This document shows positions 1-64,000 of a stretch of 64,000 bases of DNA, one piece after another (positions within the stretch are counted from its first letter, which is position 1; each line of letters begins with the position of its first letter). The stretch is from Deltaproteobacteria bacterium. GTDB lineage: Bacteria > Desulfobacterota > Syntrophia > Syntrophales > Smithellaceae. A model generated the notes under the pieces. That model ran no database searches and was not told the origin of the DNA. It worked only from the letters and a program-made list of their open reading frames with translations. A program made the translations under genes and the position numbers. The stretch lies in contig JAPLJP010000093.1 in the NCBI GenBank assembly GCA_026388535.1, positions 14,553-78,552 on the forward strand, written 5' to 3'.

Positions 1-92
1 CTCAAGTTAAATCAGCAGGGCGCCTACGCCTGGAGGGCAAGGAATATATCGTCCAGAACGGCGATATAATTACCTTCCGTTTCAATGTCTGA
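1..92 (+). CDS. ychF: Ribosome-binding ATPase YchF/OLA1, C-terminal fragment (5' part lies outside the window)
   Basis: Frame 3 reads ...GRLRLEGKEYIVQNGDIITFRFNV* and ends at TGA 90-92. From memory this matches the conserved YchF C-terminus (EGKDY-V-DGD-I-FRFNV). Confidence 0.8.
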   Translation, partial: QVKSAGRLRLEGKEYIVQNGDIITFRFNV

Positions 93-251
93 AACTAACG
101 AAAAATCATTCTTCAGTAGTTGCCCAGTCTATAATAAGACTTCGCGACCACTGAACATCGCCATTATTTTTTGTTAAAAAGATGCATTTATGCACTAGTT
201 GTGTGACAAAATGAAAAAGACAGTAACGACATATAGAAACAAAAAAAGAAA

Positions 252-1454
252 ATGAAGAAAATATTATTCAAAATTCTATTAATAATGGTTCTATTAACAA
301 TGATTTTTATTTTACCATTATTTTATCCTTCGGGAATCGCGATTTATTTCAGACTATTTTTACTTTTTCTTATTATTGTTGAGAGTTTTAAGTTATTCAA
401 AATTATTTTCATAGATATAAAGATTATCCACGGGGATGAACCCCAAAGCAAACTTTGGGTATCATACCCTCCGCTTCGCGGGATTGTTCAACTTACCCAT
501 TCCGCTACGCTTCGCTTTCGGAATTGGAGTTTCACGAATAAAATTATATCAAACTTAGGTACTGTTTTATTTTCAATTTTTGCAACCTTCATATTATTGG
601 AAGCAATATTTATGTTTATTCCCAGATCGCACAGCGTTGATTACACATTAGCTTCAAAATTATGGTACGCAAAATACTGGAAGCCGATTAACTCATTAGG
701 TTTTCGAGATGAAGAGCCAAGAAATAATAACCCCGTCATTTTATTCGTAGGTGATTCATTTACGACGGGTCATGGATTGAAGAGTGTAGATGATAGATTT
801 TCTAATATTGTTGGAAATGAACTGAATAAAAAAGAGAGGAAATATACGGTTATAAACATAGGTAAAAACAACCTGGATTCGAAGGGTGAATATGACTCAA
901 TGAAGAACTTTCTTTACCTGACTAGAATTAAACCTGAAAAAATAATACTGCAGTATTTTGGAAATGATATTGAAAATGTTGCCATGAATAATGGAATTAT
1001 ATTTGATGGCTTTCGCCCACCTCCGGATATGAATAGGTTTTTAATACTAGTTGGTTCTGGTTCTTACTTCTTAAATTACGTTTACTGGTTATTTCCAAGA
1101 GAATATTTAAGTGTGCCATATATAACTTTTCTAACTCAAGCTTATAAAAATGATAGTGTATTATCAAGACATAAAAATGATCTTAGATTATTCGTGGATT
1201 ATGCCAAGGAAAATTCTATACAACTTATTGTTGTAGTATTCCCACTTTTGAATGATGTTGAAATGAGTGATTCTTTGTACGGAAATAACATTGTCAGTTT
1301 TTTTGAAAATAACAATATAACCACCATAAATGTTTCCTCGCTAGTAAATGATCTTGCAGTATCAGAAAGAATAATTAATATAAATGACGGTCATGCATCC
1401 CCAAAAGTCAACAAGATAGTTGCTGAGGAAATTTTAAGAAAGTTGGAACAATAA
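252..1454 (+). CDS. SGNH/GDSL-family hydrolase with hydrophobic N-terminal segments (start codon uncertain)
   Basis: The ORF is 400 codons. It has GDSL block I 'ILFVGDSFTTGHG', a block III-like 'YFGNDIEN' and a block V-like 'NDGHASP'. A TM helix 'LGTVLFSIFATFILLEAIFMFI' precedes the catalytic domain. Nt 457-540 of the ORF are a copy of an otherwise intergenic repeat family, so the N-terminal ~100 codons are doubtful. Confidence 0.65.
   Translation: MKKILFKILLIMVLLTMIFILPLFYPSGIAIYFRLFLLFLIIVESFKLFKIIFIDIKIIHGDEPQSKLWVSYPPLRGIVQLTHSATLRFRNWSFTNKIISNLGTVLFSIFATFILLEAIFMFIPRSHSVDYTLASKLWYAKYWKPINSLGFRDEEPRNNNPVILFVGDSFTTGHGLKSVDDRFSNIVGNELNKKERKYTVINIGKNNLDSKGEYDSMKNFLYLTRIKPEKIILQYFGNDIENVAMNNGIIFDGFRPPPDMNRFLILVGSGSYFLNYVYWLFPREYLSVPYITFLTQAYKNDSVLSRHKNDLRLFVDYAKENSIQLIVVVFPLLNDVEMSDSLYGNNIVSFFENNNITTINVSSLVNDLAVSERIININDGHASPKVNKIVAEEILRKLEQ
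457..540 (+). repeat. Structured repeat family 1, copy A (embedded in frame in the 252..1454 ORF)
   Basis: The sequence is GGGTATcATACCCTCCGCttcGCGGGATTGTTCAACTTAcCCATTCCG-loop-CGGAATTGGAGTTTCACGAAT. The same architecture occurs at 36663-36763, 38507-38592 and, on the minus strand, at 45848-46010. Confidence 0.7.
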
Positions 1455-1455
1455 A

Positions 1456-1605
1456 ATGGAATTCTTAAAAGACATCTGGTTTTTCATGAAGGAACGTAAA
1501 AAATTCTGGCTGGCGCCGATAATCATAATATTGCTTTTGTTAGGGTTGTTGATTATATTCGGCGGCAGCAGTGCTGTATCTCCATTCATCTATACGCTTT
1601 TCTAA
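1456..1605 (+). CDS. Small membrane protein, DUF5989-like (49 aa, below the ORF-track cutoff)
   Basis: The ORF runs from ATG 1456 to TAA 1603-1605 and encodes MEFLKDIWFFMKERKKFWLAPIIIILLLLGLLIIFGGSSAVSPFIYTLF. It has one TM helix. The pattern ...ERKKFWL.P...GS.V.PFIYTLF matches my memory of the DUF5989 family. It starts 1 nt after the upstream stop codon. Confidence 0.6.
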   Translation: MEFLKDIWFFMKERKKFWLAPIIIILLLLGLLIIFGGSSAVSPFIYTLF

Positions 1606-1711
1606 TCCCGCGACTTGGAATACCATGGATCCAGCCGGGTGGGACTCCACTTAATGATTTTGAAAAAACATGGTCTGCAGGAACAGCTATAGACATTCCT
1701 ATAATGTTTTA

Positions 1712-3688
1712 TTATTGAAAATGAACAACGAAGTAAGCCGCATAGGCCGCAAAGGCCCAGCAGAAAAATAGAGCGATGACAACAGAACGGATTATTTTGT
1801 TCCGAAAGAAGGGCTCTGCTCCGGCGGCGATAAGTATCGCATAACAGGGAAGCAGACCAAGCGTGTAACTGGCTTTTGTTCCGCTGTATACCGGACGAAT
1901 TATGTAAATGTTTATCATTACAACTAAAAACAGTGTTATCGTGCCTGCGGAAAGAATGACGGCATTTCTGTGAAAAGCCTCCTTGTTCAGCCATATTGAT
2001 GCAACACCGGCGAGAATAAATATACTGGGCAGCAAGGCAAGCAGTGCTCCCGCGATCATAAAGTTTTGATTCCAAGGCATGAAGTCTATCAATCCGGAAT
2101 TTAAACCATCCAACCATAACGTCGAATAGAACATATCCCAAAAACTTGTAACACCGGCATAAACAGGATAATCAAATGACTGACCGAAAGACATAATCTG
2201 CGACCATGTTCTATAGCCAGGATCTTGCCACCACTGCAACATTTGCGAGTGTTCTAATATTCCCGCAAAAGGATTTCCCAGCGCTATGTAGTTTCGAAAA
2301 TAATACCAGCCAGCAATCAGCATGGAAACGCAGAAGGTTATAATTATAGGCTTCAATGTCAACTTCAAAGTTGCTTGGACTAAATTAGCGTGAAAAATCA
2401 GAACAATTATCAAAACAAGTGCGAACGGAACAGCGGTCATTTTGGAAAGAAGCGCCAATCCCCATACCAACCCCATAAGAACAAAATATCCTGTTTTTCG
2501 CTCTCTTTGGTCAGGCATAACAAGAGATACGCTTAAAAGAATCAGAAGGGATATAAAACACGCGGCAAGAGGTTCATTGCCCACAGACTGACATGCATAT
2601 GTGTGAATCGGCAATAAAGAACCTGCAACTGTGGCAATGATCTGCAGATCCTTTCTTTGCGCAAACACAAGCCGAGCTATACGATATACTATCTCTATCT
2701 GCAAAAGTCCGCTAATAACAGGTATAATTCCCATTGTCTTAACGACCGAAGGGAAATCTATCCATTTTATCAGAAAAGCATAAAGCGGAGCGCTTAATAT
2801 ATAATTGAGCGGCGCCTGATACATTTGCCAGCCGTCAGAAGCCAGAGGAAGTGAGCCCTTTGTTACTATATAATCAATATATTGAATGTGACCCCATCCG
2901 TCAGTGCCCACCTGAAAATTAAGCTTGAACATGTTATTGATTGACAATATCGCCCATAAAAACAGCAATCCCCATCTGATATAAGACGGTTCCAGCCGCC
3001 ATTTAATAATTTTCTGAACCTTATCCTCATAAAAACTGCCAAACATTGAGATGAGAAACATCATTATAAAAACAATCGCAAGATAAGGCGATATGGCGAT
3101 AAGAGCCGAGACTGATGATGGAAATATTTTTGATACCTCAGCCTGTTTTATCCGCGAAGCGGGCACAGCTATCTTCCAATTTTTCCCGTCGGTTGACGCA
3201 AACCATCCTGAACCAGTCCGTACGGGTAATATGTCACTATACGCGATAACTGCAGGATAAGAATTTTCGCTCGTAACAATTATAAGGATTTCATGCGAAC
3301 CGGCATTAACCGCAAAAGGCACCGCTATATCATGGGTCTTTTTCCAATGATCAAATTCATCAGCTGAAGAGAAGATATTGATACCGTCAAAAAAGATCTC
3401 ATATCGTTTCAGTGCCTGCACAGCAATACGGGCATTACTAATTTTTTTGCTTGTATTAAAAACATATTTAAATCGGCATTGCGTCTTGCTTGCCGGCTTT
3501 GCTTCCAACTGAAATTCCGAATCATATTTGATCCACTGAGCCCCGGCGCGGTCGGTAAGGAGCAGTACATCGGAAGATTTCATATAGTGCATTATTCTGA
3601 ATGCGCCCAGCACAATTACTGATATAACAACCAAGCCTGCTATAAAAAAAGGGTTCTTTAATATTTCAGAATATTTATTTTTGATCAT
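1712..3688 (-). CDS. GT-C fold membrane glycosyltransferase, family 39/83-like (ArnT/PMT_2-like) with an N-terminal extracytoplasmic domain
   Basis: The protein is 658 aa. One N-terminal TM is followed by a ~170-aa soluble segment and then more than 10 TM helices. The loop motif 'DGWGHIQYIDYIVTKGSLPLASDGWQMYQAPLNYILSAPLY' resembles the D..GH..Y..Y....P....QPPLYY signature of bacterial PMT_2/ArnT-type enzymes. Confidence 0.6.
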   Translation of the reverse strand: MIKNKYSEILKNPFFIAGLVVISVIVLGAFRIMHYMKSSDVLLLTDRAGAQWIKYDSEFQLEAKPASKTQCRFKYVFNTSKKISNARIAVQALKRYEIFFDGINIFSSADEFDHWKKTHDIAVPFAVNAGSHEILIIVTSENSYPAVIAYSDILPVRTGSGWFASTDGKNWKIAVPASRIKQAEVSKIFPSSVSALIAISPYLAIVFIMMFLISMFGSFYEDKVQKIIKWRLEPSYIRWGLLFLWAILSINNMFKLNFQVGTDGWGHIQYIDYIVTKGSLPLASDGWQMYQAPLNYILSAPLYAFLIKWIDFPSVVKTMGIIPVISGLLQIEIVYRIARLVFAQRKDLQIIATVAGSLLPIHTYACQSVGNEPLAACFISLLILLSVSLVMPDQRERKTGYFVLMGLVWGLALLSKMTAVPFALVLIIVLIFHANLVQATLKLTLKPIIITFCVSMLIAGWYYFRNYIALGNPFAGILEHSQMLQWWQDPGYRTWSQIMSFGQSFDYPVYAGVTSFWDMFYSTLWLDGLNSGLIDFMPWNQNFMIAGALLALLPSIFILAGVASIWLNKEAFHRNAVILSAGTITLFLVVMINIYIIRPVYSGTKASYTLGLLPCYAILIAAGAEPFFRNKIIRSVVIALFFCWAFAAYAAYFVVHFQ

Positions 3689-3856
3689 CTGTCAGAGTAC
3701 CTTTATTAAAATTTTGCAACACGGGATTAAGGCAATTATCATTATTTCAACTGACAATTCATCCGGCATAAATGAAATCATGCTTTTGCCAATGGGCGAT
3801 ATAATTATTCCAGCCAATAACCCTGGTTGATGACATATTTATGCTTATTGCAGTGA

Positions 3857-3983
3857 AGTATAGAAATATCGTTTTTATGTGTCAATGAAAAACTCTACAT
3901 ATAACCGAAGTATTAATCAGCTATAAAATCAATATTTTTAAAATTAGTTTTTCATTGACACATAATGTCGCCATCATATAGAT
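3857..3983. promoter_or_regulatory. Back-to-back divergent sigma70-like promoters sharing a perfect 17-nt inverted module
   Basis: ATGTGTCAATGAAAAAC (3877-3893) is the exact reverse complement of GTTTTTCATTGACACAT (3947-3963). On the minus strand this gives TTGACA (3880-3885, reverse complement), a 17-nt spacer and TATACT (3857-3862, reverse complement). On the plus strand it gives TTGACA (3955-3960), a 16-nt spacer and TATAGA (3977-3982). Confidence 0.4.
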
Positions 3984-4022
3984 TTGGCGGGCATAAATAA
4001 ATATTTATCAAAATACTTTAAT

Positions 4023-5657
4023 ATGAATTCAAAAAATAATTCTATGCCGCTGACGGAAAACCAGATGACGAAAAAGGCCACCCTCTGGCCGTGGCTGGTC
4101 ATTCTGGCCACAGTAACAGCATTGCCCTACATTCAAATGACATCCCACGAGTTCATCAACTGGGATGATTCATTCTATATTTATAATAATCCTATTGTCT
4201 GTGCCGGGTTAAGCTGGATCGGCATTGGTTGGGCGTTTATCACCGGCACGGCCTCTAACTGGCACCCTCTGACATGGATAAGCCATATGCTGGATTCCAG
4301 TCTTTTTGGCCCCACACCCCAAGCAGCTCATCTTGTTAATCTGCTTTGGTATATAGGTTGCGTGCTGCTTGCCTTTTTCTTGTTTTTACGTCTTGAAGCG
4401 TCTCCCAAAGTCGCTTTTTTAATGGCCGCTTTTTTCGGTTTGCACCCCTTGCATGTTGAATCCGTGGCCTGGGCGGCGGAACGCAAAGACCTGCTGTGTG
4501 CCTTCTTCTTTCTGGCCGCTACGATTGCTTATCTTGGTTACGTCCATCAACCGAAACGGTCCCGTTACTTTTTGACGACGGGCTTATTTGTTTTATCTTT
4601 ACTTTCCAAACCTATGGCAGTTACCTGGCCATGCGTGGTTTTGCTTTTAGATTACTGGCCGCTCAAACGCTTTAATAATGAGTTTAAAATGGCCATTTAC
4701 GAAAAAATACCGTGGCTTGCACTTTCCATAATCTCATCAATTGTAACCATCATCGTGCAAAACAAAAGCGATGCTGTTAAATCCATGGCCGATTTCCCCA
4801 TGCTGGACCGCCTTGCCAATGCTTTTCTGTCTTATTTTGAATATATACGCCAAAGTCTGTGGCCTATCGGGTTGACAGTTTTTTATCCGTACCCCTATTC
4901 AATCAACACTCTCGGCGCTCTCGCAGCCTGTTGCGTTTTAGGTCTCATCAGCGCCGTTGCCTTCTGGCAAAGACGGCAACATCCTTACCTGCTATGGGGC
5001 TGGTTGTTTTATCTGGGTGTTCTATTCCCGGTCATTGGATTTGTTCAGGTGGGTGCCCAGGCCCACGCCGACCGCTATACTTTACTCCCTCAATTGGGTC
5101 TAATCCTGGCCAGTGGCCTTTTTCTGGATCATATCATAATAGCCAAGAGTATTCGCCGAACAGCCGCAGTAATAATGGCGATGGTTATCGTATTACTGAT
5201 GGTATTGACATTCCGACAGGTCTCTTACTGGAAGGACAGCAAAACATTATTTTATCAAAACCTCGAAGAGGCTGGTGAGAATGAATTGGCCCACTTCAAT
5301 CTTGGCGCGGCATATTTACAAAACAACCAGTTGGAGTTAGCCGTCACCCATTTCCTGGCCGCTGCCAGGATCAATCCCGCCGAAGCGACAACTTATAATA
5401 ACTTGGGCAACGCTTACGCTAAATTGCGCCAAACATCTTTGGCTGAGGAATGCTTCAAACAAGCCATTTTGCTTGACCCTAAAATAGCCCAGCCGCATTT
5501 TCATCTCGCTGTTCTCAAGTTCAACCAGGGCAATCTTGATGAAGCGGCGAAACATCTTGACGAAGCGGCACGGCTGGCGCCGCAATGGAAAGAAGTCGGG
5601 GATCTACGTGATAAGGTGAAAAAGTCAACCTCCGGCCGCTCCCTGGATAAGGATTAA
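4023..5657 (+). CDS. TPR-containing GT-C membrane glycosyltransferase (TMTC/DUF1736-like)
   Basis: The N-terminal polytopic domain has 'FINWDD', 'NWHPLTWISHMLD' and 'HPLHVESVAWAAERKDLL'. The C-terminus has TPR repeats (NLGAAYLQNNQLELAVTHF..., NNLGNAYAKLRQ...). It is paralogous to the three tandem genes at 59345-64000. The track start at 3984 is a TTG. ATG 4023 (MNSKNNS...) is more likely. Confidence 0.65.
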   Translation: MNSKNNSMPLTENQMTKKATLWPWLVILATVTALPYIQMTSHEFINWDDSFYIYNNPIVCAGLSWIGIGWAFITGTASNWHPLTWISHMLDSSLFGPTPQAAHLVNLLWYIGCVLLAFFLFLRLEASPKVAFLMAAFFGLHPLHVESVAWAAERKDLLCAFFFLAATIAYLGYVHQPKRSRYFLTTGLFVLSLLSKPMAVTWPCVVLLLDYWPLKRFNNEFKMAIYEKIPWLALSIISSIVTIIVQNKSDAVKSMADFPMLDRLANAFLSYFEYIRQSLWPIGLTVFYPYPYSINTLGALAACCVLGLISAVAFWQRRQHPYLLWGWLFYLGVLFPVIGFVQVGAQAHADRYTLLPQLGLILASGLFLDHIIIAKSIRRTAAVIMAMVIVLLMVLTFRQVSYWKDSKTLFYQNLEEAGENELAHFNLGAAYLQNNQLELAVTHFLAAARINPAEATTYNNLGNAYAKLRQTSLAEECFKQAILLDPKIAQPHFHLAVLKFNQGNLDEAAKHLDEAARLAPQWKEVGDLRDKVKKSTSGRSLDKD

Positions 5658-5666
5658 CAGCATCTA

Positions 5667-6641
5667 CTAAAAAATATAGTGTTTTGTATTCTTGTTCTTA
5701 ATATCCTTGAGAGCAACATCCGGATATATTACATCCAGTTGTATTCGCACTGCGGAACCGAAGGCAAGGCGAGCTGGTTTGGGTTTCTTGTTGTAGAGAT
5801 ATTCATCAATCGTCCAAGCAACGTCCGTAAATCCGAATTGTGAACGAATAGAATTTGTACCGGAAATCCGGCCGTTTATTTCAAAAGGAATCACGCGTCC
5901 ATCAATAGTCGCAATAGATTGTATGTTGCATGATCCGCGTATAGTAAAGTGCTTCATCATCTGACGAATAATTATCAATAACTGCTTATCGTATGTGTGG
6001 TCAACCGTACATTTCACTGTCATTCCGCCAAGAAGCTCACGGGAAAATGTAATCATGCTGTGCAGCTCTCCGCTCTTGGTGACGTAAAACGCTGTTGGCA
6101 ACTCTATACCTTTATATAATTTCTGTACAACAAACGAATCAGGATATTTTTTGATATTCTTAGGTTCATACACTATACCACGAGACCCCCTGCCCTCGCG
6201 TGGTTTGATAATATCACTGTTAAACACCCCCTTGTATTCGGAAGGAAGCGCTGTTTCAGCAAAGGGAATACCGTGCGCTGTAAACTTCTGCCATGTTCTA
6301 TATTTATCCAAAAAGGTCAGGTTCACATCATAAGAAGAAGTCGCAATAGTCGGCAAGCTTCTGCGATTCTTTGAAAGATAAACCGTTTCATAGTCAGTGC
6401 TGGGAATGATGCAATCAACCCGTTCCTCCTTGCAAATGCGCCGTATTTCCGGGATATATTTTTTATCATAAGCAAATGGTACTTGATAAACAACATCGCA
6501 GAGATGCGTACCCGCAGTCACGGTTTCGACATTCACTCCGACAATCCGGATAGATTTCCGGTGCGCAATGGTATTTCTCAGGATTCCCTGTCCAACATTC
6601 CCGCCAATACCGGTAACTAATATAGTTTTTTTATTTTTCAT
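5667..6641 (-). CDS. ATP-grasp domain protein (carbamoyl-phosphate-synthase-like fold, sugar/amine ligase type)
   Basis: The protein is 324 aa. It has an N-terminal Rossmann-like 'ILVTGIGGNVGQGI', a central 'IIKPREGRGSRGI' and a C-terminal 'PFEINGRISG', which is typical ATP-grasp topology. It overlaps the upstream SDR gene by 4 nt. Confidence 0.6.
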   Translation of the reverse strand: MKNKKTILVTGIGGNVGQGILRNTIAHRKSIRIVGVNVETVTAGTHLCDVVYQVPFAYDKKYIPEIRRICKEERVDCIIPSTDYETVYLSKNRRSLPTIATSSYDVNLTFLDKYRTWQKFTAHGIPFAETALPSEYKGVFNSDIIKPREGRGSRGIVYEPKNIKKYPDSFVVQKLYKGIELPTAFYVTKSGELHSMITFSRELLGGMTVKCTVDHTYDKQLLIIIRQMMKHFTIRGSCNIQSIATIDGRVIPFEINGRISGTNSIRSQFGFTDVAWTIDEYLYNKKPKPARLAFGSAVRIQLDVIYPDVALKDIKNKNTKHYIF

Positions 6642-7468
6642 AACATCTGCTCTATTCCTTCTTCTAACGATATCAAAGGAACAAAATCAAGCCGTTTTTT
6701 CGTATAAGAAGCATTGTATTCACAGGAGGAAGCCGTATCAATGCCGTCATGTTTTATCTGACAACCGGGAACATGAGAACAGACATATTGCGCTACAGCG
6801 AGATTAGTATTGGAAGTTCCAGATACTCCTAAATACTTTCCTGATCTTTGACTTTTTGCCGCCTTCAAACAAAGCTTTGCCGCGTCCTGAACATGAAGAT
6901 AGTCCTGCTTTCTTTGGCCATCACCCGATAGAGTAATTATTTTTTTCTTTTTAGCGTCTTCAATAATGCCGGGAATAAATGTTTTAGGATACATACCTTT
7001 TCCATACAAGGAAGAAAAACGAATAATTGCGGTTTTTTTATGATAACGCTTCAACAACACTTCTGCTGTGAGTTTTGTTATGCCATACTGATTTGGATTG
7101 CTCGTTCGTGTTCTTTCAGTGACGCGAGACACATCCGAGTTTCCATACACGGAAACACTCGAAGCAAAAACAAGAAAACTTTTTTGAAATTGTAACGCGA
7201 CCTGTAATGGCAATTGGGTATTAGTTTTTATCAGGTCAGTATATGACATAGAACGGCCGGGATATGGGATAGCCGCCGCAACCATAAATACCACATCATA
7301 TACATCACGAATACGACCAATATTAGAAAGTGGAAATATTCTGCACCCTTTGGGTATGCTGATACGATGCTTGTGATAAACTCCTTCCACGATTATTCTC
7401 TGCATCAAACATTCTTCCGCAATCGCTCTCCCTAGAAACCCATTGATGCCAACGATAAGAACCCGCAT
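6638..7468 (-). CDS. NAD-dependent epimerase/dehydratase (extended SDR)
   Basis: The protein is 276 aa. It has the 'MRVLIVGINGFLG' glycine-rich NAD motif and the catalytic YxxxK 'YGITK'. Confidence 0.75.
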   Translation of the reverse strand: MRVLIVGINGFLGRAIAEECLMQRIIVEGVYHKHRISIPKGCRIFPLSNIGRIRDVYDVVFMVAAAIPYPGRSMSYTDLIKTNTQLPLQVALQFQKSFLVFASSVSVYGNSDVSRVTERTRTSNPNQYGITKLTAEVLLKRYHKKTAIIRFSSLYGKGMYPKTFIPGIIEDAKKKKIITLSGDGQRKQDYLHVQDAAKLCLKAAKSQRSGKYLGVSGTSNTNLAVAQYVCSHVPGCQIKHDGIDTASSCEYNASYTKKRLDFVPLISLEEGIEQML

Positions 7469-7675
7469 ATTATTTACCCTGTTCGCGTATTTCTTTCATA
7501 CAGTGGTCATAAGAAGTAGCGCCGCCAAAGCAATAAATCGGCATTATCCAGCAAGAAAGTTAAAAAGATATCGGCTAAATTATTTTTGACACCGTCTACG
7601 AGGTTGTTTCATCTAATCGTTTATCAAAAAAGTATTAACACAAAACTTATCAAGATATTGTTTTAAACCTGGCAG

Positions 7676-7740
7676 AGTATAAGAATACCGTTGGAGTATG
7701 TCAATGAAATATTGACATACCGAAGGCTTATTTATATACT
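7676..7740. promoter_or_regulatory. Back-to-back divergent sigma70-like promoters around a perfect 10-5-10 palindrome
   Basis: The palindrome is GTATGTCAAT-gaaat-ATTGACATAC (7696-7720). On the plus strand TTGACA (7712-7717), a 17-nt spacer and TATACT (7735-7740) point to the radical-SAM genes. On the minus strand TTGACA (7699-7704, reverse complement), a 17-nt spacer and TATACT (7676-7681, reverse complement) point to the SDR/ATP-grasp pair. Confidence 0.45.
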
Positions 7741-7894
7741 TCACACCGCGAAAAAAATGTTCTATCAAAGGCAATAATGAGTACCGAAAGCTTTCGCTAA
7801 TGGGGGATTACTTTTCGATGTCGAAGATACTGCCGGGAAGCCCAAGAAGCAAAAATCTCGCCTGATCAAGAATAGATACTATTAGGAGAAGAAA

Positions 7895-9301
7895 ATGAAA
7901 GTTCTGTTCATCCAGCCTTTCTCAAACGTTACCGGCTCAAACCACTTGCCGGTAGGTTTCTTATATATCAGCGCTTATATGCTTGCACATTCAAAACATG
8001 AAATCAAAATAATTGATCTAAGAGCAAAAAGAACTCCTATAGAATCCAAAACAAATGAAATCCTGCAGTGGAAACCTGATATCGTTGGTATAACCGGCCT
8101 GTCAATCGAGTGGAGCGGAATAAAGCACGTTACGAAAGTAATCCGCGAACTCCTTGGTAAAAATATCCCCATAGTCGCTGGAGGCGCTCATGCCACTTGT
8201 TTCAGCAAACTTGTCATGAAAGACACTTCTGTTGATTATATTGTAAAAAACGAAGGAGAAAGAACATTTCTGGCGCTCGTTAATGCGCTCGGAAAAGGCG
8301 AAGATGTTCAAAATATCAAAGGAATAGTTTACCGGAAAAACGGTGCTATCGTTGATACGGGACAATGCGAATTTATTGAAGACATAGATGAAATACCCTT
8401 CCCCGCCTATCATCTATTGGACATGGAGGTTTATTTTGATAACCCCAGATTCCACACCAGCATGAATATCCATAACAGGGTTATGCCAATTCTATCGGCA
8501 CGCGGGTGTCCTTTTCAGTGCAAGTTTTGTGTGAGAATTCTAGGATATAAATTTCGAACGCGATCCGCTGAAAACGTTCTTGCTGAAATAGACTGGCTGG
8601 TTAAAACTTACAACGTTAGAGAGCTTCACATAGAAGACGATGCTTTCAATACAAATATGAAAAGAGCAAAAAATATAATGCAAGGTATAATTGATCGCGA
8701 TTATCATCTGTCAATAATTCTCAGTACCGGTATCCGTGGTGATCTTGTTGACCAGGAACTTATTGACGTTTTCAAAAAGGCCGGGGTTTTCAGAATAGGT
8801 TACGGTGTGGAAACAACGCATCCCCGGATACAGAATATGATAAAAAAAGAACTCGACTTCGATAAACTCGAAAAATCAATATTAATGGCCAACCGCGCCG
8901 GCATCAGCACAAACGGTTTTTTCATCATCGGGTTCCCCACGGAAACCGAACAGGAAATGATGGCAACAATTAATTACGCCCTTAAATCAAAACTGGCAAC
9001 AGCCGTTTTTTCCATCCTGAAATTATTCCCGGGCACCGCTTTGGCCGAAGAGTATTTGACTTATGATCCTGACTTTAACGACGATTTTACTTTCAGCTTT
9101 GATTCACCGATCATGCCCAACCACAGCGCTATTTCCGACAAAAGACTTATGCAACTAAGACGCTTCGCGTTCATCCGCTTTTATTTCAATCCCTCGCGAA
9201 TCTGGAGAATTTTCAGAACAACCCCCAATAAAAAAAATCTTATTACCAGAAACCTCAATATTGTATTGAGCCTCATTTTTAAAGGCACGGCAAAGTATTA
9301 G
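7895..9301 (+). CDS. B12-binding-domain radical SAM protein (class B), paralogue 1
   Basis: The protein is 468 aa. It has an N-terminal cobalamin-binding-type Rossmann domain (MKVLFIQP..., ITGLS..., IVAGGAHAT) and the radical SAM cluster 'ARGCPFQCKFC'. The C-terminal tail is basic and hydrophobic. Confidence 0.85.
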   Translation: MKVLFIQPFSNVTGSNHLPVGFLYISAYMLAHSKHEIKIIDLRAKRTPIESKTNEILQWKPDIVGITGLSIEWSGIKHVTKVIRELLGKNIPIVAGGAHATCFSKLVMKDTSVDYIVKNEGERTFLALVNALGKGEDVQNIKGIVYRKNGAIVDTGQCEFIEDIDEIPFPAYHLLDMEVYFDNPRFHTSMNIHNRVMPILSARGCPFQCKFCVRILGYKFRTRSAENVLAEIDWLVKTYNVRELHIEDDAFNTNMKRAKNIMQGIIDRDYHLSIILSTGIRGDLVDQELIDVFKKAGVFRIGYGVETTHPRIQNMIKKELDFDKLEKSILMANRAGISTNGFFIIGFPTETEQEMMATINYALKSKLATAVFSILKLFPGTALAEEYLTYDPDFNDDFTFSFDSPIMPNHSAISDKRLMQLRRFAFIRFYFNPSRIWRIFRTTPNKKNLITRNLNIVLSLIFKGTAKY

Positions 9302-9398
9302 AAAAACGAATAACAAACTGTATCGAAATCATTCTCATCTCTATCCTGCTTCTTCCCGGCACAACAGAGAAAACATCTGCGAAGATATTAATATTGCC

Positions 9399-9427
9399 TT
9401 GACATAAGAAATATAAGTTTTTAAAGT
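9399..9427 (+). promoter_or_regulatory. Candidate sigma70-like promoter for radical SAM paralogue 2
   Basis: TTGACA (9399-9404), a 17-nt spacer and TAAAGT (9422-9427). Confidence 0.3.
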
Positions 9428-9486
9428 CACGTTATGGAAAAACAATATTTTATCAAATTAAATTTTGGAATTTCTTACTTTTCTTC

Positions 9487-10869
9487 ATGAAAATATTACT
9501 GGTAAATCCCATCACCCGCAATATTTCTTTATCTTCACCTGATCTGGGATTGGGCTATCTGGCCGGAGCCCTGGAAAAAGAAAAGCATCAGGTTGATATA
9601 CTGGATTGTGTAAATCTCAGAATGACGTATAACAAATTTGAAAATTATATTGCCGAAGTTGATTTTGACGTCATCGGTTTCAGAGTGTTTTCCACAGATT
9701 TGTTTTCTGTTAAAAAATCTTTGCAAATAGTCAGAAAGAGGCGTCCGGATGTTAAAATTATTCTCGGTGGAGCTCATCCGTCAGCCTTCCCCGAACAAAC
9801 CCTGCAATATTTTGAAGAAGCCGATTTTGCCATCAGAGGCGAAGCAGAAACAGGGCTGGCTGATTTAATAAGAAATTTACTCAATCCGGATAAAATCCAG
9901 AAAAAGAATATTCCCGGTCTGATCTGGCGAGAAAACGGGGAAATTAAATGCAACGATCCTGTTTTCCCCGAAGATTTGGATTTGCTGGGCTCACCTGACT
10001 GGAATTTAATAAATCCCTGTAATTATCCTTTTCAGACATCTTACCTTACACAATCAAAAATTGTGGCTCCTCTTATTATGACACGAGGCTGTCCTTACCG
10101 GTGCACATTTTGTTCCTGCCGTTCGGTAACCGGACATAAGATAAGATCTCACAGCGTTTCCTATATAATAGAGGAAATAAAATTTCTTAAATCAGAATTC
10201 GGAATAAAAGAGATATGTTTTATTGATGATAATTTTCTTGCTCTCAAACATCTGGCCACCGATTTGTGCGAACAAATGATTAAACAAAAAATTGATGTCC
10301 AGTGGTCCTGTTTTGGCATTCGTCTGGATCTGGTTGATGAAAACATTTTAAGTTTAATGGAAAAATCTGGCTGTTACTTATTGACCGTCGGAATAGAATC
10401 GGGTTCTCAGCGAATTCTCGATCATATGAAAAAAAAATTAACTCTTGATCTAATAAAAGAACAAGTAAACCTTATTAAAACCAAATCCAGCATCAAAGTT
10501 ATCGGCAATTTTATTCTGGGTTATCCAATGGAAACAGAAGATGATATTTACAAAACAATTAAAGTCGCCAGAAACCTGTCCCTCTATGGCGCCAATTTTT
10601 TCCCCTTTCATCCCACGCCCGGCACTGAAATTTTCGACGAATTAATCGCGAAAAAAGAATTAATGGTTATCAATTGGGAAATAATGGGACAAGACCGCAG
10701 GCCTTACATACCACAGGGTATCTCCAAACAAAAATTTACATGGTTATTTTTTCTGGCATTTATAAATTTTTATATGAGGCCAAGAATTATACTGAATGTT
10801 ATTCTGTCAACCAGATCTCTTGAAAGATTAAAATATGTTTTTTACAGAATTTTCAGAATAGTTAAATGA
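9487..10869 (+). CDS. B12-binding-domain radical SAM protein (class B), paralogue 2
   Basis: The protein is 460 aa. It has 'MKILLVNP...', 'ILGGAHPS' and the cluster 'TRGCPYRCTFC'. The C-terminus is hydrophobic: 'FTWLFFLAFINFYMRPRIILNVIL'. Confidence 0.85.
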   Translation: MKILLVNPITRNISLSSPDLGLGYLAGALEKEKHQVDILDCVNLRMTYNKFENYIAEVDFDVIGFRVFSTDLFSVKKSLQIVRKRRPDVKIILGGAHPSAFPEQTLQYFEEADFAIRGEAETGLADLIRNLLNPDKIQKKNIPGLIWRENGEIKCNDPVFPEDLDLLGSPDWNLINPCNYPFQTSYLTQSKIVAPLIMTRGCPYRCTFCSCRSVTGHKIRSHSVSYIIEEIKFLKSEFGIKEICFIDDNFLALKHLATDLCEQMIKQKIDVQWSCFGIRLDLVDENILSLMEKSGCYLLTVGIESGSQRILDHMKKKLTLDLIKEQVNLIKTKSSIKVIGNFILGYPMETEDDIYKTIKVARNLSLYGANFFPFHPTPGTEIFDELIAKKELMVINWEIMGQDRRPYIPQGISKQKFTWLFFLAFINFYMRPRIILNVILSTRSLERLKYVFYRIFRIVK

Positions 10870-10935
10870 TTTCTAGTTATTTATCTGCGGCTTCGGTATA
10901 ATTTTACCAAGGCAACTCAAAATGCCATATATTCC

Positions 10936-10964
10936 TTGACTCTAAAAATCATATTACTTATATT
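10936..10964 (+). promoter_or_regulatory. Candidate sigma70-like promoter for radical SAM paralogue 3
   Basis: TTGACT (10936-10941), a 17-nt spacer and TATATT (10959-10964). Confidence 0.45.
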
Positions 10965-11027
10965 CAAAAACCTGAAAGCAAAGCAATCTTAAACTCTCAC
11001 TATTAAAGTTATCTTTAGATAAATTAT

Positions 11028-12533
11028 ATGAAAATAGCCTTTCTCAACATCGCTCATGAATGTTTGGCGATATCAATATTATCGGCCATCGCCAAAGAAG
11101 AAGGGCACTCCGTAAAACTACTGCATGTCCCAACTCTTTTCAAAGATGGTTTTACCAGAGAATTTAAACGGCTGGCAAGATTATTCAGCAACGACAAACA
11201 AATATTCAAACAACTTGAGGATTATCAACCCGATCTAATCGCTTTTTCCGTAGTGACGTTTCATTATCAGATAGCGCTTCACTACGCTGAAATCTGTAAA
11301 AAGATTTGCCCCAACGCGAAAATTGTTTTCGGAGGCATACATGTTTCTTCTGTTCCCGCAGTAGTTATCGCCAACGAATTCATAGACTATGTGGTTATCG
11401 GAGAAGGAGAAGTTGCCTTCTCCGAAATCATCAAACATGTTGAAAATGGTGATTCCACCGAACCAATAGTAAACACCTGGTATAAAGCCAAAGACAACAC
11501 CATCATTAAAGGAAAACACGCCGGTTTCATCCAAGACCTCGATTCTCTTCCTCATTTTGACAAGGAAATCTGGAAAGAAATCTTTCCTTTAAAAACATAT
11601 TACCTCACCATGGCTTCCCGGGGATGTCCTTACAACTGTTCCTATTGTTTCAATCATTTCTTCAGAGATATTCCCGAAGAAAAATCAAACTATGTACGGA
11701 GAAGAAGTGTCAAACATGTAATAGAAGAATTAACCGCCGCTAAAGAAAAATACAAGATCAGCACGATTGAATTCTGGGATGATATTTTCATTTTTGATAA
11801 AAAGTGGCTGAAAGAATTTCTGGAGGCGTACAAGAAAGAAATTGCTCTTCCCTTCAAATGCTACATTCATGTTAATTTGTTTGATGAAGATACAGCAATG
11901 CAACTGAAAGATGCCGGCTGTAAATGGGTGGATTTTGGAATTCAAAATATTAATGAAGACTATCGTAAGAAATACCTAAAACGCAATGAAACAAACGCCA
12001 ATATAGTAAAGGCTCTACAATTGCTGAAAAAGTATAAAATAGTTTCCTTTGCAGATTATATTGTCGGATTACCGGGGGACACGGCAGATCATTATGAAGA
12101 GGCAAGGGTGTTCTTTATTGAAAACATGCCTGATATCATCGAACCCTACTGGATGTCATATCACCCCCAGACCGAAATCATTGAAAAGGGTTTTGAACAC
12201 AATATTTTAAATGCTGAAAAAATGGATTTAATTAATCATGGCCGTAACCCTCATAGTTATTTTGAAAGTTCCGTGGCGTCCAAAGATTTTCACAGCGAGT
12301 ATTATTTCATCCTTAAAGTTTTCCCCGCTTTACCGGTGTGGTTAAGACATAAGCTTACATACAGCGTTTCCAAAAAATTTCCTTACTTCATAAAACTGCT
12401 CTTTTTTATTTATTCTATCTTTTATCTGGCCTTTAAACATAAAAGCCCTCGGATAAAATATTTCACAGCATATTATATAAAACAAATCATCTGGATAATA
12501 AAATCAAAAATTTTTCCTAAAAAGTATATATAA
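11028..12533 (+). CDS. B12-binding-domain radical SAM protein (class B), paralogue 3
   Basis: The protein is 501 aa. It has 'MKIAFLNI...', 'VFGGIHVS' and the cluster 'SRGCPYNCSYC'. The C-terminus is hydrophobic: 'YFIKLLFFIYSIFYLAFKHK'. Confidence 0.85.
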   Translation: MKIAFLNIAHECLAISILSAIAKEEGHSVKLLHVPTLFKDGFTREFKRLARLFSNDKQIFKQLEDYQPDLIAFSVVTFHYQIALHYAEICKKICPNAKIVFGGIHVSSVPAVVIANEFIDYVVIGEGEVAFSEIIKHVENGDSTEPIVNTWYKAKDNTIIKGKHAGFIQDLDSLPHFDKEIWKEIFPLKTYYLTMASRGCPYNCSYCFNHFFRDIPEEKSNYVRRRSVKHVIEELTAAKEKYKISTIEFWDDIFIFDKKWLKEFLEAYKKEIALPFKCYIHVNLFDEDTAMQLKDAGCKWVDFGIQNINEDYRKKYLKRNETNANIVKALQLLKKYKIVSFADYIVGLPGDTADHYEEARVFFIENMPDIIEPYWMSYHPQTEIIEKGFEHNILNAEKMDLINHGRNPHSYFESSVASKDFHSEYYFILKVFPALPVWLRHKLTYSVSKKFPYFIKLLFFIYSIFYLAFKHKSPRIKYFTAYYIKQIIWIIKSKIFPKKYI

Positions 12534-12646
12534 TAAAATATAATTGGACGGGAAGGGAAATTGAGAACAAATTGTTAAGTAAGTATTTTACGATCAATCA
12601 TCTCGCAAAAGAAGACCAATCGGTTCAAAGCATATAAATTTTTATT

Positions 12647-14197
12647 ATGATCACAAATACAAAGAAAGAAACATTATATTTTATCGTTCCACGGTTTCCC
12701 TATCGCTTTATTACAGATCTCGAGTTCTTGCGAAAGATAACTAACAAAAAAGGATTCTCTTGTCCATTGTCTCTACCCTCCTTAATTAATCTAACCAATG
12801 AAACTAAGTGGAATATTTTGTTTACTGATGAAAACATCAGTAAAATTAATTATAATATTAAACCTTCACTTGTAGTTCTTTCTGCCATGACCTGTTATTT
12901 TGGAAGTGCTATTAAAATTGCACAAATATTTAAACAAAAAGGTATACCCGTGATATGCGGAGGTATTCATGTATCCCTTTATAAGAACATAAAAGATCAT
13001 CCCTTCTCATCAATAGTCATCGGGGAGGGTGAATATATCTGGAGGGAAATACTCAATGATCATCAGAAAGGATCATTAAAGCCAGTCTATAATAATGATC
13101 AGCATTCTCCTTTGATAGATATTAATTATGAAAAGGTTAATAGATATATTGATTTTTCAAAATATTGTTCTTATCCCATACAAACAACACGTGGCTGCCC
13201 TTTTAATTGTAATTTTTGTACAGTTACAGAATTTAATGGAAAAGAGACAAGACACCGTCAAATAGAAAACATTGTTAATGAGATTAAATATGTTCAAAAA
13301 ACAAACCACGAAATTATCTTTGTTGATGACAATATAATTGGTGACAAGAAATTTGCAAAAGATTTATTTGAGGCACTTGCCAAACAAAATATTTTTTGGG
13401 GTTCTCAATCTTCAATAAATATTGCCTTTGAAAAAGACCTTCTTGAATTGGCAGCGCAGGCTGGTTGTGAATATCTTTTTCTTGGTTTTGAATCAACGCA
13501 AAAAGAATCTCTCCAATTATTTAACAAGCAAGTGAATTTATCTGTAAAAGATAAATATAATGAAATTTTTCCCAATATTCGATCTCATGGCATAGAAATA
13601 GTAGCTTCTTTTATTTTAGGAAATGATTCGGATAACGGAGAATCATTTAGGCAGATTATTGATTTTATCGAAGATAACAATATTATTTACGCAATGGTAA
13701 ATATTTTAACTCCGCTACCGGGGACAGAACTGTTTAATACAATGGATAAAGCATCCCGCATTATTGATTATAATTTCACCCACTATGATGCACAACATGC
13801 TGTTTTTTCTCCAGCACAAATGAGTGCTTCTGATTTGGAAAAAGGATTATGTTTAATCTATAAAGATATCTACAATCTCAATGCACTATTCAGGCGAACC
13901 AAGGCTACTCTTTGTGAATACAAATTTTTTAACAAACGTAATTCTTCCAAATTTAACATAAGCTTTTTTCAAATAATTACCTATTTAAGGTTCATTTTAA
14001 GATTCATCTACCAGTTATTCCTTACTAATTCTCTTCATGTTTTAATTGACAGACTAATCTTTGTTTTTAGAATGTTCTTTCTTCTTTTTGATAATAAAGT
14101 CCGAGAGAAAAAGAATATTTTTTATTACCTTATTTTATGCATAAACTTGAACGATTTTTCCCGTGATACAATAAAACAGATTCAGAAAAGATATTAA
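12647..14197 (+). CDS. B12-binding-domain radical SAM protein (class B), paralogue 4
   Basis: The protein is 516 aa. It has 'VICGGIHVS' and the cluster 'TRGCPFNCNFC'. The C-terminus is hydrophobic: 'FFQIITYLRFILRFIYQLFL...LIFVFRMFFLLF'. Confidence 0.85.
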   Translation: MITNTKKETLYFIVPRFPYRFITDLEFLRKITNKKGFSCPLSLPSLINLTNETKWNILFTDENISKINYNIKPSLVVLSAMTCYFGSAIKIAQIFKQKGIPVICGGIHVSLYKNIKDHPFSSIVIGEGEYIWREILNDHQKGSLKPVYNNDQHSPLIDINYEKVNRYIDFSKYCSYPIQTTRGCPFNCNFCTVTEFNGKETRHRQIENIVNEIKYVQKTNHEIIFVDDNIIGDKKFAKDLFEALAKQNIFWGSQSSINIAFEKDLLELAAQAGCEYLFLGFESTQKESLQLFNKQVNLSVKDKYNEIFPNIRSHGIEIVASFILGNDSDNGESFRQIIDFIEDNNIIYAMVNILTPLPGTELFNTMDKASRIIDYNFTHYDAQHAVFSPAQMSASDLEKGLCLIYKDIYNLNALFRRTKATLCEYKFFNKRNSSKFNISFFQIITYLRFILRFIYQLFLTNSLHVLIDRLIFVFRMFFLLFDNKVREKKNIFYYLILCINLNDFSRDTIKQIQKRY

Positions 14198-14280
14198 TAA
14201 TTTTATCTCTTTAAGGTTAATTTTTTTCGGGGACAGTGCTTTTTTGCCAACTAAAATAATTTATAAACGATTTATTTTAC

Positions 14281-14356
<76 letters not shown>

Positions 14357-14495
14357 ATTCATTGAAGAGATGACGTATTTATATCAAGGGGTTTCCCTTG
14401 TCAACATCAATCTATATCTCCTTAATGATTGACATCTATGTTCTTTTCCTTTAGTTTCCATTAGAAAATTCCATCTAATAAGGTTTTTTTGAATT

Positions 14496-15608
14496 ATGTT
14501 TTTCTTCGTTTTAACCTTTTTATGCCTTTTTGGCGGCATTAATTTCTATGCATTTTTCCGGGCAAGAAGTATTTTTCATTTTTCCGGTTTTCCCCAAATC
14601 ATAATAATAATTGTGTTGATATTGCTGATTTGTGCTCCAATCCTGGTGAGGGTAGCGGAATCTTATCATCAGGAATTCCCGGCAAGGGCAATTGCTTATA
14701 TCGGTTATATCTGGATGGCTTTCGTCTTTCTCTTTTTCTTCTTCAACGTCACTTTTGAAATTATCGTATCTTTATACAAACTCATCGGGAGTGGAACTGG
14801 CTCGCTACCCCTTCGCAATTTTGCTTTTGGGGCAGCTATTTTTCTTGCCCTCATCTTCGTTGTTTATGGATTTTTTGATGCTCAAATAGTCAGAGTCAAA
14901 AAATTGGAAGTTCATACCGGGCAGTTGTTGCCCAATGACGGTAAAATCCGCATCGTCCAAATATCCGACGTGCATGTCGGGTTAATAATCCGGAATAGAC
15001 GTCTCCAAGTCATTCTCGATCAAGTAAAGGAGGCCAAGCCCGATATTCTAGTTTCCACAGGGGATTTACTGGATGGAGAACTTGATAATGTAATACCACA
15101 GGCCCAGCATTTTGTCTCTATCACGCCAAAGTATGGCAAATATGCCATTTTGGGCAATCATGAGTATTACGCAGGGCTTAAACGATCCATGGAGTTTACC
15201 AAAACAGCCGGATTTGATTTGCTAAGGGATGATATCCGGCAGATAGCAGGGCTAAGCATCTTCGGCGCTGATGATATCACTGGAAGAAGGCTGGGGGTAA
15301 GTAAAGACAACCTGCTTTTTGAAAAAATGCTTGCGCAACAAGGTAACGGTTTTGTTCTACTTTTAAAACATCAGCCTTTTGTCACTGATGGGGAGAATTT
15401 TAACTTGCAGCTTTCCGGCCACACTCATGGCGGCCAGATTTTCCCTTTTATGTTGATAACACGCTTGTTTTTTCCAAGAAATCAAGGATATTATCAGTTG
15501 GGAGTAAATAAATCGGTTTATATAACCAGTGGCGCCGGCACATGGGGGCCTCCAGTGCGAATTTTTGCGCCTCCGGAAATTACAATTATTGATTTAATAG
15601 GTAAATAA
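14496..15608 (+). CDS. Membrane-anchored metallophosphoesterase (calcineurin-like)
   Basis: The protein is 370 aa. Four N-terminal TM helices are followed by 'QISDVHVG', 'TGDLLDG', 'GNHEY' and 'GHTHGGQ', the canonical metallophosphoesterase motifs. Confidence 0.8.
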   Translation: MFFFVLTFLCLFGGINFYAFFRARSIFHFSGFPQIIIIIVLILLICAPILVRVAESYHQEFPARAIAYIGYIWMAFVFLFFFFNVTFEIIVSLYKLIGSGTGSLPLRNFAFGAAIFLALIFVVYGFFDAQIVRVKKLEVHTGQLLPNDGKIRIVQISDVHVGLIIRNRRLQVILDQVKEAKPDILVSTGDLLDGELDNVIPQAQHFVSITPKYGKYAILGNHEYYAGLKRSMEFTKTAGFDLLRDDIRQIAGLSIFGADDITGRRLGVSKDNLLFEKMLAQQGNGFVLLLKHQPFVTDGENFNLQLSGHTHGGQIFPFMLITRLFFPRNQGYYQLGVNKSVYITSGAGTWGPPVRIFAPPEITIIDLIGK

Positions 15609-15801
15609 TATAATTAAATTAGTAACATAAAATGTTTTTAGTCTAAGCGCGAAACTTAATTCGATTCATATATCTCCCTTCATTTCGTAAAATGTATTGA
15701 AGTTTAATAAAAGCATTTCCGTCGGGAAATTGGGTAATCTAATAAGGCGCAACTCAATAATAAATATTTTTGTATTTCCTTAATAAAATAACGTTTTTCC
15801 C

Positions 15802-15830
15802 TTGACAATGCGGATGAGCTTCTATATTAT
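15802..15830 (+). promoter_or_regulatory. Candidate sigma70-like promoter (would give a ~270-nt leader for the 16103 gene)
   Basis: TTGACA (15802-15807), a 17-nt spacer and TATTAT (15825-15830). Confidence 0.3.
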
Positions 15831-16102
15831 TTCGGCACTTTGCAAAATGAGTTATTTTATATCAAAAGCACAGACATTTTAATTGTCAACGCGCTTTTTT
15901 GTACCACTGGGAAACATAATCGTTTATTTGGTTGAAAATAAAATTAATCGAATAAATTTTATTATAATATTATCTGCATTTTTTATTATCTCGTCATTGA
16001 GATTAGCAATAATTTTAAAAAAGCATTATCATTACTTACGAAATTTGATTTGATTTTTACCAGACGGAAAAGCTCACAAGTGTTTCAGCCGAAAGGATAG
16101 TG

Positions 16103-17311
16103 ATGAAGAGTAAGATTTTTATTAAATTATTGTCGTTGGTCTTTTTAATATGTATTTTATTTGTAACACCACTTATGGCACAAGAACCAATCAGGGGAAT
16201 GCAGCTTGCTTTAAGGGGAATAAATGCTGATGATGCGGAAGTGGCAATTGATGATCCATCACCTAAAAATACTCAGTCGGCAGCGAAAGAACTGAAGAAG
16301 GATGACTCACCTAAGAATCCCCAGCAGGAAACGAAAGATCTGAAGCAAGATGGCTCACCAAAAAGCCTTGAGCAGGAAGTAAAGGAGTTAAAACAGGAAG
16401 TTCAAAGAATACGCAGTGAAAATGAAGCCAGAAAGAAACTGGAAATACCGGAAGAAGAAAAGAGTAAATCCGTAGAGGATATTCTTTCCGCCGTAGGACG
16501 TGAATATAGCCTTTTAAAAAAGGGAACCATCGGTCTTTCCTATACTCTCGGTTACTCATATTTTTCCGGAGATGCCATCTCCGACACCACACTAGTTGAA
16601 AAAAGATCAAATCACAACATCGTCAATATAATTACCGCTGAATACGCACTGTTCAATAACTTAACTATCGGCACAGGAATTCCTTTTGCCTATAAATACA
16701 ACAGAGTGGGTACATCATCTTCTCAAGAGGCAACCGATCTGGGAGATGTATCTTTAAGCTTATCATTGCAACCATTCAAATCAGGAGGAAAAATCCCCAC
16801 AACTATATTAAGCTTCGGTGCTTCCCTGCCCACAGGAACCAGTCCATACAGGGTTGATCTGAAAAACTCATTGCCGACTGGCTCAGGTCTTTACTCATTC
16901 AGCGGCGGTGTATCTCTTAGCAAGGTTTTGGATCCCCTGGTTGCTTTCGGAAGCCTGAACTACTCATACAGCCTCCCCGAAGAGGGTCTCTCTCAGAGAT
17001 GGGGGACAAAAGAAGTCCTTACAAAAGTTGATCCCGGCAGCAGCCTGGGGTTGGCGCTTGGTTTTGGTTACGCTTTGTCTTATCAGGCGTCTCTTAACTT
17101 AGGCGTTTCGTTCGGTTACTCTTTCGGCAGTAACTATATTATTAATAATATCACTGAATATAAATCAGGCAGTTCTGTTTCTTCTTCTTTTAATGTGGGC
17201 ACGGGATGGAGAATAAGCCCGACGCGATCCATATATGCGGGGCTTGCCATAGGACTGACAAATAGTGATGCTGACTTCTCATTTTCTGTCAGGTTGCCGT
17301 TTGAATTTTAA
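16103..17311 (+). CDS. Outer-membrane beta-barrel protein (putative) with a lysine-rich repeat/coiled-coil N-terminal region
   Basis: It has a signal peptide (KIFIKLLSLVFLICILFVTPLMAQE), three 16-aa repeats and then alternating-hydrophobic beta-strand-like sequence. It ends in ...RLPFEF, with the C-terminal Phe typical of OMP beta-signals. ATG 16103 is preceded by AAGGA. Confidence 0.55.
   Translation: MKSKIFIKLLSLVFLICILFVTPLMAQEPIRGMQLALRGINADDAEVAIDDPSPKNTQSAAKELKKDDSPKNPQQETKDLKQDGSPKSLEQEVKELKQEVQRIRSENEARKKLEIPEEEKSKSVEDILSAVGREYSLLKKGTIGLSYTLGYSYFSGDAISDTTLVEKRSNHNIVNIITAEYALFNNLTIGTGIPFAYKYNRVGTSSSQEATDLGDVSLSLSLQPFKSGGKIPTTILSFGASLPTGTSPYRVDLKNSLPTGSGLYSFSGGVSLSKVLDPLVAFGSLNYSYSLPEEGLSQRWGTKEVLTKVDPGSSLGLALGFGYALSYQASLNLGVSFGYSFGSNYIINNITEYKSGSSVSSSFNVGTGWRISPTRSIYAGLAIGLTNSDADFSFSVRLPFEF
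16253..16396 (+). repeat. 3 x 48-nt imperfect in-frame tandem repeat inside the OMP gene
   Basis: The units are DPSPKNTQSAAKELKK, DDSPKNPQQETKDLKQ and DGSPKSLEQEVKELKQ, at 16253-16300, 16301-16348 and 16349-16396. Confidence 0.8.
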
Positions 17312-17532
17312 GAAAATTTTTCAAAACGAGCAGAAGATAAGTGCCTTGGATAATGATTATGTAGCCGCTTTTAAATAAAATAAATAGTTGAAATTAGGAA
17401 AACAAAAAGATATACAAAATTAAATATTTAATTTTCTTTGTTTTCTTTTCTCGTACCAATGGGAATGAGAAGTTGTTCGTTAAAGCGAGAAAAATTTGTT
17501 TTTCTAATAAAACAATGGGGGAGCAGTAATTA

Positions 17533-19413
17533 ATGATAAGAATTTTAAAGTTCATAATGCTTATTTCCCGTCTGCCGTTATCGTTATTTTTCTCTTTCCA
17601 GGTTAAAAGACATAAGTTAAATAAATTATCCCGTTTGCAGACAATACTATACGTTACGTGCTTAGTCGCAGCCGCAGGCCTTTTTATCAAGCTACCGCAG
17701 GCACAAGCCGCGTTCGCGGAGCAGATTGCCATTGATCCCAGGGCCATTTCCCTTGCCAACACTGTTACCGCCGATCCTCCGGGCATCTCGTCCATTCATT
17801 ATAATCCTGCGGGGCTTTCAGATTTGGGTGATGGAAATCTTATCAGTATGGGAGCTATACCCGCATCCTTAAACATAACCACAAAATTTGAAGCTGATCC
17901 TAGCGTAGAACCATTTCATGATTTTAAGGGAGATTTAGTCATTGACCAGATTGCTGGCACCAAGTCAACCAACGCTTCCGGCAGGATGTACATCCCCCTC
18001 CTGGACATTACTGTAGATGCGATGGCTGGCCCCGTCTTCGGTGTCTCTCATCGGAATCCCGGTTCAAAATGGACCTTCGCCTACAGCGCTTATGCCCCGT
18101 ATGCCGGCGGCTGGGAATCTGGGAATAATTCTCCTGCACGGTATGAAGGACAGTCGGTAACTTTGCAGCATCTTATCTACGCCGGTCCGGCAATAAGTTA
18201 CAAGATAAACAATAATCTCTCTATCGGTGGTTCATTCGGTTTGGGTCAATCTGTAATGAATGTCAACATGGAAATGAGGTCGCCAAACGAATTAACAAAT
18301 ATAACAAAAATTCTCGGAGACGCTACCCATGATATGGCAAACCCCATATTCGACGTTACTATACCCTTTCCCCTGTTCGGCGGTGGAATAGGCCCCTATG
18401 ATTCGGTAGGAAACTTGTCCTTTAGCGCACGCGATGATTTTGCACCTTCTTATAATTTAGGCGTGCTGTGGGAACCTTTGGACTGGCTTTCCTTCGGAGC
18501 AGTTTACCAGAGCTCGACCAAAGCTCATTTAAGCGGAAAATATAAATTTAAGTACAATGATAACTGGCAGAGAATGGTTGCCTGGGAAGGAAGCACCGCT
18601 ATTATGCAGATTGTTTCCATGATATTTGATCTACCTTATGAAGTTACTTCAGAACAGACCGGATACGTTACCAGGGATGTGGAATGGCCGCAAATGGCCA
18701 GTGTAGGAATCAAGCTCAAACCGGTCAAACGGCTATCTCTTCTGGCCGACCTGCATTGGGCGCAATGGTCGTCTATTAAGCAGGACAATTTCGTCTTTGA
18801 TCAAAAAATTCAACTCCTCCAGGTATTAAAGTTTATGGGCTATAATGGCGGCGCCTATAATATGATCCTGGTTCGTAATCTCAAGGATACTTTGAACTGG
18901 TCAGTAGGCATCGAGTATCAGGCGCTGGACTGGCTATCGCTTCGCGCCGGCTACGAGAATAGAACCGCCTCTACGCGCGATGAATATTACGATGCGCTTT
19001 ACGCTATCCCCTCATTGGATTATTTCGGCGCAGGATTGGGAATCAAGTGGAAAAGCATAGATATCGATCTGGCATTAGGTTACATGGTCAACAAATCGTA
19101 CAAAGTTCCTGACAACGGCAGCGTCAATATGAACTCCACTCAGCTCGGCAGTGGACTTAACAACCCTTACAGAGGACTCAATTACGAGCAGGAAACAGCC
19201 ATCTACATGGGAGGTTTAAAAGCAACCATGCCTCTGGATATCATTACCGGCATGCTTTATAAGGGGATTGATTTGGTGAATCCCTTCAAACGGTCTGCCT
19301 CTAAAGGAAGTTTGAAAGCCGCCGGAATAGAGAAGCCTGTTGATTCGTCCGCGACTATTATAAATAATCTGCGGTATGAAGGGAACTATTATTACACGGA
19401 AGATATCGAGTAA
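17533..19413 (+). CDS. Outer-membrane transport protein, FadL/OMPP1/TodX-like
   Basis: The protein is 626 aa. A signal-peptide-like 'CLVAAAGLFIKLPQAQA/AF' is followed by 'IDPRAISLANTVTADPPGISSIHYNPAGLS', which resembles the FadL-family N-terminal hatch motif (...NPAG/A.L). The rest has beta-barrel-type composition. The start codon is uncertain. Confidence 0.55.
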   Translation: MIRILKFIMLISRLPLSLFFSFQVKRHKLNKLSRLQTILYVTCLVAAAGLFIKLPQAQAAFAEQIAIDPRAISLANTVTADPPGISSIHYNPAGLSDLGDGNLISMGAIPASLNITTKFEADPSVEPFHDFKGDLVIDQIAGTKSTNASGRMYIPLLDITVDAMAGPVFGVSHRNPGSKWTFAYSAYAPYAGGWESGNNSPARYEGQSVTLQHLIYAGPAISYKINNNLSIGGSFGLGQSVMNVNMEMRSPNELTNITKILGDATHDMANPIFDVTIPFPLFGGGIGPYDSVGNLSFSARDDFAPSYNLGVLWEPLDWLSFGAVYQSSTKAHLSGKYKFKYNDNWQRMVAWEGSTAIMQIVSMIFDLPYEVTSEQTGYVTRDVEWPQMASVGIKLKPVKRLSLLADLHWAQWSSIKQDNFVFDQKIQLLQVLKFMGYNGGAYNMILVRNLKDTLNWSVGIEYQALDWLSLRAGYENRTASTRDEYYDALYAIPSLDYFGAGLGIKWKSIDIDLALGYMVNKSYKVPDNGSVNMNSTQLGSGLNNPYRGLNYEQETAIYMGGLKATMPLDIITGMLYKGIDLVNPFKRSASKGSLKAAGIEKPVDSSATIINNLRYEGNYYYTEDIE

Positions 19414-19446
19414 TAAGAAACTTTCATACGCATATGTCTAAGTTCT

Positions 19447-19495
19447 AGCATTACCTGCTTGGAAAATCTACCTATGAGCGGGTAATGCTTTTTTA
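19447..19495 (+). terminator. Rho-independent terminator candidate for the FadL-like gene
   Basis: The stem is AGCATTACC (19447-19455) paired with GGTAATGCT (19481-19489), followed by a T-run. The 3' arm overlaps the last codons of the convergent minus-strand gene. Confidence 0.45.
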
Positions 19496-21333
19496 TTAGC
19501 AATCTGAAGTTCAATTTCTTTCTGGCGTATATCATCTTCCATTACCCACAAATGCTCCGTTTTGGGCTTGTAATAATCACCCACGTTCTTTTTATATATA
19601 TCGTAAATGACGCGGCTGGCCTGCGGATTTAAATTAACATATAAACTAAAAACATTAAGAAGAACCTCTGGATTTTTTTCATCTTTGAATCGCATTGGGC
19701 CAAGATCAACCATTCGAACTTCCGGCGGAACTTGAGGAAGAAGTGACGGATGAATCAGGATGGCAGCATTTCTTTCAAAATACAAAAGTCTCCATCCGGC
19801 TTTTAGAAAATCAAAAATTAAAGGAAGTTCCCTGTAATGCATTATCGCTACCTTGAAAGGATACTTTTGAGTAAAACGCTGAATGTCTTCCGTGGTCACA
19901 GATTTGCTGGTAAATTCCCAATAGTCAGGGGCTACCTGTTTACTAAACGGCACAAGTCGGGGATCAATAAAAACCTTGTAATCCGGATAAAGAGCCCAAA
20001 ACAGGTAGCCGCCGATAACATAGTCGTTAAAGATCGGGCCTTCCAGCCGGTATTTCTTCAAGAAGGATACTTCTTTCACCGGCACGAAACTTTCGAGGCC
20101 GGCGCCAAACCATTTGTTGGCCGTGCCGTATTTAAAGGTGAAATAGGGGATGTTGATAAAAAAGAAAATGAAAACGAGCAAAGACAAGATGGTTGCCCTG
20201 CCGGGGATGTTCTTCAATTTCAGACGGTGGAGCAGGTAGAAGAATGAGAAAAAAAAGGCAAAGTAAAAAGTGTAACTTGCTCTAACTGCACTCATGCCTC
20301 CCCAGAATGTGACAACATTGACGATCAGCCCTGTGAAGTCGCAGGTTTTCTTTTTGATTAATTCATAGATGAAAAGGCAGCAAAAGAAAAACATCATTAT
20401 GACCATAATCCAGGCATTTTGGCCCACCCTGAAAAAGGAAACATTGATATCCTTTAAGTGTGGCCAAAGGCTCTCATACGCCAGTATATTTATGCTGTTT
20501 AAGTTATAGGACGCAGAAGTCGTAACTCCATTATAAATGCTCAGCAGATAATTTATGCCATAAGGATTCAGTAGGGTTGCTGCCAAAGAAAGAAAGAAAG
20601 CAGCCCCCAGATGGGTCAGCTCTCTGCTAGTAAAGGATTCTTTGGAAAAGAAAATTCTGTTCAAAAGCTCACCGACGAAAGCGAAAGATAGAAAAATGAA
20701 ACCTAAAACGAAAGAGCCGTGCAGATTTACCCAGAGAGCGAAAATAAATGGATAGAGATAAAAAAGGAACTTCCTGCGGGTCAACTTAACACAAAAAAAG
20801 ATAAATACCGTCCAGCAAAATAGAAGGGTTGAAAACAATTCCGGCTTATAGTAACTGCAGACCATGGAACCGGCAATGCCAATCGCGGCAATGAGAGTGA
20901 CGTTGGTTATATCTAACCGCTGGCGGATCAGACGGAGAAAGAGATAAAAGGAAAGAAAAATCCCCAGGAATATGAGCCACTGAAAGATCCACAGGCCAAA
21001 CCCGCCCAGCAGGCTGTAAATAAGGTAAAGAATGATGCTTCCAAGAAAGGTATTATAAATCCAGCCAGAATCTGCCGGCGTCCAGGAAAAAATTGAATGA
21101 TCGACAACAAAAGTGTGATGAGTCAAATAATACTTGCCGAGCGCCATCTGCCACCATAAATCATAATCCAAACGATCCACGGGATATCTCAAAAGCATAA
21201 TGACCGGCAGAAGCGCAATTATCAACCATTTCAGATAACGGCAGGAAGCTAATTTTTCCGAAAAGGCGAAAAAAGATGAAATTATTAACATGGTCACCAA
21301 CTGAATGGTTATTTGTGGTTGTGTTTTTTTCAT
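19468..21333 (-). CDS. Large polytopic membrane protein, putative GT-C-type glycosyltransferase/polymerase (paralogue A)
   Basis: The protein is 621 aa with about 12 TM helices and a ~200-aa C-terminal soluble domain. The first loop carries 'YPVDRLDYDLWW', an acidic DxD-like motif as in GT-C enzymes. It is paralogous to 22296..24194. Confidence 0.45.
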   Translation of the reverse strand: MKKTQPQITIQLVTMLIISSFFAFSEKLASCRYLKWLIIALLPVIMLLRYPVDRLDYDLWWQMALGKYYLTHHTFVVDHSIFSWTPADSGWIYNTFLGSIILYLIYSLLGGFGLWIFQWLIFLGIFLSFYLFLRLIRQRLDITNVTLIAAIGIAGSMVCSYYKPELFSTLLFCWTVFIFFCVKLTRRKFLFYLYPFIFALWVNLHGSFVLGFIFLSFAFVGELLNRIFFSKESFTSRELTHLGAAFFLSLAATLLNPYGINYLLSIYNGVTTSASYNLNSINILAYESLWPHLKDINVSFFRVGQNAWIMVIMMFFFCCLFIYELIKKKTCDFTGLIVNVVTFWGGMSAVRASYTFYFAFFFSFFYLLHRLKLKNIPGRATILSLLVFIFFFINIPYFTFKYGTANKWFGAGLESFVPVKEVSFLKKYRLEGPIFNDYVIGGYLFWALYPDYKVFIDPRLVPFSKQVAPDYWEFTSKSVTTEDIQRFTQKYPFKVAIMHYRELPLIFDFLKAGWRLLYFERNAAILIHPSLLPQVPPEVRMVDLGPMRFKDEKNPEVLLNVFSLYVNLNPQASRVIYDIYKKNVGDYYKPKTEHLWVMEDDIRQKEIELQIANKKALPAHR

Positions 21334-21416
21334 CCATAATAATACAAAGGACAGGAAAAAGTTATTACAATTGTTTTCAATAAAAAAGTTTCAAACACGC
21401 GAAATATCTAAATTAT

Positions 21417-22154
21417 TTAATAAAACCATTTGTGATAGGTATAATATCCGCTGGAAATTTCAAACCCGAATTTTATCAAAACTTTTTGCACGGGAATGTT
21501 TTTAAGTTGAGTGGAAATAATCATCTTTTTAGCGTTTTTCGACAGGCACCACTCCATAGCTTTGCACAAGAAAGAATGATAGATGCCCTGACCTTGGAAA
21601 TTCGGATGAATGCCTCCAAGAAACATTTCACCTTCATCGGGATTATTAATCCTCAAAACACCAAAACTTATTATTTTACCACCTATTTCTCCTGCCAGGA
21701 AATTTTCAGAATTCCTGGAAGCAAAGGCTTTGCGCGCCCAATCAGCATATGCCTCATCACATTTACTTTTATCCAGTCTTGGGTCGGCATGGTAGTGCCC
21801 AAAATAGCCGCGAAATGATTCCCTGGCCACTGATATCATCTCTTCTTCTTCGTCAATACGAATTGTCCTCACACGCGCCACGCCATTATCAGCAGGAACA
21901 GATTGCCTTGCAAGATCAAGGCTGTAATAAACAAGGGTGTCCATCAACAGGAATCCTTCTTTTTCCATGGCCTGTGCTGCCGAAAGATCGGCCATATTGC
22001 AACGGGCAATGAGTAAGGCGACTTTTTCTCTTCCGCAAAAATCCAGTATTGAAGGCAGACTGTCTGCCGTCAGTCCAATAATTCTTGCTGTTTTAATACC
22101 GAATCGCTCTTTATCAATATCTGAAATAAATATGTCATATGAAACCGGACTCAT
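21417..22154 (-). CDS. GNAT-family N-acetyltransferase, WecD (dTDP-fucosamine acetyltransferase)-like two-domain architecture
   Basis: An N-terminal 'ERFGIKTARI' domain is followed by a C-terminal GNAT core ('GGIHPNFQGQGIYHSFLCKAMEW', an acetyl-CoA Q/RxxGxG/A-type motif). The start is taken at ATG 22154 (MSPVSYD), which is preceded by GAGAGGA. The track start at 22211 is probably too long. Confidence 0.55.
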   Translation of the reverse strand: MSPVSYDIFISDIDKERFGIKTARIIGLTADSLPSILDFCGREKVALLIARCNMADLSAAQAMEKEGFLLMDTLVYYSLDLARQSVPADNGVARVRTIRIDEEEEMISVARESFRGYFGHYHADPRLDKSKCDEAYADWARKAFASRNSENFLAGEIGGKIISFGVLRINNPDEGEMFLGGIHPNFQGQGIYHSFLCKAMEWCLSKNAKKMIISTQLKNIPVQKVLIKFGFEISSGYYTYHKWFY

Positions 22155-22295
22155 CAAACATCCTCTCGAATAATTTAAAAATAAACTCGCCGCGCTTGGC
22201 AGTCTTTCCATGCTGAGAAAACAAAATAATTTTAATTATGCGCTTAAAAATATTTTCACAAATAAAAATCCATTTATTTTCTTACTTTCCGGCAT

Positions 22296-24194
22296 TTAGG
22301 GCGACAACGGGTTTAACTTTTTCTTAAATTCTCGTTCTTGACTTATTAGCATACTTTGCATTACCTGCATGTTTTGAGCTTTTAACTTATAATAATTACT
22401 TATATTCTTTCTATAGATATTATAAATATACCTACCAAGTTCCGGATTAAGACGAACATAAAAATTAAACACATTAAGCAGAACGTCCGGATTTCTGACG
22501 TCTCTGAAACGTTCGGGACTGAGGCTAACGCTGCCAATTTCCGGCTTAATTGCGGGAAGAAGCGTTTTGTGAATCAGGATTGCGGCATTCTTTTCAAAAT
22601 ACAAAAGGCGCCAGTCGTCCCCTGCCGCTAAAAAATCGCAAATAAGAACCATTTGCCGGTAATGAAGTATTGCGATCTTGAAAGGATACTTTTTCCTGAA
22701 GCGTTCTATAGATTCCCTGCTAGCGTGTTTCAAGGTAAATTCCATGTAATCGGGGAAGACCTGATTTCTATAAGGGCTGGAGCGGGGATCAATAAAAACC
22801 TTGTGTTCCGGATAGAGGGCCCACATAAGATAACCGCCGATGACGTAGTCGTTGAATATTGTCCCTTCCAGTTTGCACTTCTTCAGGAACTCCACTTCCT
22901 TGACCGGTGCAATATCGTCAAGACCTGCGCCAAACCATTTGTTATCCGTACAATACCTTGAGTTAAAATAAGAAACACTAAAACAAAGTAATGAGAAAAT
23001 TAACAATGAAAATAATGTTGCCCTGCCGAAAATGTTTTTTAGTTTCAGCCGACAAATCAGGAGATACAAAAAAGCAAAGAAGAAAGCGATGGGGAAAAAA
23101 TAAGAAGTCCGGACTGTCTCCATACCTTTCCAGTACAAAGCTAAACTAACCAGAAGCAAAGCAAAATCAAATGATCTTTTTTTGATTAATTCATAAACAG
23201 AAAGAATAAATATAAAAACTATCATCAGTGTCATTATCCAGGCGGTGACACCACCGATAAAAAATGAATAGCTCATATCTTTTAAGTATGGCCAGAGACC
23301 TGCCCATGCAAGAACATACTTGTTTTGCAGTCCCGCATAGGCTTCAGAAATAACTCCATTATAAGTGCTCAAGAGATAATCTATACCGTAAGGATTAATA
23401 AGGGTGGCAGCCAGAGATAAAAAACATGCCACTCCAAAGTGAACCAGCTCATTTGTGGTAAATGATTCTTTGGAAAAGATAATTCTGTTTAAAACCTCGC
23501 CGATGAACGCGATGGTTAGAAAAACCAGACCTACAACAAAAGCTCCGTGCATATTAACCCACAGGGCGAAAACCAGGGGATAAAGATAAAAAAGAAATTT
23601 CCCGCGGGTTGTCTTGACGTAAAAAAAGATAAATACCGTCCAGGAAAAAAGCAAAGCGGAAAACAGCTCCGGCTTATAGTAACGGCAGGTGAGTGAACAG
23701 GCTATACCAATCGCGGCAATAAGAGTAATACTGGTTACATCCAATCTCTGGCGAATCAGGCGCAAATATATATAAAACGAAAGAAAAACTCCCAGAAAAA
23801 CAATCCATTGAAAAATCCACAAACCGAATCCACCCATTAAACTGTAAAACAGATAAATAGCTATGCTTCCCAGACAAGTATTATAAATCCAGGTAGGGTC
23901 TGTCGGTGTCCAGGAGAATACAGAATGATCCATAATCAGAGTGTGATGAGTAATATAATATTTGCCCAGCGCCATATGCCACCACAAATCATAATCCACC
24001 CTGTCAACCGGATATTTCAGCAAAATAAGAGCCGGCAGAAAAGCTATCATAAACCATCTCAAATATTCCGAAGAAGACAGCTTTTCCGAAAAAGCAAATA
24101 AAGAAGATAATTTTGAAGGACGATCGCTTTCTTTATTAATCGTATTATCTTCTGAAGTGACATTTGTGTCTCCGCTTTCTTCCATTTCACTCAT
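22296..24194 (-). CDS. Large polytopic membrane protein, putative GT-C-type glycosyltransferase/polymerase (paralogue B)
   Basis: The protein is 632 aa with the same architecture as 19468..21333. By eye it is roughly two-thirds identical over the membrane domain ('YPVDRVDYDLWWHMALGKYYITHH...', 'GGFGLWIFQW', 'RLIRQRLD', 'YYKPELFS'). Confidence 0.45.
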   Translation of the reverse strand: MSEMEESGDTNVTSEDNTINKESDRPSKLSSLFAFSEKLSSSEYLRWFMIAFLPALILLKYPVDRVDYDLWWHMALGKYYITHHTLIMDHSVFSWTPTDPTWIYNTCLGSIAIYLFYSLMGGFGLWIFQWIVFLGVFLSFYIYLRLIRQRLDVTSITLIAAIGIACSLTCRYYKPELFSALLFSWTVFIFFYVKTTRGKFLFYLYPLVFALWVNMHGAFVVGLVFLTIAFIGEVLNRIIFSKESFTTNELVHFGVACFLSLAATLINPYGIDYLLSTYNGVISEAYAGLQNKYVLAWAGLWPYLKDMSYSFFIGGVTAWIMTLMIVFIFILSVYELIKKRSFDFALLLVSLALYWKGMETVRTSYFFPIAFFFAFLYLLICRLKLKNIFGRATLFSLLIFSLLCFSVSYFNSRYCTDNKWFGAGLDDIAPVKEVEFLKKCKLEGTIFNDYVIGGYLMWALYPEHKVFIDPRSSPYRNQVFPDYMEFTLKHASRESIERFRKKYPFKIAILHYRQMVLICDFLAAGDDWRLLYFEKNAAILIHKTLLPAIKPEIGSVSLSPERFRDVRNPDVLLNVFNFYVRLNPELGRYIYNIYRKNISNYYKLKAQNMQVMQSMLISQEREFKKKLNPLSP

Positions 24195-24242
24195 CGCGGC
24201 TTTTTCTCCTTCTATTTTTTAGAGACCTTAAATTATTATTTT

Positions 24243-25400
24243 TTATCGAAACTTCTTATAGAATTTCTTAACATTCTCCGTAATAAAACGAACATCATCC
24301 TGAGTCATTTCATAGTAAAGCGGCAGACGCAACAGGCAGTCGCTTACCCGCTCGGTAACGTCTAAAGTCCCGCAAGAACGTCCGTAGTGTTTCCCCGCTG
24401 GAGAGCTGTGAAGAGGCACGTAATGAAACACCGCCAGTACGCCCTGCTCTTTTAAAAATTCGGTCAGTTTTGTTCTTTCTTTCAGAGAGCGGGTTACTAT
24501 GTAAAACAGATGACCATTACTGCGACAATCATCAAGAATACACGGAAGCTGAATGCAACCTTTTTCAGCCAACGGCCGCAGATCTTTCATATACAAATCA
24601 TAAATCAGGTTCCGTTTGGCAATAATCTGATCGGCGTTTTCCATTTGGGCGTAAAGAAATGCGGCGATTATATCGCTGGGAAGATAAGACGACCCGACAT
24701 CAACCCACGTGTATTTGTCCACCTGCCCGCGAAAGAATTTACTGCGGTTGGTGCCTTTTTCGCGGATTATTTCTGCTCGTTCAACAAATTTCTCGTCGTT
24801 GATCAGCAAAGCGCCGCCCTCGCCGGAAATGATGTTTTTTGTTTCATGGAATGAACAGGCGCCGAAATGTCCGATTGCACCCAACTGACGCCCTCTGTAG
24901 GTGGACATGATTCCCTGCGCGGCATCTTCAATTACAAAAAGATTATATCTCCTTGCCATATCCATTATTGTATCCATTTCACAGGAAACTCCGGCGTAAT
25001 GAACCGGAAGGATGGCTTTTGTGCGAGGCGTGATAGCCGCTTCTATCAGATTTTCGTTGATGTTGAGCGTGTCAGGCCGAATATCAACAAATACCGGCAC
25101 ACCGCCTCGTAAAACAAAAGCGTTGGCCGTTGAAACAAAAGTGTACGAAGGCATGATTATTTCATCACAGGGCTGGATATCCGCCAGAATCGCTGCCATC
25201 TCTAAAGCGGCGGTACAGGAATTTGTAAGGAGTACCTTGCGACAACCGAGGCGGTCTTCAAGCCATGCCTGGCATTTTTTCGTAAAGGGACCGTCGCCGG
25301 CAGTATGGTTATTTTCAATAACAGCCTGCGCGATGTAGAAAAGTTCTTTGCCGGCGATAAAGGGCTTATTGAAGGGAATCTTTATTTTATTGTTTGCCAT
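24243..25400 (-). CDS. wecE: dTDP-4-amino-4,6-dideoxygalactose transaminase (DegT/DnrJ/EryC1 family, WecE/RffA-like)
   Basis: The protein is 385 aa. 'IPFNKPFIAGKELFYI...GDGPFTKKCQAWLEDRLGCRKVLLTNSCTAALEMAAILADIQPCDEIIMPSYTFVSTANAFVLRGGVPVFVDIRPDTLNI' is near-collinear with E. coli WecE as I remember it (...PSYTFVSTANAFVLRG...FVD.RPDT.NI). Confidence 0.8.
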   Translation of the reverse strand: MANNKIKIPFNKPFIAGKELFYIAQAVIENNHTAGDGPFTKKCQAWLEDRLGCRKVLLTNSCTAALEMAAILADIQPCDEIIMPSYTFVSTANAFVLRGGVPVFVDIRPDTLNINENLIEAAITPRTKAILPVHYAGVSCEMDTIMDMARRYNLFVIEDAAQGIMSTYRGRQLGAIGHFGACSFHETKNIISGEGGALLINDEKFVERAEIIREKGTNRSKFFRGQVDKYTWVDVGSSYLPSDIIAAFLYAQMENADQIIAKRNLIYDLYMKDLRPLAEKGCIQLPCILDDCRSNGHLFYIVTRSLKERTKLTEFLKEQGVLAVFHYVPLHSSPAGKHYGRSCGTLDVTERVSDCLLRLPLYYEMTQDDVRFITENVKKFYKKFR

Positions 25401-25469
25401 GTTTCCTCCCTTTTATTTTTTTACAATCAGCGATTTTTTAAGGGGAACATGATTCCCCCGGAAAATCCA

Positions 25470-26408
25470 TCATTCAATGTTAACCGGCATTTGTTTTCCG
25501 GAACGAATAAATTTCCAAACGAGGAAGTGAATAAACCCCAGAATCAAAGTTACTATGCCATAAACTCTGACTATCAGAGCACCCGCCTGGGCAAGAGGAA
25601 TATCCTGTTTGAAATAAACAAGAAAAGAAGAAATACTGACCTCGCTGATGCCAAGCGACCAGGGGATTAAACTGAAAATACCTATCAGTGTGGTAATAGC
25701 GGTCATAGCGGCTGTCTCTAAAATATTAATTGAAATGGATATACTGCGCAAACTAGCATACCACCCCAGAACAATAAAAAGCCAGCCGCCGATCGTCAAA
25801 ACGATTACTATCGCCAGAATCTTGACGTTTCTCACACATTGATTAAACGGTTGGAAAAAACGTCCCACAGCGTTGTCCGGAGATATACGCTGGATAATCA
25901 TAAAAAAGACCATAAAACAAATCAGCATTAGCGCCACTGCGGCGAACATCGTCCCCTTGTCCAGAAATTTAGAAACACCGAAGATAAGGCTCAACACGGC
26001 CATCAGTAGAACAACAATCAAATCCAGAATCCTCTCCGTCATAAAGATACCGTAACCGGGAACTCTCTCCAGCGCGCCAATCTTTTTTAACAGTTCGACT
26101 TTCAGAGCTTCACCGGACTGAAGGGGCGTAACCAAGGCAAATGCTACGGATATGGACCCTACCAGATACAAACGAAAAAAATCAATATGAATACCCGCGG
26201 CCTTTAACAAAACAAACCAGCGCATTGCTCGAAACAACCAGAAAAAAAGAATCGTTACGGCAACCGCAACCGGCATCCATTTCCAATCCACATGTGTTAG
26301 AAGTTGAAAAATAACAGTCCATTGGAAATAACTTACCATATAGTAAGCGCAAAGAAAAAAGATGACGCCACTTATTATTATGCTTAATAATTTTTTAATT
26401 TTTGACAT
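25470..26408 (-). CDS. Flippase-like membrane protein (lysylphosphatidylglycerol-synthase TM-region / UPF0104 type)
   Basis: The protein is 312 aa with about 8 TM helices. The N-terminus 'KKLLSIIISGVIFFLCAYYMV...W' and the overall topology resemble PF03706-type proteins, which often accompany polyprenyl-phosphate GT2 genes. Confidence 0.5.
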   Translation of the reverse strand: MSKIKKLLSIIISGVIFFLCAYYMVSYFQWTVIFQLLTHVDWKWMPVAVAVTILFFWLFRAMRWFVLLKAAGIHIDFFRLYLVGSISVAFALVTPLQSGEALKVELLKKIGALERVPGYGIFMTERILDLIVVLLMAVLSLIFGVSKFLDKGTMFAAVALMLICFMVFFMIIQRISPDNAVGRFFQPFNQCVRNVKILAIVIVLTIGGWLFIVLGWYASLRSISISINILETAAMTAITTLIGIFSLIPWSLGISEVSISSFLVYFKQDIPLAQAGALIVRVYGIVTLILGFIHFLVWKFIRSGKQMPVNIE

Positions 26409-26450
26409 TCTCCGGATGATATTTGATTTTTGTAATTACAGACAGTGCTC

Positions 26451-27806
26451 TTAACTGGGATTGATAATAGTGGCCAGTTCGAACGCAAGTTCCACCGCCT
26501 GCTCGGCATTGAGCCGGGGATCGCAGTTGGTCTGATAATTCAGCCGCAAATCATTGTCATGCAGACGGCGGCTTCCGCCAGTACACTCCGTAACATCATC
26601 ACCGGTCAATTCCAGATGAACCCCTCCGGCAATTGTCCCTTCCGCCTGGTGAATCTGCCAGAATTTGACAATTTCCTTCAGAATATCTCTATACTTTCTG
26701 GTTTTCTGCGAACGCCTGTTTATGTAAGTATTGCCATGCATCGGATCACAAACCCACACAACATTAAATCCTTCCTTTTTCATTTCCCTAAGCAGTGGGG
26801 GTAACAGATAATTTATTTTCTCCGCGCCCAAACGAGTAATCATGGTAAGACGTCCCGTTTCGTTATCAGGATTAAGCCGCGCCGCAATTCTTTTTATATC
26901 ATCAATTACATAACCGGGGCCTATTTTCACACCGAGAGGATTACAAACTCCCCGCATAAATTCCACATGCGCTCCATCCGGCTGGCGAGTGCGGTCTCCT
27001 ATCCAGAGCATATTGGCGCTGGTATCATACCAGTCACCTGTGGTCGTATCAATTCTGGTCATTGCTTCTTCATATTCCAAAAGAAGGGCTTCGTGAGAAG
27101 TATAAAGAGAAACCTGATTTAACTGCGGGTTACTGCTTTTAATTCCTATGGCATCCATAAAGGCTATGGCTTTTTTAATTCCACTGACGAGTTCTTCGTA
27201 TTTCGGGTTGGCGGAAAACGCTTTGACGCTTGCTTCGCTCCACGCGTGAACCTGATCTAGGGCCGCGTAACCTCCTGTGGTGAAGGCTCTGACAAGGTTT
27301 AGAGTCGCGGTCGCTCGAAAATATCCTTCTAAAATTCTGTTTGGATCCGGCATCCTCGCCTCCATAGTCGGCTCAGGGCTGTTTACCATGTCGCCGCGAT
27401 AGCTTGGAACTATCGTTTTGCCGATTTTTTCGGTATCAAAAGAGCGGGGTTTTGCGTACTGACCGGCTATCCTGCCTATTTTTACCACCTTCCTTTCTCC
27501 GGCGTAGGTGATAATTACCGACATTTGCAGAATCACCTTCAAAAGATTGTGAATATAAGGCCCGTGACAGCGGGAAAAATCTTCAGAACATTCACCCGCC
27601 TGCAGGACAAAAGCCTTGCCCTCCAACACCTCAGCAAGATCCTGTTTCAGCGAACGGCTTTCACCGGCAAAAACAAGAGCCGGCAAATGAGAAAGATTTT
27701 TCAGCGTATCTTCACACACATTGGAGTCAGGCCAGAGAGGCTGCTGCTGCGCGGGAAAAGAACGCCAGCTTGATTTAGTCCATTTATTTTGTTTTTTCAT
27801 AGCCAT
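26451..27806 (-). CDS. 3-deoxy-7-phosphoheptulonate (DAHP) synthase, class II
   Basis: 'WTKSSWRSFPAQQQPLWPD', 'GRIAGQYAKPRS', 'VWVCDPMHGNT' and 'GGVHLELTG' are class II (plant/actinobacterial type) DAHPS signatures. The start is taken at ATG 27806. The track start at 27830 is a TTG. Confidence 0.85.
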   Translation of the reverse strand: MAMKKQNKWTKSSWRSFPAQQQPLWPDSNVCEDTLKNLSHLPALVFAGESRSLKQDLAEVLEGKAFVLQAGECSEDFSRCHGPYIHNLLKVILQMSVIITYAGERKVVKIGRIAGQYAKPRSFDTEKIGKTIVPSYRGDMVNSPEPTMEARMPDPNRILEGYFRATATLNLVRAFTTGGYAALDQVHAWSEASVKAFSANPKYEELVSGIKKAIAFMDAIGIKSSNPQLNQVSLYTSHEALLLEYEEAMTRIDTTTGDWYDTSANMLWIGDRTRQPDGAHVEFMRGVCNPLGVKIGPGYVIDDIKRIAARLNPDNETGRLTMITRLGAEKINYLLPPLLREMKKEGFNVVWVCDPMHGNTYINRRSQKTRKYRDILKEIVKFWQIHQAEGTIAGGVHLELTGDDVTECTGGSRRLHDNDLRLNYQTNCDPRLNAEQAVELAFELATIINPS

Positions 27807-27834
27807 ATTTTTCTTTGTTTTTATTATCAAAATA

Positions 27835-28941
27835 TTATGTGTCAGGTATAAAATACATTACTGTTTCATGAAAACCATCTGTGTAGTGGCGCAAATATAT
27901 GGAATAATCGTCCCGCATTGCCATAATTTGTTGAGGTATCATCCATAAATCAGCAACTTTATGATAACAACAAATGGCAAGTTTCGGATGATCTTTCAAT
28001 ATATGTGCTCGCGCGCCCTGCAGGGCATTTTCTTCCGCTCCTTCAATATCCATTTTAATAAAGGAGATGGATTCATTTATTAAATTATCAATCGCGTCTA
28101 CTTCAATTTCCACATCGCCTGTTGCACTTAATTTACTTGCTGATCCTTCACCGGAACTAAACTTCAGCGTTTTTTTGTTTTCAGCCAAACCCATTGTATA
28201 TAAATAAATGTTATTATAACTGGACAAATTGTTACGGGCAAGGGCAACATTTTTAGAAGCCGGTTCAAATATATATATCGTTTTGTACTCGGGACATCTC
28301 TTGATAAATTCTATTGTGGTTTGTCCATCGAAACCTCCCGCGTCAATAAAAACTTCGCCCGGTTTCAATTCAAGGAAGTCTTCAAAATATTGTCTATCCT
28401 GCGCATTTTCAAAACCACGCATATAATTTAAATCGCTGGAGGCACGAAAATTTATAAGCTTACTCAGCACATCCTTGGAATCTTTATCCTCCAAACGATC
28501 ATATAGCCGCTCATACTTATGTAAGTTTCTTTCAATATCCTCTCTGCTTTCACGCAAAAAATCAATTTCTTTCAGCGCAACTCCTGAATACTTGCAAAAA
28601 TTAAAGTAATCCAGACAGGCGAAGCCATGATTCTGAAGTTTTATCAGCGCGGTTAACGGAACCACAAAAATAACCGCTGAAACTACCATGCTTTCCTTTG
28701 GAATTTCAGTCATCTTCAATATTGGCTTTCCTAAAAATTCAGTTTCGCGGGTAAAGTCATCAATAAAACCGTTGATGTCAACATTCCTGGCAATACTAAC
28801 CGCATATTCGTTGCGGCCCAGCACATAGCGGGGCCTTGCTTTCTCATGTAAGAAGAGCTTACAAAATTCGGCCGCGTCAGTATATTTTTTTTCCGGATAT
28901 ATTTCTAACAACTTCACCCTCTCAATTGATTTTTTGAACAT
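27835..28941 (-). CDS. FkbM-family methyltransferase with an N-terminal extra domain
   Basis: The C-terminal part has 'FIDAGGFDGQTTIEF', 'IYIFEP' and 'IKMDIEGAEENALQGA...LAICCYH', the FkbM signature. The start is taken at ATG 28941 (MFKKSIERV), a 20-nt overlap with the upstream gene. The track's longer form overlaps 305 nt of the neighbour. Confidence 0.7.
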   Translation of the reverse strand: MFKKSIERVKLLEIYPEKKYTDAAEFCKLFLHEKARPRYVLGRNEYAVSIARNVDINGFIDDFTRETEFLGKPILKMTEIPKESMVVSAVIFVVPLTALIKLQNHGFACLDYFNFCKYSGVALKEIDFLRESREDIERNLHKYERLYDRLEDKDSKDVLSKLINFRASSDLNYMRGFENAQDRQYFEDFLELKPGEVFIDAGGFDGQTTIEFIKRCPEYKTIYIFEPASKNVALARNNLSSYNNIYLYTMGLAENKKTLKFSSGEGSASKLSATGDVEIEVDAIDNLINESISFIKMDIEGAEENALQGARAHILKDHPKLAICCYHKVADLWMIPQQIMAMRDDYSIYLRHYTDGFHETVMYFIPDT

Positions 28942-30076
28942 TCGCGGAAGAAATTTCCTGCCAGCAATTATTTTTTGCCGATCGGGAAATTGCTTCGAGC
29001 ATTTCCAGTCCTTCCTTGGCCAGCATGGCGGAAAAGACCCAGGGCGATGTATAACTGCCCGTTTTTTTAAACTCCAGCAAGCTATCCGCCAGATCATAAT
29101 AATGGTTAGCGAAGGCCTCAATAAAACCAGCGGGATGTCCCGATTTAAATCGGTTATAACGCGATTGATCGGCAATCTCCACGCAAGACGCTCGATCAAT
29201 GATTTCCCGTTTTCCACGAATATCATTAAAAATCAATTCTTCGGGTTCGAGTTGAAACCATTCCGCACTGCCCCTATCTCCGTAAACTCTGACGCGTAAA
29301 CCATTCCGATGCCCCAAAGCCATTTTACTGTACCATATCTGACTGCGCATGTTGCCTGTATAACGGGCCAGACAAATAACATTATCCGTCACGTTTTTGA
29401 AAAAACCATAACTTGATTGATCGGCAACTACCTGAAGAGGTTTTTCCCCGCTTAAAAAATATATCATATGATGAAGATGCGCGCCGAGATCAAGAGATAT
29501 AATCGGTATTTCCCCATCCTTTAGTCGCCAGGCTTGAGGTTTGGGCGGCTGTCCCTGTTTATTCAAACGGGCGTAACCTTCCTGCGGCATCTCTATCTGT
29601 ATTAAATTAAGAACGCCCAGCTTTCCATCAATAATCATTTGCCTCAGTTCCCGCAACATGGGATAGCCTGTATAATTGTAAGTAACAGCTAAGAATCCCT
29701 TGTTCGCTTCGACCGCCCGGCAAATCGCTGCGGCTTCTTTGCTTGATGTAGCCATGGTTTTTTCGCAAATCACGGAAAAGCCGTTATTCAATGCTTCTAT
29801 CGTCATTTCCGAATGTGCCGGAGTCGGTGTTAGCAGGCAGACAGCGTCTAATTTATCCTTTTCCTCTCTCAACAAAACACGCCAGTTCTCATAGAGATGT
29901 GATTTATCCAGACCCCATTGAGATGCTGTCTCGCTGTTTATTTTTTTATTGGTGCTGAAACAGCCCGCTTCCAATACCCAACGATGATCCATCTGAGAAG
30001 CAATCCTGTGAGTATTGCCGACAGCGGAATTCAGGCCACCGCCAATAAAGCCTATTCTGAAAGGTGCTTTTTTCAT
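28922..30076 (-). CDS. Gfo/Idh/MocA-family NAD(P)-dependent oxidoreductase
   Basis: The protein is 384 aa. It has an N-terminal Rossmann 'FRIGFIGGGLNSAVGNTH' and 'VICEKTMA' (EKP-like motif). Confidence 0.7.
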   Translation of the reverse strand: MKKAPFRIGFIGGGLNSAVGNTHRIASQMDHRWVLEAGCFSTNKKINSETASQWGLDKSHLYENWRVLLREEKDKLDAVCLLTPTPAHSEMTIEALNNGFSVICEKTMATSSKEAAAICRAVEANKGFLAVTYNYTGYPMLRELRQMIIDGKLGVLNLIQIEMPQEGYARLNKQGQPPKPQAWRLKDGEIPIISLDLGAHLHHMIYFLSGEKPLQVVADQSSYGFFKNVTDNVICLARYTGNMRSQIWYSKMALGHRNGLRVRVYGDRGSAEWFQLEPEELIFNDIRGKREIIDRASCVEIADQSRYNRFKSGHPAGFIEAFANHYYDLADSLLEFKKTGSYTSPWVFSAMLAKEGLEMLEAISRSAKNNCWQEISSANVQKIN

Positions 30077-30178
30077 TTTTGGTTCCTTTTTATGTTGCCG
30101 GTATTTAAAATCATTTAAGAAAGCCAGAAGAAAATTACCTATATTTTCTCTATTTATTTGCCCACGCTATTCAAGGTA

Positions 30179-31366
30179 TTATTCTGTCACGACCCTGATC
30201 AATTTCTGCATGCGCTCCGTTTTTTCCATCATTTCATCCTGTGATTGAAACTTTAGAAAAACGATCCCGAATTTGGCGGTCATGATATCAGAAACTATAT
30301 CGCCTTTTTTCCACCACATAAATTTATCAATAATTTGTTTTTCAATGCTGTTATCAAATATAATATCCCTGACCTTGCCCGCGGTGGTGCACATAACGCA
30401 GTGGCGGGCAAAAAATCCTCTGGGTTCAGCTTGAGTCAATCCGGAACAATCCAGCCCCGCGGAAGATCTGACTATCCATGACGAATAATCCACACCAGTG
30501 GCGTGCTCAACCAGCCTGATGTAGAGATCTCCCGGCGCACGGCGGCAGATTTCAATAATAACCGGCTCTTCACCATTTAAAATATATTGAATATGAAAAA
30601 TGCCCGTCTTTAAAGACAGTAGTGAGGAAATTTTCTCTGATTCGGCGCAAAGCTTTTTCTCCACTGCGGGGGAAACAATACCGGGCGTGGAAGCCGCCGA
30701 AACCATATAAGGGTTCAAAAAATAATGTTCATTGTCGGAGAAGAAAAACACGACTCGTCCATTGACCAAAAACACTGAAAAACCATGCCGGCTGCCGGTA
30801 ATAAATTCCTCAACAACAACCCTCTTCATCCGTGAAATCGCGAAGGCCTTTTCAATTGCCGCCTCGGCCTCATCCATTTGGTTGATTGTGGACATGCCCT
30901 TTCCTCCGGTCAGGTCCACCGGTTTTACAATAACAGGAAATTTAAGAGATACCATCTCTTTTAGAGCTTCCATCTTGCAGGTAAAACCAAACGCCTTAGG
31001 CGTTGCGATACCATACGAAAGCGCGAACTGCCGGTATTGGTCTTTGTAATGGATGATCTGCGCGATCCTGTATGAATCATGACCGGGCAGACCCAGTTTT
31101 TCCGCGGCGTAAGCGGCTGACAGAGCGGAGAAATCATTACAGCAGGCGCAGATAGCGGAAACTTTTAAACTTTTTGCGAGATTAAGAATTGCATCGGGAT
31201 CAGAAAAGTCAGCCATCTTGTATTCATCGGAATACTTATGTCCCAGTTCGTCAGGTTTATTGCCGCTTGTAATAACATAATACCCCAGTTTTTTTGCCGA
31301 AAGAATAAGCGGGATATCGGCATAGCCGCCACCGGCAACAAGAAGTTTCTTTTTATTACTTTCCAT
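30179..31366 (-). CDS. ATP-grasp domain protein
   Basis: The protein is 395 aa. It has 'KLLVAGGGYADIPLILSAKKLGYYVI', 'FPVIVKPVDLTGGKGM' and 'VVEEFITG', which is ATP-grasp topology. Confidence 0.65.
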   Translation of the reverse strand: MESNKKKLLVAGGGYADIPLILSAKKLGYYVITSGNKPDELGHKYSDEYKMADFSDPDAILNLAKSLKVSAICACCNDFSALSAAYAAEKLGLPGHDSYRIAQIIHYKDQYRQFALSYGIATPKAFGFTCKMEALKEMVSLKFPVIVKPVDLTGGKGMSTINQMDEAEAAIEKAFAISRMKRVVVEEFITGSRHGFSVFLVNGRVVFFFSDNEHYFLNPYMVSAASTPGIVSPAVEKKLCAESEKISSLLSLKTGIFHIQYILNGEEPVIIEICRRAPGDLYIRLVEHATGVDYSSWIVRSSAGLDCSGLTQAEPRGFFARHCVMCTTAGKVRDIIFDNSIEKQIIDKFMWWKKGDIVSDIMTAKFGIVFLKFQSQDEMMEKTERMQKLIRVVTE

Positions 31367-31399
31367 TAATAATCCGTAAAACAGCGCCGCTATATAATT

Positions 31400-32353
31400 T
31401 TATAAGGAATCGTCTTTAACAAAAACCGGTGTCCGGTCGTCAACAACATAGAGCGGTCGTCCCTTTACCTGATTAAAAACCCGGCCTATGTAAATGCCCA
31501 GAATGCCCATTCCGAAAAGAAGAACGCCGGATAAGAAGAATAATGAAACCATCACGCTGGTCCAACCGGCGGGCGTATAGTTAAATAAAAAATAGCGTAT
31601 AAAGATCCACGCTCCATAGCAAAAAGCCGCAAACGCCATGAAGAACCCGAACTGTACACACATCTTCAAAGGCTTGTTGGAGTATGAAACAATAATATCC
31701 ATCGCCAGCGACAATTTACGTCTGAGAGTGTAAGCTGATTTGCCTTCATCGCGCCTGCCATGCTCAATGTCAATTGGCGTTACATCAAACCCCGCCCATC
31801 TAACCAGATGAAGAAAAACGCGCGGCTGTTCAGATAACTCTTTGACTATATCAACAACCTTACGAGAATAGATTCCAAAATTTGACTGTGCAGGATCGCT
31901 ACTTTCGTCAGTCATATATTTGAAGACGCTGTGAAAGACACGCGAAAACAAACGTTTAAAAAATCCATCCTGTCTTTCAACCCTGCGGCCGATAACAACA
32001 TCATGTCTCTTTTGTGCTTCTGCCCAAAGGCGGGGAATTTCCTCCGGACGATCCTGCAGATCGCAATCCATTATCACCAGCCAGCGTCCGCGTGCTAAAT
32101 CTATGCCCGCCATAATAGCGCTGTGCTGGCCGAAGTTTCGGGAGAGTTTGAGGCCGATAACCCTGGGATCGCTTCGCGCCATCCTGCTGATTATTTCCCA
32201 GGGATTTCCCGGGCCGCGATCATCAACAAAGATAAGCTCAAAGCTGGCCGGAATCGGGGCAACAGCGGAGGCAACCCTTTCATAGAGAGGAACCAGCGTG
32301 CTGTCGCTTCCATACACCGGTACAACAATAGAAATATCAGGAACATCAACCAT
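31400..32353 (-). CDS. Polyprenyl-phosphate glycosyltransferase, GT2 (ArnC/GtrB/DPM1-like) with two C-terminal TM helices
   Basis: The motifs are 'ISIVVPVYG', 'ELIFVDDRGPG', 'LSRNFGQHSAIMAGIDLARGRWLVIMDCDLQDRPEEIP' and C-terminal TM helices. This is the ArnC/GtrB-type signature. Confidence 0.8.
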   Translation of the reverse strand: MVDVPDISIVVPVYGSDSTLVPLYERVASAVAPIPASFELIFVDDRGPGNPWEIISRMARSDPRVIGLKLSRNFGQHSAIMAGIDLARGRWLVIMDCDLQDRPEEIPRLWAEAQKRHDVVIGRRVERQDGFFKRLFSRVFHSVFKYMTDESSDPAQSNFGIYSRKVVDIVKELSEQPRVFLHLVRWAGFDVTPIDIEHGRRDEGKSAYTLRRKLSLAMDIIVSYSNKPLKMCVQFGFFMAFAAFCYGAWIFIRYFLFNYTPAGWTSVMVSLFFLSGVLLFGMGILGIYIGRVFNQVKGRPLYVVDDRTPVFVKDDSL

Positions 32354-32875
32354 AAAAACCGCCTTTGCTAAGGTTTACTAAGAAAACGTAATCTATGGCT
32401 CTTTTAAATCTTGCGATGAGAAACCTTCGCACAACCGGCCATCAATTTCAACCCTTTTATCCCCTTCACTAACGGCTATAAACTGCGGCTATTGAAAACC
32501 AGCATCCTTTTTACAGCTCCGCCCCCTCAGTTACGAAAAAGCGGCTGACCGGCGTAAGTAATAAATTAATATCATTGAACAAAAATCGATAGATATCTTT
32601 GCATAACTGGTCATTGATTTCAACAATTTTTCTGTTATTATCAGACAAGAATTCATTAAATACTGGGTAAAGACGGGGTAAAATTAGTGGAGCTCCCTTC
32701 GGCAGGCGCCGCAGGTACATTATAATAATGAGATCCAAGCTTCAGAAACAAAGTGCCCTGAAGCTTGCAGGTCGAATCAATGACATTCGCCGAAAATGAG
32801 TTAAACGAAATTTGAAGCGTAAATGGAATTGATCCCAGGATCAAAGCGACGCGGAGTTATCCCGCAAAGCAGAGG

Positions 32876-32948
32876 ATAACGCGACCTCCCGCGGTTTGTA
32901 ATGCATTCCTCAACCGGCTGGAGCAGGGTGATTCCAAAACGCGGGATT
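32876..32948 (+). repeat. Repeat family 2, copy E1
   Basis: The sequence is ATAACGCGACCTCCCGCG...CATTCCTC..CCGGCT.G..CAGG.GATTCCAAaaCGCGGGATT. The same ends and core occur at 44518-44613. A closing stem CCCGCG/CGCGGG is possible. The element supplies the spurious N-terminal extension of track ORF 32901. Confidence 0.6.
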
Positions 32949-33008
32949 GATTTTAGATTGCATTGTTTTACAGGAATGTTATTAAGGAAATATATCAGAG
33001 GATTTTGT

Positions 33009-35072
33009 ATGAACATGTTGAGAATATGGAAAATATTTTTTCTTGCGGTCGCGTTTCTTTTCATATTAACCGGATGCGCTTTCTTCAATGATAATGTTAA
33101 AATTGAAATCAGCAGACAAACGCCTCAGCAGGAGATAGCAAATACCACCCTGATGGCCGGCGCGGCAAAAGCCGATATTACCCCGCCTCCAGGAATGCCT
33201 ATGGGCGGATATTCCATTTGGGCGAATTACGGCAAGGGTTTCCGAACCAGACTCTACACCCGCGTTTTGTATTTAAAGCCAGCGTCAGGCCGGGCTGTCG
33301 CCCTCGTTCAATGCGATCTGCTGACAGGATCTTTACTGCTCAATCACCGTGTGGCGGAGCTTATTGCCGGAGAAACTGATATCGGAATAGACGGATTACT
33401 GATCGCGGGAACCCACACTCATTCAGCGCCGGGCAATTATTTTGAAAATAATTTTTATAACGACAATGCTTCCAACGCGGCCGGCTTTGACCCCGAATAT
33501 TTTAATTATCTGTCAAGACAAATCGCCAACGCGGTTGTTCGCGCCTTTAAAGAAAAGAGGTCGGCAAAAATTGCCACGGGAAAAACACAGATATGGGAAA
33601 TGACCCGCAATCGCAGTATCGAATCCTATTATGCGAATAAAAATGTATCAGCGAAAACCCCACCTGATATTTATAATTCCATCAATCCCGATATGTATAT
33701 GATTCGCGTGGATTCGCTGGATAATGACGGGCAATATCATCCGCTGGCGGCAATTTCCAGCTTTTCCATCCATGGAACGGCGGTTCCGGCAAAAAATAAT
33801 TTCTACAATGGCGATGTCTTCGCCTACATTGAACGAGAAGTAGAGTACGACATAAAGAACGGTTATAAAACATCATGGGAGCCAATCCATGCCGCTTTCA
33901 ACGGTACCCACGCTGACAGTTCTCCAAACTATCGTAAAGACATGCAGGGGTTCATTGAGGCGCGCCGGATAGGAACATCCATCGGGCAAAAGGCGTTTGA
34001 ACTTTTCCGTTCTCTGGATGGAAAACTTAAAAATGATGCTACCATTCGTTTTCTGGCCAGAGAGACAGATGTTTTTTCCGAACCTTGCGTTGATGAAACG
34101 TGTCTTTGCGATAGGCCTGTCGTGGGTTGCGCGCTTGCCGCAGGAGCGGATGACGGCCCTTCTCCAGTAATCAGCAAACTCCCTTGGTTGAGGCAGGGCT
34201 CTCCGCGATGGTTTTTTACAAATTCCTGCCAAGGGCACAAGCGTAACCTGGCCGGGCCCTTGCAGAACATTTTCCTTCCGAAGAATGATTTTCCCCATCA
34301 ACTGCTTCTGCAAATGATTCAGATTAACGATGTCCTTCTTCTGCCTCTTCCTTTTGAGACAACAAAAGAAGCGGGAGTCAGAATAGCGGAGCAATGCCGG
34401 GACAAACTTTTATCAGAAAAATTACAATCTTTTGTCGTTATAAGCTGCGCTAACGGATACTACGGCTATGTTACAACGCCGGAAGAATACAGCATCCAGC
34501 GTTACGAGGGCGGGCATACGCTGTATGGTCCGCAAACTCAGCCTTTTCTGGCAAAACAATTAAGCAAAATGGCGCTGGAAATGGGACAGGGAAAAAGCGA
34601 AAACAATTTCCCCGAAAAATGGTCTTATAATTTGCGGGCGAAAAGATTTTTCGCAAGTGAAGTTACTGGGCGGACGGAAAGAAAAACGAATACCCATCCT
34701 GTATTTATTGCCGCGAAAATTAATGATGAACCATACTGGTCATTTGTCTGGGAGGATTTGCCGCCGCATCTCCTTTCATGGGAAAAGACACTGGTGAGAA
34801 TCGAAAAAAGTGACGATGGAGTTAAATGGGAACAACTTCGGTTAAACCGACAACCTCTGGATGATAGCGGATATGATATTGCCATACTTTGCAATGATGT
34901 AATCAATCAGGGGAAAACGGGAATCTATGAAACAAGGTGGTATAACCCGCCAGTCGGGGAGAAGAAAGATTCTTACCGTTTTGTGATCCTGCCGCAGGCA
35001 GGACAGGATTTGCTTTATTCAGCATCCTTTCATCAGGAAGACGCAATGAAGCAGGAGAAAAATTATGAATAA
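33009..35072 (+). CDS. Neutral/alkaline ceramidase-like lipoprotein
   Basis: The start is at ATG 33009. It has a lipoprotein signal 'MNMLRIWKIFFLAVAFLFILTGC', then 'AGAAKADITPPPGMPMGGYS' and 'AGTHTHSAPG', as in neutral ceramidase N-terminal domains. Confidence 0.65.
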   Translation: MNMLRIWKIFFLAVAFLFILTGCAFFNDNVKIEISRQTPQQEIANTTLMAGAAKADITPPPGMPMGGYSIWANYGKGFRTRLYTRVLYLKPASGRAVALVQCDLLTGSLLLNHRVAELIAGETDIGIDGLLIAGTHTHSAPGNYFENNFYNDNASNAAGFDPEYFNYLSRQIANAVVRAFKEKRSAKIATGKTQIWEMTRNRSIESYYANKNVSAKTPPDIYNSINPDMYMIRVDSLDNDGQYHPLAAISSFSIHGTAVPAKNNFYNGDVFAYIEREVEYDIKNGYKTSWEPIHAAFNGTHADSSPNYRKDMQGFIEARRIGTSIGQKAFELFRSLDGKLKNDATIRFLARETDVFSEPCVDETCLCDRPVVGCALAAGADDGPSPVISKLPWLRQGSPRWFFTNSCQGHKRNLAGPLQNIFLPKNDFPHQLLLQMIQINDVLLLPLPFETTKEAGVRIAEQCRDKLLSEKLQSFVVISCANGYYGYVTTPEEYSIQRYEGGHTLYGPQTQPFLAKQLSKMALEMGQGKSENNFPEKWSYNLRAKRFFASEVTGRTERKTNTHPVFIAAKINDEPYWSFVWEDLPPHLLSWEKTLVRIEKSDDGVKWEQLRLNRQPLDDSGYDIAILCNDVINQGKTGIYETRWYNPPVGEKKDSYRFVILPQAGQDLLYSASFHQEDAMKQEKNYE

Positions 35073-36414
35073 ACTCTTCGGCACCGATGGAATTCGGGGA
35101 ATCGCCAACGAATACCCTATGACAACGGAAATTACCTCGAATGTGGGACGGGCCATAGCCTATCTTTCCAAAAAAGAAGGGCATAAACCGCGTATTCTTA
35201 TCGGTCGGGACACAAGAATTTCCGGCGATATGTTTGAGAGCGCGATTATCTCCGGGATTTGCTCTATGGGCGTCAACGCCATTTCCGTGGGCGTAATTCC
35301 CACGCCGGGCATCGCTTTTTTAACTCATAATATGCGCGCCGACGCGGGCATTGTTATCTCCGCCTCTCACAATCCCACTCAGGATAACGGCATAAAAATT
35401 TTTAACGGCAATGGCTTTAAACTCTCCGATGAAAAGGAAAATCAAATCGAAGAATTGATCTTTGCGAAAAATATGCAAAAGCTTCACCCTGTTCCCAAAG
35501 AACTGGGCAAATTATCACGACTGGATGATGCCCCCGGACGTTATGTGGATTTTCTAAAATCAACTTTTCCCCAGAATATCAATCCGGAAGGAATAAAAAT
35601 AGTCCTGGATTGCAGTAATGGCGCAACCTTCCGTGTAGCCCCTGAAGTTTTTGCGGAACTGGGTGTCGAAGTTACAACGTTATTCGACAAACCAGATGGT
35701 AATAATATTAATCTCAATTGCGGATCGCAACATACCGAAGCGCTGGCCGCGGAAGTATTACGGCAGAGGGCCGATGCCGGTTTTGCTTTTGACGGCGACG
35801 GCGACCGGGTAATTGCCATTGATGATAAGGGCAATATTCTTACCGGAGACAGGATGCTGGCCATCTGTTCTGTTATTTTGAAAAAAGAAGGCAAATTAAA
35901 AAACAACCTGGTTGTCCGTACGGTGATGAGTAATATGGGATTGACAGTAGCTTTTCAGAAACAGGGCATTGATTCCGTTTTTGCTAACGTTGGCGATCGC
36001 TTCGTTCTGGAAGAAATGCTCTCCAGAGGCGCCATCATAGGCGGAGAAGATTCCGGCCATTTGATTTTTCTGCAACACCACACCACGGGCGATGGTTTGA
36101 TTACGGCCCTGCAAGTACTGGCCGCCATGAAAAAAGAAGAGCGGCCGCTGTCGGAACTGGCGCGAGTGATGAAGGTTTTTCCGCAAATGCTCATCAATAT
36201 TGACGTTAAAAGAAAACCGGAAATAGAAACTGTGCCCGCAATAATGGCCGCCATCAAAAAGGCTGAAGAAGCACTGGGCGATAAAGGACGCGTGCTGGTG
36301 CGCTACTCCGGCACCCAGAACATGTGCCGTGTCATGGTTGAAGGCCCCACCAAAAAAGAAACAGAAACCCACTGCCACCAGATTGCCGATGTGGTAAAAA
36401 AAATACTGGCTTAG
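35065..36414 (+). CDS. glmM: Phosphoglucosamine mutase
   Basis: 'MNKLFGTDGIRGIANEYPMT', the active-site motif 'ISASHNP', 'DGDGDR' and 'GGEDSGH'. It overlaps the upstream stop by 8 nt. Confidence 0.9.
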   Translation: MNKLFGTDGIRGIANEYPMTTEITSNVGRAIAYLSKKEGHKPRILIGRDTRISGDMFESAIISGICSMGVNAISVGVIPTPGIAFLTHNMRADAGIVISASHNPTQDNGIKIFNGNGFKLSDEKENQIEELIFAKNMQKLHPVPKELGKLSRLDDAPGRYVDFLKSTFPQNINPEGIKIVLDCSNGATFRVAPEVFAELGVEVTTLFDKPDGNNINLNCGSQHTEALAAEVLRQRADAGFAFDGDGDRVIAIDDKGNILTGDRMLAICSVILKKEGKLKNNLVVRTVMSNMGLTVAFQKQGIDSVFANVGDRFVLEEMLSRGAIIGGEDSGHLIFLQHHTTGDGLITALQVLAAMKKEERPLSELARVMKVFPQMLINIDVKRKPEIETVPAIMAAIKKAEEALGDKGRVLVRYSGTQNMCRVMVEGPTKKETETHCHQIADVVKKILA

Positions 36415-36436
36415 ATTGGAACAGGCTATCTTATTT

Positions 36437-36460
36437 GTCATTCCCGCGAAGGCGGGAATC
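36437..36460. repeat. Short GC-stem hairpin repeat (GTCATTCCCGCGAAGGCGGGAATC type)
   Basis: The stem is ATTCCCGC/GCGGGAAT with loop GAAG. An inverted relative lies at 36987-37014 (GGATTCCCCGGTCAAGCCGGGGAATGAC). An AT-variant lies at 55841-55867 (GTCATTTCGAGCGAAAGCGAGAAATCC). Confidence 0.7.
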
Positions 36461-36526
36461 CAGAAAACAAAGGTCTGTGTTTCCCGATTTATATAGATTG
36501 TATAATCATTATTAGGTGTCACACAC

Positions 36527-36670
36527 ATGTCTAGCCCAGAGCAAGAGTTTGAGAGTGAGCTTGAGGTATTTCGGTGTGAGGCCGAATCGGCAGTTTAGTT
36601 TTTCTATGCCTGGCATGCAATAAGCAACTATGCCCGAAACGTTGTGGCTCTTGGCGAACCACGGGTATGA
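36527..36670 (+). pseudogene. Possible gene remnant with an in-frame TAG, running into repeat copy B
   Basis: From ATG 36527 the reading is MSSPEQEFESELEVFRCEAESAV(TAG)FFYAWHAISNYARNVVALGEPRV(TGA 36668-36670). The acidic, helical composition looks protein-like. The reading frame ends inside the repeat at 36663. Confidence 0.2.
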
Positions 36671-36763
36671 AACCAAAACTATGCTTCATACCCTCCGTTT
36701 TACGGGATTGTTCAACTTGCCAATTCCGCCGCACTGCGCTTGCGCAATTGGAGTTTCACAAAT
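36663..36763 (+). repeat. Structured repeat family 1, copy B
   Basis: The sequence is GGGTATGAA-13 nt-TTCATACCCTCCGTtttACGGGATTGTTCAACTTGCCAATT-loop-AATTGGAGTTTCACAAAT. Confidence 0.7.
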
Positions 36764-36917
36764 GGAGCATCAGACAGCCGGACTGTTTGAACCCGAAGGG
36801 TGAGTTTCCGGCTGTCGCGCAATGAGCCTTAGAGCCACAGTTGCAGGGGATGGAGCGTTTGGATGCCCCTTCAAATCTCACATTTAAGTTTAAAATTGGA
36901 ATTATGGAAAAGAGTTT

Positions 36918-36973
36918 CACCCTCCCTCAATCCCTCTACCATAAAGGGCACCGTGGCCCTCGAGGGAGGGAAG
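36918..36973. repeat. Long palindromic element (CCCTCCCTC ... GAGGGAGGG)
   Basis: CACCCTCCCTCaatccctctaccataaagggcaccgtggccctcGAGGGAGGGaag has 9-bp perfect outer arms. It is preceded by another GAGTTTCAC motif. Confidence 0.6.
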
Positions 36974-37022
36974 AAGCATGAGAACTGGATTCCCCGGTCA
37001 AGCCGGGGAATGACAATAAGAA

Positions 37023-38384
37023 TTATTTTTCAACTTTGATTAACATCGCATCCCCCTGCGCATGCCCCGAGCAAATGCCGCAGACGCCCCAGCCGCCGCC
37101 TCGCCTTTTCAATTCATAACCCAACGTCATGGCGATTCTGGCTCCGGTAGCGCCGATGGGATGGCCGAAGGCAACAGCTCCGCCGTTAATGTTCACCTTT
37201 TTAAACATATCTTCTTTGGACATTCCCAAAATCGAGCGGCAGCTTACCAGCGCCACCGCGGCAAAGGCTTCGTTGATTTCGATGACATCCATCTGATCGA
37301 GTGTCATATCGTTTTGTTCCAGAATTTTCTTAATGGCTAAACCCGGCACAGTCGCGATGTCTTTGGTCGGCTGTGATACTTCAGCGTAATCAACAATGGT
37401 AAAGATAGGTTTAAGACCTAACTCGTCGGCTTTTTCTCTGCTCATCAAAAGGCAGACATCGCCGCCGTCATTGACGCCGGGCGCATTCCCGGCGGTAACG
37501 CTTCCCTGCTGGCCGGTCACTGTGCTTAGATGATTAAAAACCGGCGGGAGTTTTGCCAGACCTTCGAGTGTCGTCTCCGGCCGCGGCCCTTCGTCCTTAT
37601 CAAAAACGATTACTTTTTTGCCCTGCTTTACTTCTACCGGGAAGATTTCATCGTCCAGTTTTCCTTTGTTTATTGCGCGCACAGCGTTCATCTGGGAATT
37701 CAGCGCCCATTCATCCTGCTCCTGCCGGGAAAAACCGAACTCATCGGCCACTTCCGAACCGTGAATGGCCATGTGGCGGTTGTAAAAGGCGTCCCACAGG
37801 CCATCATAAACCATCGAATCAATAACGCGGCCGTTAGGCAGAGCCATCTTAGCGCCCCAGCGCATATCCGGTAGAACAAACGGACAATTGCTCATACTCT
37901 CCTGACCGCCCGCGATGCAGATATCCGCGCGCCCCAAAAGAATCATCTGAAAAGCCAGGTCAATTGTTTTGATGCCGGAAGAGCAGACTTTATTAACGGT
38001 AATGGAAGGAACTGATTCCGGCACACCAGCCAGAATGGTGGCCTGCCGTCCGGGAATCTGACCGCAGCCGGCGGGAACCACCTGCCCCATAAAAATATAA
38101 TCCACATCCGCTGGCTTAACTTTTCCCTCGGTGCGGCGCAGAACTTCTTTGATCGCCAGAGCGCCCAGCTCCATTGCCGAAAAATCTTTCAACGCGCCAC
38201 CCGAACGTCCGTAAGGCGTCCGGCAAGCCTCGACACAAACCACTTCCCTGAATTTTTTATGCGGATTTTTTATTTTTCTACCCATGGTTGTAAAATCCGG
38301 CTTTCTTTCTCCGAACTTCGCTATGGGCGCGTCCTTATAAATCTCTGATTTTTTTCTTTCCAGTTTTTGCGGAATTTTAGCCAT
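37023..38384 (-). CDS. Acetyl-CoA C-acetyltransferase (thiolase) with a ~45-aa basic N-terminal extension
   Basis: The motifs are 'NKVCSSG' (active-site Cys), 'GNAPGVNDG', 'NINGGAVAFGHPIGATGARI' and 'CGICSGHAQG'. Confidence 0.85.
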   Translation of the reverse strand: MAKIPQKLERKKSEIYKDAPIAKFGERKPDFTTMGRKIKNPHKKFREVVCVEACRTPYGRSGGALKDFSAMELGALAIKEVLRRTEGKVKPADVDYIFMGQVVPAGCGQIPGRQATILAGVPESVPSITVNKVCSSGIKTIDLAFQMILLGRADICIAGGQESMSNCPFVLPDMRWGAKMALPNGRVIDSMVYDGLWDAFYNRHMAIHGSEVADEFGFSRQEQDEWALNSQMNAVRAINKGKLDDEIFPVEVKQGKKVIVFDKDEGPRPETTLEGLAKLPPVFNHLSTVTGQQGSVTAGNAPGVNDGGDVCLLMSREKADELGLKPIFTIVDYAEVSQPTKDIATVPGLAIKKILEQNDMTLDQMDVIEINEAFAAVALVSCRSILGMSKEDMFKKVNINGGAVAFGHPIGATGARIAMTLGYELKRRGGGWGVCGICSGHAQGDAMLIKVEK

Positions 38385-38506
38385 AGAAATTCCATCCCCC
38401 TTTTGCTTTATTACTGATAATAATTAATTGGTAAAATTAAATGATTGAATCACGGATATAAAACCCCCTTGTAAGCTTTGGAAACTTATTTCCGCAGCAA
38501 GCTGCT

Positions 38507-38592
38507 GGGTATTATGCCCTCCGCCTTCGGCGGGATTGTTCGACTTACAAATTTTAATGCGTTTCACTTTTAAAATTTGAGTCTCACAAATA
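38507..38592 (+). repeat. Structured repeat family 1, copy C
   Basis: The sequence is GGGTATTATGCCCTCCGCCttcGGCGGGATTGTTCGACTTACAAATTTTA-loop-TAAAATTTGAGTCTCACAAAT. Confidence 0.65.
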
Positions 38593-38777
38593 AATTTCAG
38601 CCTGTTTTTGCATAGAGTATTTTTAAAGTCAACTATTTTGGTTGAGGGAATTTATAATGATCTCTTCAAAGCCGGTGATGGTCGTATCCAACAATAAGAT
38701 TGACGGAAACAAAATAATACTATAAAGAAAATAACCACTTGGAAGTCAACAAAGCGATTGAAGGATTTAAGCGATCA

Positions 38778-39449
38778 ATGAATAAACGTTTAACTTTCAG
38801 GATTCTATTCTTACTCCTGTTAATCATCTTATCAGGTTATATCTTCATCCACTATGATCTGTATCTGTTTTTCAAAGACAAACACAAATTATTGAATTTT
38901 ATCAAGTCATACCACCCTTACGACGAATTTATTTTTATTTTGCTCCAGATTATTCAAGTCGTGGCCGCTCCGATTCCAGGAGAACTATCCGGCATACTTG
39001 GCGGTTACCTGTACGGACCTTTCTGGGGAACCATTTATTCGACAATAGGACTTACGCTCGGTTCCTGGATTGCTTTTATGCTGGCAAGATTTTTCGGCGA
39101 ACCGCTTCTGGAGAACGTGGTCAAAAAAGAGGTTTTTGAAAAATTTGATCACTTTATGGAACACAAAGGGCTGTTGGTTTCGTTTTTACTTTTTCTGATT
39201 CCAGGATTTCCCAAGGATTATTTATGCTACATTATGGGTGTAAGCCTTATCCCCACAGGAACATTCATACTAATTTCCACAGCCGGACGTATTTTTGGCA
39301 CAATTATGCTTTCCATTATGGGAGCTTTCGCCAGCAATGGACAGTATACTTTTTTAACCATTATTCTGGTTCTGGGTGTGGTAATTTTTATTATGGCTTA
39401 TTACTATCGCGACAAACTGCTCGTAATACTCAAAAGAAGAAAGAAATAA
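38778..39449 (+). CDS. TVP38/TMEM64-family membrane protein (DedA superfamily)
   Basis: 'VAAPIPGELSGILGGYLYGPFWGTIYSTIGLTLGSWIAFMLARFFG' is the TVP38/TMEM64 core. ATG 38778 (MNKRLTF) is preferred over the TTG at 38739. Confidence 0.75.
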   Translation: MNKRLTFRILFLLLLIILSGYIFIHYDLYLFFKDKHKLLNFIKSYHPYDEFIFILLQIIQVVAAPIPGELSGILGGYLYGPFWGTIYSTIGLTLGSWIAFMLARFFGEPLLENVVKKEVFEKFDHFMEHKGLLVSFLLFLIPGFPKDYLCYIMGVSLIPTGTFILISTAGRIFGTIMLSIMGAFASNGQYTFLTIILVLGVVIFIMAYYYRDKLLVILKRRKK

Positions 39450-39468
39450 GCCGCATATCTCCGAATTG

Positions 39469-40770
39469 CTATATATTTCTTTTATCCAGTACCCGTAAAA
39501 TTTTTCCCTGCTGCCGCAAAAGACTTTTGGCTTCAACCAATCTGACGTCAACATTAATTCCTGTCACTGAGCCGATGCGCTTTTTAATCGCTTCCAGAAA
39601 AGACCTCTGCTTCTGCAACTCCAGTGAAAATATTTTATCGGTGACTTCGACAATCACCTCAATATTGTCCATCGCACCTTTTCTTTCCACAACAATTTGA
39701 TAGGGTGTTTCACCCTGCGCCACGCTGAAAAGAGCGTCCTCGATCTGCGAAGGAAAAACATTCACGCCTCTGATAATGAGCATGTCGTCGGAACGACGTG
39801 TTATTTTTTTCATGCGCGCCAGAGTCCGTCCGCATTCACAAGGAGTGTAATCCAGTCCGGTGATATCCCCCGTCCGGTAGCGGATCATGGGAAAGGCTTC
39901 TCTGGTCAGCGTGGTAAGTACCAGCTCTCCTTCGCTTCCGTAAGGTAATACCGCTCCCGTTTCGGGATCAATGATCTCCGGAATGAACGCGTCTTCATAA
40001 ATATGCAGACCTTTCTTACACGAACATTCGCCGGCAACGCCGGGGCCTATCACTTCGGAAATACCATAATTGTCGGTTGCGCTCAAAAACAGCCTTCTTT
40101 CAATTTCTTCACGCATCTTCTCCGACCACGGCTCTCCGCCAAAAAGTCCAACTTTTAACGAAAGCGACTTGGGATCAATGCCCAGCTGTTGGATGCGATC
40201 CGCCAGAGCGATCGCGTAACTGGACGTACTGACCAGTACTGTGGTTTTATAATCCTGCATAATCATAATTTGCTTGTCCGTGTTTCCGGTGCCCATCGGA
40301 ATGACCGATGCGCCGATAGCCTCCGCACCGTAATGCACACCAAAGGCTCCGGTAAAGAGACCATAACGGAAGGTTATCTGCACCACATCGTCATGAGTCA
40401 CACCGGCGGCGGTCATAAAACGCGCCGCCAGATTAGACCAGATTTTTATATCGTTTTTAGTGTATCCCATCACTATTGGTTTGCTGGTGGTGCCGGAGGA
40501 TGAATGAATGCGGACCACTTCTCTGAGAGGCACGGCAAACATGCCATAGGGATAGTTAAGGCGCAGGTCTTCTTTCGTGGTAAAAGGCAGTCTGGTCAAA
40601 TCGGACAAGGAACGTATATCTTCCGAAACAATCCCTGAATCGTTAAATATTTTTCGGTAATGAGTAACATTCTTGTAAACTCTGTTGATTATGGCCTGAA
40701 GTCTTTCCAGTTGCAGTTGCTCGAGCTCATCCCGTGACATACACTCATGAGTTTGATCCCAGATATTCAT
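39469..40770 (-). CDS. paaK: Phenylacetate-CoA ligase family protein (PaaK / F390-synthetase type)
   Basis: 'ECMSRDELEQLQLERLQAIINRVYKNVTHYRKIF', 'LPFTTKEDLRLNYPYGMFAVP' and 'IHSSSGTTSKP' form the canonical PaaK N-terminus and AMP-binding motif. Confidence 0.8.
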   Translation of the reverse strand: MNIWDQTHECMSRDELEQLQLERLQAIINRVYKNVTHYRKIFNDSGIVSEDIRSLSDLTRLPFTTKEDLRLNYPYGMFAVPLREVVRIHSSSGTTSKPIVMGYTKNDIKIWSNLAARFMTAAGVTHDDVVQITFRYGLFTGAFGVHYGAEAIGASVIPMGTGNTDKQIMIMQDYKTTVLVSTSSYAIALADRIQQLGIDPKSLSLKVGLFGGEPWSEKMREEIERRLFLSATDNYGISEVIGPGVAGECSCKKGLHIYEDAFIPEIIDPETGAVLPYGSEGELVLTTLTREAFPMIRYRTGDITGLDYTPCECGRTLARMKKITRRSDDMLIIRGVNVFPSQIEDALFSVAQGETPYQIVVERKGAMDNIEVIVEVTDKIFSLELQKQRSFLEAIKKRIGSVTGINVDVRLVEAKSLLRQQGKILRVLDKRNI

Positions 40771-40843
40771 AAAAATACCTCCCGCAAATTCAATCTATTG
40801 AAAACACATGTGGAACCGCTTCGCTTGTTCCACCCTACGAAAT

Positions 40844-41587
40844 TTATCTTTCCCATATCTCCTTCTTATCTTTACCGAGATACGCCCTCTGAACGTCTTT
40901 ATTTTGCAGCAATTCGGCGGCCGTGCCCTCCAGAATCAGATGGCCGTTTTCCAGCACATAGCCACGATTGGCCATCTTCAGGGCTGCCCGCGCGTTTTGT
41001 TCTACCAGCAGAACTGTTGTTTTATTCTCCCGGGACAAATTTTCGATAACCCGGAAAATTTCCTGAGCCACCATTGGCGCTAGCCCCATGGAAGGCTCGT
41101 CAAGGAGCATCAGTTTCGGTCTGGCCATGAACGCCCGGCCGATGGCGAGCATTTGCTGCTCTCCTCCCGATAACGTTCCGGCAAGCTGTTTTCGCCGCTC
41201 TCTTAGAATAGGAAACAAATCATAGACCATCTCTTTGTTTCTTTTCACTTCATCCCCGCCGCCCAGCATTCTATGGTGCAGATAAGCGCCCAGTTCGAGA
41301 TTATCCTCCACCGAAATGGGTTTAAAAACCTGTCTGCCTTCCGGAACCTGCGAAATACCCATCCTGACAATTTGGTGAACGGCGAGATTATTTATAGGAA
41401 CATTGTTAAACAAAATCTCTCCGCTGCGTGGAGGCACTACTCCGGACAAAGAATTAAGAAGAGTTGTTTTACCGGCTCCATTGGCGCCGATAAGAGTCAC
41501 TACTTCCCCTTCAGTCAAATGAAGAGAAACGTTTTTCAACGCCTGTGCCTGACCATAATAAGTATTTATATTTTTTATCTTCAACAT
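40844..41587 (-). CDS. livF: Branched-chain amino acid ABC transporter, ATP-binding protein LivF
   Basis: The start is taken at ATG 41587 (MLKIKNINTYYGQAQALKNVSL). It has Walker A 'GANGAGKTT', the signature 'LSGGEQQ' and 'LLDEPS'. The track's 32-codon extension reads through an inserted repeat. Confidence 0.85.
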   Translation of the reverse strand: MLKIKNINTYYGQAQALKNVSLHLTEGEVVTLIGANGAGKTTLLNSLSGVVPPRSGEILFNNVPINNLAVHQIVRMGISQVPEGRQVFKPISVEDNLELGAYLHHRMLGGGDEVKRNKEMVYDLFPILRERRKQLAGTLSGGEQQMLAIGRAFMARPKLMLLDEPSMGLAPMVAQEIFRVIENLSRENKTTVLLVEQNARAALKMANRGYVLENGHLILEGTAAELLQNKDVQRAYLGKDKKEIWER

Positions 41588-41715
41588 AGCGATCTTGTAA
41601 AAAATCCATATGCAGCGTTGTGCTGCATATTTCGTCACTGCGGCGTACGCTAAAAAGTACGCCTCGTTCCTCAATATTTGCACGCCTTGCCTCTGGAACT
41701 TTTTACAAAGTCGCT
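41588..41715. mobile_element. MITE-like insertion (~128 bp) bounded by imperfect inverted repeats, between livG and livF
   Basis: The left arm is AGCGATCTTGTAAAAA (from 41588). The right arm is TTTTTACAAAGTCGCT (to 41715). By hand alignment 14 of 16 positions match as an inverted repeat. The interior has two hairpins, ATATGCAGC-gttgt-GCTGCATAT and GGCGTAC-gctaaaaa-GTACGCC. No coding capacity is visible. Confidence 0.4.
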
Positions 41716-41779
41716 AATTTGCAACTTTTAATTCCATTCTGCGAGAACAATTTTAAATGAATGTCCCCGGACAAAGCTG

Positions 41780-42532
41780 TCAATCCGATCCCAAATAAGC
41801 AGAGATCACCGCGGGGTTTTCCTGAATCTCCCGAGGTGTTCCCTCTGCAAGTTTTTTCCCCAGATTCAAAACAACGATAGAATCACAAATATCCATCACC
41901 AAATCCATATCATGCTCCACAAGCGTTACCGTTACGCCGGATTTTCTTATTTTGCGGATGAGCAAGGCAAGTTCGGCTGTTTCCCTGCTATTCAAACCCG
42001 CCGCCGGCTCGTCCATCAAAATAACCCGCGGCTGGGCGGCCAGTGCCCGGGAAATTTCCAGCAGTCTTCCCTTGCCGAAAGGCAGATTGCCGGCCTTCAT
42101 ATCGGCCAGATCTTCCATGCCGGTAAATTCCAGCCACTCCATGCTCTTTTCCCTAATATATTTTTCTTCTTTAATCTGGCCGGGCAATTTAAAAGCGCAG
42201 GAAAAAATACCGCTCCTGCTTCTGGTGTGAAGACCGACCATGACATTTTCCAGCACGGTCATCTGCCCGAACAACTCCACATTCTGAAATGTTCGCACCA
42301 AACCAAGTCCGGCAAGCATCTCCGTATTAAAGAAAGAAATATTCTTCTCGCCTAGATAAACTTCCCCCGCCGTCTGGGTGTAAAGACCGGTAATAATATT
42401 AAAGAGCGTGGTTTTACCTGCGCCATTGGGACCGATGACTCCAGTTATCGAACCGTCGGCAACGGAAAACGAAACATCTTCCAACGCGGTCAGTCCGCCG
42501 AATATTTTGGTAATGCCGTTAAGCCTGAGCAT
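41780..42532 (-). CDS. livG: Branched-chain amino acid ABC transporter, ATP-binding protein LivG
   Basis: It has Walker A 'GPNGAGKTT', the LivG-type insertion, 'LMDEPAAGLN' and a C-terminal 'NPAVISAYLG'. Confidence 0.85.
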   Translation of the reverse strand: MLRLNGITKIFGGLTALEDVSFSVADGSITGVIGPNGAGKTTLFNIITGLYTQTAGEVYLGEKNISFFNTEMLAGLGLVRTFQNVELFGQMTVLENVMVGLHTRSRSGIFSCAFKLPGQIKEEKYIREKSMEWLEFTGMEDLADMKAGNLPFGKGRLLEISRALAAQPRVILMDEPAAGLNSRETAELALLIRKIRKSGVTVTLVEHDMDLVMDICDSIVVLNLGKKLAEGTPREIQENPAVISAYLGSD

Positions 42533-43508
42533 CGCTATCCTTTTTTCTCTTCATTTTCGCGGCGGTAAATTCCACCATTTTTTGAATGCCGCTAATCAGA
42601 CCGCCGGGCATGAACATGGTCATTAAAATCAGCATCAATCCATAGACAATAATATCAAAATCCTGAAAGACGCGCAGAAATTCCGGCAGCATCGTTAAAA
42701 TTGCCGCGCCCAGAAATGAGCCGTAAATACTGCCGAGGCCGCCGATAACCACCATTGTAAGCAGTTCCACGGAAAAATTGAAACCGAAAGACGCCGGCGC
42801 GATAAAAGTCATGATATGGGCGTAGATGCTTCCGGCTACCGCGGAAATAACGGCTGAAACCGTAAAAATCTGCACCTTCAGAATTCTGGCGTTAACGCCC
42901 ATGACGCGCGCGGCCACTTCCGAATCATGAATGGCTCTGAGCGCCCGACCGATTCTGGACTGGGATAAATTGATGGATAATAACGTGACGGCCAGAGTGA
43001 ACACCCAGACCAGATAATAATTATTCAGATCATTGTCAAAAATCAATGAGCCGATATGAAGATTAGGTATTCCGGATAAACCGGACGGGCCTCCGGTAAA
43101 ATCAACGGTTTCGTTAAAAATTATATACATGATGATGCCGAAACCAAGCGTGGCCATCGCCAGATAATGTCCTTTAAGTTTTAAAATAGGAAAGCCGATA
43201 ACAAAAGCCAGCGCTCCGGCTATGATCGCCGCCAGAATCATGACTAAGAAAGGATCAACCGGAAATCGGGTCGTAATTATGCCGGAAATATACGCGCCCA
43301 TGCCGAAGAAAGCGGCGTGTCCCAGGGATATCTGTCCGGCGTATCCCATCAAGAGATTAAGCCCTATGGCCAGCATCGTATTGATACCGACGAAAACAAG
43401 CACGTTTAAAAGATAATTGCCTCTTAAAAAAAACGGCGCCGACAGCGCGGCGGCCGCGAAAATCAAGAAAATAAGTATCTGGCGTTTTTTTTCCGTCATC
43501 TTAATCAT
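42519..43508 (-). CDS. livM: Branched-chain amino acid ABC transporter permease LivM
   Basis: It is a 329-aa polytopic protein. 'GYAGQISLGHAAFFGMGAYI' is the LivM signature. Confidence 0.8.
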   Translation of the reverse strand: MIKMTEKKRQILIFLIFAAAALSAPFFLRGNYLLNVLVFVGINTMLAIGLNLLMGYAGQISLGHAAFFGMGAYISGIITTRFPVDPFLVMILAAIIAGALAFVIGFPILKLKGHYLAMATLGFGIIMYIIFNETVDFTGGPSGLSGIPNLHIGSLIFDNDLNNYYLVWVFTLAVTLLSINLSQSRIGRALRAIHDSEVAARVMGVNARILKVQIFTVSAVISAVAGSIYAHIMTFIAPASFGFNFSVELLTMVVIGGLGSIYGSFLGAAILTMLPEFLRVFQDFDIIVYGLMLILMTMFMPGGLISGIQKMVEFTAAKMKRKKDSDAQA

Positions 43509-43559
43509 GAGCCGCAGGTCAAAACAATTTTCCGACGCAAAATATAATGATTCATGGAG

Positions 43560-44444
43560 TTAAAACCTTTCCGTCTCTTTCTTGCTGAACAAACCTTCCG
43601 GCCGGATAAAAAGTATCAGCAGTAATATTATAAAGGCGATGGCGTCTTTATAGCTGGCGGAGATAAAGCCGGCGCCCAGCGATTCCAGTAAACCCAGCAG
43701 AAGTCCGCCCATCACAGTGCTCAAACCGCTGCTCATTCCGCCGATGATCACAGCGCAAAAACCTTTCAGTCCGAGCATGACGCCGACGTCATAGGAAGTC
43801 ATAGTCAGCGGAGCGATTATTATTCCCGCCATCGAGCCGATAGCCGAACTGATAGCAAACGAGAGCAAAACCATATTCTTTACATTGATACCGACCAGTC
43901 CAGCCGCCTGAGAATTATAAGCGCAGGCGCGCATGGCTTTGCCGACAACACTGTAATTAAAAAAAATCCTGCTGAAAATAATGATTAAAACAGTCACGCC
44001 GAAAATCCAGAGGTGCTGGGGCAGGATCGTCGCTCCGGCGATATAAAGAGGATCATTGCTGGAAAAAGCGGGCAGAGCGTGGGTGTCTTTCCCCCAGATA
44101 AGCATAGCTGCGCCGCGGATAAAAATGCTCGCGCCGATAGTAATAATAATCAGGCTGAGCGGCTTCGCGTTCTTGAGAGGTCTGATGGCGAGACGTTCAA
44201 AACAGATACCGACAATTGTCGAAATAATAATTGCCAGAACGATTGCCGGCACTAGCGGCAATTTTAAAACAACCAGAAAAAAAACCGTTAACATCCCGCC
44301 GAGCATCACAAACTCACCTTGAGCAAAGTTGATGATTCCCGTGGCGTTATAAATCATGGCAAAGCCAAAACCAATCAGAGCGTAGATAGCGCCATTAGAA
44401 AGGCCGGATAAGATATATTGAAATAATTGCCGGGAACTGTCCAT
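43560..44444 (-). CDS. livH: Branched-chain amino acid ABC transporter permease LivH
   Basis: The protein is 294 aa with 'LSNGAIYALIGFGFAMIYNATGIINFAQGEF'. Confidence 0.8.
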   Translation of the reverse strand: MDSSRQLFQYILSGLSNGAIYALIGFGFAMIYNATGIINFAQGEFVMLGGMLTVFFLVVLKLPLVPAIVLAIIISTIVGICFERLAIRPLKNAKPLSLIIITIGASIFIRGAAMLIWGKDTHALPAFSSNDPLYIAGATILPQHLWIFGVTVLIIIFSRIFFNYSVVGKAMRACAYNSQAAGLVGINVKNMVLLSFAISSAIGSMAGIIIAPLTMTSYDVGVMLGLKGFCAVIIGGMSSGLSTVMGGLLLGLLESLGAGFISASYKDAIAFIILLLILFIRPEGLFSKKETERF

Positions 44445-44517
44445 TTAGTTTATGTTGCGATTCTTCGATAAATAGTGGAACTCCATTCAGCAGAAGAGGA
44501 GCCAGAGGCTCCCTATA

Positions 44518-44613
44518 ATAACGCGACCTCCCGCGAGTGCAGCCTGCCCTCGACCTGATCGGGAGGCACATTCCTCCCCCGGCTTGCACCAGGAGATTCC
44601 AAGTCGCGGGATT
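44518..44613 (+). repeat. Repeat family 2, copy E2 (longer variant, inside the liv operon and antisense to it)
   Basis: It shares the ends ATAACGCGACCTCCCGCG ... GATTCCAAgtCGCGGGATT with E1. A ~30-nt extra internal segment forms CCTCCC/GGGAGG and GTGCAGCC/GGCTTGCAC pairings. Confidence 0.6.
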
Positions 44614-44618
44614 AAAGC

Positions 44619-44645
44619 GGCGCGGGCGTCATTATCGCCCGCGCC
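44619..44645 (-). terminator. GC-rich stem-loop between livK and livH (intra-operon attenuator/terminator candidate)
   Basis: GGCGCGGGCG-tcattat-CGCCCGCGCC has a perfect 10-bp stem. Only a weak U-tract follows on the minus strand. Confidence 0.35.
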
Positions 44646-44680
44646 TTACATAAGTTTTGCTGATCTATGTCACTTAATTA

Positions 44681-45823
44681 CTATTTAATCAACTTCCAGT
44701 CGCCTTTTACAACCTGAACCAAAACAAAAGCTTCACTGGTCAAACCGGCATGATCCTCCGGAGAATAATTAAAAGTCCCGCCTATGCCCGCAAACTTTTT
44801 CGTTTTCTCCAGCTGATCTCGAATCGCTGCAGGAGAGAACCCTCCTTTTTCCATGGCGCTCTTTAACAGCATAACAGCGTCCGAGGCATGACCGCCGAAA
44901 TGATCGCCTTCCACCTTATAGTTTTCCTTGTACTTATTCACATAGTTCATCAGCGCTTTCTTCTGCGGATCTGATTTAGGCAGTTGATCGGCAACGATAA
45001 CTTTTCCGGAAGGAAGTATAATTCCTTCGGCTCCATCACCGGCAAGCTCAATAAATTTCTTGGAAGAAACACCGTGACTCATATACAAGGGAATTTTTAT
45101 TCCCAGTTGTTTGACGTTTCTGGCGATTTTGGCCGGACCGGGATTGGTTCCCCAGCAAATAATTGCCTGAGCTTCGCTGTCGCGTATTTTTGTTAATTGA
45201 ACCGTCATATCGTCATCTTTCGGACCATAAGTTTCGTCTGAAATTATCTGCATGCCGAATTCTTTGGACTGCAATTTAAGCTGTTCTCTGCCGGAAGAAC
45301 CGAATCCATCAGATACAGTGAGTATTGCCACCTTAGAGATTTTTTGTTTCTGCAAATTCGTGTAAATTTTCATTACGGCCAGAACGTCGTTTTGCGCTGT
45401 TTTAAAAACCCATTTCTTCACCGGGTCGGTTATTTTAATTCCCGCCGCACAGGAAATAAGAGGTATTTCCGCTTTTTCGACCACGGGAATCACGGCCATG
45501 CTGTCTCCGGTCGTGCTGGGGCCGATTATAGCCACCACTTTATCATCCTTGATTAACTTATTAACTCCCTGCACAGCCTTGGTGGCATCGCCCTGAGTAT
45601 CATAGACTATAAGCTCCAATTTACGTCCTTTTATTCCGCCAGCTTTATTTATCTGAGCCACCATCATTTCCGCCGTATTGCGTTCCGGCTCGCCGAGGAA
45701 TGAAGCGGGACCTGATACAGAAAATAAAGCGCCGATCTTTACGGGTGGAGCGGCAAAAGCTATTCCGGCCAGTAAAACACTAAAAAATGAAACAAAAATT
45801 ATTCTAAATATACTTCTCGACAT
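44681..45823 (-). CDS. livK: Branched-chain amino acid ABC transporter substrate-binding protein (LivK/LivJ-like)
   Basis: It has a signal peptide (MSRSIFRIIFVSFFSVLLAGIAFA) and then 'VKIGALFSVSGPASFLGEPE', typical of the family. The start is ATG 45823, preceded by GGAGG. Confidence 0.8.
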   Translation of the reverse strand: MSRSIFRIIFVSFFSVLLAGIAFAAPPVKIGALFSVSGPASFLGEPERNTAEMMVAQINKAGGIKGRKLELIVYDTQGDATKAVQGVNKLIKDDKVVAIIGPSTTGDSMAVIPVVEKAEIPLISCAAGIKITDPVKKWVFKTAQNDVLAVMKIYTNLQKQKISKVAILTVSDGFGSSGREQLKLQSKEFGMQIISDETYGPKDDDMTVQLTKIRDSEAQAIICWGTNPGPAKIARNVKQLGIKIPLYMSHGVSSKKFIELAGDGAEGIILPSGKVIVADQLPKSDPQKKALMNYVNKYKENYKVEGDHFGGHASDAVMLLKSAMEKGGFSPAAIRDQLEKTKKFAGIGGTFNYSPEDHAGLTSEAFVLVQVVKGDWKLIK

Positions 45824-45847
45824 ACACACCTCCATTTAAAAATATTT

Positions 45848-46010
45848 TATTGTGAAACTCCAATTCTAATGAAACTCAGATATTACAAGCGCAGCACAGT
45901 AATATCTGTCAGTTGTAATGAGTCCCAAATTTCAGAAGCGTAGCGAACTGAAATTTGTTGGACGAATTATCCCTTGAGGGATATCCCCAATAAGCGTGGT
46001 TTCATACCCT
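45848..46010 (-). repeat. Structured repeat family 1, copy D (extended, two long hairpins), immediately upstream of livK
   Basis: The minus strand reads GGGTATGAAACC...ATCCCtcaaGGGAT...CAAATTTCAG-loop-CTGAAATTTG...CAGATATTAC-loop-GTAATATCTG...GAATTGGAGTTTCACAATAA. About 12 nt later comes the livK RBS. Confidence 0.65.
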
Positions 46011-46037
46011 TGATTCACCTGTAAATACAACAAATTA

Positions 46038-46074
46038 AAAAGCCACGGCTCTTTTATCTCCGCCCGTGGCTTTT
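46038..46074 (-). terminator. Rho-independent terminator candidate downstream of the histidine kinase gene
   Basis: AAAGCCACGG ... CCGTGGCTTT has a 10-bp stem flanked by A-runs and T-runs on both sides, so it could act in both directions. Confidence 0.5.
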
Positions 46075-46330
46075 AATACGGATTTATTTCCGAGTCGTCT
46101 TAAGCGATGAGCAGATAAAGATTAAGCGATGTAAAATAACAATAATCAGTGTTTAATTTGCAGTTACCTTGCTGATGTTTCTGCCAACTAATTGCCGCAG
46201 ACTTCTTAATATTTTTGCTGATTTGTAAATCACAGATAAAACTTCATGTCAAACGAAAAATCACGCCGCTTCAGCCCTACCGGCAAAGACCATCCTGATT
46301 AATTCCCGGAAGTTTATTTATGCCGCTTCG

Positions 46331-47776
46331 CTACACAACCGGTATTTTTACCGTAAATGTCGTCCCTTTTCCCACCTCGCTTTTAACCGTAATTTCTCCT
46401 TTATGTCTCTGGATGATTTCATAGGTAATGCTCAGCCCCAGGCCTGTTCCCTTGCCCGCATCCTTGGTTGTGAAGAATGGTTCGAATATTTTAACAAGAT
46501 TTTTTCTGGGTATTCCGACGCCCGTATCGGAAACATTCATCCAGACGAAGTTGTCCTTATGCCATGTCTTAATCGTTATTATCCCCTGTTCTTTAATGGA
46601 GTTAACCGCGTTGATCAGGAGGTTTATAAATACTTGATTTATCTGCTGAGGATAACACTTGATAAGAGGCAGACTGCCGTAATCTTTTTTCAGTGTGGAT
46701 TTGTATTTCAATTCGTTCCAGACCATATTTATAGCGCTATCTATACATTCATTGATGTCGGCATCCTTATATTCTTCCTCATCCATTCTGGAGAAGCTGT
46801 TAAGCTCGTGGACTATCTTTTTCACCCTTTCCGAACCATCAAGTGATTCCGTAATCAGTCCTTTCACATCATCAATAATATGGTCCAGTTTTAATTCCTG
46901 CCGTTTTTTCTTAAGATTCCTGACAGCATTCGCGTTCTTAAGAGATTTAATAACGTCCGACTGGGTCTGGATAAAATCAATCAATCGCTGAATATACTTA
47001 TCGAGCGTTCCCAGATTGCTCGCGATAAAAGCCATGGGATTGTTGATTTCATGGGCCACACCAGCGGCAAGCTGTCCGATGGAAGCCATCTTCTCCTGTT
47101 GGAGAATCTTCAGTTGGGATGCCTTTAGTTCTTCATAGGCCTCTCCGAGTCTTTCCAGGGTAAGCTGAGCATTTCTCCTGCTTTCATCGATTTCCTTGTT
47201 TTTCTTGATCAGCTCTTCCTGGTTCTTTTTCAATGCATCTTCCATCTGTCTACGTTTAGTGACGTCCCGGGAAATGCCCCGGAATCCGATAAGCGTGCCT
47301 TCGGTATCCCTGACAATAGACACCGATGTTTCACAAATCAATTTCGTTCCATCTTTGCAAATTGCTTCCGTATCTATAAGGGTAGTCGATTCATTGGTTC
47401 TGTAGCTTTTATCCACGGCAGCATACAGCATTTTTACGGTTGGTTCGTCTAAAAGATACCAATATTTCTTTCCTATTAATTCTTCTCTCGTATATCCTAG
47501 TTTGCTGCACATAGCGTTATTAACGAAGGTAAACTTGCCATTTATATCTGCTTCATAGTAAGCTTCTTCAATGTCTTCAAGGATGACGCGGCGTTTCTCC
47601 GCGTTTTCGCGCATCGCCTCTTCCATTTTTTTACGCTCGGCTTCTCTGCGCTCAAATTTTCTACGCTCAGCGCTCCTGCGCTCAACTTCATTCTGTACAT
47701 CTTCTTTTTCTTTACGCTCACCTCTACGCTCGCCGGACCTGCGATCAGTTCTTCTACGCTCAGCGATTTTTTCCAT
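46331..47776 (-). CDS. Cytoplasmic PAS-domain sensor histidine kinase with an Arg/Glu-rich N-terminus
   Basis: The start is ATG 47776 (MEKIAERRR), preceded by AGGAGGG. It has a PAS domain '[39 protein letters not shown]', the H-box 'VAHEINNPM', the N-box 'NLLINAVNS', G1 'DTGVGI' and G2 'GKGTGLGLS'. I see no TM segment and no adjacent response regulator. Confidence 0.85.
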
Positions 47777-47875
47777 ATTTCCCTCCTGAAACAAAGCCAT
47801 GTTCAGATAATTCAACTCGCGGCGGCAAAACGCAGCAATTGCCCCGCCCGCGCTCTGAACAGCATTATTGGACGG

Positions 47876-49156
47876 TTAAGGCTCTTCCAATACGTCAGAT
47901 GTTTTATTCTCGAGCAAAACGGCGACGGACGCGCCGGGAAGTTCTTGAACAGCTCGCAATTTGTTCTGAATCGTTTTTGATTTTTTCCGGGCGTCATCCA
48001 CGGAATTGGCGGCCTGTTCCAACCTTTTATGCACAGCATCCAGAGTGTCGCCGAATTTACCGAATGCTGTTTTTACCTCGGTCAGCACGCTCCAGACCTC
48101 GCTGGAGCGTTTCTGAATCGCCAGCGTTCGGAAACCCATTTGCAGGCTGTTTAAGATAGCGGCGAAAGTGGTGGGGCCGGTAACAACAATATGGTACTCT
48201 CTCTGCAAGAGTCCAACCAGAGCCGTACGGCGGATGACTTCCGCATAGAGCCCCTCCGAAGGCAGAAACATAATGCCGAAATCCGTAGTTTTCGGCGGCG
48301 CGAGATATTTTTGGGAAATATCTCTGGCGGCTTTTTTGACGCTTGCCTCCAGTTGCCGGCCGGCCTCGTCCGCGGCGGCGGCATCAGCCCGTTCCTGCGC
48401 GTCCAGCAGGCGCTGATAATCTTCCACTGGAAATTTGGCATCCACCGGAATCAGCACGGAATCAGCATCAGAGTCGCCCTGTCCGGGAAGCTTTATGGCG
48501 AATTCGACAAAATCGCTTCCGTTCTCGTTTATCTTGACATTCTTCAAGTATTGTTCAGGGGAGAGGATTTCATCCAGAAGCGCGCCCAGCTGCACTTCAC
48601 CCCATGTGCCGCGCGATTTGACGTTGGTTAGCACCTTCTTTAAATCGCCAACTCCGGCGGCCAGAGAGCGCATATCGCCGAGACCCTGATGAACCAGTTC
48701 GAGTCTTTCGGAGACCTGCCGGAAGGATTCCCCCAAACGTTTTTCCAGCGTGTTTTGCAGTTTTTCGTCTACCGTCTCGCGCATCCGGTCGAGCTGACGG
48801 GTATTGTCTTCCTGAATCTGCTTTAGCTTCTCATCAACAATCATCCTGACAGCTTCTATTTTCTTTTCAGTGGCAGCGGTTAGCTCAGCCAGGCGCATCT
48901 GCACAGAATCCTCGAATGATTTAAATGATTGGGCAAGCTCAGTTCGTTCCTGCTGTGCCTGTATCTGCGTCTCCGCCCGCGAACGCGCGATTTCTTCGCG
49001 CACAGAGCGGTCCGTTCTTTCCTGAAAATCCCGCAGATTATCCAGTTTGTTCACAAGATTCGCGTAATCAACAAAGCCGTGCGAGGCTTGCCAGTACAAT
49101 AGGACAAAGCCGGCGATCATCAGGACTATAATTATTATAATCAGAATTACTTCCAT
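47876..49156 (-). CDS. rmuC: DNA recombination protein RmuC
   Basis: It has an N-terminal TM helix, a long coiled coil, and then 'SRGTWGEVQLGALLDEILSPEQY' and 'DAKFPVEDY', which are typical of RmuC. The start is ATG 49156, preceded by GGAGA. Confidence 0.8.
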   Translation of the reverse strand: MEVILIIIIIVLMIAGFVLLYWQASHGFVDYANLVNKLDNLRDFQERTDRSVREEIARSRAETQIQAQQERTELAQSFKSFEDSVQMRLAELTAATEKKIEAVRMIVDEKLKQIQEDNTRQLDRMRETVDEKLQNTLEKRLGESFRQVSERLELVHQGLGDMRSLAAGVGDLKKVLTNVKSRGTWGEVQLGALLDEILSPEQYLKNVKINENGSDFVEFAIKLPGQGDSDADSVLIPVDAKFPVEDYQRLLDAQERADAAAADEAGRQLEASVKKAARDISQKYLAPPKTTDFGIMFLPSEGLYAEVIRRTALVGLLQREYHIVVTGPTTFAAILNSLQMGFRTLAIQKRSSEVWSVLTEVKTAFGKFGDTLDAVHKRLEQAANSVDDARKKSKTIQNKLRAVQELPGASVAVLLENKTSDVLEEP

Positions 49157-49483
49157 TCTTTCTCCGCTATAATTCGAATAAAATTTACCATACAAAAAAT
49201 CTCCGAGAACAGAGACAAGGCCGCTTTTTTCACAAGCGAACCTGAAAATTCATTAAATAAACGTGGAAGAAAATGACGGCTGAATATAGCGGTTAAGATA
49301 CCGGCGTGTCAAGCTAAATGACCAGATTTGACGTGTTTTCATCAAGCGGCGCCTCTATCACGCCAAAACACTGTATTAATTAGGGAACATATTTGTAAGT
49401 TGCATAATTTACGGCTTTTGGGTATAAACCAGCGTCCGCATAATTTTGGCGGATTAAAACATCCGCTTATTTCAAGGTTGAAC

Positions 49484-52465
49484 ATGGCCATTAGAATTGA
49501 AGTTGGTTTTAAAAAAGGCATCCGCGACGCGCTGGGAGAAAAGGTAAAAAAACGGATTATCGACAACCTGTCCCTTCCTGTTGAGAAAGTAAGCACGATT
49601 GAAGTTTACACCATCGCCGGCGATTTGACCAAAGACAAATTAACCAGAGCCGCCGCCGGTCCGCTTTCCGACCCGATAATCCAGAACTTTGCCATTAACA
49701 AACCGCTGGTCTCCGGTTTTGACTGGCTGATAGAAGTCGGTTTTAGGCCCGGTGTCACGGACAACGTGGGCAAAACCGCCCGCGAAGCGATTGAACTCAT
49801 GCTGGGCGTCGACAAAGGCGAACGAAAAATCGGCGTCTATACATCACGCCAGTATCGAATCTGCGGAAAAATCACCAGAGACGACGCGGAAAAAATCGCC
49901 TCCGGCCTTCTGGCCAACGATTTGATCGAACGCCATCAAATAGTTTCCGCGAAAAATTTTGATTTCCTCCGCGGGATACCGGCCTACATACCTCAAGTAT
50001 CGGGCATAGCCAAGCCCGTGGTGGAGGAAATCAATCTAACCGCCGCCGGAACAGAAGAACTTTTAAAAATCAGCAGAGAGCGGATTCTGGCGTTGAATCT
50101 GCAGGAAATGAAGGCCCTCCGCGCTTATTACCGCGATAAAAAAACGGTTGCCGCCAGAGAAAAAGTCGGGCTGGGCTCAAGCCTCACGGATGTGGAGCTG
50201 GAGTGCCTCGCACAGACCTGGTCGGAACACTGCAAGCATAAAATATTCAACAGCAAGATTCATTACACCGACGGTAAAAAGAGAATGACCATTGATTCTC
50301 TTTTCAAAACCTATATCCAGGGCTCCACGGCTAAAATCCGCAAAGCTAAAGGAAAGAAAGATTTCTGCCTTTCCGTTTTTGTAGATAACGCCGGCATAAT
50401 CAGATTCAATGATGATTTCAATCTTGTTTTCAAAGTCGAAACGCATAACTCTCCTTCCGCTCTTGATCCTTACGGCGGAGCACTGACCGGAATTGTCGGC
50501 GTTAACCGCGACCCCTTCGGCACCGGCCTCGGCGCGAAACTTATCTTCAACACCGACGTGTTCTGCTTTGCCTCGCCGTTTCATAAAAAGAAACTGCCGC
50601 CGCGCATTCTTCATCCGCGCCGGATTTACGAAGGCGTGCGCGAGGGCGTGGAGCACGGGGGAAACAAAAGCGGAATTCCCACCGTTAACGGCAGTATTGT
50701 TTTTGATGAAAGATTTCTGGGAAAACCCCTTGTTTACTGCGGCACCGCCGGCATAATGCCCGCGCGCATCGGCGGCAAAACCACGCACAAAAAAGAAATC
50801 AATCCCGGCGACCTGATCGTCATGACGGGCGGACGCATCGGTAAGGACGGCATTCACGGAGCGACCTTCTCCTCCGAGGAACTGCACGAAGGATCGCCGG
50901 TAACGGCAGTGCAGATCGGCGACCCCATCACCCAGAAAAAAATGACCGATTTTCTGCTGGTTGCACGCAACCGCGGTCTTTATCGCGCCATTACTGACAA
51001 CGGAGCGGGAGGGCTTTCCTCTTCTGTTGGCGAGATGGCCACCTATTCCGGCGGCTGTGAGCTTGATCTGATTCATGCTCCCCTGAAATACGCAGGCCTT
51101 CAGCCATGGGAGATTCTTGTTTCCGAAGCGCAGGAAAGAATGACGCTGGCGATTGACCCGAAGAAAATAAAACAATTTCTGGCACTGGCCCAAAAGATGG
51201 ATGTGGAGGCGACCGTTTTGGGAGAATTTACCGCCTCCGGAGTATTTCACGTCCTTTTCGGCGGAAGAACAGTCGCGTATCTGGACATGGAATTTCTCCA
51301 CGCCGGCGTTCCCCAGATGAAATTAAACGCCAGATGGAAGCCGCCGAAAAATAAAGAACCGCGCTTCGCACCGCCTAAGAACATGGGTATGGAGCTGAAT
51401 AAAATGCTCTCGCGCCTGAACATCTGCTCGAAGGAATCTGTGGTGCGCCAGTACGATCACGAAGTTCAGGGCGGCTCTGTAATCAAACCGCTGACCGGCG
51501 CGAAGAATGACGGTCCTTCCGATGCCGCGGTAATCAGGCCGCTGCTGGATTCCAGGGAAGGAGTTGTCGTCGCACACGGCATCTGCCCGCGCTACAGCGA
51601 CATTGATACTTATCACATGACCGCCTGCGCCATTGACGAAGCAATACGCAATGCGGTATCCGTCGGCGCCGATATTGATAATCTGGCGGGACTTGATAAT
51701 TTCTGCTGGTGCGATCCCGTTAAATCCGCGAAAACTCCCGATGGCGAATACAAATTAGCACAGCTTGTCCGCGCGAATATGGCCATCTACGATTACACGA
51801 CGGCTTTCGGCGTTCCCTGCATTTCCGGCAAGGACAGCATGAAAAACGATTACCAGATAGGCAACACCAAAATATCCATTCCGCCGACAATTCTTTATTC
51901 CGTCATCGGCGGGGTAAAAGATGTGCGCAGGGCCGTCACCATGGACGCCAAAAGGGCGGGCGATCTTGTTTATATCATTGGCGAGACCAAAGATGAAATG
52001 GGCGGCTCGGAATGGTTTGCCCTCAGAAATTTTATCGGCAACAATGTCCCCCGGGTGAATGCAGCAAAAGCCATAAAAATTTACCGCGCCATGTATAAGG
52101 CCATCCAGGCCGGAATCATCGCTTCGTGCCACGACTGTTCCGACGGCGGACTTGCTGTCACGCTTGCCGAGAGCGCTATGGCCGGCGCGCTGGGAATAAA
52201 AACTGATTTGAATCTTGTTCCCTACAAGGGGGAAAAAAGAAACGACTATATTTTATTTTCGGAGACGGCCAGCCGTCTCGTGGCGACCATACGGCCGGAA
52301 AATAAAAGTAAGTTCGAAAAAATCATGGCCGGAAACATCATCGGCGAAATCGGCGTTGTCACCAATGATGGTTTATTTCAAACAACCGGTCTGGACGGCA
52401 AATTGATTATTAAGGAAAAAATCAGCAGACTCAAACAAGCGTGGCAAAAGCCCCTTGATTTTTAA
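49484..52465 (+). CDS. purL: Phosphoribosylformylglycinamidine (FGAM) synthase, PurL with fused PurS-like N-terminal domains
   Basis: The start is ATG 49484 (MAIRIEVGFKKG). About 250 aa of PurS-like repeats are followed by the PurL core ('ETHNSPSALDPYGGALTG', 'GDPITQKK', 'DNGAGGLSSS'). The protein is 993 aa. The track's 52-codon upstream extension has no support. Confidence 0.85.
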   Translation: MAIRIEVGFKKGIRDALGEKVKKRIIDNLSLPVEKVSTIEVYTIAGDLTKDKLTRAAAGPLSDPIIQNFAINKPLVSGFDWLIEVGFRPGVTDNVGKTAREAIELMLGVDKGERKIGVYTSRQYRICGKITRDDAEKIASGLLANDLIERHQIVSAKNFDFLRGIPAYIPQVSGIAKPVVEEINLTAAGTEELLKISRERILALNLQEMKALRAYYRDKKTVAAREKVGLGSSLTDVELECLAQTWSEHCKHKIFNSKIHYTDGKKRMTIDSLFKTYIQGSTAKIRKAKGKKDFCLSVFVDNAGIIRFNDDFNLVFKVETHNSPSALDPYGGALTGIVGVNRDPFGTGLGAKLIFNTDVFCFASPFHKKKLPPRILHPRRIYEGVREGVEHGGNKSGIPTVNGSIVFDERFLGKPLVYCGTAGIMPARIGGKTTHKKEINPGDLIVMTGGRIGKDGIHGATFSSEELHEGSPVTAVQIGDPITQKKMTDFLLVARNRGLYRAITDNGAGGLSSSVGEMATYSGGCELDLIHAPLKYAGLQPWEILVSEAQERMTLAIDPKKIKQFLALAQKMDVEATVLGEFTASGVFHVLFGGRTVAYLDMEFLHAGVPQMKLNARWKPPKNKEPRFAPPKNMGMELNKMLSRLNICSKESVVRQYDHEVQGGSVIKPLTGAKNDGPSDAAVIRPLLDSREGVVVAHGICPRYSDIDTYHMTACAIDEAIRNAVSVGADIDNLAGLDNFCWCDPVKSAKTPDGEYKLAQLVRANMAIYDYTTAFGVPCISGKDSMKNDYQIGNTKISIPPTILYSVIGGVKDVRRAVTMDAKRAGDLVYIIGETKDEMGGSEWFALRNFIGNNVPRVNAAKAIKIYRAMYKAIQAGIIASCHDCSDGGLAVTLAESAMAGALGIKTDLNLVPYKGEKRNDYILFSETASRLVATIRPENKSKFEKIMAGNIIGEIGVVTNDGLFQTTGLDGKLIIKEKISRLKQAWQKPLDF

Positions 52466-52480
52466 AAGCAGGATTTATTT

Positions 52481-53305
52481 ATGCCCCGTAAAGTAAAAGC
52501 AATAATATTGACCGGCAACGGCACCAACTGCGAAACGGAAATGGCGCGGGCATGCAAGATGGCGGGCGCCGATGGCGCCGATATTGTTCACATCAGCGAA
52601 CTGCTCTACGGAGACCGGCGTCTGGACGACTATTCCTTCCTCAATCTGCCGGGAGGATTTCTCGACGGCGACGACCTCGGCTCAGCTAAAGCCGGCGCCA
52701 ACCGTTTCCTGCACGCCGGAATCTCCGGCGGAAGAGAAATGCTTTTCGACCAGCTGATTAAATTCATCCGCACGGGAAAATTAATTCTGGGCGTCTGTAA
52801 CGGATTTCAACTGATGATTAAACTGGGGCTTCTTCCGGCATTGGAAGGAGTTTACAGAAAGCAAAGCTCCACATTAACCTACAACGATTCCGGGCGTTTT
52901 GAAGACCGCTGGGTTTATCTGAAGGGAAACGCTAAAAGCCCCTGTGTCTACACCAGAGGAGCGGATATACTGTATCTGCCTGTTAGGCATGGGGAGGGCA
53001 AGTTTATTCCGAGAAGCTTTTCAATTCTGCGGCAAATCGAAAAGAAAAATCTTTTCGCGCTTCGATACTGCGAAGAGGACGGTCTGCCGTCAATGGAATA
53101 TCCGGCCAATCCCAACGGATCGGTAAACGCTATTGCCGGAATCTGTGACGAATCAGGACGTCTTTTCGGCCTGATGCCTCATCCTGAGGCTTATTTATGC
53201 CGCGTGAACCATCCCCGCTGGACAAGGGAAGAACTGCCCCGAGAAGGACAGGGATTGATAATTTTCCGCAACGCGGTAAATTTTATCCGGAGTAAGGAAT
53301 TTTAA
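52481..53305 (+). CDS. purQ: FGAM synthase glutamine amidotransferase subunit PurQ
   Basis: It has the nucleophile elbow 'GVCNGFQ' and the 'MPHPE' histidine motif. Confidence 0.85.
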   Translation: MPRKVKAIILTGNGTNCETEMARACKMAGADGADIVHISELLYGDRRLDDYSFLNLPGGFLDGDDLGSAKAGANRFLHAGISGGREMLFDQLIKFIRTGKLILGVCNGFQLMIKLGLLPALEGVYRKQSSTLTYNDSGRFEDRWVYLKGNAKSPCVYTRGADILYLPVRHGEGKFIPRSFSILRQIEKKNLFALRYCEEDGLPSMEYPANPNGSVNAIAGICDESGRLFGLMPHPEAYLCRVNHPRWTREELPREGQGLIIFRNAVNFIRSKEF

Positions 53306-53349
53306 TTCAGGAAATATTAAAGGTCTCACGCTGAGATTTAAAGCGGAAA

Positions 53350-54123
53350 TTATTTTCTTGCTTTGTAGTACTGAAATTCGCCGGGTATATCAACCAACTG
53401 TTTGAACTCCCGATCGGAGGCGGCCATCATCTCGTTGAACCAGTTGGGGGAAATAATTTCCCTGGCGGCGTCCTCGTCAATAAAATTAAGGTCTTCCGTT
53501 TTGAGGCGCAGTTTGCTCAACACAGGGAGATTATCTTCTCTGGAAACCATGAATGCAACCTTTTCGTACCAGATGTCGCCGAAATCATTCAACGGGAAAC
53601 TGATATCACCACGCCACGGATCGGTCAAAACAACATGTCCTTTGTAAATTCCCCTGAAAACGACAAAATGCCGGTATTCAAATATTTTTATCGGTATGAT
53701 ACAGGGAGCCTTCAGTTCTGATAAGTCATTCAAATCAAGCTTGAAGCCGTCCGCCTTGTAACCGAGCGCGGTGACGAATTTCTTCATATCCAGCAGGGAA
53801 AAGGCCTGGCGTTTTTCTATTTGTGCGGGATCGCCATAATGCAGAAGCCCGTAAATAACCTGTTTTTCGGTGAATTTCTCCCCCAGATAAAAATTGAGAA
53901 GAATAGCGAGAGCGGCGGAACCGCAGGAAAAGTCATAGTTCTGCTTTATCAAATGATCCTTGTTGATTTCCGAAACAGGATTTACGTGAACGCGGATATG
54001 CCCTGGTCCCGGACCGGGAACGGCCAGGTTAATCTCCGGTTTCGGCTGATCCAGAAGAGGAAAAAAATCGGAGGTGAAAGAAACGAGAACAGCGAATATT
54101 CCTGCTATTATCAACGCTCCCAT
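53350..54123 (-). CDS. Stand-alone, membrane-anchored C39-like cysteine peptidase domain protein
   Basis: The protein is 257 aa. It has an N-terminal TM 'ALIIAGIFAVLVSF'. Candidate catalytic residues are Cys in 'NYDFSCGSAALAILLN', His in 'YRHFVVFRG' and Asp in 'LTDPW', in C39 order and spacing. There is no ABC-transporter domain. A strong RBS (AGGAGG) precedes ATG 54123. Confidence 0.65.
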   Translation of the reverse strand: MGALIIAGIFAVLVSFTSDFFPLLDQPKPEINLAVPGPGPGHIRVHVNPVSEINKDHLIKQNYDFSCGSAALAILLNFYLGEKFTEKQVIYGLLHYGDPAQIEKRQAFSLLDMKKFVTALGYKADGFKLDLNDLSELKAPCIIPIKIFEYRHFVVFRGIYKGHVVLTDPWRGDISFPLNDFGDIWYEKVAFMVSREDNLPVLSKLRLKTEDLNFIDEDAAREIISPNWFNEMMAASDREFKQLVDIPGEFQYYKARK

Positions 54124-54285
54124 GAGAGAGCCACCTCCTGTTATTTCAGCCGGTTTAAAGGTTAATTTACCGGCGCGATTTTTGGCTTTATAGTTGTCGA
54201 GGAAAATTTATTATAAAGCTTATAAACAAACAGCCTGTTTGTCAGGCCGTTTTTATATTTATCCGAATAATGGCGCCCTAATTAA

Positions 54286-55242
54286 TTATAGGTGTTTCAG
54301 GGTTATTTCCTGTCTGTAGAAAATAACATTATCGAGACATATCGGCCCCCAGCTCCGCCCCGATTCCAACTGCATGCTTCTGACCTTTATGGTTGTCATC
54401 ATGGGAAGCTTTAACCTTAACACATTCGCGGTCGCACTTCTGCCGATATCAACGTTAGCTATGGTTGCTATTGAACCTCTGATGTCGCCGTTTTGCCAGT
54501 AGGTTGTAAAGGAGGATCCGCCTATATTCATGTTTCCGTTTGGAACCCATGTTGTCCAATCTTCACTAGCATTGTATGTGCCGGGGGTGGCGGCATAAAT
54601 ATAAAGGCCTTGTACATCAAAACTTCTCGGAGTGTCCCTATAGGTTAATTGAATCCTGCCTGTATAACCTCCCTGCGTCATATAACCTTCAAGACCTGAT
54701 CCGCCGCTGGACTGGGACAACTGCATCCACAGGGGGGTGGTCGTGTAATTGTGAGTCGTTCCCGCGATGGTAACGTCACGTCCCATATAAAGACCATTGA
54801 CTGTGAGATTGCCCAAAGTGCGTGAGTTGCCGCCGGCGACGACATTAACGTTGACTGCCGAGAGGTTGATTCCATTGGATGCGGTTGAGGGCAGGGCGAT
54901 TCCGTTCATAAAGAGCCATGTTTTTGTCCCGCTGGAACCGACATCAAGCAGAAGATTGGTGGAAATGCCAAATTTGCCGGCCGCGCTGTCTCCATTAATG
55001 GTCAGAAGAGGAAGATTAATGGCGTTTGTCCCGGCACCCGTAAGAGACGCTACGGTGACATTGGCATTGGCGCTCAGACCAAGACTTATGGTTATTCCGG
55101 CCTGGCCTTCGATTTTCGAAAGTTCGTCTTCGTCTATCGCCTTCATCTTCGCATATACGGAGGGATCGTACACGGAAGGAGCGAAAAGCAGAAGCAAAAT
55201 CACTATAAAAGTGACGACTCTCATGAAGTTAAAATTAAGCAC
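54286..55242 (-). CDS. Secreted beta-rich protein, family member 4 (318 aa)
   Basis: A signal peptide is followed by 'KMKAIDEDELSKIEGQAGITISL' and 'LLDVGSSGTKTW'. The composition is rich in G, S, T, N, A and V. The GTG start at 55242 is preceded by AGAAGG. Confidence 0.6.
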   Translation of the reverse strand: MLNFNFMRVVTFIVILLLLFAPSVYDPSVYAKMKAIDEDELSKIEGQAGITISLGLSANANVTVASLTGAGTNAINLPLLTINGDSAAGKFGISTNLLLDVGSSGTKTWLFMNGIALPSTASNGINLSAVNVNVVAGGNSRTLGNLTVNGLYMGRDVTIAGTTHNYTTTPLWMQLSQSSGGSGLEGYMTQGGYTGRIQLTYRDTPRSFDVQGLYIYAATPGTYNASEDWTTWVPNGNMNIGGSSFTTYWQNGDIRGSIATIANVDIGRSATANVLRLKLPMMTTIKVRSMQLESGRSWGPICLDNVIFYRQEITLKHL

Positions 55243-55280
55243 AAAATTACCTTCTCTTTTTATTCACTTCAATGCCCCAA

Positions 55281-55760
55281 TTAATGGGCGAAAACCTGGA
55301 CAGTACCTGTTACGGATGTGGTAAATTTCTCCATACTAATGCCCATCATGTTGGTGGTGGTGGACAGAGCGGCGGTGCTATCAAGCCTTAGATTGGCGGT
55401 GATATTGCACGGTCCAAGGGTCAGAGTCGGCATAACCATATTTATTCTTGTCGCGGTACCACTGCTTCCGACATCAACAATGGCGTCGCCGCTTATCACT
55501 AATGTATTTCCGCCGTTTATGACGACATTGTTCGCTCCGAAATAGCCGGGGGAAGCAAAGTCCGTAAAGCCGTCGGAATCGCCGAAGGCCATGGTTGCCA
55601 TAGTAGTAGTGCCTACCGTGAAATTACTGAAATTGATGCTCACGCCCGCTTGACCAGTCACATTATCCAGATCACCGTCGGTAATGGCGTGTTTGGCAAA
55701 CGCGGAAACAGGCATCATCATAAATATTGCTGCAATTGCCAGTAATAATATTTTTTTCAT
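55281..55760 (-). CDS. Secreted beta-rich protein, family member 3 (159 aa)
   Basis: The signal peptide is MKKILLLAIAAIFMMMPVSAFA. It is followed by 'KHAITDGDLDNVTGQAGVSINF', 'FGDSDGFTD' and 'VDVGSSGTATR'. The protein ends ...VQVFAH. Confidence 0.65.
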   Translation of the reverse strand: MKKILLLAIAAIFMMMPVSAFAKHAITDGDLDNVTGQAGVSINFSNFTVGTTTMATMAFGDSDGFTDFASPGYFGANNVVINGGNTLVISGDAIVDVGSSGTATRINMVMPTLTLGPCNITANLRLDSTAALSTTTNMMGISMEKFTTSVTGTVQVFAH

Positions 55761-55840
55761 TATTTTCCCTCTTCAAATTTTATCTATTCAGGGTAAGGCC
55801 ATTTGCTTTCAACTTCTTTTAACCTAATTTACCGCCCGCA

Positions 55841-55867
55841 GTCATTTCGAGCGAAAGCGAGAAATCC
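55841..55867. repeat. Short hairpin repeat (GTCATTTCGAGCGAAAGCGAGAAATCC type)
   Basis: The stem is ATTTCGAGCG?/CGAGAAAT-like: TCATTTCGAGCG-aaa-GCGAGAAATCC. It is an AT-variant of the hairpin at 36437. Confidence 0.55.
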
Positions 55868-55973
55868 TTGAACTCCGTGCTTTCCGGCTCTTTTAATATT
55901 CCCCCTACCGGTAAACCGGTATTCGGAATGATAATTTTAAAACTCTTTAAACTTTTAATCCGGGTGTGAAAAA

Positions 55974-56007
55974 GGGGCACGGGCAAGCGGTTGTCCGTGC
56001 CTCTTTT
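55974..56007 (-). terminator. Rho-independent terminator candidate after the 56054..56533 gene
   Basis: The minus strand reads GAGGCACGG-acaaccgcttgc-CCGTGCCCC followed by TTTTT. The stem has one mismatch. Confidence 0.5.
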
Positions 56008-56053
56008 CACGTTTTCACAACGGCTGAAACAAACGCCGTTTTGCTCTCAAGTA

Positions 56054-56533
56054 TTAATGAGCGTGAATAATCAGCGTACCCTTGGGGGTTAAGGAAACGC
56101 CTGACATAAAAGACGTGCCCAATATTCCAGCGCTGGCTAAATTATCAGACTGAGACAGCTTGAGTACCTGCGTCATAGACCCGGCGAGAGCAATTGTGGG
56201 CAGACCGATTCCGATAGCGGTTACTGTACCAGAAGAACCGACATCAATTGTCAGGTCACCGGAAATAGTAACAAAATTAGTTGTCGAGTCGATGGTAGCA
56301 CCAACCCAACCGGCGGCGGTGTAACCTGCTGTACCTGTAAAGCCGTCAGAGTCGCCCCAGGACTGAGCATCAATCTTAACAGCTCCTAAACTAAATTGAT
56401 CGAAATTAATCGTTACGCCTACCTGGGCAGTGATGCCCGCCATTTCGCTTTCGGAAATAGGTGCCTTGGCAAATGAGGTAAAAGGTAACATTACAAAAGC
56501 CGCTAATACTGCAAACAATAAAACTTTCTTCAT
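56054..56533 (-). CDS. Secreted beta-rich protein, family member 2 (159 aa; candidate major subunit)
   Basis: The signal peptide is MKKVLLFAVLAAFVMLPFTSFA. It is followed by 'KAPISESEMAGITAQVGVTINF', 'WGDSDGFTG' and 'IDVGSSGTVTA'. The protein ends ...LIIHAH. It has a strong RBS (AGGAGGAGAG) and terminator-like hairpins on both sides. Confidence 0.65.
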   Translation of the reverse strand: MKKVLLFAVLAAFVMLPFTSFAKAPISESEMAGITAQVGVTINFDQFSLGAVKIDAQSWGDSDGFTGTAGYTAAGWVGATIDSTTNFVTISGDLTIDVGSSGTVTAIGIGLPTIALAGSMTQVLKLSQSDNLASAGILGTSFMSGVSLTPKGTLIIHAH

Positions 56534-56716
56534 CTTCTCTCCTCCTAAAAAAAATTTGTTTTTGTTGTTATGCCGGTGAAATAACCTTCGCCTTCAGACT
56601 TGCGCGGGCCAACCGCTTTTTCTTCTCCCGCCAAGTCGTCGCGCCTGTTTGTTCTCCAGCGGGTTAAATACTTCTGCTTCTTAACTAAACCAAACTTAAC
56701 TTCTTCTGCTATTTAT

Positions 56717-56745
56717 AAAACCGCTCTTTAGTCTCCGGCGGTTTT
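56717..56745 (-). terminator. Terminator candidate after the 56768..57520 gene
   Basis: The minus strand reads AAAACCGC-cggagactaaaga-GCGGTTTT followed by a T/A-rich tract. Confidence 0.4.
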
Positions 56746-56767
56746 ATCGCCTTATTGCCAGCTAACT

Positions 56768-57520
56768 CTAAGTCGCCGAATAATTGGGAATCTTGTTGAA
56801 GATTCCACGAAGACCGGTTGACGAATGATAGCTGTATTTTGACGCAAACACGAAGGTAAGTATTTCGTCGCTAAAATCAATCGTCCTTACGCCGGCGGCC
56901 GTCTGTCTTAACAACACGCCGCCATTTTGCCCCGTGCCCGCGGAAGCAAACATTCCGTTCATCGTTAATATAGATCCCGTAATCTGACCCGTCGCATGAG
57001 CCGTTCCGAGTTCAATGTAATTGAGCACACGATTGGTATTACTAGTTATATTGTCAAAGCCAAACTCCAGAAAAACTCCATTCCAGGCAAGAGGGGTGGC
57101 AGGAATGCCGCTCGTGTAATCGTTACCACCCCAGAAGTAATTTACAACATCCATATCCCAGCCGTCAGAATCCATCCCTATCCCTGTCGCACCGTTGTCG
57201 TAATAGCCCATTTTAAAACTCTCTACATGAGCGTTCATTACCAGATTGACGCCCAGATCCAGGCGAATAACATTAGGACTGCCGCCTCTGCAAGAAGTAC
57301 CAGGACAGCCTGCTGTGCCATCGAGCTCCGTTAAGGTAAAAAACGACTGGGCGCTAACTTCGGAGAGTTCTTGATCGGATAAAACTTTAGCGGGAAGTTT
57401 CGTCGGCGCCGAAACGGATGCGGGCAAAACAAGAAAAACGGCCGCAACGGCCAACAGAACGAGAATGATTTTATGGGGAAAGAAAAACTTCGCTCTTGTC
57501 TGCTTACAGTTTATTAGCAT
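56768..57520 (-). CDS. Secreted protein, family member 1 (250 aa, divergent)
   Basis: It has an N-terminal TM/signal 'IILVLLAVAAVFLVLPASVSA' and then 'KVLSDQELSEVSAQS', which matches the shared N-terminal motif. It lacks the DVGSSGT motif. It has a Cys pair 'GCPGTSC'. Confidence 0.55.
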   Translation of the reverse strand: MLINCKQTRAKFFFPHKIILVLLAVAAVFLVLPASVSAPTKLPAKVLSDQELSEVSAQSFFTLTELDGTAGCPGTSCRGGSPNVIRLDLGVNLVMNAHVESFKMGYYDNGATGIGMDSDGWDMDVVNYFWGGNDYTSGIPATPLAWNGVFLEFGFDNITSNTNRVLNYIELGTAHATGQITGSILTMNGMFASAGTGQNGGVLLRQTAAGVRTIDFSDEILTFVFASKYSYHSSTGLRGIFNKIPNYSAT

Positions 57521-57575
57521 TCCTTAAACAGGCTCCTAAAAATTCGCCGGATATTATATGTGGAAGTTTTTTCCC

Positions 57576-57604
57576 TTTATATATAAGCGAAAAAATAATG
57601 TCAA
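57576..57604 (-). promoter_or_regulatory. Near-consensus sigma70-like promoter for the secreted-protein cluster
   Basis: On the minus strand TTGACA (57599-57604, reverse complement) is followed by a 17-nt spacer and TATAAA (57576-57581, reverse complement). The RBS AGGAG lies upstream of ATG 57520. Confidence 0.45.
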
Positions 57605-57696
57605 GCTGAAATTTGTTTTTCGCTCTCCACATTGCAATTTTTTTAAATTATGGAACTATGCAATAATAAAAATTTTAAACAGCAGTAGGCTTAGTA

Positions 57697-58563
57697 TTAA
57701 GTTCCAGCAACAGGAGGCTCTTGCCGATTATATCCGCGGTAAAAGATAGTCAGCAAAACACCGCCAAAACCAACTGTGATGACAACGGCCTTGATAAACA
57801 TGCCGAAGTAAAACGGCAACCAGCCGATAATCCACCACAAAATCAAACCAAGCAGAGTTTCACGAATGAGTGATTGCTTATGATGGCGAAAAGTTTTTGT
57901 CAAGATAAATTTTCCCAAAAGAGCGCTAACGGCAATAAAGCCGAACATAAACGCCAGTAATATAAAGAGAAACGCCAACGGAATCAGAGCAATACCGATA
58001 AAGGAAAATATCAGCAGCATAAAAAAAGGGACGGTCATCACGGTGGCTGCGGCGCCCCCAAAAAATGATTTGAATTTGTTTTCCCGGATACAATCCGCGA
58101 CTTTGTTCAGGGGACGGGGAAATAAAAAAACCATCAGCATCGCCAGCGCGGCGAGCATAAGGAAAAAACAGAAGGAAATGATATCAGCGAGCCACGACCA
58201 TTCATCGTTTTCCTCGTAAAAAGCGGAAGAAAGGGCGGCAAAAATATTCGATGAGTTGACTTCGGTTACCCGCCCGTAAATCTGTGCGCCGTTTCCCTGA
58301 ACCACAACGCCGCCTATACAGAAAATATTACCGCGGACAACTGCCGTGTTTGTCAGCACAACCGAACCGCCTACCGTCACGAGATTTTTTTCGACAAGAC
58401 CGCTGACTGTTATCTGGCCGTCTATGACAAAGGCGTTATCCGCCCTCTGCTCCTCGCCAATGTCAATATCTCTGCCGATTCTGACGATATTCTGCGCGTA
58501 AATATCAGACGCCGCGAAAAGCAGCGCCAGCAAAACAATGAAGGCGATAAATTTATTTCTCAT
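57697..58563 (-). CDS. Membrane protein with an N-terminal bactofilin-like (polymer-forming beta-helix repeat) region and C-terminal TM bundle
   Basis: The start is ATG 58563 (MRNKFIAFIVLLALLFAASDIYAQ, signal-like). 'FVIDGQITVSGLVEKNLVTVGGSVVLTNTAVVRGNIFCIGGVVVQGNGAQIYGRV' has the V/I-x-G periodicity of bactofilin/DUF583 repeats. It is followed by about 5 TM helices. Confidence 0.45.
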   Translation of the reverse strand: MRNKFIAFIVLLALLFAASDIYAQNIVRIGRDIDIGEEQRADNAFVIDGQITVSGLVEKNLVTVGGSVVLTNTAVVRGNIFCIGGVVVQGNGAQIYGRVTEVNSSNIFAALSSAFYEENDEWSWLADIISFCFFLMLAALAMLMVFLFPRPLNKVADCIRENKFKSFFGGAAATVMTVPFFMLLIFSFIGIALIPLAFLFILLAFMFGFIAVSALLGKFILTKTFRHHKQSLIRETLLGLILWWIIGWLPFYFGMFIKAVVITVGFGGVLLTIFYRGYNRQEPPVAGT

Positions 58564-58570
58564 GCTTCTC

Positions 58571-59230
58571 TCATTTTCGGATTTTCTCTCTGGAGGCAAT
58601 TAGCTTCTGCCGCCCGTATTCAACAACTCCCGGCATGACGGAAATAATAACAATAGCAATAATTACAATGGTAAAGTTGTTTTTAACGGAAGGTATGTTG
58701 CCGAAAAAATAACCGCCCAGAAGAAAAAGGAAAACCCACGCGATGCCGCCGGTAATATTATATAAAATAAATCTCGAATAACTCATCGCGCCCACGCCGG
58801 CCACGAAAGGGGCGAAAGTGCGGATAATGGGCATGAAGCGGGCGATAATAATTGTTTTGCCGCCATGCTTTTCGTAAAACTGATGCGTTTTTATCAGATA
58901 TTCCTTTTTGAAAAAGCGGCCGTCTTCATAATGAAATACTTTCGGCCCGATATAATGGCCGATAGCGTAATTGACGGAATCCCCGCCAACGGCGGCAAGG
59001 CAAAGCAGAATCAATAAGATCTCGATATTTAAAGCCCCCTGAGCGGCAAATGCTCCCAGGGCGAATAATAGCGAATCTCCGGGCAGAATGGGCGTAACCA
59101 CGAGGCCGGTTTCACAAAAGATAACCAGAAACACTATAACATACGCCCATACACCACAACTCTGGATAATCAGCGGCAAATATTTGTCCAGATGAACAAA
59201 AAAATCTACAAAATAAATGATAAAGTCCAT
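58571..59230 (-). CDS. dedA: DedA-family membrane protein
   Basis: From ATG 59230 the reading is 'MDFIIYFVDFFVHLDKYLPLIIQSCGVWAYVIVFLVIFCETGLVVTPILPGDSLLFALGAFAA'. As I remember it, this is near-collinear with the E. coli DedA N-terminus (MDLIYFLIDFILHID...FCETGLVVTPFLPGDSLLF). Confidence 0.8.
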   Translation of the reverse strand: MDFIIYFVDFFVHLDKYLPLIIQSCGVWAYVIVFLVIFCETGLVVTPILPGDSLLFALGAFAAQGALNIEILLILLCLAAVGGDSVNYAIGHYIGPKVFHYEDGRFFKKEYLIKTHQFYEKHGGKTIIIARFMPIIRTFAPFVAGVGAMSYSRFILYNITGGIAWVFLFLLGGYFFGNIPSVKNNFTIVIIAIVIISVMPGVVEYGRQKLIASREKIRK

Positions 59231-59344
59231 AATAATTATGATATACGGGAAAATCTTTAAAAAAAAATTTAATTCCAAGCGAAGTCATCGTATAGAGAAG
59301 AGCAGAGGAGTTGTCAACTTAAAAAAGGGTTGCACCGTTTTAAA

Positions 59345-61060
59345 ATGATTATCGCCGACAGAAAAAAAATTGTTCTTGTCATCGCATTGCTAATCATTGC
59401 CTGTCTTGCCGCCTTCAGCAGGGTTGCGGGCAATGATTTCATTAATTTCGACGATCCGGGATGCATAACCCAAAATTATAATGTTCAATCCGGATTTAAT
59501 CTTCAAAATATAAAGTGGGCATCTACTGCCGTTGTTTCGGGCAACTGGCATCCCCTGACTATGATTTCCCATACTCTGGACTGGAGTCTGTTTAAAGATA
59601 ACGCGGGCGGCCATCACCTGGTGAGTCTGCTTCTGCATATCGGCGCTGTTATCTTTCTGTTTCTGTTTTTGAATAAAACAACAAACAGCCTCTGGCCTTC
59701 CGCTTTTGCCGTCGCCCTCTTCGCCCTGCATCCCCTGCGGGTGGAATCCGTGGCCTGGGCATCGGAACGTAAAGATGTCTTAAGTATGTTTTTCGGCATG
59801 GCGAGCATCTACGCCTACGCGTTCTATGCTGAGAGCTCCAAACTCTCACGGTATCTTTTGTGTTTGATATTATTCATTCTGGCTCTGATGTCCAAACCTA
59901 TGCTGGTTACCCTGCCTTTCCTACTGCTTCTTCTGGATTACTGGCCGCTGGGACGATGGCAGAGGGCGCTGTCCGCTCCAACTGAGGGCAGATTTAAACT
60001 TGCGGGCAGGCTTGTCTGGGAAAAGGTTCCTTTTATTTGCCTGACCATCGCCTCGAGCATCATTACTTTCTGGGCGCAAAATAAAGAAAATTCGGTTGCG
60101 TCCGTATATTCTTTGCCGTTTCTTAAGCGCGCCGTCAACGCCACTTTTTCCTACACCGCTTATCTGGATAAAATCTTCCGGCCGGTTAATCTGGGTGTAT
60201 ATTATCCTTACGATTTCTTTCTCCCTTTATGGAAATTTTTAATTTCCGGCATTATTCTTATATTAATTACCGCCGCTGTTCTTTATTACATTAAAAAACT
60301 GCCCTTTTTATTTACGGGCTGGTTCTGGTATCTGGGGGGGCTCATTCCTGTGATCGGGCTGGTACAAGTCGGCTCTCAGGCGATGGCCGACCGCTACACT
60401 TATCTTCCATCAATCGGCATTGCTATAATGCTCGCGTGGGGAATACCGCTTTTCTTCCAGCGCGAAGATGTTCGCAAAAAGATTTTGTTCCCGGCGGCAA
60501 TAGCTATACTTTTCATTCTGGCGATTTTAACGTGGACGCAATGCGGTTACTGGAAAAACAGCATCACTCTCTTCAGCCGCGTTTTGCAGGTGACAAAGGA
60601 TAATTATATCGCGCATAATCATCTTGCATCCGCTCTGCATAAAAGAAGATTTTTCGAAAGGGCTATTTATCATTACAATGAGGCAATCCGACTTAATCCT
60701 GTTTACGCTCATGCCTACTACAACAGAGGAATTACTTACTATACCCTTGGTCAGAAACAGCGTGCTTTAGATGATTTTAAAGAAACAATCCGCATAATAC
60801 CGAAAAGTCCTGATTCCGCCTCAGCCTACAACAATCTGGGGGTTACTTACACGGATCTTGGCCAATATCAATTGGCCATTGATAATTACAATGAAGCAAC
60901 CCGGCTGAAACCGGATTATACCGATGCCTACAATAACAGAGCGATTGTTTATTTAAATCAAGGCAACAGCGTCTCCGGATGCAGCGACGCGCAAAAAGCG
61001 TGTGAATTGGGAAACTGCGCGGCACTTAAAGATGCCAGGTCCAAGGAATTATGCCGTTGA
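59345..61060 (+). CDS. TPR-containing GT-C membrane glycosyltransferase (TMTC/DUF1736-like), tandem copy 1
   Basis: It has 'GNDFINFDDPG', 'NWHPLTMISHTLDW' and 'HPLRVESVAWASERKDVL'. The C-terminus has TPR repeats and the Cys-rich tail 'GCSDAQKACELGNCAALKDARSKELCR'. The start is ATG 59345. Confidence 0.7.
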   Translation: MIIADRKKIVLVIALLIIACLAAFSRVAGNDFINFDDPGCITQNYNVQSGFNLQNIKWASTAVVSGNWHPLTMISHTLDWSLFKDNAGGHHLVSLLLHIGAVIFLFLFLNKTTNSLWPSAFAVALFALHPLRVESVAWASERKDVLSMFFGMASIYAYAFYAESSKLSRYLLCLILFILALMSKPMLVTLPFLLLLLDYWPLGRWQRALSAPTEGRFKLAGRLVWEKVPFICLTIASSIITFWAQNKENSVASVYSLPFLKRAVNATFSYTAYLDKIFRPVNLGVYYPYDFFLPLWKFLISGIILILITAAVLYYIKKLPFLFTGWFWYLGGLIPVIGLVQVGSQAMADRYTYLPSIGIAIMLAWGIPLFFQREDVRKKILFPAAIAILFILAILTWTQCGYWKNSITLFSRVLQVTKDNYIAHNHLASALHKRRFFERAIYHYNEAIRLNPVYAHAYYNRGITYYTLGQKQRALDDFKETIRIIPKSPDSASAYNNLGVTYTDLGQYQLAIDNYNEATRLKPDYTDAYNNRAIVYLNQGNSVSGCSDAQKACELGNCAALKDARSKELCR

Positions 61061-61086
61061 AGCGGATTTTCCCTGACAAACGACTA

Positions 61087-61114
61087 TTGACTTTACTTGA
61101 AAAAACGTTAGATA
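61087..61114 (+). promoter_or_regulatory. Candidate promoter in the duplicated spacer before tandem copy 2
   Basis: TTGACT (61087-61092), a 16-nt spacer and TAGATA (61109-61114). The spacer is nearly identical to the one before copy 3. Confidence 0.35.
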
Positions 61115-61124
61115 GAAATCCGCT

Positions 61125-62924
61125 ATGAAGAAAAAATATACTTACCTGATCGTTATATTTTTAATTATTTCGTCCTGCGCGGCCTTCGGCAGGATTGCGG
61201 GCAATGATTTTATTAATTTCGACGATCCGGGATATATAACCGAAAATTATCAAATACAGCAGGGAATTAATCTTCAAACCATCAAATGGGCGTTTACCAC
61301 CTCATATTTCAGCTACTGGCATCCCCTGACATGGCTCTCCCCTATGCTGGACTGGAGTTTATTCGGAGCGCCCCCCGGAGGACATCATTTTGTAAGTCTA
61401 CTTCTGCACATCGGCGCTGTTATTTTTTTATTTCTCTTTTTAAATAAAACAACGAATAATATATGGCCTTCGGCTTTTGCCGCCGCCTTATTCGCCCTGC
61501 ATCCCCTGCGGGTGGAATCAGTGGCCTGGGCGGCGGAACGCAAAGATGTGTTGAGCATGTTTTTCGGCATGGCAAGCATCTACGCCTACGCCTTCTATGC
61601 TGAAAGCTCCAAACTCTCACGGTATCTTCTGTGTTTGATATTATTCGCTCTGGCTCTGATGTCCAAGCCCATGATGGTAACGATTCCTTTTGTCCTGATG
61701 CTTCTGGATTACTGGCCGCTGGGACGCTGGACTAAAGCGCTGCCGGCTTCGGCTGAAAGCCGCTATAAGCTTGTGAGCAGGATTATCTGGGAAAAGGTTC
61801 CTTTTGTTTGCCTGACCATCGCCGCCAGTATTCTTACTTTCTGGGCACAAACTAAAGAAGGGACAGTTGCTTCAGTAGAACTTTTGCCGTTTATCGCACG
61901 CTGCTCCAATGCTATTGTTTCCTATGTAGTTTATCTGGAAAAAACCTTCTGGCCTTTTGATCTGGCCGTATTTTACCCCTATGAGTTATCCCTGCCTTTA
62001 TGGAAAATTTTGATTGCCGGTCTCATCATTATATTAATTACCGCCGTTGTTATTTACTACATCAGTAAATTGCCTTTTTTATTCGTCGGCTGGCTCTGGT
62101 ATCTGGGAACTCTTGTTCCCGTAATAGGGATGGTACAGGTCGGCTCTCAGGCAATAGCCGATCGTTACACTTATCTGCCATCTGTGGGCATTGCCGTTAT
62201 GTTCGCATGGGGAATACCATCCTTGATTAAAAGCAAACAAACAAAAGAAAAGTTGTTGTTTCCGTCGTCAATACTCTTTCTTGCCTTTATGGTGTTTTTG
62301 ACATGGCATCAATGCGGCTACTGGAATAACAGTATAGAACTTTTCAGTCACGCTTTGAGCGTAACAAATGATAACGCGCTGGTACACAATCAACTGGGAC
62401 TTGCTTTTTTCGAGAAAGGCAAAAACAGAGAAGCCCTTTATCATTACAATAATACAATCCTTATACAACCTCTTCAAGACAGTGCCTACAATAACAGAGG
62501 AGCCGTTTACTTAAAATACGGCCAGTATCAACAGGCGCTTAATGATTTCAACAAAACTATCGCTTTGAACCCCACTTATATAAAAGCCTATAATAACAGA
62601 GCGAATATTTACGCTCAAGCCGGGCAGTATAAATTGGCCGTAGAAGACCTCAATGAAGCTATCCGCCTCAATCCCGATTATATTAATGCCTATTACAACC
62701 GTGGTTTGCTTTTCGCGAAACTGGGTCAGCATCAAAAAGCCATCGAGGACTTCAATAAGGTTATCATCCTTAACCCTAACGATATCAAATCCTACTACAA
62801 CAGGGCGGCTGTTTATTTGAATCAGGGAAACAATATCTCCGGCTGTAGCGACGCGCAAAAGGCGTGTGAATTGGGAGATTGTAAATTATTTAAAGCCGCC
62901 AGTGTCAGAGGATTATGCCGCTGA
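61125..62924 (+). CDS. TPR-containing GT-C membrane glycosyltransferase (TMTC/DUF1736-like), tandem copy 2
   Basis: The protein is 599 aa with the same motifs as copy 1. Its tail is 'GCSDAQKACELGDCKLFKAASVRGLCR'. Confidence 0.7.
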   Translation: MKKKYTYLIVIFLIISSCAAFGRIAGNDFINFDDPGYITENYQIQQGINLQTIKWAFTTSYFSYWHPLTWLSPMLDWSLFGAPPGGHHFVSLLLHIGAVIFLFLFLNKTTNNIWPSAFAAALFALHPLRVESVAWAAERKDVLSMFFGMASIYAYAFYAESSKLSRYLLCLILFALALMSKPMMVTIPFVLMLLDYWPLGRWTKALPASAESRYKLVSRIIWEKVPFVCLTIAASILTFWAQTKEGTVASVELLPFIARCSNAIVSYVVYLEKTFWPFDLAVFYPYELSLPLWKILIAGLIIILITAVVIYYISKLPFLFVGWLWYLGTLVPVIGMVQVGSQAIADRYTYLPSVGIAVMFAWGIPSLIKSKQTKEKLLFPSSILFLAFMVFLTWHQCGYWNNSIELFSHALSVTNDNALVHNQLGLAFFEKGKNREALYHYNNTILIQPLQDSAYNNRGAVYLKYGQYQQALNDFNKTIALNPTYIKAYNNRANIYAQAGQYKLAVEDLNEAIRLNPDYINAYYNRGLLFAKLGQHQKAIEDFNKVIILNPNDIKSYYNRAAVYLNQGNNISGCSDAQKACELGDCKLFKAASVRGLCR

Positions 62925-62950
62925 AGCGTATTTTCCCTGACAGACGCCTA

Positions 62951-62978
62951 TTGACTTAACTTGAAAAAACGTTAAATA
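62951..62978 (+). promoter_or_regulatory. Candidate promoter in the duplicated spacer before tandem copy 3
   Basis: TTGACT (62951-62956), a 16-nt spacer and TAAATA (62973-62978). Confidence 0.35.
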
Positions 62979-62988
62979 GAAATCCGCT

Positions 62989-64000
62989 ATGAAGAAAAAA
63001 TATACTTACCTGATCGTTATATTTTTAATTGTTGCTTCCTGCGCCGCCTTCGGCCGGATAGCGGGCAATCACTTTATTAATTTTGACGACCCGGGATACG
63101 TAACCAAAAATTATAATGTTCAATCCGGATTTAATCCTGAAAGCATTAGATGGGCGTTTACAACTACATATTTCAGCTACTGGCATCCGCTGACATGGAT
63201 CTCCCATATGCTGGACTGGCGTCTGTTCGGAGAAAACGCCACAGGCCATCACCTTGTCAGCCTGTTTCTGCATATCGGCGCTGTTATTTTTTTATTTCTC
63301 TTTTTAAATAAAACAACGAATAATATATGGCCTTCGGCTTTTGCCGCCGCCTTATTCGCCCTGCATCCTCTGAGGGTGGAATCCGTGGCCTGGGCATCCG
63401 AACGTAAAGATGTCTTAAGTATGTTCTTCGGAATGACAGCTTTATATGCCTACGCCTTCTATATCGAAAGCTCCAAGCTATCCCGTTATTTTCTATGTCT
63501 TATATTATTCGCCCTGAGCCTGATGTCCAAACCAATGCTGGTCACTCTGCCCTTCGCCCTACTTCTTCTGGATTACTGGCCATTGGAACGCTGGACGAAA
63601 GCGCCGTCGGCTAATTCTGAAAGCAGATTCAAACTCACTTGCAGACTTATCCGGGAAAAGGTTCCTTTTGTTTGCCTGACCATCGCCGCCAGTATTCTTA
63701 CTTTCTGGGCACAAACTAAAGAAGGGGCTGTTTCGTCCATCGAAAATCTGCCTTTCACGACGCGGGCGGCAAACGCATTTTTGTCCTACACGGCTTATCT
63801 GGGAAAAACCTTCTGGCCGGTTGATCTGGCCGTATTTTATCCCTATGAATTCTTCCTGCCCCTGTGGAAAATTTTAATTTCCGGCCTCGTTCTTATATTA
63901 ATTACCGCCGCCGTTATTTATTACGCCAAAAAACTGCCTTTTTTATTTACAGGCTGGTTCTGGTATCTGGGAACACTCATTCCAGTAATCGGGCTGGTGC
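62989..64000 (+). CDS. TPR-containing GT-C membrane glycosyltransferase (TMTC/DUF1736-like), tandem copy 3 (3' end outside the window)
   Basis: The frame is open from ATG 62989 to the window end, so it is absent from the ORF track. It reads MKKKYTYLIVIFLIVASCAAFGRIAGNHFINFDDPGYVTKNYNVQSGF...HPLRVESVAWASERKDVL... Its first 42 nt are identical to copy 2. Confidence 0.7.
   Translation, partial: MKKKYTYLIVIFLIVASCAAFGRIAGNHFINFDDPGYVTKNYNVQSGFNPESIRWAFTTTYFSYWHPLTWISHMLDWRLFGENATGHHLVSLFLHIGAVIFLFLFLNKTTNNIWPSAFAAALFALHPLRVESVAWASERKDVLSMFFGMTALYAYAFYIESSKLSRYFLCLILFALSLMSKPMLVTLPFALLLLDYWPLERWTKAPSANSESRFKLTCRLIREKVPFVCLTIAASILTFWAQTKEGAVSSIENLPFTTRAANAFLSYTAYLGKTFWPVDLAVFYPYEFFLPLWKILISGLVLILITAAVIYYAKKLPFLFTGWFWYLGTLIPVIGLV

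Follow-up and report, generated by a model that had tools for sequence, protein, structure and literature searches.

A probable Fil-type envelope system, related to Fap, with double-glycine-type leaders predicted on its secreted subunits in a Smithella-like deltaproteobacterium

Introduction

Fil fimbriae and FilA have been reported from Acinetobacter sp. Tol 5 (PMC3498257, PMC11784438); the corresponding genes are filABCDEF (pilus_FilA to FilF in NCBIfam), and NCBIfam names FilA, FilB, FilC and FilD a 'putative pilus system'. In the Fap system of Pseudomonas (fapABCDEF), secretion requires the Cys of the periplasmic C39 protein FapD, the N-terminus of FapE was absent in mass spectrometry, and FapF exports protein (PMC5557850). 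A third point of comparison are the double-glycine peptidases of the PCAT/AMS type (ComA, LahT, PCAT1), which are fused to an ABC transporter, act on peptides with a leader at the extreme N-terminus and recognize hydrophobic residues at -12, -7 and -4 together with Gly/Ala at -2 (review PMC10885120).

Here we describe a gene cluster from an anaerobic Smithella-like deltaproteobacterium, located in a window of 64,000 nucleotides (the whole stretch of DNA analysed). Together with two outer-membrane barrels encoded in the same window, the cluster probably represents a Fil-type, Fap-related envelope system which exports and assembles beta-rich surface-fibre subunits. The original prediction had presented it as a candidate undescribed system, a view that has to be abandoned because FilA to FilD all have homologues here. 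The scores are far under the NCBIfam curated cut-offs, and the system is therefore a distant relative of Fil.

Results

The cluster comprises five genes on the minus strand (57520-53350) in the order P1, P2, P3, P4 and C39, as originally predicted in both direction and length. P1 (56768-57520; 250 aa) consists of a Sec signal, a leader at residues 47-58 (LSDQELSEVSAQ) and a 'family B' body. P2 (56054-56533; 159 aa) has a Sec signal, a leader at residues 26-37 (ISESEMAGITAQ) and a single module of the DUF6160/FilA type; its paralogue P3 (55281-55760; 159 aa) carries the leader ITDGDLDNVTGQ at the same residues, and P4 (54286-55242; 318 aa), also DUF6160-type and apparently with two copies of the module, has IDEDELSKIEGQ at residues 36-47. 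The last gene (53350-54123) encodes the C39 cysteine peptidase (257 aa), which is of the FilB/FapD type, has a membrane anchor and stands alone. Because a terminator-like hairpin with a U-run follows P2 on the same strand (approximately 55969-56003, about 50 nt past the stop codon), P2 is a candidate major subunit. The cluster occupies a syntenic chromosomal position conserved throughout the Smithella clade. Directly upstream lies a gene for a DUF8173-like membrane protein (57697-58599, minus strand), which keeps this position in the Smithella clade only; its membership of the system is uncertain.

The four secreted proteins share a 12-residue motif (-12 to -1; P1, 57347-57382; P2, 56423-56458; P3, 55650-55685; P4, 55102-55137; all minus strand) with the consensus [IML](-12)-x-D-x-[ED](-8)-[LM](-7)-x-x-[IV](-4)-x-[GA](-2)-Q(-1). 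Across 176 unique sequences, hydrophobic residues fill positions -12, -7 and -4 in 96-100%, and every sequence (100%) has Gly or Ala at -2. At -1, the four window proteins all have Gln, as do 69% of leaders overall. A small-x-small signal-peptidase site precedes -12 by 3-4 residues in 139 of 173 cases, and the residues +1 to +5 after the motif are conserved as well (x-G-[VI]-[ST]-I). Judged by its residue pattern, the motif is a double-glycine-type (bacteriocin-style) leader, in register, behind a normal Sec signal. The original prediction had not recognized it as such a leader, the recognition element expected for a C39 peptidase.

A profile of the motif matched 192 ORFs in 86 sources and no reversed decoys; 154 of these ORFs lie less than 4 kb from a C39 gene, and of the 53 loci that extend for 4 kb or more to either side, 49 contain at least one motif-bearing ORF. 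The profile matches, the lack of decoy matches and the proximity to C39 genes indicate that the association is more than chance. One leader type occurs on unrelated bodies (family A, family B and an A-B fusion protein). It is also found in A. baumannii FilA (MDDAALSAATGQ, followed by DG), in an Aeromonas FapE-like protein (LADGELAHLRGR, followed by Y) and in proteins at the FapE position in Polymorphobacter (ITDYELATMRGG, followed by I) and on a Vibrio plasmid (LSNSSLEEYRGG, followed by F); the Polymorphobacter and Vibrio leaders have a true GG. On an Acinetobacter plasmid, a stand-alone C39 gene adjoins genes for small peptides that are rich in glycine and have both a Sec signal and a GA leader.

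The C39 protein matches Pfam Peptidase_C39 (8e-18), and its closest NCBIfam family is FilB (7e-49), followed by FapD (1.7e-30). The catalytic Cys, His and Asp that had been proposed are present: Q61, C67 (codon 53923-53925), H152 (53668-53670) and D168 (53620-53622; all minus strand) are invariant in 64 homologues. An AF2 model superposes on the leader peptidases of ComA, LahT and PCAT1 (TM 0.8, rmsd 2.1-2.4 A), and 3ZUA is among its fold matches. The N-terminal helix gives no clear positive-inside signal; by homology with FapD, the domain is most likely periplasmic. We suggest that the leader is probably the substrate of the adjoining protease, with predicted scissile bonds between Q37 and V38 in P2 and between Q37 and A38 in P3. 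Canonical double-glycine leaders have Gly, Ala or Ser at -1. With the non-canonical Gln, either the peptidase must have a different S1 pocket or the cut may fall elsewhere, e.g., past the conserved Gly at +2.

The Gln at -1, the usual but non-canonical P1 residue, also leaves room for a reading in which the motif serves for targeting or docking and is not cut: either the C39 protein or the FilC/FilD barrels would bind it, keep the subunits unfolded and deliver them, and the leader would stay on the mature protein, as in HlyB-type transporters, whose C39-like domains are non-catalytic. The conservation of +1 to +5, by which the element reaches past a simple leader, the 3ZUA match and the known existence of C39-like domains that only bind substrate (PMC5557850) are in line with this. 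However, the invariant catalytic residues, the secretion requirement for the Cys of FapD and the true GG or GA at -2/-1 in some family members argue against it, and we regard docking without cleavage as unlikely.

The original prediction of no FapF-like channel is correct for the cluster but not for the window, in which two barrels are encoded on the plus strand 35 kb away. The first (16100-17311; 403 aa) comprises a signal peptide, then a segment rich in K/E/Q that resembles a coiled coil, and a beta-barrel whose end is ...RLPFEF; it matches FilC (3.7e-54), FapF (3e-24) and the FapF structure PDB 5O67 (2.6e-16). With this FapF homologue and the FapD match, the analogy to FapD that had been drawn turns out to be real homology. 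The second (17533-19413; a 626-aa ORF whose true start is probably further downstream) belongs to the FadL/OmpP1/TodX family and matches FilD (5.5e-102) and, weakly, PorV/PorQ (4.7e-11). In tblastn searches of the window, A. baumannii FilB, FilC and FilD found their counterparts at 41%, 32% and 34% identity; homologues of FilE and FilF were not found in the window. Although filC and filD are unlinked to the subunit/C39 cluster in this genome, C39, filC and filD are contiguous in 47 of the 66 related Desulfobacterota loci with enough downstream sequence, with leader-bearing genes upstream; the usual order there is subunits, C39, FilC, FilD, and a PD40 beta-propeller gene is added in many relatives. 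The FilC-like and FilD-like proteins of the window share 57% and 49% identity, respectively, with the proteins adjoining a Geomonas C39 gene. The arrangement in these genomes suggests that the pair at 16100-19413 is probably the detached outer-membrane part of the system, with the FilC-like barrel as putative translocon and the FilD-like barrel as a further component.

Since both barrels fall in families of channels for hydrophobic compounds (Pfam Toluene_X, 5e-49, and Phenol_MetA_deg; COG4313-type channel), the secreted proteins might instead bind lipids or hydrocarbons and pass them to FadL-type and COG4313-type channels, in a system for uptake that forms no fibre. Acinetobacter Tol 5 makes Fil fimbriae on triacylglycerol (PMC3498257), many of the host taxa are degraders of fatty acids or alkanes, and P3 has fold matches only to the lipid-binding Der p 7 and JHBP folds. 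These matches are, however, weak and not significant (E 0.03, TM about 0.3), and the taxon list mostly mirrors phylogenetic closeness to the query. FapF, the closest characterized relative of the FilC-like barrel, is an exporter, and FilA was identified as a fimbrial band (PMC3498257). We therefore consider uptake less probable still than docking.

Among the secreted proteins, P2 and P3 are 37% identical (7e-32), P4 is linked to them weakly (2e-5) and also via Pfam DUF6160, and all three exceed the Pfam gathering threshold for this family, to which A. baumannii FilA also belongs. On this similarity, P2, P3 and P4 are true paralogues and share their family with the fimbrial subunit FilA of Acinetobacter. 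DUF6160 is the DUF family to which the original prediction had alluded. Its description of four paralogues holds for these three but not for P1, whose body has no BLAST link to P2-P4 and, with the leader removed, an hhalign probability of 0.1% against the other secreted proteins. By these comparisons, P1 is a separate family sharing only the signal peptide and motif; it has no Pfam family, shows a MGYYDNG...GW..D core, and in relatives its gene invariably opens the cluster. The quoted motifs were confirmed throughout: the post-signal motif in all four proteins, DVGSSGT in P2, P3 and P4, and (W/F)GDSDGFT and a C-terminal AH in P2 and P3 (P2 ends in ...IIHAH). Because P2-P4 belong to the FilA family, the proposed surface-fibre role is the best-supported reading.

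The amyloid-like character suggested alongside it found no support. P1-P4 could be Fap-like subunits polymerizing extracellularly to cross-beta fibrils, given that FapD and FapF homologues are present and that the subunits are all-beta and rich in Gly, Ser, Thr, Asn, Ala and Val. However, as had been anticipated, they are unlike FapB and FapC: none matches FapB, FapC or FapE in NCBIfam at E <= 1, and tblastn with the Aeromonas FapB, FapC and FapE sequences gave no match in the window. P2 and P3 each consist of one module of about 120 residues and lack Q/N-rich imperfect repeats, and the AF2 model of P3 is an all-beta folded domain (pLDDT 78; pTM 0.46, i.e., moderate global confidence) with no resemblance to any solved pilin. 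Amyloid formation thus appears highly improbable. It is more doubtful again that the leader marks secreted toxins or bacteriocin-like antimicrobial or signalling products released to the medium, as double-glycine leaders typical of bacteriocins and quorum peptides and the Acinetobacter plasmid peptides might suggest, because the predicted mature proteins have 120-270 residues and are homologues of fimbrial subunits, neither an immunity gene nor an ABC transporter is present, and the syntenic position is kept across the Smithella clade.

Discussion

The Fil-type reading builds directly on homologies, gene linkage, motif anatomy and an intact catalytic centre. As in Acinetobacter Fil, a stand-alone C39 peptidase, a FapF-like and a FadL-family barrel accompany a DUF6160-type subunit that has a Sec signal, bears the same leader and carries (A/G)H at its C-terminus, and the gene order is the same in most Desulfobacterota relatives. 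In contrast to Acinetobacter, several subunit paralogues and an unrelated leader-bearing 'family B' protein are present, FilE and FilF are missing from the window, the operon is split, many relatives have the PD40 gene and the host is an anaerobe. With Pseudomonas Fap, the system has in common a periplasmic-type C39 protein and a FapF-type barrel preceded by an N-terminal segment that is charged and resembles a coiled coil, and leaders of this kind also occur on an Aeromonas FapE-like protein and on FapE-position proteins; however, the system has no homologues of FapA, FapB or FapC, no amyloid repeats and subunit bodies unrelated to those of Fap, and it possesses an additional FadL-type barrel.

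The PCAT/AMS peptidases share the C39 fold, the catalytic Q/C/H/D and the motif register, including the acidic -8, whereas here the peptidase lacks a fused ABC transporter, the leader stands behind a cleavable Sec signal, the P1 residue is mostly Gln and the cargo would be a folded protein and not a peptide. The FilD-like barrel also recalls PorV, the FadL-like cargo shuttle of type IX secretion, in being a FadL-family barrel probably tied to protein export and not to lipid uptake. This is a functional analogy only, as no further T9SS component is present and the signal is N-terminal, in contrast to the C-terminal domain of T9SS cargo.

In the mechanism that we propose for the Fil-type system, Sec would export P1-P4, and signal peptidase I would cut 3-4 residues ahead of the 12-residue motif, leaving a propeptide of about 15 residues as the double-glycine-type leader. 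The C39 protein, anchored to the inner membrane and with the peptidase domain facing the periplasm, would bind the amphipathic leader and cut past -1, exposing the conserved new N-terminus x-G-[VI]-[ST]-I. Processing may then license passage via the FilC-like and the FadL/PorV-like FilD-like outer-membrane pair, and the subunits would assemble as a cell-surface fibre, with P2 and P3 as the bulk and P1 and P4 as minor or specialized components. In Desulfobacterota the system is known from its genes, and a fibre in this organism would be expected by analogy with Acinetobacter.

The system is thus a distant relative of the known, poorly understood Fil/Fap secretion machines, whose mechanism is uncharacterized. 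It shows that the exported subunits of a Fil/Fap-type system bear what appears to be a bacteriocin-style leader behind the signal peptide.

Cluster genes and subunit families

Five co-directional ORFs on the minus strand make up the cluster, as the original prediction had described: those of four Sec-signal proteins, P1 (57520-56768, 250 aa), P2 (56533-56054, 159 aa), P3 (55760-55281, 159 aa) and P4 (55242-54286, 318 aa), and that of the C39 peptidase (54123-53350, 257 aa); all motifs cited in that prediction were found in them. The view that the four are paralogues stood for P2 and P3 (37% identity, E 7e-32) and weakly for P4 with P3 (2e-5), but not for P1, whose resemblance to P2-P4 in sequence comparison was confined to the signal peptide and the shared motif, a 12-residue leader (positions -12 to -1). 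P2, P3 and P4 matched Pfam DUF6160 (PF19657) at 28.2, 35.7 and 31.3 bits, all above the gathering threshold of 27 bits, over a region spanning signal, leader and first strands. In the Pfam scan P1 matched neither DUF6160 nor any other Pfam family, and is therefore not a DUF6160 member. Acinetobacter baumannii FilA carries DUF6160 at 37.2 bits, and P3 and P4 have in common with it this domain, the leader and a C-terminal His. The NCBIfam FilA model matched P3 weakly (3.8e-6; 26.5 bits, cut-off 220), as it did P4 (1.3e-4), and tblastn of A. baumannii FilA returned nothing in the window.

When the leader and the following eight residues were stripped before grouping, the protein bodies split into two families: family A with 139 members including P2, P3 and P4, and family B with 41 including P1. 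Longer family-A members are tandem duplications of a ~135-residue module ending in (F/Y)AH. Few proteins belong to family B: a search of 1.84 billion proteins yielded 47 representative clusters at E <= 1e-3. Distant members of the family retain the leader, one of them with a true GG (LSDAELTEISGG followed by SI). Remote homology of the P1 body to those of P2-P4 was considered and rejected (hhalign probability 0.1%, under the reversed control; no BLAST link). A protein of 431 aa recovered in the representative search (P0275) has family-A (DUF6160/FilA-type) and family-B (P1-type) modules fused behind one leader, which suggests that both families work in the same structure. Judged by sequence, the leader is a portable tag on unrelated cargo domains. 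A strong, GC-rich hairpin followed by UUUUU lies at ~55969-56003 on the minus strand, ~50 nt past the P2 stop codon; hairpin and U-run suggest that P2 is the most abundantly made subunit, and the hairpin may set the subunit ratio. A scan of the cluster for consensus promoters and terminators gave counts no higher than shuffles and missed this hairpin.

Anatomy of the leader

Among 176 unique sequences the leader has the consensus [IML](-12)-S-D(-10)-x-[ED](-8)-[LM](-7)-x-x-[IV](-4)-T-[GA](-2)-Q(-1)-[AESG](+1)-G(+2)-[VIF]-[ST]-I, with I/M/L/V at -12 (96%), L/M at -7 (100%), I/V/L/M at -4 (98%) and G/A at -2 (100%). At position -1 the four window proteins all have Gln, as do 69% of the whole set; Gly or Ala account for ~5%, and E, R and T also occur. 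The C39 domains ComA, LahT and PCAT1 recognise an amphipathic helix whose positions -12, -7 and -4 are hydrophobic, plus a small residue at -2 (review PMC10885120). The leader resembles such double-glycine leaders in its hydrophobic -12, -7 and -4 and small -2; unlike the canonical form, it mostly lacks the usual Gly/Ala/Ser at -1 and comes after a Sec signal instead of opening a cytoplasmic precursor. We therefore classify the motif, from its residue pattern, as a leader of double-glycine type that follows a Sec signal. An AF2 model of P3 has a short helix at residues 28-32, within the leader. A strongly hydrophobic segment precedes the motif in 98% of sequences, and 139 of 173 have a small-x-small site 3 or 4 residues ahead of -12; cleavage there by signal peptidase would leave a propeptide of ~15-16 residues, about as long as the shortest double-glycine leaders.

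The C39 peptidase and probable leader removal

The fifth cluster protein matched Pfam Peptidase_C39 at 8.4e-18. Its best match was NCBIfam FilB (7.3e-49, 167 bits) and, because this score is under the curated cut-off of 475, it is regarded as a homologue and not an equivalog; the same holds for the C39_FapD model (1.7e-30, 106 bits, cut-off 330), where the match denotes homology only, below equivalog level. A. baumannii FilB aligned with it by tblastn at 41% identity. All 64 homologues aligned keep Q61, C67, H152 and D168, so that the catalytic Cys and His anticipated in the original prediction are present, and the papain-like fold set of Gln oxyanion residue, Cys, His and Asp (MEROPS C39 / Peptidase_C39) is found. 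The sequence profile of the peptidase retrieved LahT from the PDB at 5e-12, and also PCAT1; its AF2 model, with core pLDDT above 85, superposes on ComA (3K8U), LahT (6MPZ) and PCAT1 with target-normalised TM ~0.8 and rmsd 2.1-2.4 A.

The invariant G/A at -2 would fit a papain-like enzyme with S2-dominated specificity. The C39 enzyme would cut after position -1, for example between Q37 and A38 of P3; for the leader-bearing peptide sequence KHAITDGDLDNVTGQAGVSINF, with G36 and Q37, the cut is predicted after Q37. Least secure in this proposal is precisely which bond is cut. The best-placed of four rival explanations holds that the motif is a docking signal which the enzyme binds and does not cleave. 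Given the leader pattern and the intact catalytic residues, we consider it likely that the C39 enzyme removes the leader in the periplasm.

Past the C39 domain the peptidase has a C-terminal extension (residues ~205-257; window 53350-53510, minus strand) with conserved L207xxxD211L212xxI215D216E217, and A. baumannii FilB shares this extension (LLALKDADMRHVEDA). Its hydrophobic spacing is that of the leader. A role of the tail as leader mimic (pseudo-substrate) was rejected, as its score with the leader profile did not exceed that of reversed decoys and the profile matched best elsewhere.

Outer-membrane components and gene order

In Geomonas and in a Desulfatitalea MAG, a Phenol_MetA_deg-type and then a Toluene_X-type outer-membrane gene directly follow the C39 gene. 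tblastn of the two proteins located counterparts in the window, on the plus strand at 16100-17311 (57% identity) and 17533-19413 (49%). The former matched NCBIfam FilC (3.7e-54, 184 bits, cut-off 630) and the latter NCBIfam FilD (5.5e-102, 342 bits, cut-off 970), and A. baumannii FilC and FilD found them by tblastn at 32% and 34% identity. The FilC-like protein also matched NCBIfam FapF (3.1e-24, 85 bits against a cut-off of 700; homology only, below equivalog level) and the sequence of the FapF crystal structure 5O67 (2.6e-16). With its signal peptide, K/E/Q-rich coiled-coil-like segment and barrel with terminal Phe, it has the layout of FapF (architecture in PMC5557850). The original prediction had drawn an analogy to FapD and seen no FapF-like channel: the analogy is borne out by the FapD match of the peptidase and by this FapF homologue, and the absence of a channel is true within the cluster but not of the window, given the FilC/FapF-like gene. 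The FilD-like protein belongs to the FadL/OmpP1 family, with weak PorV matches, and Pfam was concordant for both barrels. With barrels of such families, a system for the capture of hydrophobic substrates through uptake-type channels ranks second among the rival explanations. A. baumannii FilE and FilF gave no tblastn match in the 64-kb window at E <= 0.05, and neither was matched by NCBIfam among the scanned proteins.

We scanned one genome per species for relatives of the peptidase, which yielded 433 loci, the best 80 all from Desulfobacterota, and mapped profiles of the leader, C39, FilC, FilD and a PD40 propeller on 86 sources. The canonical order is a family-B leader protein, one to four family-A leader proteins, in some cases PD40, C39, FilC and FilD, with PD40 and one more small leader protein after these in some loci. 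C39, filC and filD are contiguous in 47 of the 66 loci with at least 3 kb downstream (43 by automated count and four missed solely through overlapping ORF starts); the other 19 all belong to the Smithella clade, the window's own, and show the same split as the window. Because the genes adjoin C39 in other genomes, the FilC/FilD-like barrels are likely partners of the cluster. The window is identical (100%) to a "Deltaproteobacteria bacterium" MAG (locus tags NTW65_*); its nearest relatives are Smithella and Syntrophaceae, and Smithella has the same synteny: DedA, DUF8173, three leader proteins, C39, then purQ and purL on the opposite strand. Within 4 kb of a peptidase gene lay 154 of 192 leader ORFs, and none was found among reversed decoys; of 53 loci flanked by 4 kb or more on each side, 49 had one leader ORF or more, so the proposed association of motif-bearing proteins with C39 is kept in relatives. 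The only leader matches in the window were the four cluster genes.

Several neighbouring genes were also noted. A PD40 (TolB-like) periplasmic beta-propeller of 500-540 aa stands beside C39 in most non-Smithella relatives (L003 6464-7981, L004 11761-13305 and 29 other loci) and no homologue of it was found in the window. The gene adjoining the cluster on its upstream side, at 57697-58599 (minus strand), encodes a 300-aa DUF8173-like protein that has 4-5 TM helices and an N-terminal region weakly resembling bactofilin; it occupies that position in 11 Smithella-clade loci and is missing in other lineages, and its presence there may mark an accessory component or no more than conserved synteny. 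A 621-aa polytopic membrane protein, glycosyltransferase-like by eye only and with no Pfam or NCBIfam match, is encoded convergently to the FilD-like gene (19468-21333, minus strand) and looks unrelated to the system. Upstream of the FilC/FilD-like pair are four tandem B12-binding radical SAM genes (7895-14197, plus strand; 468, 460, 501 and 516 aa) and a tRNA gene (14284-14356, minus strand), the sole Rfam match at gathering threshold in the window.

Nature of the product

Fap is a well-studied functional-amyloid model, and an amyloid-like nature, as originally predicted for the subunits, ranks third among the rival explanations. Fap shares with the present system the FapD-type peptidase and FapF-type translocon; however, P1-P4 had no NCBIfam FapB, FapC or FapE match at E <= 1, Aeromonas FapB, FapC and FapE gave no tblastn match in the window, imperfect Q/N-rich repeats are absent, P2 and P3 each consist of one module without repeats, and modelling predicts a folded domain, so that this part of the prediction was not upheld. 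The AF2 model of P3 (42 sequences; pLDDT 77.7, pTM 0.46) is an all-beta domain with long strands. Assignment of P3 to a known pilin, adhesin or S-layer fold was rejected, since Foldseek found no PDB match at E <= 0.001 (best Der p 7, E 0.027, TM ~0.3). In Acinetobacter sp. Tol 5, Fil fimbriae are long curved fibres formed on triacylglycerol, with a FilA band identified by Edman degradation (PMC3498257; PMC11784438). Because they are homologous to Fil, the window subunits are most likely fibre subunits; that fibres are formed in this organism is, on balance, probable.

That the system is homologous to the Fil and Fap machinery is all but certain, and the cluster is a distant variant of Fil, a kind of system itself mechanistically uncharacterised. 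It is thus not "undescribed", as first proposed, since FilA-FilF are named in NCBIfam and DUF6160 is in Pfam. FilB, FilC and FilD homologues are shared with Acinetobacter Fil, all far under NCBIfam cut-offs. The differences are the phylum, several subunit paralogues, an extra leader-bearing family, no FilE/FilF found in the window and, unlike the single fil operon, a separation of subunits and C39 (53350-57520, minus strand) from the FilC/FilD-like genes (16100-19413, plus strand).

Occurrence of the leader in Fil and Fap systems

The A. baumannii fil operon searched against the window was taken from L086, a PLSDB record. This and two others (L086, L090 and L092; NZ_CP104448.1, NZ_AP026896.1 and NZ_CP119142.1) are "plasmid" records of 2-5 Mb with chromosomal operons (fil, fap) and evidently mislabelled chromosomes. 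A. baumannii FilA reads ...SANAMA-MQS-MDDAALSAATGQ-DGINI... and ends in ...ITISGH, with the cut predicted after MDDAALSAATGQ, to give a protein starting DGINIGIALG; an Edman sequence of FilA is reportedly contained in Hori et al. 2011 (J Biosci Bioeng 111:31). In the fap operon of Aeromonas caviae, a FapE-like protein, which matches NCBIfam FapE at 2.3e-12 but short of the curated cut-off, reads ...APE-LADGELAHLRGR-YVS, and FapE-position proteins beside FapD/FapF-like genes have a true GG in Polymorphobacter (ITDYELATMRGG-IRL) and on a Vibrio plasmid (LSNSSLEEYRGG-FQI). FapD is periplasmic, its Cys is essential for secretion and its substrate is stated as unknown, and FapE is the only Fap protein without N-terminal peptides in mass spectrometry (PMC5557850, PMC6173800). 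On an Acinetobacter sp. SAAs474 plasmid (L091, 7346-8643), two small glycine-rich Sec-signal peptides with a GA-type leader (LSRQEMKDTQGA) adjoin a stand-alone C39 gene and may show the same two-step processing put to a bacteriocin-like use; that the cluster proteins are themselves secreted bacteriocin-like proteins is the weakest of the four rivals.

A Sec signal plus double-glycine-like propeptide could be the general tag of substrates of periplasmic stand-alone FapD/FilB C39 peptidases, with leader removal gating export through the FapF-type barrel; we put this forward tentatively, at slightly less than even chances. Searches of the accessible literature found no paper linking Fil with Fap, describing the leader or stating such a general tag, and no mechanistic paper on DUF6160, FilA/FilB or the Fil-Fap link; the marking of FapD/FilB-type substrates by a Sec signal and double-glycine-like leader appears to be new and directly testable. 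If true, one widespread pathway from Sec through C39 to the barrel would unite Fap amyloid, Acinetobacter Fil fimbriae and the Desulfobacterota systems, and the long-sought FapD substrate would be the leader of FapE.

To our knowledge, what the essential C39 peptidase does and what it acts on are stated as unknown for both Fil and Fap. The window and its 85 relatives offer a precise, testable answer: a 12-residue leader in a defined register with a predicted scissile bond. Fil fimbriae and FilF have repeatedly been proposed as A. baumannii vaccine antigens. The Fil and Fap machines are homologous, and the family reaches anaerobic syntrophs such as Smithella, in which surface fibres could matter for aggregation with partner organisms.
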